In this document: positions 1 through 14,695 of the stretch, piece after piece | How the letters are laid out: every line of letters starts with the position of its first letter | How positions within the stretch are numbered: position 1 is the first letter of the stretch | Assembly (NCBI GenBank): GCA_045545475.1 | Contig: JAZQAZ010000050.1 | Location: forward strand, 1-14,695 | DNA length: 14,695 nucleotides | Direction of reading: 5' to 3' | DNA from: Clostridia bacterium | Lineage (GTDB): Bacteria > Bacillota > Clostridia > CAKSNL01 > HGM11501 | The notes under the pieces: generated by a model | What the model was told of the DNA's origin: nothing | Databases searched by the model: none | What the model saw: the letters and a program-made list of their open reading frames with translations, nothing else | Made by a program: the position numbers and the translations under genes

Positions 1-1
1 T

Positions 2-178
2 GCAGACTCCTCTCATAGGGACGTAGACCTGAGAATCTATGAAGATATCATTATTGAGACCATAAATAAAACTGTACCCGGGAAACATCCTTCTGTGCAC
101 AAGGACTGTTTCTTAACAGATAAGCTTAATCAAAGCGAGGCGGGAACTATAAACTTCACCTTATCTAGCTCGGATTGA
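2..178 (+). CDS. 3' end of a hypothetical protein (partial, starts before the window)
   Basis: Open frame from base 2 (ADSSHRDVDLRIYEDIIIETINKTVPGKHPSVHKDCFLTDKLNQSEAGTINFTLSSSD) to TGA at 176-178. Protein-like composition; no family assigned. Confidence 0.45.
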   Translation, partial: ADSSHRDVDLRIYEDIIIETINKTVPGKHPSVHKDCFLTDKLNQSEAGTINFTLSSSD

Positions 179-393
179 GCGAAAGGAATTTAAAACTTAT
201 ATATCAAAAATAGCAGGGCTTGGGAGGTCGAATGTTTCCGTTTATAATACATATCCGGAAAAACTATAACGGGATGAATTTTGCAGAAAAAATAAAAATA
301 ATAAGGCGTTATAATTTCCTTGGCATATCTGCTACCACACCCGACATATCAAGGCTATCCATATAGCAAATGACTCTATAATGAAAGGTGAAG

Positions 394-407
394 CGTCGCC
401 TCCACCA
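394..407 (+). other. Isolated tmRNA/tRNA-Ala-type 3' end fragment, candidate att-site remnant
   Basis: CGTCGCCTCCACCA. CGCCTCC-A-CCA is the 3' strand of an alanine-identity acceptor stem (pairs with 5' GGGGGCG, G3.U70). There is no T-loop or 5' half upstream, and hairpins follow directly. Confidence 0.5.
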
Positions 408-437
408 TTCATTTCCACGTCACGTGGGAAATTACAG

Positions 438-481
438 AAATACCCCTCTTAGCCAACCTTTACTGGCTAAGAGGGGTATTT
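438..481. terminator. Perfect 18-bp inverted repeat, probable terminator
   Basis: AAATACCCCTCTTAGCCA (438-455), 8-nt loop, TGGCTAAGAGGGGTATTT (464-481). Only a short T tail. Confidence 0.65.
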
Positions 482-630
482 GCTTGTCCTGTGAATGGAA
501 TAATCGGAATTGCTTATTTTATGAGAAAACAGCATTTTGATAAGTATCGACTCATTATATGGCGCCTGCAAAGCTTTTGGCAAGGATATCCTTTCTATAT
601 AGGAGACAAGTTAATTTTAAGTTAAAAAAT

Positions 631-662
631 AACAGCAGGAAATCATGTTTCCTGCTGTTTTT
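631..662. terminator. Bidirectional intrinsic terminator downstream of the AraC gene
   Basis: AACAGCAGGAAA (631-642), TCATG loop, TTTCCTGCTGTT (648-659). T run to the right and A run to the left; about 110 nt past the AraC stop. Confidence 0.75.
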
Positions 663-773
663 GCTCTTAGTGGGATGAAGGATTTTGCTTTTAGTTGATG
701 GACGTGTTTTCCCAATCTATAGAAATACGATTATCAAGTCCGATTTTTTATATACATACAATTTAACTTTTTA

Positions 774-1673
774 TTATTTGAGCTGACTTTTCCTGGTTTG
801 AGATATATAGATATTACGGTATTCTTTTGGAGTCATTCCTGTTTTTTGCTTGAAAAATCGGCATAGGTAGCCACTGTCACAATAACCCATTTTTTCTGAT
901 ATTTCATCAAGCGTAATTTTTGAATCATGAAGGAATGATTTTATACAATTTATTTTGTGAATATTCTTGTATTCCACAGGCGATATTCCGGCATAATTTC
1001 GGAAAAGGCGTTCGTAATGGCTGATACTTATGTTGTGGCTTGCGGCAATGTCTTTAATGCTTTTTGCGGGCGATGAACACTCTTCAAGATATTTTATGCT
1101 GTTTTCGATAATGCTTATATCCGAGTAGCTATTTTTTTCTATAAGGCAGTTACTCGCTATTGTGTTAAATATGTCATATGCGGCAGTGTATACTGACAAT
1201 GGCAATGAATGTTCAGTATTAAATGCATCAATCAAAGATAGAAATAGATTTCTATACAGCGACGAGTAGCGTGTGGTAACAATCATAACATTTTTGCTAA
1301 AAAAGATGTGATCGCCACTGTCTTGTGTACATATAAAAGCTTTTTTGGGAGTGTCTCCCCTGTGTACATCTATACAACTTAATGTAAATTCAAATAAAAG
1401 ATTTTCCTGGAAGTTGTCATTTCCCGACGGAGAGTTTTCCCAGACATACTGACACCCCTGAGGTATGTAAACAAGAGTTCCGTGAGGAATATTCAACGGA
1501 GGCAGATTATTTTGATAACAAACGCCGGTGGTGTTTGAAAAGAACAAAAGCGCATCTGTTTGGCGCGGAGCAGACATTGTAAAATTTGTTTTTCCGCTGC
1601 TGATCTGCCTGCTTGCGAAAATGTTTGATATATTGAAAAAATATCGGTTAAGTTCAGAAAAATCAAGAAGCAT
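774..1673 (-). CDS. AraC/XylS-family transcriptional regulator (299 aa)
   Basis: C-terminal double HTH (SIKDIAASHNISISHYERLFRNYAGISP ... EISEKMGYCDSGYLCRFFKQKTGMTPKEYR) and a cupin-like N-terminus. Start moved from 1688 to the ATG at 1673 because GGAGG (1686-1682) lies 8 nt upstream. Confidence 0.93.
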   Translation of the reverse strand: MLLDFSELNRYFFNISNIFASRQISSGKTNFTMSAPRQTDALLFFSNTTGVCYQNNLPPLNIPHGTLVYIPQGCQYVWENSPSGNDNFQENLLFEFTLSCIDVHRGDTPKKAFICTQDSGDHIFFSKNVMIVTTRYSSLYRNLFLSLIDAFNTEHSLPLSVYTAAYDIFNTIASNCLIEKNSYSDISIIENSIKYLEECSSPAKSIKDIAASHNISISHYERLFRNYAGISPVEYKNIHKINCIKSFLHDSKITLDEISEKMGYCDSGYLCRFFKQKTGMTPKEYRNIYISQTRKSQLK

Positions 1674-1714
1674 TTTGAATACCTCCAAGATATAATGGTT
1701 TAATTGTTTTCACA

Positions 1715-1743
1715 ATTATAACACGAAAATCTTTTATTGTAAA
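1715..1743 (-). promoter_or_regulatory. SigmaA-type promoter for the AraC gene
   Basis: Minus strand: TTTACA (1743-1738), 17-nt spacer ending TGt, TATAAT (1720-1715). Near-consensus -35 plus extended -10. Confidence 0.75.
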
Positions 1744-1821
1744 GAGCGGTCGGAAAAAGTCCAACTATTTGCGTATATAATCCATTGTTTTTGTATTAAT
1801 GGTATTATATAATTATGGCAG

Positions 1822-1869
1822 AATGCAAATCCGGATTGCATTTTATAAAATATAGATTAAAGGTATAAT
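1822..1869 (+). promoter_or_regulatory. Candidate operator palindrome and -10 box for the amino-sugar operon
   Basis: AATGCAAATCCGGATTGCATT (1822-1842) is palindromic except for one extra A. TATAAT at 1864-1869 has a poor -35 (TTTTAT) at 17-nt spacing. Confidence 0.45.
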
Positions 1870-1891
1870 GCAAAATAAAGGAGGAAGTAAC

Positions 1892-3163
1892 TTGAGTAAG
1901 AAAATTTCTGTTGCAATACTTGGTTCCGGTTCGCGCGGATGTGCGTTTGGCCAGGAAGTGCAAAACGATAACGAGCGTTATGAACTTTCGGCTGTTTGTG
2001 ATATAAATCCCAAACAGCTTGCAAAAGCAAAAAAGCTTTTTAGTCTTTCTGACGAACAAATATTTTCAGATGAGGAAAGCTTTTTTTCGGAAAAAAGGGC
2101 TGATTTAATGGTTATTGCCACACATGACAAGTACCATGCTCGCCAATGTGTTCGAGCCATGAAAATGGGATATGATGTGTTTATGGAAAAACCAATCAGC
2201 GATTCAAGGGAAGAAATCTATGATTTGCTTAAAACACAAAAAGAAACAGGTAAAGTCGTTATGGTTTGCCATGAGCTCAGATATGGTCCTGCGTTTGATA
2301 AATTACACGACCTGATTATCGACAATGTTATCGGGGAGGTGGTAGCAATCGATGCCATGGAACGTGTAACATATTGGCATCAGGCTCAAGCCTATGTCAG
2401 AATACAATCGGAGGTTAATGATGTTGCACATCCGACGATACTTGCAAAATGCAGTCATGATTTGGATTTGCTGCACTATTATGCAGGGGCGGAATGCGAT
2501 ACTGTATCATCTGTCGGAGATCTGAAATTTTTCAGAATTCAAAATGCGCCGAAGGATTCAACGGAGCGGTGTTTGGAGTGCCCTCATGTCGACACCTGTG
2601 CTTTCAGTGCAAAAAGGATATATATAGACAGATGGAAGGAAAGAGGATGTCCTGAATTTGTTTGGCCGTTCAATAAGGTAACCTTAAAAATTCCTACGGA
2701 TGAGCAGGCTCTTTATGAGGGGCTGCGTAATACTTGTTTTGGTAAATGCGTTTTCCGATGCGGTGTGGAAAGCAATAAACACGTTGTTGATCATCAGTTG
2801 GTACAAATGATGTTTAAAAACGGTGTTGCGGCTACTTTGAAAATGGTGTTTGCCGGCGAGTCCGGAAGACGAATTAACATTTTCGGTACACACGGCGAGT
2901 TGCTTTTGGATGAGAGAAATGGAACTATTGAAGTATATCGCTACGGAGAGAAGAAAGAGGTTATAGAATTTAAAACCTTGATGGAGAACGGTCATAGTCA
3001 CGGAGGCGGAGATGTCCTAATAATAAAAGATTTGTATTCTGTTTTGAACGGGGGTGGGGAAGGCAGAACCTCGCTCATGGACTCTATAGAGGCTCATTTA
3101 ATGGGAATCAGTGCAGAAGAATCAAGATTAAATGGCGGAATTACGGTGAAGGTTCATGAATGA
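1892..3163 (+). CDS. Gfo/Idh/MocA-family NAD(P)-dependent oxidoreductase (423 aa)
   Basis: Rossmann motif ILGSGSRG, EKPI motif, KCSHDLD catalytic segment, C-terminal HGGGD. TTG start at 1892 preferred because AAGGAGG is at 1878-1884. Confidence 0.92.
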   Translation: MSKKISVAILGSGSRGCAFGQEVQNDNERYELSAVCDINPKQLAKAKKLFSLSDEQIFSDEESFFSEKRADLMVIATHDKYHARQCVRAMKMGYDVFMEKPISDSREEIYDLLKTQKETGKVVMVCHELRYGPAFDKLHDLIIDNVIGEVVAIDAMERVTYWHQAQAYVRIQSEVNDVAHPTILAKCSHDLDLLHYYAGAECDTVSSVGDLKFFRIQNAPKDSTERCLECPHVDTCAFSAKRIYIDRWKERGCPEFVWPFNKVTLKIPTDEQALYEGLRNTCFGKCVFRCGVESNKHVVDHQLVQMMFKNGVAATLKMVFAGESGRRINIFGTHGELLLDERNGTIEVYRYGEKKEVIEFKTLMENGHSHGGGDVLIIKDLYSVLNGGGEGRTSLMDSIEAHLMGISAEESRLNGGITVKVHE

Positions 3164-4349
3164 TTGCATTATTTTAAAAAATTGTAGGATCATAGGAGAC
3201 AGATCTATCCGGGAAGACAGCAGTATTTTGATTCAAAATGGTATTATTGCCGATATTAGTGATATTGCCGGGTTTGAAGCAAGTGAGTATGCAAAAGTAT
3301 ATGATATGAAGGGTAATTATGTCAGCGCAGGGTTTGTGGATATCCATACGCACGGTGGAGGCGGTGCTGATTTTATGGACGCGACAGACGATGCGTTCGA
3401 CACCGCTTTAGGATATCAGCTTGAAAACGGAGTTACGGGGGTGGTTGCAACCTCTCTGACTGCGGCATATGAGGATATATGTTGTTTTATGGACAAGGCA
3501 AGAGAATATATGGAGGTTCCGCACACCAAGAAGTCAAAGCTTCTTGGTGTGCATTTGGAAGGACCGTTTATATCTGTGAAAGGCTGCGGCGCACAAAATC
3601 CCAAATATCTTATGAATCCGAATAAAGATTCTTACAGCTTTATTATTAAAAACAGAGATATAATCAAAATAGTTACAATTGCGCCGGAATTGGACACGGA
3701 CGGGAGCATGACGCGGGAGCTTACTGAAAACGGCATTTTGGTGTCGGGAGGTCATGATGACGGTGCATATCCGGAATTTGTTCCTGCATTTAAGTCGGGT
3801 TTGAAACACATGACGCATATATATTGTGCAATGTCGGGTTTTGGAACAAAAGCAGGAGTCAGAGAAATAGGACTTAGGGAATATGGGCTTATGACAGATA
3901 ACGTCACCTGTGAAATTATTGCGGATAATATTCATATAACTCCCGAAATGGCAAGGTTTATTTTAAAGTATAAGGGGGCTGATAATGTTGCGGTGGTATC
4001 GGACTCGCTGCGATGCGCCGGTATGCCGGCAGACGGACGCTTATATAATCTGGGGTCAAAATACGACAGTGCATCGTTGAAAGTAAAGGTTTCCGACGGG
4101 ATTGCAATGCTTGCTGATGGCAGTAAGTTTGCCGGAAGCATAACAAGTGTGCATAAAATGGTGAAAAATTTGATAAATGCCGGTATTCCTGTTGTGGATG
4201 CGTTTAAGACGGGAACGTCGGTGCCGGCACGTATTATAGGTGAAAAGAAGATAGGCAGCGTTAAAAAAGGTTTTGCTGCTGATCTTTGTGAGCTTAATGA
4301 AAATTTCGATATTGTTTCGGTCTTTTTGGACGGAAAGAAAGTAAAATAA
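3156..4349 (+). CDS. nagA: N-acetylglucosamine-6-phosphate deacetylase family amidohydrolase
   Basis: GFVDIHTHGGGG, GVHLEGPF, VTIAPE, THIYCAM, IADNIH, VSDS, FAGS motifs. Overlaps the upstream gene by 8 nt. Confidence 0.9.
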   Translation: MNDCIILKNCRIIGDRSIREDSSILIQNGIIADISDIAGFEASEYAKVYDMKGNYVSAGFVDIHTHGGGGADFMDATDDAFDTALGYQLENGVTGVVATSLTAAYEDICCFMDKAREYMEVPHTKKSKLLGVHLEGPFISVKGCGAQNPKYLMNPNKDSYSFIIKNRDIIKIVTIAPELDTDGSMTRELTENGILVSGGHDDGAYPEFVPAFKSGLKHMTHIYCAMSGFGTKAGVREIGLREYGLMTDNVTCEIIADNIHITPEMARFILKYKGADNVAVVSDSLRCAGMPADGRLYNLGSKYDSASLKVKVSDGIAMLADGSKFAGSITSVHKMVKNLINAGIPVVDAFKTGTSVPARIIGEKKIGSVKKGFAADLCELNENFDIVSVFLDGKKVK

Positions 4350-4364
4350 ATTTTATGAAGGGAA

Positions 4365-5162
4365 ATGAACATTATGGAACACAATAAAATTAAGCTTAGA
4401 GTTTTAGAAAATGATGATGCAGTCAATTTGGATATGGCGCTTGATATGTTGGCGGAAATTATGAAAAATAATGAAAGGGGAAAGCGAACAGTATTTATTG
4501 TACCGGTTGGACCTACAAAGCAGTATTCGATTTTAGCGGCGATGGTAAATAAGCTTAATATTTCATTAAAAAACGTATGGTTTTTCAATATGGACGAGTA
4601 TCTCATATCTCCGACAGAAGCAATTTCGTCCGAACATTTTCTGAGCTTTAAAAAGCGCATGAATGACGAATTTTATGCGCGGGTTGATGAGGCGCTTATA
4701 ATGCCGAAGGAACAAAGGCTGTTTCCGATTCCGGGAAGAGAAAAGGAATATGATGAGCTTTTAAAATCTCTCGGTGGTGCGGATGTGTGCTATGGGGGAC
4801 TCGGCATTAACGGTCATATTGCGTTTAATGAGGCGGCAGAAAAGGATGATCCGATAACCTGTGAGGAATTTGCAAATCTCAGCACACGCGTGCTCCCGGT
4901 CAGCCGTGAAACAATAGCCATAAACGGAGCCGCATATCTACATGGAGATATTATGGCAATGCCGAAATGGTGTATCACAATAGGCATGAAGCAGATAATG
5001 GAATCAAAAAGAATTTATTTATCGACAGGTGCGGCATGGCATCCGGGAATATTAAAGCATGTACTTAACGACAAACCGCAGCCGCAGATACCGTCAACCA
5101 TTTTGCAAAAACACGGGAACGTATTATTCTGCACAAATAAAAGTATTGCGGAACTGATTTAA
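4365..5162 (+). CDS. Glucosamine/galactosamine-6-phosphate isomerase (NagB-like) family protein, atypical subgroup
   Basis: FFNMDEY, GGLGINGHIAFNE, ITIGMKQI, PSTILQKH motifs. Has PVGPT where canonical NagB has ATGST/PTGST. Confidence 0.85.
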   Translation: MNIMEHNKIKLRVLENDDAVNLDMALDMLAEIMKNNERGKRTVFIVPVGPTKQYSILAAMVNKLNISLKNVWFFNMDEYLISPTEAISSEHFLSFKKRMNDEFYARVDEALIMPKEQRLFPIPGREKEYDELLKSLGGADVCYGGLGINGHIAFNEAAEKDDPITCEEFANLSTRVLPVSRETIAINGAAYLHGDIMAMPKWCITIGMKQIMESKRIYLSTGAAWHPGILKHVLNDKPQPQIPSTILQKHGNVLFCTNKSIAELI

Positions 5163-5234
5163 CAGTGCGTTGGAAATGAACTGTTCATTGAGCAAAAAAA
5201 CGGGAATTGTGCACCTATATAACTGAAACGTGCA

Positions 5235-5263
5235 TGGACAAAACGTTGTAGGTATGTTATTTT
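5235..5263 (+). promoter_or_regulatory. Candidate sigmaA promoter for the 5300 ORF
   Basis: TGGACA (5235-5240), 17-nt spacer ending TGt, TATTTT (5258-5263). Confidence 0.45.
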
Positions 5264-5299
5264 GTTATTGAAGAGCGGATGTTGGAAATGGGGATTTGT

Positions 5300-5653
5300 A
5301 TGAAGTGTTTTCAAATCGATTTAAATGAGCTTCCTAAGGTTGCGTTGTGGGGAAAAAAAGACAGAACAATGCTTCCGGCACGCTTTGTGGCAGAAAGCCT
5401 CGGTGCTACTGTTACCTGGGATGAAGCAAGCAGAAAGGTTATTATTGCTAAAAACAGCCTTTTAATTGAAATTACCATTGACTCAGATACTGCTTTGGTA
5501 AACGGCAGAATTACGCCCTTGGATTCTCCGGCGTTTATAGAAAATGACAGAACATATATGCCTCTTCGTTTTATAGTTGAAAATCTCGGAGCGACTGTTA
5601 TCTGGGATAAGTCGGAGCAGAAAGTGACCATTACTGTTAAGTTTCCTGTTTGA
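5300..5653 (+). CDS. Copper amine oxidase N-terminal (stalk) domain protein, probably a fusion remnant (117 aa)
   Basis: Two internal repeats typical of this domain: DRTMLPARFVAESLGATVTWD and DRTYMPLRFIVENLGATVIWD. No signal peptide or other domain. ATG at 5300 follows GGGG; 5279 is an alternative start. Confidence 0.75.
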   Translation: MKCFQIDLNELPKVALWGKKDRTMLPARFVAESLGATVTWDEASRKVIIAKNSLLIEITIDSDTALVNGRITPLDSPAFIENDRTYMPLRFIVENLGATVIWDKSEQKVTITVKFPV

Positions 5654-5711
5654 TCAAAAAACTTCGTGTGTAAGCGGGAAAACAAATGCACAGAAGTCTA
5701 GATTGTCTTGC

Positions 5712-5750
5712 AAGCGACCTTTTGAATCAAAAAATTAAGAGGTCGCTTTT
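5712..5750 (+). terminator. Intrinsic terminator
   Basis: AAGCGACCT (5712-5720) pairs with AGGTCGCTT (5740-5748); the stem extends inward and is followed by a T-rich tail. Confidence 0.7.
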
Positions 5751-5795
5751 GTGTAAGTTTTGTCGTGTTTGTCTATTTAAAAAAATATAAGTATA

Positions 5796-5804
5796 TGTTA
5801 TGAT
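5796..5804 (+). promoter_or_regulatory. Extended -10 element for the large catabolic operon
   Basis: TGtTATGAT about 40 nt before the start at 5845. The -35 position reads TTTAAA (weak), compatible with activator dependence. Confidence 0.45.
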
Positions 5805-5844
5805 TAGGCTAGAATGATGAAGAAAAATATTTTGGAGGATTTAT

Positions 5845-6900
5845 ATGAAAAAAGTGCGTCTTGATGAACTTAAGGCTTTCTCCGTAAAGGCACTCGTTAA
5901 AGTGGGAGTAAGTGAAGAAAATGCAGAAATTATAGCCGATGTTTTAATGACAACTGATACTTTCGGTGTTTTAACACACGGGACAAAAAATCTGGGGCAG
6001 TATATAGATAAAATGAAGGCGGGCGGATTAGATGCTGAAGCCGAGCCATCAATAGTGAGAGAAGGACCTGCCTGGGCAATCGTAAACGGAAACAAGGCGG
6101 CAGGTATGGTTTCCGGATACAAGGCGATGAAGATGGCTATCCAGAAAGCTAAAAAAGTCGGTATTGCATATGTGGGAGTTAAAAACAGCTGTCACTTCGG
6201 TGCAGCAGGCTTCTATGCAAATCTGGCGGCAAAGGAAGGACTCATAGGCATATCTATGAGTAATGCTGATCCGGTTATTGCAGTTCCCGGAGGAAGCAAA
6301 AAAGCAATCGGTACTAATCCCTTTTCTTTTGCAGCACCGACTGGCGACGGAAAGAGTGTATTTTTAGATATTGCATTAAGTAATGTTGCGGCACTTAAGG
6401 TCATAATGGCGCAGGAGAAGAAACAGGAAATTCCCGACACCTGGCTGGTTGATGAAGAGGGCGTTCCTACGAAGGATGCTTACAAATTCCCGAAAAATGC
6501 AAGTCTTCAGCCTATGGGAGCACACAAGGGCTACGGCCTTGCGGTGCTGGTCGAAATTCTTGCTTCGGTAATAACCGGTGCGGGTATGCTTTCTGAGATA
6601 GCGAGCTGGAATCTGGATCTTGCATCCACCAATAATGCGGGACACGCATTTATTGCAGTTGATGTAGCTCAGATGATTGGCACAGATGAGTTTAATGCAA
6701 GAATGAAACAGGTCTCAGACGAGCTTAAAAACGGCCCAAAGGCAAAGGGTGCGTCAAGAATATTTATGCCCGGTGAAATGGAATGGGAAAAGAGAGATAA
6801 AGCTCTTGCTTCGGGTGAAATTGAAATCACCGATGCTATGGTGGCATCCCTTACAAAGCTTTCTTCCGATACAGGCGTGGAAATTAACATTTACGAATAA
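5845..6900 (+). CDS. Ldh_2-family (AllD/YiaK/ComC-like) 2-hydroxyacid dehydrogenase
   Basis: GVLTHG, NSCHFGAAG, IGTNPF, LDIALS, PMGAHKGYGL, MPGE motifs; GGAGG RBS. Confidence 0.92.
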   Translation: MKKVRLDELKAFSVKALVKVGVSEENAEIIADVLMTTDTFGVLTHGTKNLGQYIDKMKAGGLDAEAEPSIVREGPAWAIVNGNKAAGMVSGYKAMKMAIQKAKKVGIAYVGVKNSCHFGAAGFYANLAAKEGLIGISMSNADPVIAVPGGSKKAIGTNPFSFAAPTGDGKSVFLDIALSNVAALKVIMAQEKKQEIPDTWLVDEEGVPTKDAYKFPKNASLQPMGAHKGYGLAVLVEILASVITGAGMLSEIASWNLDLASTNNAGHAFIAVDVAQMIGTDEFNARMKQVSDELKNGPKAKGASRIFMPGEMEWEKRDKALASGEIEITDAMVASLTKLSSDTGVEINIYE

Positions 6901-6930
6901 TTAAATTTAATATATGAATGGAGAATTATC

Positions 6931-7584
6931 ATGGATAAAACAATGTACGGCATAATCAAAACAACAGCAATCTGCCCCATTATGGTGGCACCCGATCCCG
7001 ATTTTGCAGCTGATGCGGCAAAGGCAATTGCAGAGGGCGGTCTTCCCGTTTGTGAAGTTCTTCTTCACAGAGACGAGCATTCTGTTACAAGAATAAAGAA
7101 CATCGCTAAAAATGCACCCGAGGTAATTGTCGGTGCAGGTACTGTTATATCTTTAAGAGATGCCCAGGAGGCATTAGATGCCGGTGCAAAATTCTGTGTA
7201 GCTCCCGGCTTTGTTCCCGAGGTTGTTGAATTTTGCTTAAAGAACAACTTATCCATCCTTCCCGGATGCACAACAGCTTCCGAAATTTCAATGGCACTTA
7301 ACTACGGAATAAACATATTAAAGTTCTTCCCCGTATATCAGATGGGCGGAGTAGACACCCTTTCCCAGTACTATTACGGCCCCTTCGGTAAGGTTGAATG
7401 GGTTGTAACCGGCGGTCTTAACGGCAAGAACTATTTAGACCTCATCAAGTTCAACAGCGTGCTTGCGGCAGGCGGCGACTGGATGTTTGCCGAGAATAAT
7501 GCAATCAACGACAAAAACTACGATGCAATCGTTGAAAATATGAGAAGAACAATAAAGGATTCTCTCGCTGCAAGAGCGAAATAA
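6931..7584 (+). CDS. eda: KDPG/KHG aldolase (Eda) family, divergent
   Basis: VGAGTV, LPGCTTASE, Schiff-base Lys in LKFFP (K131), TGG and catalytic E42. GGDW replaces the usual GGSW. Confidence 0.85.
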   Translation: MDKTMYGIIKTTAICPIMVAPDPDFAADAAKAIAEGGLPVCEVLLHRDEHSVTRIKNIAKNAPEVIVGAGTVISLRDAQEALDAGAKFCVAPGFVPEVVEFCLKNNLSILPGCTTASEISMALNYGINILKFFPVYQMGGVDTLSQYYYGPFGKVEWVVTGGLNGKNYLDLIKFNSVLAAGGDWMFAENNAINDKNYDAIVENMRRTIKDSLAARAK

Positions 7585-7600
7585 GAAAGTGGGGCTTTTT

Positions 7601-8377
7601 ATGAGTTGCTCATTTGATTTTAAGGGTAAAACCGTTCTGATAACAGGTGCCGAGCGGGGAATTGGTCTTGAAATTGCAAAGGGCTTTGCAAAAAGAGGTG
7701 CAAATATTGTTATCGCAGGCATTATGGATGAGGAATTTCCCAATGCTGAAAAGGAAATAACAGCCCTTGGTGCAGAATGCTTTTGCATCCACACCGATGT
7801 GGCGGATGAAGAATCTGTTATAAATGCAGTTAGTAGTGCCTGGGACAAGTTTACAAAAATTGATATTCTTGTAAATAATGCAGGCATCAACAAGCTTGCA
7901 CCGGCAGAGGAAATGCCTCTTTCTACCTGGCAGAGAATTATGGATGTAAATTTAACGGGTACATTTTTAATGTGCCGTGAGGTGGGAAAAAGGATGCTTT
8001 CTGCGGGCGGCGGAAACATAGTTAACGTTGCCTCTATGTCGGGCCTTATCGTAAACCCCCTTCCGCAGACACAGTGTGCATATAACAGCTCCAAGGCGGG
8101 CGTTATTATGCTTACAAAGGTGCTTGCCAACGAATGGGCAGAGCGAGGCATAAGAGTAAACGCCATTGCTCCGGGCTTTACGGAAACACCCCTTACTGCA
8201 AAGAGACTTTCCGTGCCCGACGATCCTGCGGTTAAAAAATGGATTGGCGGAACACCTATGGGACGCGTGGCTCAGCCTTCCGAAATGGTGGGCCTTGTAT
8301 TATACTTTGCAAGCGACTTATCTACCTTTACAACAGGAACCTGCGTGCCCGTTGACGGCGGATATACAGTATTATAA
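7601..8377 (+). CDS. Short-chain dehydrogenase/reductase, polyol dehydrogenase/ketose reductase-like (258 aa)
   Basis: TGAERGIG, VNNAG, ASMSG, YNSSK, RVNAIAPG, VDGGY. ATG at 7601 preferred over GTG at 7589 because GGGG lies at 7591-7594. Confidence 0.92.
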   Translation: MSCSFDFKGKTVLITGAERGIGLEIAKGFAKRGANIVIAGIMDEEFPNAEKEITALGAECFCIHTDVADEESVINAVSSAWDKFTKIDILVNNAGINKLAPAEEMPLSTWQRIMDVNLTGTFLMCREVGKRMLSAGGGNIVNVASMSGLIVNPLPQTQCAYNSSKAGVIMLTKVLANEWAERGIRVNAIAPGFTETPLTAKRLSVPDDPAVKKWIGGTPMGRVAQPSEMVGLVLYFASDLSTFTTGTCVPVDGGYTVL

Positions 8378-8388
8378 GGAGAATGAAA

Positions 8389-9237
8389 ATGAAAAGCGTA
8401 AAAGATACTTTCAAAATATATAACGGTGTTGAAATTCCCTGCATGGGACTCGGCACCTGGCAGTCCCCCGACGAAACGGCGAAAAATGCGGTGCTTGCCG
8501 CACTTTCCCACGACTATCGCCTTATTGATACAGCTGCGGCTTACGGCAACGAAAAGGGTGTAGGCGAGGGAATAAAGGCAAGCGGACTTAAGAGAGAAGA
8601 AATTTTTGTTACAAGCAAGCTCCGCAACGCGGACCATGGCTACAAGGCGACGCTTGAGGCTTTTAATCTCACTATGGAAAAGCTTGACCTTGAGTATTTA
8701 GACCTTTATCTTATTCACTGGCCCAACCCCATTCAGTACAGAACACACTGGGAAGAGGCAACGGCCGGAACCTGGAAGGCTTTTGAGGAGCTTTACGAAA
8801 AGGGAAAAATCAAGGCAATCGGCATAAGCAACTTCCTTCCTCATCACATTGAAACACTTATGAAAACCGCAAAAATAAAGCCTATGGTAAATCAGCTTAA
8901 ACTATGCCCCGGCGTAACCCAGGACGAAACCGTTGACTATTGCAAAAAGCAGGGTATTGTGGTTGAAGCATACAGCCCCTTCGGAACTGGTATGATATTC
9001 GGCAACGAGGGTATGAAAAAGCTTTCTGCAAAATACGGAAAAACCGTTGGTCAGCTTTGTCTTCGCTGGTGCTTAGATAAGGAGTTTGTTTCCCTTCCCA
9101 AGTCGGCAAATCCCATGAGAATAAGAGAAAATGCAGAAATCTTTGACTTTGAGCTTTCAAAGGAAGACATTGACTTTATATCAAATCTTAAGGGAGTTTG
9201 CGGAGAAGCTCCCGACCCCGATAATATAATGTTCTAA
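8389..9237 (+). CDS. Aldo/keto reductase, 2,5-diketo-D-gluconate-reductase-like
   Basis: GLGTW and the catalytic tetrad in IDTA, YGNE, TSKL and IHWP, plus IGISNF and PKS. AGGAG (8377-8381) fits the ATG at 8389 better than the one at 8383. Confidence 0.93.
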   Translation: MKSVKDTFKIYNGVEIPCMGLGTWQSPDETAKNAVLAALSHDYRLIDTAAAYGNEKGVGEGIKASGLKREEIFVTSKLRNADHGYKATLEAFNLTMEKLDLEYLDLYLIHWPNPIQYRTHWEEATAGTWKAFEELYEKGKIKAIGISNFLPHHIETLMKTAKIKPMVNQLKLCPGVTQDETVDYCKKQGIVVEAYSPFGTGMIFGNEGMKKLSAKYGKTVGQLCLRWCLDKEFVSLPKSANPMRIRENAEIFDFELSKEDIDFISNLKGVCGEAPDPDNIMF

Positions 9238-9248
9238 GAGTTGATTTT

Positions 9249-10712
9249 ATGAGAATTAAAAACAAGGATGCTTTATCCTCCCACGGAAATATCGAGGGAA
9301 GAAAAATTGTAAGTGAGCTTCTTGATGCAGGGCTTGACTCCATCGACCCTTACTTAAGGGTAAAAAAGCTTATGGAGGTAAAAGAAGGTAAATTAATCTT
9401 TCATACCGAGGGCTTTGAAATGAAGGAGGATCCCCATTCGGGTGCACTTTCCTACAATCTTTCTGATTTTGACAGAATATTTGTAATCGGTGCGGCAAAG
9501 GGAATTCAGAGAGCCGCCCTTGCAATAGAAGAGGTGTTGGGAGATTATCTTACCGAAGGTCACGTCATAGGAAAGCACGGGGAAGATGTTATTTGCAAAA
9601 AAATCGGCGTGACATTGGCAGGACACCCCGTTCCCGACGAATACTGCATTGAAGGCTGCAGAAAAATTGAAGAAATGCTTTCTGATGTTACGGAAAAAGA
9701 CCTTGTCTTAACCGTTTTCGGCTCGGGCTGCGGCTCCCTTTTCACCTATCCTGCTGAGGGGATAACTATGGAGGATATTTCAAGGTTTACCCATATGATG
9801 CAGATTGAAAAGGGCGTTCCCACAAGTGACTTAAATCAGATAAGAACCCATATTGACCGTTTTAAGGGCGGAAGAATAACAAGGATGATAAAGAAGGCCA
9901 CCATAGTAAATATGGTAACGGCGGACCCATCCAAAATGTCAACCCCGGTTTTAAGGGTAAACTACTTTGAAATGCTCTGTCATAACACCTTTTTCCCTAC
10001 GGTTGCAACGGCATCAACCTATAAAGACTGCCTTGACATCATAAAAAAGTGGGATGCCTGGGATGAAACCCCGGAGTCTATAAAAAACCACCTTTTAGCG
10101 GGAGACAGTCATAACGAAAATATGTCGGTGGATGAATACGAAAGCTTTAACGCAAGATTTTTTGGTCTTGTTTTCAAGGATTCCACCATCTATCCGGCGG
10201 TAAGGGAAAAGGCAAAGGAGATGGGACTTCCTTGCATAATGCTTTCAGAGTATATGGAAGCGGAGGCAAGGGAAGCAGGCTTTGTGGACGGAAATTTAGC
10301 CCTTTGCTGTGAAAGGCTGGGCGAGCCCTTCCGTGGCCCCATTGTACTTATGTCATCAGGCGAAAATGTGGTAACCGTCGGCAAGGAAAGCGGCATCGGC
10401 GGAAGAAATCAGGAATATGCCATCGGCGCGGCAATGAAAATTGCAGGAAGCAAAAAGGTTGTAATCGGCGCTGTTGATACGGACGGTACCGACGGCCCCG
10501 GGGGATTTTCATATCCTGGTGCGCCTGAATGTTTATCCGGTGCCGTGGTTGACGGCTATACCTTGGAAGAAGCGAAAGAAAAAGGAATAAATCTCTGGGA
10601 TGCGCTTAAAACCCACGGAACAAGCGAGCCCTTGTGGAGACTTGATTCCGGCGTATGGGCGGAAAAGAGCATTTCGGCTCTTGATCTCAGAATAATTTTG
10701 ATTGGAGAATAA
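9249..10712 (+). CDS. Class II (MOFRL/DUF4147) glycerate-2-kinase-like protein, divergent
   Basis: VIGAAKG, AGHPVPDE, RFKGG, GGRNQE and DTDGTDGP motifs; several other motifs are altered. Confidence 0.88.
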   Translation: MRIKNKDALSSHGNIEGRKIVSELLDAGLDSIDPYLRVKKLMEVKEGKLIFHTEGFEMKEDPHSGALSYNLSDFDRIFVIGAAKGIQRAALAIEEVLGDYLTEGHVIGKHGEDVICKKIGVTLAGHPVPDEYCIEGCRKIEEMLSDVTEKDLVLTVFGSGCGSLFTYPAEGITMEDISRFTHMMQIEKGVPTSDLNQIRTHIDRFKGGRITRMIKKATIVNMVTADPSKMSTPVLRVNYFEMLCHNTFFPTVATASTYKDCLDIIKKWDAWDETPESIKNHLLAGDSHNENMSVDEYESFNARFFGLVFKDSTIYPAVREKAKEMGLPCIMLSEYMEAEAREAGFVDGNLALCCERLGEPFRGPIVLMSSGENVVTVGKESGIGGRNQEYAIGAAMKIAGSKKVVIGAVDTDGTDGPGGFSYPGAPECLSGAVVDGYTLEEAKEKGINLWDALKTHGTSEPLWRLDSGVWAEKSISALDLRIILIGE

Positions 10713-10714
10713 AT

Positions 10715-12016
10715 ATGTACGGTACAATTATTAAATCTGTAAGGGCACACCAGGTTTATACAAACCGTGGAAAGCCCGGTGTTGAAGTAATAGTAACCAC
10801 AGAAAACGGAAGCGAAGGAAGGGCAATGTGCACCTCGGGCGTATCGATCGGTACCCACGAGGTTGACTTTACCTTTGACGGCGGCACAAAGTTTGGCGGC
10901 AAAGGCGTAACAGGTGCGGCTAAAAGGGTTGAAGAGGTAATCGCTCCCGTAATTATCGGAATGGATTCAGCCCGTCAGGCAGAGGTTGATGCGGCAATCC
11001 TCGGTATTTGCCCCGATGCAAAAATCCGCCTTGGCGGAAATGCGGTTGCGGCAACAAGTGCGGCTGTGCTTAAAGCAGGTGCAGCATCGCTCGGCATTCC
11101 CTTATACCGTCATATCGGCGGTGCAGGTGCAATGTATCTTCCCGTTCCCGGCGTTGCGATGGCGGCAGGGGATGAGCGCTACGGCGGAGGAATCACCACC
11201 CCTGGCGGAAAACCCACAATGTCAATTATGGCATACGGCTTTGATAAGTTTTCCGATGCATCTTATGCATGCTGGGAAATTCACACACGCTGGGCGGAAA
11301 AAATGAAAAAGCTCTTTGGCGGTCTTCCAAATATCCGCGACTTTATCTCCATTCCTGCGGGAATTTTCAAAAGCGACAAGGAAATCTGGGAGGAAATGCT
11401 GAAAACCGTTATTGAAGCGGGATACGAAGGCAAAATCGGCTTCCAGATGGACGTTGCGACGGATACATATCACAACAAAGAAGACGATAAGTACTACGGT
11501 CTTTTCGATAAGGAGCCCAAGACCAAGGAACAGCTTTACGACTTCTATATGCAGATTATAAAGGACTATCCCTTTGTTATAATCGAAGATCCCTTTAATG
11601 AGGACGACTATGATACAACTGCCGCATTTACAAAGGAAAGCGGAATTCAGATAGTAGGGGACGACCTTTTTACCACCAACCCCAAAAGAGTGGCTCACGG
11701 AATAAAGAAGGGCGCGGCAAACACCGTTCTTCTCAAGGTTAATCAGGTGGGCTCCATTTCCGAGGCTCTTGAAATGATACAATATGCCTATAAGTTCGGT
11801 TACGGAATTATGCCTTCCGACAGCCGTGGCGAGGGCGAAACAATTGCAGACTATGCGGTGGGTATAAATGCAGGCTCAATCCGTGAAAGTGCCATAGGCG
11901 CAAGAGGAAACCGCTTCCTTGAAATTGAGGAAGAGCTTGGGGCATCTGCAAAATTCATCGGTGCACGCGGCCTTAAGGGCGAAAGAAACCTTCTGCGTGC
12001 CGACGGATTATTATAA
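10715..12016 (+). CDS. Enolase-like protein with remodelled active site
   Basis: Colinear with enolase (SGVSIGTHE, GKGV, LGGNA, PLYRHIGG, LPVP, MDVA, IEDP, QIVGDDLFTTN, LLKVNQVG, IADYAVG) but lacks NGGxH, QEF, GDEGG, SHRSGE and QIKTG. Confidence 0.88.
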   Translation: MYGTIIKSVRAHQVYTNRGKPGVEVIVTTENGSEGRAMCTSGVSIGTHEVDFTFDGGTKFGGKGVTGAAKRVEEVIAPVIIGMDSARQAEVDAAILGICPDAKIRLGGNAVAATSAAVLKAGAASLGIPLYRHIGGAGAMYLPVPGVAMAAGDERYGGGITTPGGKPTMSIMAYGFDKFSDASYACWEIHTRWAEKMKKLFGGLPNIRDFISIPAGIFKSDKEIWEEMLKTVIEAGYEGKIGFQMDVATDTYHNKEDDKYYGLFDKEPKTKEQLYDFYMQIIKDYPFVIIEDPFNEDDYDTTAAFTKESGIQIVGDDLFTTNPKRVAHGIKKGAANTVLLKVNQVGSISEALEMIQYAYKFGYGIMPSDSRGEGETIADYAVGINAGSIRESAIGARGNRFLEIEEELGASAKFIGARGLKGERNLLRADGLL

Positions 12017-12027
12017 GGAGGTATCTC

Positions 12028-13458
12028 ATGTTTAAACAGTATATAAACGGAAAACTGGTTGACGGTAATGGCAGGGAAATGCCTGTATATAACCCTGCAA
12101 CGGGAAAGGTAATTGACTCTGTGGGCTGCGCAGATGCATCTCAGACAAAGGAAGCGCTCATCGCAGCTGCGGAAGCTTTTAAAACCTGGTCTAAAACAAG
12201 CGTAAATGAAAGAGCAGCGTGGCTTTACAAGCTTAAGGAAGCCTGCACGGCTGAAAGAGATTATTTAATCGAGCTTGTAGCTTCAGAATCCGGAAGACCG
12301 TATGCAGCTGCCTGCGGCGATGTTGACTGGCTTCTTACAAGCCTTTCCTTCTATGCCGAGGAAGCAAAGAGAATTGAAGGCGAAGTAATTCCTCCCTTAA
12401 ACGTGGGCGGAAAGCTTAACTATCAGATAATCACAAAACAGCCGGTGGGTGTAACCGTTGGTCACCTTGCCTGGAACTATCCTTTAGGTAATGCCAGCAT
12501 AAAGCTTGCTCCCGCCATAGCATCAGGCTGTACCTGCATCATAAAGCCTTCCTCCGAAACACCCCTTGCAACACTTTATGTGGGCGTTATCGCAGAAAAG
12601 ATAGGCTTCCCGAAGGGGGTATTAAACATTCTTTCAGGTCCCTCTTCCGAGGTTGCAAAAACCCTTAACGAAAGCACCATTCCGAGACTTATTTCATTAA
12701 TCGGATCCTATGAAACGGGACTTAAGCTGATGGAGCAGGGCGTAACAAGCTTAAAGAAATATTCTCTTGAGCTTGGCGGAAACGCACCTGTTGTGGTTAT
12801 GCCCGATGCTGACCTTGACGAAACAGCGGCAAACATCGTTGCAAAAAAGGTTGGCTTTGCAGGACAGACCTGCGTTAACTATAACAGAATTTACATCCAC
12901 GAAAGCATTTATGATGTAATGTGCGAAAAGGTTAAAAGTGAGCTTTCAAAGGTTAAACTCGGCTCCTGGAAGGACGAGGGTTATATAATGGGTCCCGTAA
13001 TAAACAACGAGGCAAGGGACAGAATGCTTTCCCTTATTGAGGATGCAAAGGAAAAAGGCGCAAAGCTTGTTATGGGCGGAGAAGTTCCGGAAGAATTTTC
13101 CGAGGGAAGCTTTATAACACCTGCGCTTCTTATTGATGTAACTGACGATATGCGCGTTTCAACAGAGGAAATCTTCGGCCCCATCATTCCTCTTCAGCCC
13201 TTTAAGACCTTGGATGAGGCAATTAAAAAGAGCAACAATACAATCTTTGGCTTGTCCGCTTATTTCTTCGGACACAATGCAAAGGAAATGAGCAGATATT
13301 TTGAAAACGTTACAGCAGGCGAATTTTTCGTAAACGGCGGTATCGGAAGCGAATTTTCACCCCATTCAGGTGCAAAGCAGTCGGGTATCGGATGCGACAA
13401 GTCCAAGCATTCACTAGAGGAATACTACGATATCAAGTTCCTGTCTATGATACCGTAA
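12028..13458 (+). CDS. NAD(P)-dependent aldehyde dehydrogenase (GabD/SSADH-like)
   Basis: AWNYP, IKPSSETP, catalytic Glu in LELGGNAP, catalytic Cys in GQTCV, EEIFGP; AAGGAGG RBS. Confidence 0.94.
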   Translation: MFKQYINGKLVDGNGREMPVYNPATGKVIDSVGCADASQTKEALIAAAEAFKTWSKTSVNERAAWLYKLKEACTAERDYLIELVASESGRPYAAACGDVDWLLTSLSFYAEEAKRIEGEVIPPLNVGGKLNYQIITKQPVGVTVGHLAWNYPLGNASIKLAPAIASGCTCIIKPSSETPLATLYVGVIAEKIGFPKGVLNILSGPSSEVAKTLNESTIPRLISLIGSYETGLKLMEQGVTSLKKYSLELGGNAPVVVMPDADLDETAANIVAKKVGFAGQTCVNYNRIYIHESIYDVMCEKVKSELSKVKLGSWKDEGYIMGPVINNEARDRMLSLIEDAKEKGAKLVMGGEVPEEFSEGSFITPALLIDVTDDMRVSTEEIFGPIIPLQPFKTLDEAIKKSNNTIFGLSAYFFGHNAKEMSRYFENVTAGEFFVNGGIGSEFSPHSGAKQSGIGCDKSKHSLEEYYDIKFLSMIP

Positions 13459-13473
13459 AATATCGGAGGATTT

Positions 13474-14454
13474 ATGAGCGAAAAAAAGTATGATCTGATA
13501 GGCTTCGGCGATCCCTTTTTAGACCTTGTGCTGAAAATAGATAAGCTCCCCGAAACAAATACCAACTGTCGCATAAATAAATACGGCTTTCAGGGTGGCG
13601 GAAACGTACCCACAGCCTGCGTCGCATCTGCAAGACTCGGTGCAAAAACGGCGTTAATCGGTTGTGTGGGGGATGATTTATTCGGAAAAGTGGGACTTTC
13701 CGACCTTCAGTATAACAATGTTGACACATCAAAAATGAGTGTACAGAAAGGGAAAAAAAGCAATTTTTCCATCTGTGTGACAGAAACAGCCGTAAACGGT
13801 AAGGAATTTATCAGCACTCCCGGTGACTTTGAGGAAATAAAGACAGGCGAGCTTGATGAAGAATTCTTCAGGTCCACTCGCATTATGCACGTGGCATTAA
13901 TTACCGAAGCTGTGGCAAAGGCCTGCGATATGGTTCATTCCGCAGGCGGAAAAATAAGCGTAGATGCCAATTACTACCGTCCCTATACCTACGACTATTA
14001 CGATAAAATCGACATTTTCATAGGCTCCGAAATGTACTACAATGCATTTTGCGAAGATAAAAAATTAAATCCCGAAAACTTTAAGGAAAATATGGAGCTT
14101 TTAAAAAGCTACGGTCCTGAAATCGTAATATTCACCTTCGGACCTGACGGTTGCAAGGGCGTTTACGAGGATAAATATTTCGATATTCCGGCAATAGATG
14201 TAGATGTGGTTGACACCACCGGTGCGGGTGATGTTTTCCACGGTGCCTTTGATGTATTCTATCTTAAGGGCTTCGATGTGGAAAAAGCGGCACTTTATGC
14301 ATCCGGCGTATCTGCCATAAAATGCACACGCTCCGGAGGAAGAAGCGGAATTCCCACACTCCCGGTGCTTGAAAAATTTATTAAAACCGGTGAAATTGAC
14401 TATACGGAAATAGACGAGCGCGTTGCTCATTATGATAAAGGAATTACGTTATAG
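13474..14454 (+). CDS. PfkB/ribokinase-family carbohydrate kinase, YihV-like C-terminus
   Basis: GGGN...ARLGA...IGCVGDD, DTTGAGDVFHGAF and ASGVSAIKCTRSGGRSGIP; GGAGG RBS. Confidence 0.92.
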   Translation: MSEKKYDLIGFGDPFLDLVLKIDKLPETNTNCRINKYGFQGGGNVPTACVASARLGAKTALIGCVGDDLFGKVGLSDLQYNNVDTSKMSVQKGKKSNFSICVTETAVNGKEFISTPGDFEEIKTGELDEEFFRSTRIMHVALITEAVAKACDMVHSAGGKISVDANYYRPYTYDYYDKIDIFIGSEMYYNAFCEDKKLNPENFKENMELLKSYGPEIVIFTFGPDGCKGVYEDKYFDIPAIDVDVVDTTGAGDVFHGAFDVFYLKGFDVEKAALYASGVSAIKCTRSGGRSGIPTLPVLEKFIKTGEIDYTEIDERVAHYDKGITL

Positions 14455-14464
14455 GAGGTATACT

Positions 14465-14695
14465 ATGCTTGATTACAATGTAAAAATAGGACTTGTTCCC
14501 TTAAGACGTGACTGTACACCCCGTCCCGGTATCTTTAACTGGGAGGTTGCAGAGGAGAGAGGAAGACAGACTGTTGCCTACATCAAGGAGCATTATGCGA
14601 CAGAGCATATAAGCTTTGTTGACCTTAAGGGTGTTATCGATGTTGAAACACTCTGGTCTGAAAACGATGTTGAAAAGGTGGCAGAACACTTTAAG
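14465..14695 (+). CDS. Probable L-fucose/L-arabinose isomerase family protein (partial, runs off the window)
   Basis: Not in the ORF track. AGGAGG (14453-14458), ATG at 14465, then 77 open codons MLDYNVKIGLVPLRRD...SFVDLKGVIDVETLWSENDVEKVAEHFK. The KIGxxPxRR...FVD pattern resembles firmicute fucose-isomerase-like N-termini (from memory). Confidence 0.65.
   Translation, partial: MLDYNVKIGLVPLRRDCTPRPGIFNWEVAEERGRQTVAYIKEHYATEHISFVDLKGVIDVETLWSENDVEKVAEHFK

Follow-up and report, generated by a model that had tools for sequence, protein, structure and literature searches.

A run of sugar- and acid-processing genes in the genome of a Clostridia bacterium raises the question of which substrate they serve, and which reaction is catalyzed by the non-canonical enolase-family protein encoded in their midst. 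The window analyzed here is an entire contig of 14,695 bases. The original prediction had proposed an operon resembling non-phosphorylative Entner-Doudoroff (ED) or sulfoglycolysis pathways for a C6-modified sugar, with dedicated paralogs needed because the C3 fragment still carries a substituent. The operon, its synteny and the family assignments were borne out by our analysis, and the paralog idea gained support; a plain ED reading fared poorly, and sulfonate-specific evidence did not emerge.

Operon organization and conservation

Nine co-oriented genes lie on the + strand between 5845 and 14695, and the ORF listing confirmed the predicted spacing of 2-30 nt (30, 4, 5, 11, 2, 11, 15 and 10 nt in gene order; Table 1). 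The predicted lack of internal terminators also held: within this region a scan returned just two weak + strand sites (7206-7225 and 12329-12343), both intragenic, and none between genes, although its total of 19 sites for the whole window, where shuffled sequences gave 14.1 +/- 3.3, shows that it discriminates poorly. On its upstream side the unit is bounded by a hairpin (approximately 5712-5748; -23.9 kcal/mol, z -5.5, with none of 200 shuffles equally good) that closes the preceding unit, a promoter-like site, and a GGAGGA ribosome-binding site ahead of the Ldh_2 start codon. The ninth ORF is truncated by the contig end; its product matches the beginning of L001:13812-15203 with 100% identity. 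Gene content farther downstream was taken from relatives. On a 99%-identical MAG contig the unit continues through the SftI-like isomerase into a class II aldolase and a DUF4867 gene, the outcome of the downstream inspection that had been suggested. No regulator is visible inside 5845-14695, as had been stated, but an AraC-family gene lies upstream on the opposite strand, and AraC-type regulators flank many related loci.

Table 1. Features of the 14,695-base window. Scores are in bits.
Feature	Position	Strand	Evidence
AraC-family regulator	774..1688	-	Pfam HTH_AraC, HTH_18; divergent from upstream sugar genes
GFO/IDH/MocA oxidoreductase (431 aa)	1868..3163	+	Pfam; top NCBIfam iolG 83.6 (cut-off 355)
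NagA-type N-acetylhexosamine-6-phosphate deacetylase homolog	3156..4349	+	TIGR00221 255.4, over cut-off 225.65
Divergent NagB/AgaI/6-phosphogluconolactonase-family protein	4365..5162	+	TIGR00502 96.1 (cut-off 236.9)
Short ORF, Cu_amine_oxidN1 domain	5279..5653	+	Pfam 116
Terminator-like hairpin and U-run	5712..5754	+	Sequence read, fold energy
Promoter-like site ahead of Ldh_2	5776..5804	+	TTTAAA, 17 nt spacer, TATGAT, with TG; consensus scan only
Ldh_2-family 2-hydroxyacid dehydrogenase	5845..6900	+	Pfam 366
KDPG/KHG-type class I (Eda-type) aldolase	6931..7584	+	TIGR01182 175.4, over cut-off 156.05
SDR oxidoreductase (gluconate-5-dehydrogenase/KduD-like)	7589..8377	+	NF006070 253 (cut-off 279)
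Aldo-keto reductase, AKR (DkgA-like)	8383..9237	+	NF008598 242.1 (cut-off 425)
DUF4147/MOFRL kinase (glycerate-2-kinase family, 487 aa)	9249..10712	+	Pfam DUF4147 133.7, MOFRL 62.8
Non-canonical enolase-family protein	10715..12016	+	TIGR01060 278.7, below cut-off 300
GabD/SSADH-like aldehyde dehydrogenase (ALDH)	12028..13458	+	Pfam 461.6; TIGR01780 406 (cut-off 646)
PfkB-family sugar kinase	13474..14454	+	Pfam 132.7
FucI/SftI-like aldose-ketose isomerase (463 aa; first 77 codons present)	14465..14695	+	ATG at 14465; truncated by contig end

Conservation was counted in those 29 related loci whose sequence extends at least 5.2 kb to the upstream side of the enolase-like gene and at least 6 kb to its downstream side. 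They share a ten-gene core of Ldh_2, Eda-type aldolase, AKR, MOFRL kinase, enolase-like protein, ALDH, PfkB kinase, isomerase and class II aldolase, with or without the SDR. Every core gene other than the SDR is found in 28 or 29 of these loci (Ldh_2 in 29, the Eda-type aldolase and AKR in 28 each), which places the arrangement above chance and bears out the expected synteny in other genomes; the SDR gene occurs in 20, at variable places. Pfam and NCBIfam likewise returned all the family names originally given, including that of the fucose-isomerase/SftI-like ninth gene. We conclude that gut Clostridia share a genuine, widely conserved operon for sugar breakdown that is as yet uncharacterised. 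It occurs in MAGs of Acutalibacteraceae, Oscillospiraceae and Lachnospiraceae recovered from the guts of herbivores and humans. The same three families have been reported to dominate the sulfoquinovose degraders of the rumen, some of which have no known sulfoquinovosidase.

An altered enolase and its kinase partner

The enolase-like protein has M. jannaschii enolase (2pa6) as top PDB match and shares 38-40% identity with canonical and archaeal enolases. Across 38 family members (53-100% identity), the metal ligands Asp246, Glu295 and Asp320 as well as Lys345 are retained in every row (yeast numbering, assigned by motif). All 38 rows carry substitutions at other positions: His159 to Arg, Glu168 to Thr/Ser, Glu211 to Phe/Met, His373 to Asp/Ser/Glu, Arg374-Ser375 to Ser-Arg and Lys396 to Arg. 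R155, Y156, K166 and P167 are newly invariant. The canonical residue set is intact in all five canonical enolases of the same alignment, among them the genome's own on contig C29. Judged by these alignments, the "enolase" is neofunctionalised and has lost the residues on which ordinary enolase catalysis depends. The loss of both glutamates suggests that the departing group leaves without help from an acid. The protein is therefore probably a lyase that forms phosphoenolpyruvate (PEP) by taking another group off a C3 acid, a 2-phospho-3-substituted propanoate; our best guess for the removed group is a sulfur group. Lys166 and Tyr156 could, however, provide an alternative acid for hydroxide, which counts against the sulfur-group reading. 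The idea of dedicated paralogs gains real support from an enolase paralog that lacks the hydroxide-expelling residues in a genome with a canonical enolase, while the substituent on the C3 fragment is one that we infer.

Immediately upstream, in 42 of the 45 loci that reach far enough, lies the gene for the MOFRL kinase, a candidate 2-kinase for a C3 hydroxy acid that scores 87.9 against the NCBIfam glycerate 2-kinase equivalog (cut-off 550). Kinase and enolase-like gene travel together, the former also being present at 18 of 26 distant metagenome loci (47-63% identity). The ALDH gene directly follows the enolase-like gene in 42 of 42 loci. Neighbors of the distant pairs include D-2-hydroxyacid dehydrogenases (2-Hacid_dh, 3 loci), Ldh_2 (2 loci), LarA-like genes (4 loci plus 2 more), and MR_MLE acid-sugar dehydratases with FAH-family hydrolases, neighborhoods that glycerate would also fit.

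The sugar-processing arm and signs of a sulfonate

The full-length isomerase gave no Pfam match and no PDB sequence match, its sole NCBIfam match being SftI (107.7 bits, cut-off 700). For the PfkB kinase, the top PDB match is the sulfofructose kinase YihV (7ag6; 98 bits, runner-up 77.4), to which it is 29% identical; the class II aldolase matches HpSqiA (8Q58, 182.6 bits) and YaSqiA (8Q57, 179.3) ahead of the next structure (163.5), and DUF4867 has SqvB (9GYY, 150 bits) as its only PDB match. On these comparisons, the nearest characterised relative of the kinase, aldolase, isomerase and DUF4867 protein alike is a sulfoglycolysis enzyme. Sulfoglycolysis clusters of Firmicutes have class II aldolase and DUF4867 among their hallmarks; in a published network, non-sulfo aldose/ketose clusters contain the majority of DUF4867 genes. 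At the position held by Ala257 in SqiA, the aldolase is without the 6-phosphate-binding Arg, and it has a conserved Ser/Thr/Asn-Arg at SqiA's sulfonate-binding loop. A paralog encoded on contig C17 next to IolB and a PfkB kinase is nevertheless more similar to it (57% identity) and looks IolJ-like, with a carboxylate substrate, so the top rank of SqiA may simply mirror which structures are solved.

Residues in other enzymes gave no sulfonate-specific evidence. The YihV sulfonate triad K27/N109/R138 is conserved in none of 32 aligned cluster kinases. Aligned to E. coli GabD (3jz4), the ALDH lacks two anion-binding arginines (Arg to Ile and Arg to Gly), unlike SSADH and RlGabD, which have Arg, and Bacillus SlaB, which has His/Asn; Ile and Gly at these sites would better fit a neutral aldehyde. 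The Ldh_2 protein scores highest against sulfolactate dehydrogenase in NCBIfam (257.7, cut-off 500), followed by ureidoglycolate dehydrogenase (242.3, cut-off 356), and in the PDB against 1v9n (230.5 bits), 1vbi (210.5) and ComC (2x06, 209.8). It is predicted to interconvert a C3 hydroxy acid and its 2-keto acid; the AKR is a putative aldehyde reductase.

A linked GH31/GH188 sulfoquinovosidase was sought without success: GH31 neighbors occur at two loci and are alpha-glucosidase/xylosidase-like without likeness to YihQ (in L013, approximately 90-106 bits to YihQ against 249 to an alpha-glycosidase). Neither a linked TauE exporter nor a sulfite reductase or other sulfonate gene was found among approximately 270 annotated neighbor ORFs. 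The window's genome does carry TauE and a 320-aa ORF with a NIR_SIR domain, possibly AsrC; NIR_SIR is present in only four of six carrier genomes checked. This genome lacks convincing homologs of E. coli YihQ, YihS, YihT and YihU. Its sole YihQ match is an alpha-xylosidase adjoining xylA/xylB.

Some transport and upstream genes favor an anionic substrate. In a Blautia MAG (L048), genes for a TRAP transporter (DctP, a DctQ-sized ORF and DctM), a system whose cargo is mostly organic anions, stand co-directionally and immediately before the isomerase. Of the 29 well-flanked loci, seven have a NagA homolog joined to the core and eight a NagB-like gene, the latter directly before Ldh_2 in L016, L020 and L022. 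NagA and NagB-like enzymes normally require a 6-phosphate, and neither a hexosamine kinase nor a PTS was seen. The NagB-like protein of the window reaches only 24 for Pfam Glucosamine_iso (cut-off 27). The neighboring GFO/IDH/MocA protein has weak PDB matches (at most 44 bits; 28.9 to 8QC2) and a 66%-identical homolog at the same position in L016. The Cu_amine_oxidN1 ORF is probably a remnant outside the pathway, the genome holding dozens of paralogous copies of this domain.

A proposed pathway and its rivals

We tentatively propose, at a probability of about 0.35, that the operon degrades a 6-sulfo or 6-O-sulfo hexose by an EMP-like route, in which a C3 acid is 2-phosphorylated and split into PEP and sulfite or sulfate. 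The substrate would be a hexose with an anionic, phosphate-like C6 group, most likely a sulfonate of the sulfoquinovose type and next most likely a 6-O-sulfate ester. The SftI-like isomerase, helped by DUF4867, would form the ketose, the PfkB kinase would phosphorylate C1, and the class II aldolase would release DHAP and a 3-substituted lactaldehyde. ALDH would oxidize the latter to 3-substituted lactate, with reduction by AKR as a redox valve. Ldh_2 with the SDR may adjust the C2 configuration via the 2-keto acid before the MOFRL kinase phosphorylates O2. Finally, the enolase-family protein would take the C2 proton (Lys345, Mg2+ site) and expel the C3 substituent as sulfite or sulfate, leaving PEP. 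We infer the substrate, each of these reactions and the nature of the leaving group.

Roles for nine of the ten core enzymes have precedents (isomerase, kinase, aldolase, SLA dehydrogenase, SLA reductase and a two-dehydrogenase sulfolactate racemase). Together with these we count in favor of the sulfo route the neofunctionalised enolase, its pairing with the kinase, the sulfoglycolysis relatives of four genes, the aldolase binding-site residues, the L048 TRAP system, the NagA/NagB-like linkage, the carrier families and the genomic NIR_SIR and TauE genes. The Eda-type aldolase has no step in the scheme, which counts against it; a second, canonical Eda adjoins KdgK on C17.

An unlikely but closer rival takes a neutral hexose, which may be an L-hexose like L-galactose, through glycerate. 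Here the isomerase, the PfkB kinase and the class II aldolase would give DHAP and (L-)glyceraldehyde, and the Eda-type aldolase pyruvate and the same aldehyde. ALDH would then form (L-)glycerate, which Ldh_2 and SDR/AKR would invert via hydroxypyruvate to D-glycerate (in distant clusters, a LarA-like racemase or D-2-hydroxyacid dehydrogenase would do so). MOFRL would make 2-phosphoglycerate, and the variant enolase would turn this into PEP, either with Lys166 or Tyr156 standing in as the acid or with the opposite enantiomer as its substrate. The missing ALDH arginines and the neighbors of the distant pairs agree with this, as do RhaM-type mutarotase (5 loci), GalM-type epimerase (3), GH4 alpha-galactosidase (4) and GldA-like Fe-ADH (5) neighbors, CUT1-type sugar ABC transporters adjoining many loci, and a canonical L-fucose isomerase next to the enolase-like gene in L050. 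However, Glu168, Glu211 and His373 are gone throughout the family, a second 2-PG enolase is unneeded beside the canonical one, the MOFRL protein falls far below the glycerate 2-kinase cut-off, the TRAP transporter argues for an anionic substrate, and the NagA/NagB-like linkage is hard to square with a neutral sugar.

Distinctly improbable is an EMP-like hexuronate or amino-uronate route, patterned on the IolB/IolC/IolJ steps that degrade inositol. The isomerase would form a keto-uronate, PfkB would phosphorylate it, and the class II aldolase would yield DHAP and tartronate semialdehyde, reduced to glycerate for entry via the MOFRL kinase; the Eda-type aldolase would serve the usual KDG branch. 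The C17 aldolase paralog, a PfkB match to IolC (93.9 bits, NCBIfam), the KduD/gluconate-5-dehydrogenase-like SDR and the TRAP transporter would fit, as would PL8 (L018), GH28 (L022), GH2 (L020), UxuA (L010) and six-hairpin glycosidase (6 loci) neighbors, yet each such neighbor is confined to one or a few loci. This route gives ALDH, Ldh_2 and the altered enolase no function, C17 already provides KdgK and Eda, and breakdown of a uronate by a 1-kinase and an aldolase is not known to have a precedent. A plain archaeal-type non-phosphorylative ED lower branch (KDG aldolase, glyceraldehyde dehydrogenase, glycerate 2-kinase and a redundant ordinary enolase) agrees with the family assignments and the identity to canonical and archaeal enolases, but is very improbable, as the core has no gluconate/galactonate or other sugar-acid dehydratase, the catalytic glutamates are lost, and the invariant isomerase/PfkB/class II aldolase arm is ignored.

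With PEP as the product of the altered enolase, the proposed sulfo route would channel all six carbons of the sugar into central metabolism.

An operon conserved among gut Clostridia

The window is a complete contig (14,695 bases) of a 2.74-Mb genome that was assembled into 50 contigs at 95% completeness. Its operon starts with an Ldh_2 dehydrogenase gene and runs to the contig end, with intergenic gaps of 30, 4, 5, 11, 2, 11, 15, and 10 nt in the ORF listing, and a terminator scan found no intergenic terminator-like site inside this run. A hairpin with a U-run (-23.9 kcal/mol, z -5.5), together with a promoter-like site, divides the operon from an upstream unit with genes for a GFO/MocA oxidoreductase, a homolog of NagA, and a divergent NagB-like protein, along with a divergently oriented AraC regulator gene. 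GC content is 0.35–0.42 in the first 6 kb, 0.43–0.50 over the operon (window 6000–12500), and 0.39–0.43 in the other contigs. No family reached the gathering score in an Rfam scan of the window. The first ~660 bases match contigs C37, C1, C18, C39, C29, and C7 of the same genome at 87–96% identity, as would be expected of a repeat dispersed in the genome or of a small element, mobile or intergenic. A 124-aa ORF upstream of the operon consists only of a Cu_amine_oxidN1 ("stalk") domain, of which the genome holds dozens of copies, one on contig C28 being 96% identical; larger surface proteins with this domain border two related loci (L006 and L009).

Table. Features of the window
Feature	Position	Strand	Basis
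Repeat-like segment	1–665		matches to six contigs
Strong hairpin	438–481		
Strong hairpin	631–659		
AraC regulator	774–1688		
GFO/MocA oxidoreductase	1868–3163		
Cu_amine_oxidN1 ORF, 124 aa	5279–5653		
Hairpin with U-run	~5712–5754		-23.9 kcal/mol
Promoter-like site	5776–5804		
Gene 1, Ldh_2 dehydrogenase	from 5845	+	family profiles
Gene 2, KDPG/KHG-type aldolase		+	TIGR01182 175.4, above cut-off 156.05
Gene 3, SDR		+	family profiles
Gene 4, DkgA-like aldo-keto reductase (AKR)		+	family profiles
Gene 5, DUF4147/MOFRL kinase, 487 aa	9249–10712	+	Pfam domains present
Gene 6, enolase-family protein	10715–12016	+	TIGR01060 278.7 bits, below cut-off 300
Gene 7, GabD-like aldehyde dehydrogenase (ALDH)		+	family profiles
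Gene 8, PfkB kinase		+	family profiles
Gene 9, isomerase, first 77 codons, truncated by contig end	14465–14695	+	ORF listing

The isomerase gene is split over four contig ends of this genome. Identical N-terminal pieces lie at the end of the window (14449–14695) and, reversed, at the start of contig C12 (1–247); identical C-terminal pieces lie at the starts of C8 (1–138), followed by an aldolase gene, and of C33 (1–138), followed by genes for DUF4867 and a DNA methylase. Residues 78–417 are missing from the assembly. The pieces stem either from two copies of the gene or from a pair of strain variants that the assembly merged. As this makes the join to the window ambiguous, the downstream genes were taken from L001, a contig of a goat metagenome-assembled genome (MAG) whose genes are 96–100% identical to those of the window, except for the PfkB kinase (93%). 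There, the genes after PfkB encode, in order, a 463-aa isomerase, a class II ketose-bisphosphate aldolase, DUF4867, an uncharacterised protein of 478 aa, a DNA methylase, and an HTH/M78 pair. The original prediction had pointed downstream for a class II aldolase, and L001 supplies one after the isomerase, accompanied by DUF4867; both recur in the window's own genome, the aldolase on C8 (98.5% identical) and DUF4867 on C33 (96%). Beyond DUF4867, L001:16776–20277 carries the 478-aa gene and then the DNA adenine methylase, M78 peptidase, and HTH genes. A tblastn search did not find the 478-aa gene in the window's genome, where DUF4867 on C33 is directly followed by the methylase (91.6% identical), suggesting that this edge of the cluster is variable or mobile.

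A search of genome contigs with the enolase-like protein as query revealed relatives at 61 loci, mostly in uncultured Clostridia MAGs labelled Acutalibacteraceae, Oscillospiraceae, Lachnospiraceae, Blautia, or Ruminococcus, with one from Victivallales. They come from goat, sheep, deer, cattle, pig, bird, and human guts. For conservation counts we used the 51 loci with an enolase-like gene of at least 70% identity, 29 of which had at least 5.2 kb of upstream and 6 kb of downstream sequence. In these well-flanked loci, Ldh_2 and ALDH are present throughout (29/29 each), and the Eda-type aldolase, AKR, MOFRL kinase, PfkB kinase, isomerase, and class II aldolase in 28/29 each; the SDR (20/29), DUF4867 (13/29), NagB-like (8/29), and NagA (7/29) genes are variable. 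The MOFRL kinase gene lies directly 5' of the enolase-like gene in 42 of 45 loci (exceptions: L023, L024, and L034), and ALDH directly 3' of it in 42 of 42. The original prediction of an operon, which had left its synteny in other genomes as a question, is thus borne out: the nine genes are co-oriented and tightly spaced, the core is kept in 28–29 of the 29 well-flanked loci, and together they mark a genuine, conserved, and uncharacterised pathway.

The distribution of this pathway is rare and patchy. The enolase-like gene occurred in 5 of 399 sampled Clostridia genomes, and the cluster in three of ten genomes of the window's order, in copies mutually 99% identical, being absent from the other seven searched. 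Patchy occurrence and the GC shift suggest that the cluster spread laterally and, with the near-identical copies, are consistent with recent acquisition by this means. Among sequencing runs, 20 of the 24 listed hold part of the window stretch, none with half of its words, and their labels are mostly bovine gut or gut metagenome; stretches left uncovered there carry no information. Metatranscriptome contigs from two libraries of one study cover parts of the region from Eda to PfkB at 90–99% identity; as RNA-library contigs that may derive from DNA, they are no proof of transcription or of an inducer.

An enolase family with a rebuilt active site

The fold of the enolase-like protein is not in doubt. 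It shares both Pfam domains with canonical enolase (EC 4.2.1.11, e.g., 2pa6 from M. jannaschii) and has a best PDB match of 257.5 bits. However, its score stays below the cut-off for the canonical equivalog (Table), and the same genome encodes a canonical enolase on contig C29 that has every canonical motif and is 33% identical to the enolase-like paralog. Unlike this separately encoded enzyme, the enolase-like gene is consistently paired with a MOFRL kinase gene. We aligned 44 sequences, comprising the window protein, 42 locus ORFs, and the C29 enzyme (~16 loci were left out because an antisense ORF had been picked); the rows include 38 family members (53–100% identity) and five canonical enolases. 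Residue positions follow yeast numbering, mapped by motif. The Mg2+ ligands Asp246, Glu295, and Asp320 and the general base Lys345 are kept in all 38 family rows and all five canonical rows, and the Ser39 loop (Ser or Ala) is also shared. In contrast, all 38 family rows replace His159 by Arg, Glu168 by Thr/Ser, Glu211 by Phe/Met, His373 by Asp/Ser/Glu, Arg374-Ser375 by Ser-Arg, and Lys396 by Arg, whereas the standard residues are present in 5/5 canonical controls, including the genome's own enzyme. The L2 loop is rebuilt to RYGGGxTTPGGKP(T/S), two deletions follow the SHRSGE region, and seven diverse enolase-like members all share Arg155, Tyr156, Lys166, and Pro167.

In enolase, Lys345 takes the C2 proton, and Glu211 and Glu168 are required for expulsion of hydroxide. 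Since the family has kept Lys345 and the metal site and lost both glutamates, the enolase-like protein most likely still forms the Mg-stabilised enolate of a 2-phospho acid and would eliminate a group other than hydroxide; alternatively, it may employ a new acid catalyst. Judged by these residues, the active site is clearly not that of an enolase, and the sequence argues against ordinary function as a 2-phosphoglycerate (2-PG) enolase. Existing annotation is sparse: two of the 120 listed relatives are named, and only as "enolase C-terminal domain-like protein". The only paper that a full-text literature search found for a module of MOFRL kinase and enolase dates from 2007 and deals with archaeal glycerate kinase. 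A Spirochaetales MAG (L054:2083–4697) carries two tandem enolase-like genes beside an amino-acid permease gene; the second (36% identity, with Glu295 replaced by Gln and Lys345 by Arg) belongs to a third type that has diverged even further.

The pairing of kinase and lyase genes is found again in other phyla. Scanning metagenomes with an enolase-like alignment of seven sequences yielded 78 loci, and in the distant loci of at least 4 kb and 47–63% identity (n = 29) an enolase-like ORF was found in 26 and a MOFRL kinase in 18. Neighboring genes encode LarA-like racemases (four loci, plus L050 and L051), D-2-hydroxyacid dehydrogenases (three), Ldh_2 (two), MR_MLE dehydratases (two), FAH-family hydrolases (two), FucI-like isomerases, and PfkB kinases, along with TRAP, TAXI, 2HCT, MFS, Liv-type ABC, and amino-acid permease transporters; none is a sulfonate-specific gene. 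Across these neighborhoods, the recurring logic would be that a 2-hydroxy acid is taken up or produced, inverted at C2, 2-phosphorylated, and passed on to the enolase-like step, a scheme that fits sulfolactate and glycerate equally well.

Resemblance to sulfoglycolysis

The remaining operon genes were compared with the sulfo-EMP2 and hybrid sulfo-EMP pathways for sulfoquinovose in Firmicutes and Enterobacteria, which use the isomerase SqvD/SftI, the DUF4867 protein SqvB/SftX, the kinase YihV/SqiK, the class II aldolase SqiA, and the dehydrogenase SlaB/GabD or the reductase YihU. The operon follows the same logic with a FucI-like isomerase, DUF4867, a sugar kinase, a class II aldolase, and a GabD-like ALDH, and among characterised proteins SftI, SqvB, YihV, and SqiA stand closest to the respective operon genes. 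The best PDB match of the PfkB kinase is the sulfofructose kinase YihV (98 bits; next, 77.4), and those of the class II aldolase are the sulfofructose-1-phosphate aldolases SqiA 8Q58 (182.6 bits) and 8Q57 (179.3; next, 163.5). SqvB (9GYY, 150 bits), which comes from a sulfoglycolysis cluster, is the sole PDB relative of the L001 DUF4867 protein (Pfam, 225 bits). The 463-aa isomerase has no Pfam or PDB sequence match and a single NCBIfam match, to SftI. SqiA lacks the partner-subunit Arg that binds the 6-phosphate in FBP aldolases and holds the sulfonate by loop backbone amides; at the sequence level, the operon's aldolase has no Arg at the position of SqiA Ala257 and shows a conserved Ser/Thr/Asn-Arg in the corresponding loop. 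Moreover, the cluster is carried by the families to which most sulfoquinovose degraders of the rumen belong, and some of these degraders have no known sulfoquinovosidase (YihQ/SftG GH31 or GH188).

The similarity to sulfo-EMP enzymes is, however, remote, and the sulfonate-binding residues of YihV and of sulfolactaldehyde dehydrogenase are missing. SftI scores 107.7 bits against a cut-off of 700. YihV binds the sulfonate via the triad K27/N109/R138, and no position of it is conserved in the window kinase or in 31 aligned orthologs, at an identity of 29% that leaves the alignment uncertain. Sulfolactaldehyde dehydrogenases use an Arg/Arg (or His/Asn) pair to bind the sulfonate, and SSADH and RlGabD have anion-binding arginines; aligned to E. 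coli GabD (3jz4), the operon's ALDH has Ile and Gly at these two positions. The operon's Ldh_2, Eda-type aldolase, AKR, MOFRL kinase, and enolase-like protein are without counterpart in sulfo-EMP pathways. The ranking of SqiA may reflect which structures have been solved, as the class II aldolase is closer (57% identity) to an IolJ-like-looking paralog on contig C17, which lies beside genes for IolB and a PfkB kinase. DUF4867 is not specific for sulfoglycolysis either, given that most DUF4867 genes sit in non-sulfo clusters.

Linked genes for sulfosugar release or sulfur export, which the original prediction had proposed to look for downstream, did not come to light. No sulfoquinovosidase (GH31 of the YihQ/SftG type or GH188) is linked in the window or L001: the GFO protein scores 28.9 bits against PDB 8QC2, which we take to be a GH188 structure, and the GH31 genes at two loci (L013 and L016) are not YihQ-like. 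Given the rumen degraders without either enzyme, a linked sulfoquinovosidase is no strict requirement for sulfoglycolysis. Among E. coli Yih proteins searched against the genome, only an alpha-xylosidase and PfkB paralogs match, none convincingly. Annotated neighbors include no TauE-type exporter and no sulfite-handling or sulfite reductase gene; TauE and an NIR_SIR gene occur elsewhere in the window's genome, and NIR_SIR was found in four of six carrier genomes checked. PF00884 matches in two carriers are ~640-aa ORFs, which may be LtaS-like proteins and not sulfatases.

Neighbors of the close loci vary, with AraC regulators, CUT1 ABC transporters, ThuA, an EF_0837-like amidohydrolase (4–5 loci), RhaM mutarotase (five), GldA-like Fe-ADH (five), GH4 alpha-galactosidase (four), and GalM (three); PL8, GH28, GH2, GH10, GH127, GH63-like, UxuA, and AGE epimerase genes each occur a single time. 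In L048, a Blautia MAG, a TRAP transporter (DctP, a DctQ-sized ORF, and DctM) lies directly 5' of the isomerase on the same strand, which speaks for a 6-anionic, sulfosugar-like substrate. Six loci (L009, L010, L018, L029, L036, and L052) encode a conserved cytoplasmic protein of ~686 aa (e.g., L010:3436–5496) just 5' of Ldh_2, in most of them adjoining an AraC gene. It has no Pfam or NCBIfam match, and in the ESM Atlas it falls, with scores of 0.98–0.99, among "six-hairpin glycosidase"/DUF5695 clusters, making it a candidate for a dedicated glycosidase of the operon's sugar.

The class II ketose-phosphate aldolase, PfkB kinase, and cupin or other isomerase are also shared with the myo-inositol (IolB/IolC/IolJ) and GalNAc (AgaA/AgaI/PfkB/KbaY) pathways, and some loci have NagA-like and NagB/AgaI-like genes nearby. 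Yet the operon has no IolD-, IolE-, or IolA-type gene, no PTS, and no hexosamine kinase, and neither pathway has ALDH, MOFRL kinase, or enolase-like genes. NagA and NagB-like proteins normally require a 6-phosphate, and in the several lineages that have their genes inside the cluster no hexosamine kinase is in view, a further point for a hexose with an anionic group at C6. The region on C17 (64000–75972, locus L065) carries canonical KdgK and Eda genes as well as a run of a GlcD-like oxidase, an unknown 356-aa protein, the class II aldolase, the PfkB kinase, and IolB, with TIGR04378 at 244 above its cut-off of 205. The run, which extends to the end of the contig, makes up part of an inositol-type module.

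A possible route to phosphoenolpyruvate

Our leading reading, to which we assign a probability of about 0.35, is that the operon breaks down a 6-sulfo hexose, a sulfonate in the first place and a 6-O-sulfate in the second, via an EMP-like route ending in a lyase that yields phosphoenolpyruvate (PEP). We infer every reaction of this route. The hexose would be isomerised, 1-phosphorylated, and split into DHAP and a 3-substituted lactaldehyde, which would then be oxidised, set in its C2 configuration by Ldh_2 and the SDR, and 2-phosphorylated; the enolase-like lyase would desulfonate or desulfate the resulting C3 acid to PEP, and the AKR would serve as a reductive valve. The scheme assigns no step to the Eda-type aldolase. 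Two dehydrogenases acting jointly as a racemase are a known device.

More tentatively still, the MOFRL kinase and the altered enolase may form a C3 desulfonation or desulfation module, in which 3-sulfolactate (or 3-O-sulfoglycerate) is phosphorylated at O2 and sulfite (or sulfate) is lost by beta-elimination to give PEP. The chemistry has a precedent in coenzyme M biosynthesis, where ComA interconverts PEP plus sulfite and 2-phospho-3-sulfolactate, i.e., the proposed lyase step in reverse, and ComC is a sulfolactate dehydrogenase of the Ldh_2 family and the best NCBIfam match of the operon's Ldh_2. Unlike the ComA/ComB/ComC and SlcC/ComC/SuyAB systems, however, the operon has no ComA or SuyAB homolog, and its putative lyase is an enolase-family protein. 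Such a module appears undescribed: full-text searches found no sulfolactate kinase, nothing relevant on fructose-6-sulfate, glyceraldehyde-3-sulfate, 3-sulfoglycerate, or tagatose-6-sulfate, and for sulfolactate together with enolase and glycerate kinase only a general review, while a January 2026 review, where it treats what becomes of sulfonated products, gives no kinase or enolase route for sulfolactate. As far as that review's treatment of them goes, known sulfoglycolysis pathways excrete DHPS or sulfolactate instead of processing it further.

Among other explanations, a neutral or L-hexose degraded through glycerate ranks first but is unlikely; the neighborhoods of the kinase/lyase pair accommodate glycerate as readily as sulfolactate, and the residues replaced in the enolase-like protein speak against the 2-PG step in which a glycerate route would ordinarily end. 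Less probable again is a uronate/tartronate-semialdehyde route. The plain non-phosphorylative Entner-Doudoroff (ED) pathway, whose lower branch the original prediction had recognized in the operon, is very improbable: the co-occurrence of KD(P)G aldolase (with TIGR01182 above its cut-off), glyceraldehyde dehydrogenase, MOFRL, and enolase families in one operon stands, but no sugar-acid dehydratase is present in the ten-gene core to feed the aldolase (among related loci, MR_MLE occurs only in L017), the enolase site is altered, the kinase lies far under the glycerate 2-kinase cut-offs (NF041176, 87.9 against 550; NF040791, 74.8 against 670), and the operon adds an invariant isomerase/kinase/class II aldolase arm. 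The remaining probability falls to some other substrate.

Whatever the substrate, a ten-gene operon conserved in 28–29 of 29 loci, an enolase fold with a non-enolase site, and a recurring kinase/lyase pair present a target for enzymology. If the 6-sulfo hexose reading is true, a branch of one of the most conserved glycolytic enzymes has been co-opted to cleave carbon-sulfur or ester-sulfate bonds. With the isomerase/kinase/aldolase arm and the desulfonation or desulfation module combined, a single fermenting Clostridia species of the gut could exploit every one of a sulfosugar's six carbons and release inorganic sulfur directly in the gut, with no need for a glycyl-radical enzyme, SuyAB, or a sulfatase. 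Current models require DHPS, sulfolactate, or isethionate to be cross-fed to Bilophila or Desulfovibrio; the operon would instead open a new way for gut Clostridia to ferment sulfoquinovose, which is abundant in the diet, or sulfated glycans of the host completely, with sulfite, sulfate, or H2S as the sulfur product.

What the first reader, a model, noticed from the sequence alone, without database searches (positions are those of the whole stretch)
9249..12016. Co-diverged glycerate-2-kinase-like and enolase-like pair: candidate 'phosphorylate then eliminate' lyase yielding PEP from a 3-substituted lactate such as sulfolactate
Seen: the two genes are 2 nt apart, the enolase RBS lies inside the kinase's last codons, and both proteins are full length with altered substrate motifs. 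Known: MOFRL kinases make 2-phosphoglycerate and enolase eliminates its 3-OH; ComA adds sulfite to PEP to give phosphosulfolactate. Inference: the pair runs the same two steps on a glycerate analogue whose C3 leaving group needs no general acid. (S)-3-sulfolactate, the sulfoglycolysis product with D-glycerate geometry, would give 2-phosphosulfolactate and then PEP plus sulfite. That would be a desulfonation route distinct from SuyAB, CuyA and glycyl-radical sulfolyases, and I do not know of a description of it. An amine or thiol leaving group, or phosphate elimination from a longer aldonate, are alternatives.
Basis: partly seen in the sequence, partly recalled or inferred. Interest (0 to 1): 0.88.

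Follow-up and report, generated by a model that had tools for sequence, protein, structure and literature searches.

The report
Kinase-coupled altered enolase gene pair
Two neighbouring genes in an uncultured gut bacterium encode a glycerate-kinase-like enzyme and an enolase look-alike that has lost the residues needed to dehydrate 2-phosphoglycerate; they probably first phosphorylate and then split a still unidentified small acid made from a sugar, and sulfolactate is the leading but unproven candidate.

Summary
The MOFRL-type kinase (9249-10712) and the enolase-like gene (10715-12016) lie 2 nt apart. The genome also has a canonical enolase and a class I glycerate kinase, so this pair is an extra one.

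The enolase-like protein keeps the three metal ligands and the catalytic Lys. It has replaced every residue that handles the C3 hydroxyl. New Arg-Tyr, Lys-Pro and Ser-Arg motifs are invariant in its family.

In 45 of 53 family loci the kinase sits directly upstream. All five exception genomes tested (four with another gene upstream, one cut by a contig end) carry the kinase elsewhere.

The pair lies in a conserved operon of about 11 genes in gut and rumen Clostridia. Beyond the window, that operon has an isomerase, PfkB kinase, class II aldolase and DUF4867 set resembling sulfo-EMP2.

So "phosphorylate, then eliminate" is well supported. Sulfolactate stays plausible but unproven:
- no YihQ-type sulfoquinovosidase was found
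- the known sulfonate-binding motifs are absent from the PfkB kinase and the aldehyde dehydrogenase
- only 11 of 35 genomes show a sulfite reductase domain

Rival substrates are sugar sulfate esters, L-glycerate and longer aldonates. I found no paper on this. The scan has flagged kinase/variant-enolase pairs before on other DNA.

The parts
9249..10712 (+). MOFRL-family (DUF4147+MOFRL) 2-hydroxy-acid kinase, 487 aa
   Evidence: Pfam. It scores far below the glycerate 2-kinase equivalog cut-offs. Best solved relatives are PH0495 (185 bits) and TM1585 (147 bits), and the GHPxPD, KGG, GGRNQE and DTDGTDGP blocks are kept. It is the only MOFRL gene in the genome.
10704..10709 (+). GGAGAA ribosome-binding site of the enolase-like gene, inside the kinase's last two sense codons
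   Evidence: Sequence read.
10715..12016 (+). Divergent enolase-subgroup protein, 433 aa. Kept: Ser44, Asp246, Glu291, Asp317, Lys341. Replaced: His159->Arg155, Gln167/Glu168->Lys166-Pro-Thr, Glu211->Phe210, His373->Asp369, Arg374/Ser375->Ser370/Arg371, Lys396->Arg390 (canonical numbers are yeast enolase, recalled)
12028..13458 (+). Aldehyde dehydrogenase (succinate-semialdehyde dehydrogenase-like), the presumed source of the kinase's acid substrate
   Evidence: It is adjacent to the enolase-like gene in 44 of 50 close loci.
13474..14454 (+). PfkB-family sugar kinase
   Evidence: Best solved relative is sulfofructose kinase YihV at 98 bits, but its K27/N109/R138 triad reads N31/S114/L142 here.
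14465..14695 (+). Start of a fucose/arabinose-isomerase-family aldose-ketose isomerase (463 aa in L003), cut by the contig end
   Evidence: (only curated relative: sulfoquinovose isomerase SftI, 108 bits against a cut-off of 700).
8383..9237 (+). Aldo-keto reductase (DkgA-like), a conserved operon member
   Evidence: Present in 43 of 50 close loci.
7589..8377 (+). Short-chain dehydrogenase (gluconate 5-dehydrogenase/KduD-like), a frequent operon member
   Evidence: Present in 28 of 50 close loci.
6931..7584 (+). KDPG/KHG-type class I pyruvate aldolase (Eda)
   Evidence: TIGR01182, 175 bits, over its cut-off of 156. Present in 39 of 50 close loci.
5845..6900 (+). Ldh_2-family L-2-hydroxy-acid dehydrogenase
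   Evidence: Nearest solved relatives are archaeal malate dehydrogenase 1v9n (230 bits) and L-sulfolactate dehydrogenase 2x06 (210 bits). Present in 40 of 50 close loci.
3156..5162 (+). NagA-like deacetylase (3156-4349) and divergent NagB-like deaminase/isomerase (4365-5162), accessory in about 10 loci

Best explanation
The two genes encode a dedicated 'phosphorylate, then beta-eliminate' pair. The MOFRL kinase uses ATP to put a phosphate on the 2-hydroxyl of a small 2-hydroxy acid. The enolase-like enzyme binds the resulting 2-phospho acid on its two Mg2+ ions, removes the C2 proton with the conserved Lys341, and expels the C3 substituent. The product is an enol phosphate, most likely phosphoenolpyruvate, so the ATP is recovered.

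The acid comes from the aldehyde dehydrogenase encoded next door. That enzyme acts on the aldehyde released when a ketose 1-phosphate, made by the operon's isomerase and PfkB kinase, is cut by the class II aldolase.

The C3 substituent is probably anionic and a good leaving group. The leading candidate is the sulfonate of 3-sulfolactate, which would give PEP plus sulfite. The Ldh_2 enzyme plus an SDR or AKR (or a LarA-type racemase in minimal clusters) would set the C2 configuration.

Shown here: gene linkage, conservation, and the pattern of kept and replaced residues. Inferred: every chemical step and the substrate.

My odds: about 0.6 that the pair works as a kinase followed by a lyase on a non-glycerate substrate, and about 0.3-0.35 that the substrate is sulfolactate.
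For: Linkage:
- The kinase is directly upstream in 45 of 53 family loci and elsewhere in the locus in 2. Two loci are cut by contig ends and 4 have another gene there.
- The genomes of those 4, plus one cut locus, all hold a 42-69% identical kinase elsewhere: 5 of 5.
- A MOFRL::variant-enolase fusion (P0144, 908 aa) and an APH-kinase::enolase fusion (P0208) exist in other enolase branches.

Not housekeeping: the genome has a canonical enolase (635 bits against 278 for this one) and a class I glycerate kinase. In a sample of 400 other Bacillota genomes only 1 has a family member (573 bits); all other matches are canonical enolases at 315 bits or less.

Active site: metal ligands, Lys341 and the Ser loop are invariant. 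Glu168, Glu211, His373 and Lys396 are replaced. Arg155-Tyr156, Lys166-Pro167, Ser370-Arg371 and Arg390 are invariant down to 53% identity. This removes two acidic and adds basic side chains around C3.

Context:
- The aldehyde dehydrogenase follows the enolase-like gene in 44 of 50 close loci.
- Downstream lie an SftI-like isomerase, a class II aldolase whose best solved relatives are the sulfofructose-phosphate aldolases 8q58/8q57 (183 and 179 bits, against 164 for the next), and a DUF4867 protein scoring 150 bits to SqvB.
- The nearest characterised relatives of Ldh_2 act on oxaloacetate or sulfopyruvate.
- Distant pairs sit beside LarA-type racemases, one of them nearest to malate racemase.

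Literature: four searches found no kinase/enolase route for sulfolactate. A January 2026 review lists the lyase SuyAB as the only enzyme that cleaves sulfolactate (sections 8 and 12 read).
Against: - No biochemical data exist for any family member.
- No YihQ-type sulfoquinovosidase: 0 of 34 cluster genomes over the model's cut-off and 26 of 34 with no match at 1e-30. These are incomplete MAGs, and even the E. coli control stayed under the cut-off.
- The window's GFO-family protein is not close to the NAD-dependent sulfoquinovosidase SqgA (29 bits).
- The YihV sulfonate triad K27/N109/R138 reads N/S/L in the PfkB kinase.
- The proposed sulfonate-binding Arg171/Arg289 of sulfolactaldehyde dehydrogenase read Ile158/Gly276 in the ALDH.
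- A siroheme sulfite reductase domain was found in only 11 of 35 cluster genomes.
- The Eda aldolase, present in 39 of 50 loci, and one of AKR or SDR have no role in the sulfolactate scheme.
- The recurring, consistently divergent NagA/NagB-like pair has no known sulfoquinovose counterpart.
- The invariant Tyr156 and Lys166 could act as a general acid, so a hydroxyl leaving group is not excluded.
Confidence: 0.35

Rival explanations
1. Sulfatase-free use of sugar 6-O-sulfates such as GlcNAc-6-sulfate or Gal-6-sulfate from mucins. NagA/NagB-like enzymes or the isomerase give a ketose 6-sulfate. PfkB and the class II aldolase give DHAP plus glyceraldehyde 3-sulfate. The ALDH gives 3-O-sulfoglycerate. 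The kinase phosphorylates C2, and the enolase-like enzyme expels sulfate to give PEP.
For: - NagA-like and NagB-like genes sit in the cluster in about 10 loci of different lineages. The NagB-likes are always atypical: 86-106 bits against a cut-off of 237, in 6 of 6 tested.
- PfkB, the class II (tagatose-bisphosphate-like) aldolase, NagA and NagB are all homologues of enzymes that handle 6-phosphate esters.
- The own genome has no sulfatase.
- Sulfate needs no acid to leave and is harmless, which fits the missing sulfite reductase in 24 of 35 genomes.
- CBM32 (F5/8 type C) surface proteins lie next to the cluster in L008.
Against: - The basic residues that I recall as binding the 6-phosphate in E. 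coli NagB (Arg172, Lys208) are Ala/Ile and Trp/Met in the cluster's NagB-likes.
- No anion-binding signature was seen in the PfkB kinase or the ALDH.
- No mucin-type glycosidases are conserved next to the cluster.
- I know of no precedent for such intermediates.
Confidence: 0.12
2. A mirror-image glycerate route. L-glyceraldehyde or hydroxypyruvate gives L-glycerate. The kinase makes L-2-phosphoglycerate, and the altered enolase dehydrates it to PEP using Lys166 or Tyr156 on the face where canonical enolase has Glu211.
For: - Ldh_2 enzymes make L-2-hydroxy acids (family knowledge; nearest relatives).
- The kept Lys341 plus a new invariant Lys/Tyr on the other side would suit an inverted substrate.
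- The isomerase belongs to the L-fucose/L-arabinose isomerase family, and L-rhamnose-mutarotase-like genes flank 6 loci.
- An earlier agent of this scan reached a glycerate reading for a related operon; part of that report later fell.
Against: - A racemase or a dehydrogenase pair would make the special enolase unnecessary, because the genome already has a D-glycerate kinase and an enolase.
- Loss of two Glu and gain of Arg and Lys points to an extra negative charge on the substrate.
- No abundant dietary source of L-glyceraldehyde is evident.
Confidence: 0.12
3. An ATP-neutral aldonate dehydratase. The ALDH oxidises an aldose to an aldonate. The kinase phosphorylates its 2-OH, and the enolase-like enzyme eliminates the 3-OH to give a phosphoenol-3-deoxy-aldonate. 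After phosphate transfer, PfkB and Eda process this as KDG, then KDPG, then pyruvate plus a triose.
For: - This gives roles to Eda (over its KDPG/KHG aldolase cut-off), PfkB, ALDH, kinase and enolase-like enzyme, which are neighbours.
- Enolase-superfamily members commonly dehydrate acid sugars.
- LarA homologues include sugar-acid epimerases (recalled).
- The enlarged, more hydrophobic C3 pocket (Phe210) could take a longer chain.
Against: - It leaves the isomerase, the class II aldolase, DUF4867, Ldh_2 and AKR without roles.
- It needs an extra phosphotransfer step with no candidate gene.
- All characterised MOFRL kinases act on glycerate (recalled).
Confidence: 0.12
4. An ordinary second glycerate 2-kinase and enolase isoenzyme pair for the glyceraldehyde branch of a non-phosphorylative Entner-Doudoroff-like pathway.
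For: Eda, ALDH, MOFRL kinase and an enolase are exactly the enzyme set of that branch.
Against: - Glu168, Glu211, His373 and Lys396, which are essential in canonical enolase (recalled mutagenesis), are all replaced.
- Both proteins score under their equivalog cut-offs.
- Housekeeping copies exist elsewhere in the genome.
Confidence: 0.04

Closest known systems
Canonical enolase (phosphopyruvate hydratase, EC 4.2.1.11; TIGR01060; e.g. M. jannaschii 2pa6)
   Same: Same two-domain fold by Pfam. It aligns over 411 residues (257 bits) and keeps the metal ligands, the catalytic Lys and the Ser loop.
   Different: It scores under the family cut-off. The residues around the C3 hydroxyl and two of the carboxylate/phosphate binders are replaced. 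There is a 4-residue insertion carrying Lys-Pro and a conserved C-terminal LKGxR tail. It is always linked to a MOFRL kinase.
Class II (MOFRL) glycerate 2-kinases (T. maritima TM1585 2b8n, P. horikoshii PH0495 1x3l)
   Same: Same DUF4147+MOFRL architecture. The GHPxPD, KGG, GGRNQE and DTDGTDGP blocks are conserved.
   Different: It scores 75-88 bits against equivalog cut-offs of 550-670. It is about 50 residues longer, and the region aligned to 'SDVVGDNLEAIASGPT' of PH0495 is rewritten and extended.
Sulfo-EMP2 sulfoglycolysis (SqvD/SftI isomerase, SqiK kinase, SqiA class II aldolase, SlaB dehydrogenase, SftX/DUF4867)
   Same: Same order of chemistry and the same families for the isomerase, aldolase, DUF4867 protein and ALDH.
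   Different: The kinase is PfkB, not PFK. The isomerase is a distant relative only. No sulfoquinovosidase was found. The known pathway stops at excreted sulfolactate or DHPS, whereas this operon adds the kinase, the enolase-like enzyme, Ldh_2, AKR, SDR and Eda.
Phosphosulfolactate synthase ComA (PEP + sulfite -> (2R)-phospho-3-sulfolactate) and sulfolactate sulfo-lyase SuyAB
   Same: ComA catalyses the reverse of the proposed lyase step. SuyAB is the known enzyme that eliminates sulfite from sulfolactate (ComA recalled; SuyAB in the review).
   Different: Neither belongs to the enolase family. SuyAB needs no phosphorylation and gives pyruvate, not PEP.
Two-dehydrogenase sulfolactate racemase (SlcC/ComC) and LarA-type 2-hydroxy-acid racemases
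   Same: Ldh_2 is ComC-like. LarA-like genes accompany the kinase/enolase-like pair in L052, L053 and G034.
   Different: Function here is inferred only.

Membership tests
Canonical enolase (TIGR01060 equivalog) | Score at or above the curated cut-off (300 bits) | tested here: not met
   278.7 bits. The genome's other enolase scores 635 bits.
Canonical enolase (TIGR01060 equivalog) | Three carboxylate ligands of Mg(I) and the catalytic base Lys345 | tested here: met
   Asp246, Glu291, Asp317 and Lys341 are aligned and invariant in the family.
Canonical enolase (TIGR01060 equivalog) | General acid Glu211 with Glu168 and His373 around the leaving hydroxyl, and Lys396 on the carboxylate | tested here: not met
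   Phe210, Pro167/Thr168 or Thr168/Met169 (the two aligners differ by one residue), Asp369 (variable in the family) and Arg390. The residue roles are recalled.
MOFRL glycerate 2-kinase | DUF4147 + MOFRL domain pair with conserved nucleotide/phosphoryl-transfer blocks | tested here: met
MOFRL glycerate 2-kinase | Equivalog-level similarity to characterised glycerate 2-kinases | tested here: not met
   88 and 75 bits against cut-offs of 550 and 670.
MOFRL glycerate 2-kinase | Phosphorylates D-glycerate at O2 | not testable with these tools
   Needs an enzyme assay.
Sulfo-EMP / sulfo-EMP2 gene cluster | Sulfoquinovosidase (YihQ GH31 or SqgA GH188) in the cluster or genome | tested here: not met
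   0 of 34 genomes over the cut-off and 26 of 34 with no match. The GH31 genes in L015 and L018 are closer to alpha-xylosidase. The window's GFO protein scores 29 bits to SqgA.
Sulfo-EMP / sulfo-EMP2 gene cluster | Sulfofructose kinase with the K27-N109-R138 sulfonate triad (YihV type) | tested here: not met
   N31, S114, L142.
Sulfo-EMP / sulfo-EMP2 gene cluster | Class II sulfofructose-phosphate aldolase (SqiA) | tested here: inconclusive
   The best solved relatives are SqiA from Hafnia and Yersinia, 183 and 179 bits against 164 for the next aldolase. SqiA binds the sulfonate mainly through backbone amides, so there is no side-chain signature to test.
Sulfo-EMP / sulfo-EMP2 gene cluster | Sulfolactaldehyde dehydrogenase with an Arg/Arg (or His/Asn) sulfonate pair | tested here: not met
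   Ile158 and Gly276 at those positions. The paper itself calls the pair incompletely conserved.
Sulfo-EMP / sulfo-EMP2 gene cluster | SftI/SqvD-type sulfoquinovose isomerase and SftX (DUF4867) | tested here: inconclusive
   The isomerase scores 108 bits against a cut-off of 700. DUF4867 is present and scores 150 bits to SqvB, but most DUF4867 proteins lie outside sulfoglycolysis.
Enolase superfamily, enolase subgroup | Enolase_N capping domain plus a TIM barrel with the base Lys at the end of strand 6 | tested here: met

The most novel reading that the evidence does not exclude
Uncultured gut and rumen Clostridia break down a sulfo-sugar completely inside one cell. The sugar is either sulfoquinovose or a sugar 6-O-sulfate. 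After an EMP-like split, the C3 sulfo-acid is phosphorylated by a MOFRL kinase. An enolase-derived lyase then removes the sulfur group as sulfite or sulfate and yields PEP. This would be a desulfonation or desulfation route using neither SuyAB, a glycyl radical enzyme, an oxygenase nor a sulfatase, and it would be the first new reaction assigned to the enolase subgroup of the enolase superfamily.
Probability: 0.4. Interest if true: 0.9.

Novelty: new variant of a known kind. Interest (0 to 1): 0.68.

Why it matters
As far as I recall, the enolase subgroup has been regarded as having one function. Here is a conserved branch with a rebuilt leaving-group pocket that is genetically tied to a kinase, so a new reaction can be tested directly with two proteins.

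If the substrate is a sulfo-acid, this would be a new route for releasing sulfur from plant sulfolipid sugar or host mucin sugars in animal and human guts. That bears on hydrogen sulfide formation and on who profits from green diets.

Even if the substrate proves otherwise, the 11-gene operon marks an undescribed sugar pathway that is widespread in uncultured gut Clostridia. One search listed 120 protein clusters at 83-100% identity, and one search found family loci in about 50 species-representative genomes.

Tried and rejected
- Ordinary glycerate kinase/enolase reading: rejected on residues, scores and the presence of housekeeping copies.
- GH31 genes near the cluster (L015, L018) as sulfoquinovosidases: they score higher on the alpha-xylosidase model.
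- The window's GFO-family gene as an SqgA- or GH109-type NAD-dependent glycosidase: only 29-44 bit matches to anything solved. It occurs in just 2 of 50 loci.
- The isomerase against solved structures: no hit.
- The unknown 686-aa protein next to the cluster in 5 loci: no Pfam or NCBIfam hit. The Atlas calls it a six-hairpin glycosidase. This is a lead only and does not name the sugar.
- Own-genome searches for a sulfite reductase domain (1 hit), TauE (present) and sulfatase (none): these families are too common, or too absent, to discriminate.
- Promoter and terminator scan: 36 promoter-like sites against 29.2 +/- 6.0 in shuffles, and no convincing plus-strand terminator inside 1868-14695. 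This is compatible with long operons but proves nothing.
- Sequencing runs: contigs from two RNA libraries of one study lie on several operon genes at 90-99% identity. No listed piece bridges the kinase/enolase junction, and DNA carry-over cannot be excluded. No run held half of the words, so I draw no conclusion about habitat or strain.
- Uronate, nonulosonic acid, tartrate, 3,6-anhydrogalactose and 6-deoxy-sugar schemes were worked through on paper. Each left more operon genes unexplained than the sulfolactate scheme, or gave a C3 acid with no leaving group.
- No structure prediction or complex prediction was run. The tools return no coordinates for measuring a pocket, and I make no claim that the two proteins bind each other.


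Full report
**What is in the window**

The window is a whole 14,695-base contig (C50) of a 2.74-Mb genome that is 95% complete. After a divergently transcribed AraC-type regulator (774-1688, minus strand), the remaining ORFs of 200 aa or more that match a protein family lie on the plus strand with short gaps:
- GFO/IDH/MocA oxidoreductase
- NagA-like deacetylase
- NagB-like protein
- a small Cu_amine_oxidN1-domain ORF
- Ldh_2 dehydrogenase
- Eda-type aldolase
- SDR
- aldo-keto reductase
- MOFRL kinase (9249-10712)
- enolase-like protein (10715-12016)
- aldehyde dehydrogenase
- PfkB kinase
- the first 77 codons of a further gene, starting at 14465

**The observation**

The kinase stops at 10710-12, and the enolase-like gene starts at 10715. 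GGAGAA at 10704-09 lies inside the kinase's last two sense codons.

Both proteins are full length: DUF4147+MOFRL for one, Enolase_N+Enolase_C for the other. Both are atypical:
- the enolase-like protein scores 278.7 bits against an enolase cut-off of 300
- the kinase scores 88 and 75 bits against glycerate 2-kinase cut-offs of 550 and 670

The genome has a canonical enolase on contig 29 (635 bits). It also has a class I glycerate kinase on contig 23 (474 bits) and no second MOFRL gene. The pair is therefore an addition, not the housekeeping route.

**The active site**

I compared the protein with M. jannaschii enolase 2pa6, with the genome's own enolase, and with family members down to 53% identity. 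Canonical numbers below are yeast enolase and, like the residue roles, are recalled.

Kept and invariant:
- the Ser of the lid loop (Ser44)
- the Mg ligands Asp246, Glu291 and Asp317
- the base Lys341

Replaced:

| Canonical residue | In this protein |
|---|---|
| His159 | Arg155, followed by an invariant Tyr156 |
| Gln167/Glu168 | lost in a 4-residue insertion carrying an invariant Lys166-Pro167 |
| Glu211 | Phe210 (Phe or Met in the family) |
| His373 | Asp369 (Asp, Glu or Ser in the family) |
| Arg374-Ser375 | Ser370-Arg371 (SRGEG is invariant) |
| Lys396 | Arg390 |

The machinery for making the Mg-stabilised enolate survives. The pocket that protonates and holds the C3 hydroxyl has lost two acids and gained basic and aromatic side chains.

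This fits a bulkier, negatively charged C3 group.

The kinase keeps the GHPxPD, KGG, GGRNQE and DTDGTDGP blocks of the solved relatives PH0495 and TM1585. It has a rewritten, longer segment where they read SDVVGD..IASGPT.

**Linkage of the two genes**

A scan of one genome per species returned 61 loci. Fifty-three of them carry a family member at 50% identity or more:
- 45 have the kinase orthologue directly upstream, with gaps of 2-102 nt
- 2 have it elsewhere in the locus: L024 after a 237-nt spacer, and L052 with an ABC transporter in between
- 2 are cut by contig ends
- 4 have another gene upstream

The genomes of those four, plus one cut locus, all contain the kinase elsewhere (42-69% identity, 5 of 5). 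In two of them it sits between the SDR and Ldh_2 genes of the same gene set.

Identities of the two proteins to the window decline together (r=0.95 over 47 loci). The loci are related, so this only illustrates co-inheritance.

The family is rare. Among 400 other sampled Bacillota genomes only one (G034) has a member, at 573 bits. Every other hit is a canonical enolase at 315 bits or less.

An all-against-all profile search of 1.84 billion representatives showed a few catalytic clusters of this type at the 50% level. It also showed paralogues that have lost the Lys, and other variant branches. Among those branches are a MOFRL::variant-enolase fusion (P0144) and an aminoglycoside-phosphotransferase-type kinase::enolase fusion (P0208). 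A kinase followed by an enolase variant is therefore a recurring design.

**The operon**

The conserved set is Ldh_2, Eda, (SDR), AKR, kinase, enolase-like gene, ALDH, PfkB, then an isomerase, a class II aldolase and DUF4867. The last three lie beyond the end of the window; I read them in the 99% identical locus L003.

Counts among the 50 loci at 70% identity or more are lower bounds, because many loci are cut by contig ends:

| Gene | Loci of 50 |
|---|---|
| Ldh_2 | 40 |
| Eda | 39 |
| SDR | 28 |
| AKR | 43 |
| kinase | 45 |
| ALDH | 44 |
| PfkB | 39 |
| isomerase | 36 |
| class II aldolase | 35 |
| DUF4867 | 15 |
| NagA-like | 9 |
| NagB-like | 10 |

What is known about the downstream genes:
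- The isomerase's only curated relative is sulfoquinovose isomerase SftI (108 bits against a cut-off of 700). The Atlas places it in the fucose/arabinose isomerase family.
- The aldolase's best solved relatives are the sulfofructose-phosphate aldolases 8q58 and 8q57 (identity of these entries confirmed in passages of PMC10665668).
- The DUF4867 protein scores 150 bits to SqvB from a Bacillus sulfoglycolysis cluster. Most DUF4867 proteins lie in other sugar clusters (passages of PMC11968277).
- PfkB's best solved relative is sulfofructose kinase YihV, at 98 bits.
- Ldh_2 is nearest to archaeal malate dehydrogenase and L-sulfolactate dehydrogenase.

The more distant pairs (L052, L053, G034) lack the sugar module. 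They carry a transporter and a LarA-type nickel-pincer racemase or isomerase next to the pair, and the G034 copy is closest to malate racemases.

**How it most likely works**

An aldose is isomerised, phosphorylated at C1 and split into DHAP and a C3 aldehyde. The ALDH makes the C3 2-hydroxy acid. The Ldh_2/SDR or AKR pair (or LarA in the minimal clusters) sets its C2 configuration. The kinase phosphorylates O2. The enolase-like enzyme removes the C2 proton and expels the C3 group, giving PEP.

3-Sulfolactate explains the most genes, 9 or 10 of 11. It also has a chemical precedent in the reverse ComA reaction (recalled).

I found no paper describing such a route. A January 2026 review of sulfoquinovose catabolism names SuyAB as the only enzyme that cleaves sulfolactate; I read its outline and sections 8 and 12.

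**Evidence against sulfolactate**

- No YihQ-type sulfoquinovosidase: 0 of 34 cluster genomes over the cut-off and 26 of 34 with no match at 1e-30. The genomes are MAGs, and the E. coli control also stayed under the cut-off, so the cut-off is unreliable in this six-frame search.
- The YihV K27/N109/R138 sulfonate triad (passages of PMC8006165) reads N31/S114/L142 here.
- The Arg171/Arg289 pair proposed for sulfolactaldehyde dehydrogenase (passages of PMC10599462) reads Ile158/Gly276.
- A sulfite reductase domain occurs in only 11 of 35 genomes.
- Eda has no role in the scheme.
- The NagA-like and NagB-like genes recur in about 10 loci. The NagB-likes are always atypical: 86-106 bits against a cut-off of 237, in 6 of 6 tested, with Asp141 replaced by Asn. 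No sulfoquinovose analogue of these steps is known.

These points keep three rivals alive. They are a sugar 6-O-sulfate route with sulfate as the leaving group, a mirror-image L-glycerate route, and 2-phosphorylation followed by dehydration of a longer aldonate feeding Eda.

**Earlier notes of this scan**

Other agents have flagged kinase/variant-enolase pairs on other DNA. Two of them also guessed sulfolactate, and one guessed glycerate, part of which later fell. I treated these notes as leads only. They do agree that the design is widespread and undescribed.

**Verdict**

The mechanistic idea of a kinase-coupled eliminating enolase is well supported by comparative evidence. The substrate remains open, with sulfolactate at roughly one in three. 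It is a new variant of a known kind of enzyme, with a realistic chance of marking a new sulfur-release pathway.

Noticed in passing
L056:3417-4697 (+), directly after the family member L056:2083-3417: This is a tandem second enolase-like paralogue, 36% identical to the window protein. The catalytic Lys is replaced (LRVQKY instead of LLKVNQ). Several 50%-level representative clusters (P0123, P0125-P0127, P0131) also lack the Lys. It may be a non-catalytic partner subunit.
   Followed up: partly
P0144 (908 aa), P0208 (745 aa), P0165 (845 aa): Three natural fusions were seen: MOFRL kinase::variant enolase, APH-type phosphotransferase::enolase, and phosphoglycerate kinase::canonical enolase (Pfam).
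   Followed up: partly
window 4365-5162 and L013, L018, L022, L026 counterparts: This is a distinct NagB-like subfamily, always far under the GlcN-6-P deaminase cut-off. Asp141 of E. coli NagB is replaced by Asn. The positions I recall as phosphate-binding (Arg172, Lys208) hold Ala/Ile and Trp/Met. Its substrate is probably not GlcN-6-P.
   Followed up: partly
L012:3436-5496 and counterparts in L011, L020, L031, L038: A 686-aa protein with no Pfam or NCBIfam match lies next to an AraC regulator at the head of the operon. The Atlas groups it with 'six-hairpin glycosidase' clusters. It may be the enzyme that releases the operon's sugar.
   Followed up: partly
window 5279-5653: A lone 124-aa ORF consists of a copper-amine-oxidase N-terminal-like domain and sits between the NagB-like and Ldh_2 genes. 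Large surface proteins with this domain plus F5/8 type C modules flank the operon in L008 and L011. It may be a remnant.
   Followed up: no
L006:10712-13500 and L026:16096-19000: An extra trio of a DHDPS/NanA-family aldolase, a second Ldh_2 (33-34% identical) and a second SDR is inserted beside the class II aldolase. It mirrors the Eda/Ldh_2/SDR set of the core operon.
   Followed up: no
window 1868-3163: This GFO/IDH/MocA oxidoreductase is 431 aa long and has a Cys-rich insert (CLECPHVDTC). It is found with the NagA/NagB-like genes only in L003 and L018. No close solved relative exists (best 44 bits).
   Followed up: partly
window 438-481 and 631-659: Two long perfect hairpins (20-bp and 12-13-bp stems) lie upstream of the AraC gene's end. 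They look like bidirectional terminators.
   Followed up: no
L022:16294-17262: An auxin-efflux-carrier-family permease sits directly after the class II aldolase in one Oscillospiraceae locus. It could be an exporter of an anionic end product.
   Followed up: no

What the first reader, a model, noticed from the sequence alone, without database searches (positions are those of the whole stretch)
10715..12016. Enolase paralog keeps its metal ligands and catalytic base but loses the acid-side residues
Manual alignment with canonical enolase (yeast numbering in brackets). Retained: Mg ligands D246, E291, D316 [D246/E295/D320] and base K341 [K345]. Changed: the NGGxH His [H159] is R155; the QEF Glu [E168] is Thr; the GDEGG loop with the general acid [E211] becomes PNIRDF; SHRSGE becomes SDSRGE (11816-11833: His to Asp, Arg/Ser swapped); the QIKTG Lys [K396] is R390; the following helix is shortened. 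The frame is intact and the changes cluster at the active site, which points to a new function rather than decay. C2 proton abstraction looks preserved and water elimination does not. Pipelines would likely mislabel it eno.
Basis: partly seen in the sequence, partly recalled or inferred. Interest (0 to 1): 0.8.

Follow-up and report, generated by a model that had tools for sequence, protein, structure and literature searches.

The report
Kinase-coupled enolase variant with rebuilt pocket
This second "enolase" gene is a conserved, working relative of the glycolytic enzyme whose water-removing residues are replaced by positively charged ones; it is fused into a sugar-breakdown operon beside its own kinase, so it probably makes phosphoenolpyruvate from an unusual acid, perhaps sulfolactate.

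Summary
ORF 10715-12016 (433 aa) has an intact enolase fold. It keeps the three metal ligands and the catalytic Lys, but lacks His159, Gln167, Glu168, Glu211, His373 and the Arg374-Ser375 order of canonical enolase.

It is not decay. dN/dS is 0.03-0.075, a canonical eno lies elsewhere in the genome, and the core changes are invariant in relatives down to 47% identity. These relatives form a separate, well-supported clade. Only Phe210, Arg208 and Asp369 are lineage-specific.

The pocket loses two Glu and gains Arg155 and an inserted Lys166. The gene is translationally coupled to a long glycerate-2-kinase-like gene. It sits in a conserved operon with an aldehyde dehydrogenase, a PfkB kinase, a class II aldolase, a FucI-family isomerase and DUF4867. 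That gene set resembles the sulfo-EMP2 set for sulfoquinovose.

My best reading is "phosphorylate, then eliminate": a PEP-forming lyase acting on a 3-substituted 2-phosphoglycerate analogue, most plausibly 2-phospho-3-sulfolactate. The substrate is not shown. Signature residues of known sulfofructose kinase and sulfolactaldehyde dehydrogenase are absent, and no sulfoquinovosidase was found.

This scan has met the same kinase plus variant-enolase pair before on other DNA. I found nothing about it in print.

The parts
10715..12016 (+). Variant enolase-family gene (ENOp, 433 aa), member of the 'Arg155 / Gly-Gly-Lys166-Pro167 / Ser370-Arg371 / Arg390' clade
11177..11218 (+). Codons Arg155 to Thr168. 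This is the mobile active-site loop carrying His159->Arg, Ala->Tyr156, the 4-residue insertion with Lys166, Gln167->Pro and Glu168->Thr
   Evidence: pLDDT dips to 70-76 in this loop
11336..11344 (+). Codons Arg208-Asp209-Phe210, in place of Gly-Asp-Glu211 (the general acid of enolase)
   Evidence: This position varies in distant clade members but is never Glu
11735..11737 (+). Lys341 codon, equivalent to the catalytic base Lys345 of yeast enolase
   Evidence: kept in 16 of 16 metagenome relatives
11816..11833 (+). SDSRGE in place of SHRSGE: His373->Asp and Arg374/Ser375 swapped to Ser370/Arg371
9249..10712 (+). Long (487 aa) DUF4147+MOFRL glycerate-2-kinase-like gene. Its stop lies 2 nt before the ENOp ATG, and a GGAG box for ENOp sits at 10704-10707 inside its 3' end
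   Evidence: Directly upstream of ENOp in 41 of 45 ortholog loci with enough upstream DNA
12028..13458 (+). Aldehyde dehydrogenase of the succinate-semialdehyde-dehydrogenase-like group
   Evidence: Directly downstream of ENOp in 42 of 42 loci. Lacks the Arg/Arg (or His/Asn) pair proposed for sulfolactaldehyde dehydrogenases
13474..14454 (+). PfkB-family sugar kinase. Its nearest solved structure is E. coli sulfofructose kinase YihV
   Evidence: The YihV Lys27/Asn109/Arg138 triad is not conserved
14465..14695 (+). 5' end (77 codons) of a 463-aa FucI/SftI-family sugar isomerase, cut by the contig end
   Evidence: The full gene is seen in L003:13812-15203
5845..6900 (+). Ldh_2-family 2-hydroxyacid dehydrogenase, first gene of the conserved operon. 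Nearest relatives are archaeal malate dehydrogenase and L-sulfolactate dehydrogenase ComC
   Evidence: Present in 40 of 51 ortholog loci
6931..7584 (+). KDPG/KHG-type class I aldolase
   Evidence: Present in 42 of 51 loci
7589..8377 (+). Short-chain dehydrogenase (gluconate-5-dehydrogenase/KduD-like)
   Evidence: Present in 28 of 51 loci
8383..9237 (+). Aldo-keto reductase (DkgA-like)
   Evidence: Present in 43 of 51 loci. AKRs also recur next to distant clade members (3 of 78 neighbours)

Best explanation
ENOp is an active, non-glycolytic member of the enolase family that works as the second half of a two-step 'phosphorylate, then eliminate' module.

Proposed steps:
1. The adjacent long glycerate-2-kinase-like enzyme phosphorylates the 2-hydroxyl of a three-carbon 2-hydroxy acid. 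The operon makes that acid itself: FucI-family isomerase plus DUF4867, then PfkB kinase, then class II aldolase, giving DHAP plus an aldehyde, which the aldehyde dehydrogenase oxidises to the acid.
2. ENOp binds the carboxylate on its retained Mg site (Asp246, Glu291, Asp316).
3. It removes the C2 proton with Lys341.
4. It expels from C3 a group that needs no Glu211/Glu168/His373 acid machinery and fits a more cationic pocket (Arg155, Lys166). The product is phosphoenolpyruvate.

The most likely substrate is 2-phospho-3-sulfolactate, with sulfite leaving. That is the reverse of the ComA reaction on a different fold, and it would extend a sulfo-EMP2-like sulfoquinovose pathway so that the sulfolactate end product is also used. 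The Ldh_2 and AKR/SDR enzymes would interconvert the sulfolactate enantiomers through sulfopyruvate.

Shown: fold, retained and changed residues, conservation, purifying selection, the separate clade, kinase coupling, and operon content.

Inferred: that the kinase product is the ENOp substrate, that PEP is the product, and the identity of the leaving group.

My odds: about 0.5 for 'PEP-forming lyase on a 3-substituted 2-phospho acid with a good or anionic leaving group', and about 0.3 for sulfolactate specifically.
For: Active enzyme, not glycolytic enolase:
- Metal ligands and Lys341 are kept, while Glu168, Glu211 and His373 are lost in every clade member examined: 69 of 69 rows and 16 of 16.
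- dN/dS is 0.033-0.075.
- The model has pLDDT 93.2 and TM 0.88 to enolase 2pa6.
- A canonical eno is present elsewhere in the genome.
- The clade of 19 rows splits from the other 98 enolase rows with SH-like support 100 (FastTree).

Pocket charge: two Glu are lost, His159 becomes Arg155, and a Lys166 is inserted. All of these are invariant.

Kinase coupling:
- The kinase stop is 2 nt before the ENOp ATG, with a GGAG box inside the kinase gene.
- The kinase is directly upstream in 41 of 45 ortholog loci. One exception (L045) has it 241 nt upstream. In the other three it lies elsewhere in the same genome (3 of 3).
- A kinase homolog is on the held stretch in 9 of 15 metagenome loci at 47-56% identity.
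- A natural 908-aa fusion of a MOFRL kinase and a variant enolase exists in a sister clade (P0140).

Source of the acid:
- The aldehyde dehydrogenase is directly downstream in 42 of 42 loci.
- PfkB, the FucI-family isomerase, the class II aldolase and DUF4867 follow.
- A distant member (L091, 53% identity) again sits beside two isomerase+PfkB pairs.

Sulfo-sugar pointers:
- DUF4867 + PF02952-type isomerase + PF01116 aldolase + GabD-like dehydrogenase is the published sulfo-EMP2 gene set (PMC10665668, passages seen).
- The DUF4867 protein matches SqvB (9GYY) at 150.1 bits.
- The best solved relative of the PfkB kinase is sulfofructose kinase, at 98 bits against 77.4 for the next hit.
- The aldolase lacks both distal-phosphate cationic residues, as reported for SqiA (PMC10665668).
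- Ldh_2 is nearest to archaeal malate dehydrogenase and ComC, which act on 2-oxo acids carrying a distal anion.

Racemisation and organic-anion import recur next to distant members:
- LarA-family nickel-pincer isomerases.
- TRAP, TTT and Liv-type transporters.
Against: There is no biochemical evidence.

Tests of sulfo-sugar signatures failed or gave nothing:
- The YihV sulfonate triad Lys27/Asn109/Arg138 is Asn or Ser / Ser or Val / hydrophobic in the 32 PfkB rows (Lys27 is kept in 2 of 32).
- The proposed sulfonate-binding pair of sulfolactaldehyde dehydrogenases (Arg171/Arg289, or His/Asn) is Ile, Val or Leu / Gly or Thr in 28 of 28 orthologs (PMC10599462, passages).
- The only strong GH31 in this genome, and the two GH31 genes in flanks of related loci, are not YihQ-like.
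- The SftI match is weak (107.7 bits against a 700 cut-off). Three other paralogs in the genome match the SftI model, only one of them as well (103.9, 54 and 33 bits).
- No AsrC-type sulfite reductase scores above its cut-off in the genome.
- No TauE-like gene was found in any held locus with a low-sensitivity search.

Flanking glycosidases in single loci (GH2, GH4, GH28) point to plant glycans rather than sulfolipid.

Four conserved operon genes (Ldh_2, KDPG-type aldolase, SDR, AKR) are only loosely explained.

Elimination of sulfite to give PEP is the reverse of the ComA reaction and is probably uphill by itself (my inference). It would have to be pulled by pyruvate kinase and by removal of sulfite.

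Lys166 could be a general acid, which would allow dehydration.
Confidence: 0.5

Rival explanations
1. ENOp is still a dehydratase. It removes water from a 2-phospho-hydroxy acid (2-phospho-L-glycerate, 2-phospho-D-glycerate in a different binding mode, or a longer 2-phospho-aldonate), using the newly conserved Lys166 (or Tyr156) as the general acid. The operon would then be a fructolysis-like route: ketose-1-phosphate -> DHAP + glyceraldehyde -> glycerate -> 2-phosphoglycerate -> PEP.
For: - The operon logic (isomerase, PfkB kinase, aldolase without a distal-phosphate site, aldehyde dehydrogenase, glycerate-2-kinase-like gene, enolase-like gene) fits a neutral hexose equally well.
- The aldehyde dehydrogenase and PfkB kinase lack the published sulfonate-binding residues.
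- The kinase's only solved relatives are glycerate 2-kinase-type proteins (1x3l, 2b8n).
- Lys acts as general acid in other enolase-superfamily dehydratases (recalled).
- Racemase-type neighbours would also fit D/L-glycerate.
Against: - Every genome already has a canonical enolase for 2-phospho-D-glycerate.
- Loss of both Glu and the His, with a gain of cationic residues, is invariant over a deep clade. That argues for a different C3 substituent, not a re-solved dehydration.
- With the base kept at Lys341, the L-enantiomer would need the phosphate and CH2OH positions swapped (inference).
Confidence: 0.25
2. The chemistry is the same (C2 deprotonation, then loss of an anionic leaving group to give PEP), but the leaving group is not sulfite. 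An example is sulfate from 2-phospho-3-O-sulfoglycerate, derived from 6-O-sulfated hexoses or GlcNAc-6-sulfate of host or dietary glycans.
For: - The pocket is cationic and lacks an acid.
- NagA (255.4 bits, above its 225.65 cut-off) and NagB-like genes lie just upstream here. Weaker homologs recur in 9-10 of 51 ortholog loci.
- Sulfate is a better leaving group than sulfite, so the step would be downhill (inference).
- Sulfonate-specific signatures are absent.
Against: - I know of no 6-sulfated-sugar enzymes with which to compare.
- NagA/NagB-like genes are absent from most loci and are common in gut bacteria anyway.
- Distant clade members sit beside importers of small organic anions, and free 3-sulfoglycerate is not a known metabolite (recalled).
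Confidence: 0.1
3. ENOp is not a lyase. It uses the retained enolisation machinery for racemisation, epimerisation or decarboxylation of an acid. Alternatively it is a non-catalytic partner.
For: - Only the proton-abstraction half of the active site is conserved.
- A sub-clade of 10 of the 19 clade rows has lost Lys341 and/or metal ligands. It occurs in tandem with a Lys-retaining copy (L051, L097), so non-catalytic relatives do exist.
Against: - ENOp itself keeps all metal ligands and the Lys under strong purifying selection.
- Tight coupling to an ATP-dependent kinase makes most sense if the phosphate ends up in a high-energy product such as PEP (inference).
- Separate racemase-type genes are already present beside clade members.
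Confidence: 0.1
4. It is an ordinary redundant or decaying enolase copy.
For: It has the enolase fold and matches the enolase families. The Atlas names similar clusters 'putative phosphopyruvate hydratase'.
Against: - It scores below the eno equivalog cut-off.
- Five canonical catalytic or binding residues are replaced in a fixed way across phyla.
- dN/dS is about 0.05.
- The operon context is conserved.
Confidence: 0.03

Closest known systems
Canonical enolase / phosphopyruvate hydratase (EC 4.2.1.11; TIGR01060; Pfam PF03952 + PF00113), for example M. jannaschii 2pa6 and yeast enolase 1
   Same: - Same two-domain fold (TM 0.85-0.89).
- Same three carboxylate metal ligands and the same catalytic Lys.
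- The probable product is the same (PEP; inferred).
   Different: - 33-40% identity only.
- It scores below the equivalog cut-off and forms a separate clade.
- His159, Gln167, Glu168, Glu211, His373 and Lys396 are replaced, and Arg374/Ser375 are swapped.
- It has a 4-residue insertion with Lys166 and a 5-residue deletion after Arg390.
- It is always paired with a dedicated kinase and is not the housekeeping copy.
Phosphosulfolactate synthase ComA (coenzyme M biosynthesis; PEP + sulfite -> (2R)-phospho-3-sulfolactate)
   Same: The proposed ENOp reaction is the same reaction run backwards. This is a statement of what it may work like, from recalled knowledge, with the reference listed in PMC12421959.
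   Different: It is not homologous. ENOp matches only enolase-type families in Pfam. The direction would be catabolic and the context is a sugar operon. Nothing here tests the reaction.
(R)-sulfolactate sulfo-lyase SuyAB, with the SlcC/ComC two-dehydrogenase racemase
   Same: It would do the same job: release sulfite from sulfolactate and recover the C3 skeleton. It would have the same need for enantiomer interconversion, and an Ldh_2/ComC-like dehydrogenase is in the operon. The 2026 review lists SuyAB as the sulfolactate-cleaving enzyme (PMC12890257, passages seen).
   Different: SuyAB needs no ATP and gives pyruvate. The proposed route spends one ATP and gives PEP. I made no search for a SuyAB homolog.
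Sulfo-EMP2 sulfoquinovose pathway of Firmicutes (SqvB DUF4867, SqvD PF02952 isomerase, SqiK PF00365 kinase, SqiA PF01116 aldolase, SlaB dehydrogenase)
   Same: - DUF4867, a FucI/SftI-family isomerase, a class II aldolase lacking the distal-phosphate Arg, and a GabD-like aldehyde dehydrogenase lie in one operon.
- Hybrid clusters that use a PfkB kinase are described (PMC10665668).
   Different: - The kinase is PfkB, not PF00365, and lacks the YihV triad.
- The dehydrogenase lacks the proposed sulfonate pair.
- The isomerase match is generic.
- No sulfoquinovosidase was found.
- Six extra conserved genes are present, including the kinase/ENOp pair.
Glycerate 2-kinase (MOFRL class) plus enolase: the lower branch of the non-phosphorylative Entner-Doudoroff, serine-cycle and tartrate routes
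   Same: The gene pair and the order of reactions are the same: aldehyde -> acid -> 2-phospho acid -> PEP.
   Different: - The kinase is unusually long (487 aa) and far below the glycerate-2-kinase model cut-offs (87.9 against 550 bits).
- The enolase partner lacks the dehydration residues.

Membership tests
Canonical enolase (TIGR01060 equivalog, EC 4.2.1.11) | Enolase_N + Enolase_C domain architecture and fold | tested here: met
   Pfam 111.5 and 186.4 bits. AlphaFold pLDDT 93.2 and TM 0.88 to 2pa6.
Canonical enolase (TIGR01060 equivalog, EC 4.2.1.11) | Score at or above the curated equivalog cut-off (300 bits) | tested here: not met
   278.7 bits. The genome's real eno scores 635.4.
Canonical enolase (TIGR01060 equivalog, EC 4.2.1.11) | Metal ligands Asp246/Glu295/Asp320 and catalytic base Lys345 | tested here: met
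   Asp246, Glu291, Asp316 and Lys341. Invariant in the clade.
Canonical enolase (TIGR01060 equivalog, EC 4.2.1.11) | General acid Glu211 with Glu168 and His373 around the C3 hydroxyl | tested here: not met
   Phe210, Thr168 and Asp369 here. These positions are never Glu/Glu/His in 16 of 16 distant relatives.
Canonical enolase (TIGR01060 equivalog, EC 4.2.1.11) | Substrate-binding His159, Gln167, Arg374-Ser375, Lys396 | tested here: not met
   Arg155, Pro167, Ser370-Arg371 and Arg390.
Canonical enolase (TIGR01060 equivalog, EC 4.2.1.11) | Converts 2-phospho-D-glycerate to PEP; complements an eno mutant | not testable with these tools
   This needs an enzyme assay or genetics.
Kinase-coupled 'Arg/Pro' variant-enolase clade (undescribed; defined here) | Signature Arg155-Tyr156 ... 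Gly-Gly-Lys166-Pro167-Thr/Ser168 ... Ser370-Arg371 ... Arg390, with metal ligands and Lys341 kept | tested here: met
   Arg155, Lys166, Pro167, Ser370, Arg371 and Arg390 in 69 of 69 clade rows; the flanking signature residues in 96-100%. Tyr156 is His or Trp in 2 of the 16. 16 of 16 metagenome relatives. The clade branch has SH-like support 100.
Kinase-coupled 'Arg/Pro' variant-enolase clade (undescribed; defined here) | Adjacent DUF4147/MOFRL kinase gene | tested here: met
   The gap is 2 nt here. 41 of 45 ortholog loci have it directly upstream. 3 of 3 exceptions have it elsewhere in the genome. 9 of 15 distant loci have it on the held stretch.
Sulfofructose kinase YihV type (for the operon's PfkB kinase) | Lys27-Asn109-Arg138 sulfonate triad (PMC8006165, passages) | tested here: not met
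   Asn or Ser / Ser or Val / Leu, Phe and others in 32 rows, at about 25-30% identity, so the alignment is not secure. YihV is nevertheless the best solved relative.
Sulfolactaldehyde dehydrogenase SlaB/GabD type (for the operon's aldehyde dehydrogenase) | Arg171/Arg289 (or His/Asn) proposed sulfonate-binding pair (PMC10599462, passages) | tested here: not met
   Ile, Val or Leu at Asn+8 and Gly or Thr at Cys-6 in 28 of 28 orthologs.
Class II sulfofructose-1-phosphate aldolase SqiA type (for the operon's aldolase, seen in L003 and on own-genome contig C8) | Partner-protomer Arg that binds the 6-phosphate is replaced (Ala257 in SqiA; PMC10665668, passages) | tested here: inconclusive
   The Asp-Pro-Arg motif of GatY reads Ala-Pro-Leu or similar, and the Thr+3 cationic residue is Cys, Ala or Ile in the cluster aldolases. 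This is consistent with SqiA, but it is also expected for any ketose-1-phosphate aldolase. No SqiA sequence was available to align.
ComA phosphosulfolactate synthase family | Homology to the ComA family | tested here: not met
   The Pfam scan of ENOp returns only enolase-type families. The resemblance is of the proposed reaction only.

The most novel reading that the evidence does not exclude
ENOp is a 2-phospho-3-sulfolactate sulfite-lyase that forms PEP, and its partner is a sulfolactate 2-kinase. Together they would be a previously unknown, ATP-neutral, PEP-conserving desulfonation route. It would let fermenting gut and rumen Clostridia (and, with other importers, bacteria of several phyla) use all six carbons of sulfoquinovose, or free sulfolactate or cysteate, and release sulfite into the gut sulfur cycle. 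The reaction would be the ComA reaction run backwards on an enolase scaffold.
Probability: 0.3. Interest if true: 0.9.

Novelty: new variant of a known kind. Interest (0 to 1): 0.7.

Why it matters
Enolase is treated as a single-function family within the enolase superfamily. Here a deep, widespread, strongly conserved branch has replaced the dehydration half of the active site, and it is hard-wired to its own kinase. Some automatic resources label it as plain enolase.

If it makes PEP from sulfolactate or another 3-substituted acid, several things follow:
- It adds a new C-S (or C-O-S) cleavage mechanism to sulfonate biology.
- It changes carbon and energy budgets for sulfoquinovose use in herbivore and human guts.
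- It identifies a new source of sulfite and sulfide precursors.

Even if the substrate is different, the pair is a clean target for function discovery. It has two soluble enzymes, a simple coupled assay, and many genomic contexts to guide the choice of substrates.

Tried and rejected
1. Sulfoquinovosidase as a marker.
- The genome's GH31 scores 228.5 bits on the YihQ model (cut-off 553), no better than on the xylosidase and MalA models.
- Two GH31 genes in flanks of related loci rank YihQ near the bottom of their solved relatives.
- A six-frame search for the YihQ model in five cluster-bearing genomes gave 0 of 5 over the cut-off. The E. coli control also failed to pass the cut-off, so that test is uninformative.

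2. The upstream GFO/IDH/MocA gene as an NAD-dependent sulfoquinovosidase (an idea from memory). It matches every solved relative only weakly: 44.2 bits at best, and 28.9 bits for 8qc2. There is no support.

3. Sulfite handling. No AsrC-type hit scores above the cut-off (best 106 against 324 bits). A TauE gene exists, but on another contig. No TauE-like gene appeared in 141 held loci when I searched with the genome's own TauE, which is a low-sensitivity search. A family search on the metagenome loci was not possible.

4. The SftI match as evidence for sulfoquinovose. I rejected it as generic, because three other paralogs in the genome and two control genomes also match the SftI model.

5. DUF4867 as a sulfo marker. 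The family is also common in ordinary aldose/ketose clusters (PMC11968277, section 6 read), so it is suggestive only.

6. An IolC/IolJ-like reading (keto-uronate or 5-keto-aldonate -> DHAP + tartronate semialdehyde). I considered it because PfkB also matches IolC weakly (93.9 bits). I set it aside because tartronate has no beta leaving group for an enolase-type step.

7. Order-level and family-level distribution. Only 14 genomes are held for the family, which is too few for co-occurrence statistics.

8. The maximum-likelihood tree with the default method did not finish, so I used FastTree.

9. The promoter and terminator scan inside the operon gave no more hits than shuffled sequence.

10. Literature searches for a sulfolactate kinase, a phosphosulfolactate lyase or an enolase-like lyase found nothing relevant.
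Full report
**What is there.** The ORF at 10715-12016 (+) is open and encodes 433 residues. It carries Enolase_N and Enolase_C domains. It scores 278.7 bits on the NCBIfam enolase equivalog, under the 300-bit cut-off. Its best solved relative is M. jannaschii enolase 2pa6 (E 2.5e-75). An AlphaFold model built on a 50-row alignment has mean pLDDT 93.2 and pTM 0.93. Confidence dips only in three active-site loops, at residues 41-50, 151-170 and 201-210. The model superposes on solved enolases at TM 0.85-0.89.

**Checking the residues.** I used three alignments: with this genome's own canonical enolase, the HMMER alignment to 2pa6, and a 109-row alignment of the protein, the canonical copy and 107 full-length representatives. 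All agree.
- Ser41, Asp246, Glu291, Asp316 and Lys341 correspond to Ser39, the three metal ligands and the base Lys345 of yeast enolase. That numbering is recalled, and I mapped it through motifs.
- His159 is Arg155 and Gln167-Glu168 are Pro167-Thr168.
- Gly-Asp-Glu211 is Arg208-Asp209-Phe210.
- SHRSGE is SDSRGE, at exactly 11816-11833.
- Lys396 is Arg390, followed by a 5-residue deletion.
- There is also a 4-residue insertion that places Gly164-Gly165-Lys166 before Pro167.

**Not decay, and not the only enolase.**
- The genome (2.74 Mb, 50 contigs, 95% complete) has a canonical eno on contig C29, scoring 635.4 bits.
- Against orthologs in other genomes, dN/dS is 0.033-0.075 in the 19 of 43 pairs where dS was usable. 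In 22 pairs dS was saturated, and 2 had dS above 3.
- I took 69 clade rows at 44% identity or more. Six rows below that were dropped: four canonical enolases, the second copy of L051, and P0126. In those 69 rows Arg155, Lys166, Pro167, Ser370, Arg371 and Arg390 are in 100%; Tyr156, Gly164-Gly165, Thr168 and Phe210 in 96-100%; and Arg208 in 91%.
- In 16 metagenome relatives at 47-81% identity the core signature and all metal ligands plus Lys341 are kept in 16 of 16 (Tyr156 is His or Trp in two). Positions 208, 210 and 369 vary, but are never Gly-Glu or His as in real enolase. Ser41 is Ala in 13 of 16.
- In a FastTree of 117 rows, the 19 rows with Arg at the His159 column and Pro at the Gln167 column form one group, split from the other 98 rows with SH-like support 100. 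FastTree support is local only, and the midpoint root is for drawing.
- Inside that group, 10 rows have lost Lys341 and/or a metal ligand. One such copy sits in tandem behind a Lys-retaining copy in each of L051 and L097.

**Charge of the pocket.** Across the clade two glutamates are gone, His159 is Arg, and an inserted Lys166 is invariant. Arg374/Ser375 are swapped and Lys396 is Arg, both of which are charge-neutral. No acidic or His residue is conserved on the side where enolase protonates the leaving hydroxide. This follows directly from the alignments. That these residues line the C3 side rests on recalled knowledge of yeast enolase, because I could not inspect coordinates.

**Genomic context.** The upstream gene (9249-10712) is a 487-aa DUF4147+MOFRL protein.
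- It is related to glycerate 2-kinases (1x3l at 184.8 bits, 2b8n), but scores far below their model cut-offs (87.9 against 550 bits).
- Its stop codon is 2 nt before the ENOp ATG, and a GGAG box lies inside its 3' end.

Among the 61 loci from species genomes, 51 carry an ENOp ortholog at 70% identity or more.
- The kinase is directly upstream in 41 of the 45 with at least 1.6 kb of upstream DNA.
- One exception (L045) has it 241 nt away. The other three have a 65-67% identical kinase elsewhere in the same genome (3 of 3).
- The aldehyde dehydrogenase is directly downstream in 42 of 42.
- Counts over all 51 loci, many of them truncated: aldehyde dehydrogenase 46, kinase 45, AKR 43, KDPG-type aldolase 42, Ldh_2 40, PfkB 40, FucI/SftI-family isomerase 37, class II aldolase 36, SDR 28, DUF4867 15.

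The window ends inside the isomerase gene. The near-identical locus L003 shows isomerase, class II aldolase and DUF4867 following. In this genome the aldolase lies at the start of contig C8 and DUF4867 on C33.

The carriers are gut and rumen Clostridia MAGs of several families, plus one Victivallales MAG at 73%. Within the window's own family the gene is in 5 of 14 genomes. It is therefore an accessory, probably mobile, trait.

**Distant members.**
- In the Spirochaetaceae MAG locus L049 and the Clostridia MAG locus L054 (56-58% identity), the pair is joined to a Liv-type ABC importer and a nickel-pincer (LarA-family, group 22) isomerase; L054 also carries L-fucose isomerase and L049 a PfkB kinase.
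- Among 15 metagenome loci at 47-56% identity, a kinase homolog is on the held stretch in 9. The six without are contigs of 2-10 kb.
- L091 again has two isomerase+PfkB pairs next to the pair.
- Of 78 neighbouring ORFs scanned, the recurrent families are AKR (3), Liv-type ABC parts, PfkB (2) and Zn-dependent alcohol dehydrogenases (2). Single TRAP (DctP/DctM, directly upstream in L097), TTT (TctA), SNF and LarA-family genes also appear. Only the 25 commonest of 91 families were shown.
- A 908-aa natural fusion of a MOFRL kinase and a variant enolase (P0140) exists in a sister variant clade, which has Glu-Asp at 167-168 and has lost Glu211 and His373.

These facts support a fixed kinase-to-enolase-like two-step module that is fed either by a sugar pathway or by an organic-anion importer, often with a 2-hydroxy-acid racemising function nearby.

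**What the substrate might be.** The operon reads as: aldose -> ketose (isomerase, DUF4867) -> ketose-1-phosphate (PfkB) -> DHAP + C3 aldehyde (class II aldolase) -> C3 2-hydroxy acid (aldehyde dehydrogenase) -> 2-phospho acid (kinase) -> ENOp. Of the C3 acids such a route can give, only those with a leaving group on C3 suit an enolase-type step. Those are glycerate and 3-substituted lactates.

Several points make sulfolactate the best single guess:
- The loss of the acid machinery.
- The gain of positive charge.
- The ComC/malate-dehydrogenase-like Ldh_2 (257.7 bits on the L-sulfolactate dehydrogenase model, and 209.8 bits to ComC 2x06).
- The resemblance of the gene set to the published sulfo-EMP2 set (PMC10665668, passages read).

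Supporting details:
- The DUF4867 protein matches SqvB at 150.1 bits.
- The PfkB kinase's best solved relative is sulfofructose kinase 7ag6 (98 bits, against 77.4 for ribokinase).
- The aldolase lacks both cationic residues that hold the distal phosphate in bisphosphate aldolases, as described for SqiA.

I wrote this idea down before consulting earlier notes of the scan. Those notes show that other agents met the same pair on other DNA and also guessed sulfolactate. They are not independent evidence.

**Results against the sulfo reading.**
- The YihV Lys27/Asn109/Arg138 sulfonate triad (PMC8006165, passages) is not conserved in 32 PfkB rows.
- The Arg/Arg or His/Asn pair proposed for sulfolactaldehyde dehydrogenases (PMC10599462, passages) is Ile, Val or Leu and Gly or Thr in 28 of 28 orthologs.
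- No YihQ-like sulfoquinovosidase was found in the genome or in flanks. The genome-wide model search in five other carriers was uninformative because the E. coli control failed the cut-off.
- The SftI hit is generic.
- No sulfite reductase scores above its cut-off, and no TauE gene lies near any locus.
- DUF4867 is common in non-sulfo ketose clusters (PMC11968277, section 6).
- Single loci carry GH2, GH4 or GH28 genes, bona fide LarA, and a GlcD-like oxidase.
- Flank families over 110 representatives of non-core ORF clusters are mostly AraC regulators, CUT1 ABC parts and GFO/IDH/MocA oxidoreductases.
- The roles of the KDPG-type aldolase, SDR and AKR are unexplained.
- Elimination of sulfite to give PEP is the ComA reaction in reverse and is likely unfavourable alone (inference).
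- Lys166 might be a general acid, which keeps a dehydratase reading alive.

**Literature.** Full-text searches found nothing describing this branch or such a route. The search terms covered enolase paralogs with glycerate kinase, phosphosulfolactate/sulfolactate with enolase, sulfolactate kinase, phosphosulfolactate lyase, and enolase-like lyase. The passages returned for sulfolactate and SuyAB in a January 2026 review of sulfoquinovose catabolism name only SuyAB for sulfolactate cleavage. The words enolase and phosphosulfolactate do not occur in it (PMC12890257).

**Verdict.** The gene is a functional, non-glycolytic enolase-family enzyme belonging to an undescribed, kinase-coupled clade. The mechanism I commit to is C2 deprotonation by Lys341 on the retained Mg site, followed by loss of a good, probably anionic, leaving group from C3 of the kinase's product, giving PEP (about 0.5). 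The substrate would be 2-phospho-3-sulfolactate (about 0.3). The main rival is a re-engineered dehydratase acting on a phosphoglycerate-like acid (about 0.25).

Noticed in passing
window 1868-5162 (+): A separate, translationally coupled trio lies upstream: a 431-aa GFO/IDH/MocA oxidoreductase, NagA (255.4 bits, above its cut-off) and a weak NagB-like gene. The same trio at 66-74% identity precedes the operon in L022. Weaker NagA/NagB-like homologs occur in 9-10 of 51 ortholog loci. A link to the operon's substrate (an amino sugar with a 6-anion?) is possible but untested.
   Followed up: partly
window 5279-5653 (+): A small ORF (124 aa) consists only of a copper-amine-oxidase N-terminal-type domain. 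It sits between the NagA trio and the operon. Similar domains occur in 3 flank clusters of related loci.
   Followed up: no
L051:3417-4697 and L097:9305-10444: A second enolase-like gene lies in tandem behind the Lys-retaining copy. It lacks the catalytic Lys and/or a metal ligand. Such copies form a sub-clade (10 of the 19 clade rows in the tree). They may be non-catalytic partner subunits.
   Followed up: partly
protein P0140 (908 aa, from the representative library): A natural fusion of a MOFRL glycerate-kinase-like domain (residues 22-469) and a variant enolase (481-893). It belongs to a different variant type (Glu-Asp at 167-168, with Glu211 and His373 lost). Kinase coupling is therefore not limited to this clade.
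   Followed up: partly
own genome contigs C50 end, C12 start, C8 start, C33 start: The first 77 codons of the isomerase gene occur identically at the end of C50 and at the start of C12. Its last 46 codons occur on both C8 (followed by the class II aldolase) and C33 (followed by DUF4867). This is an assembly fork, caused either by two copies or by strain variants of the downstream part of the operon.
   Followed up: partly
L003:18297-20277: Just beyond the operon in the near-identical locus lie a DNA methylase, an M78-peptidase-like gene and a Cro/C1-type HTH gene, which is mobile-element-like content. The gene is also patchy within the family (5 of 14 genomes), and a Victivallales MAG has a 73% identical copy. 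Together these suggest horizontal spread.
   Followed up: no
L030:2328-5135: In one Lachnospiraceae MAG the rearranged operon is preceded by a GlcD-like FAD oxidase and a bona fide lactate racemase LarA (599.5 bits, cut-off 460). GH4 and xylulokinase-like genes are inserted in it.
   Followed up: no
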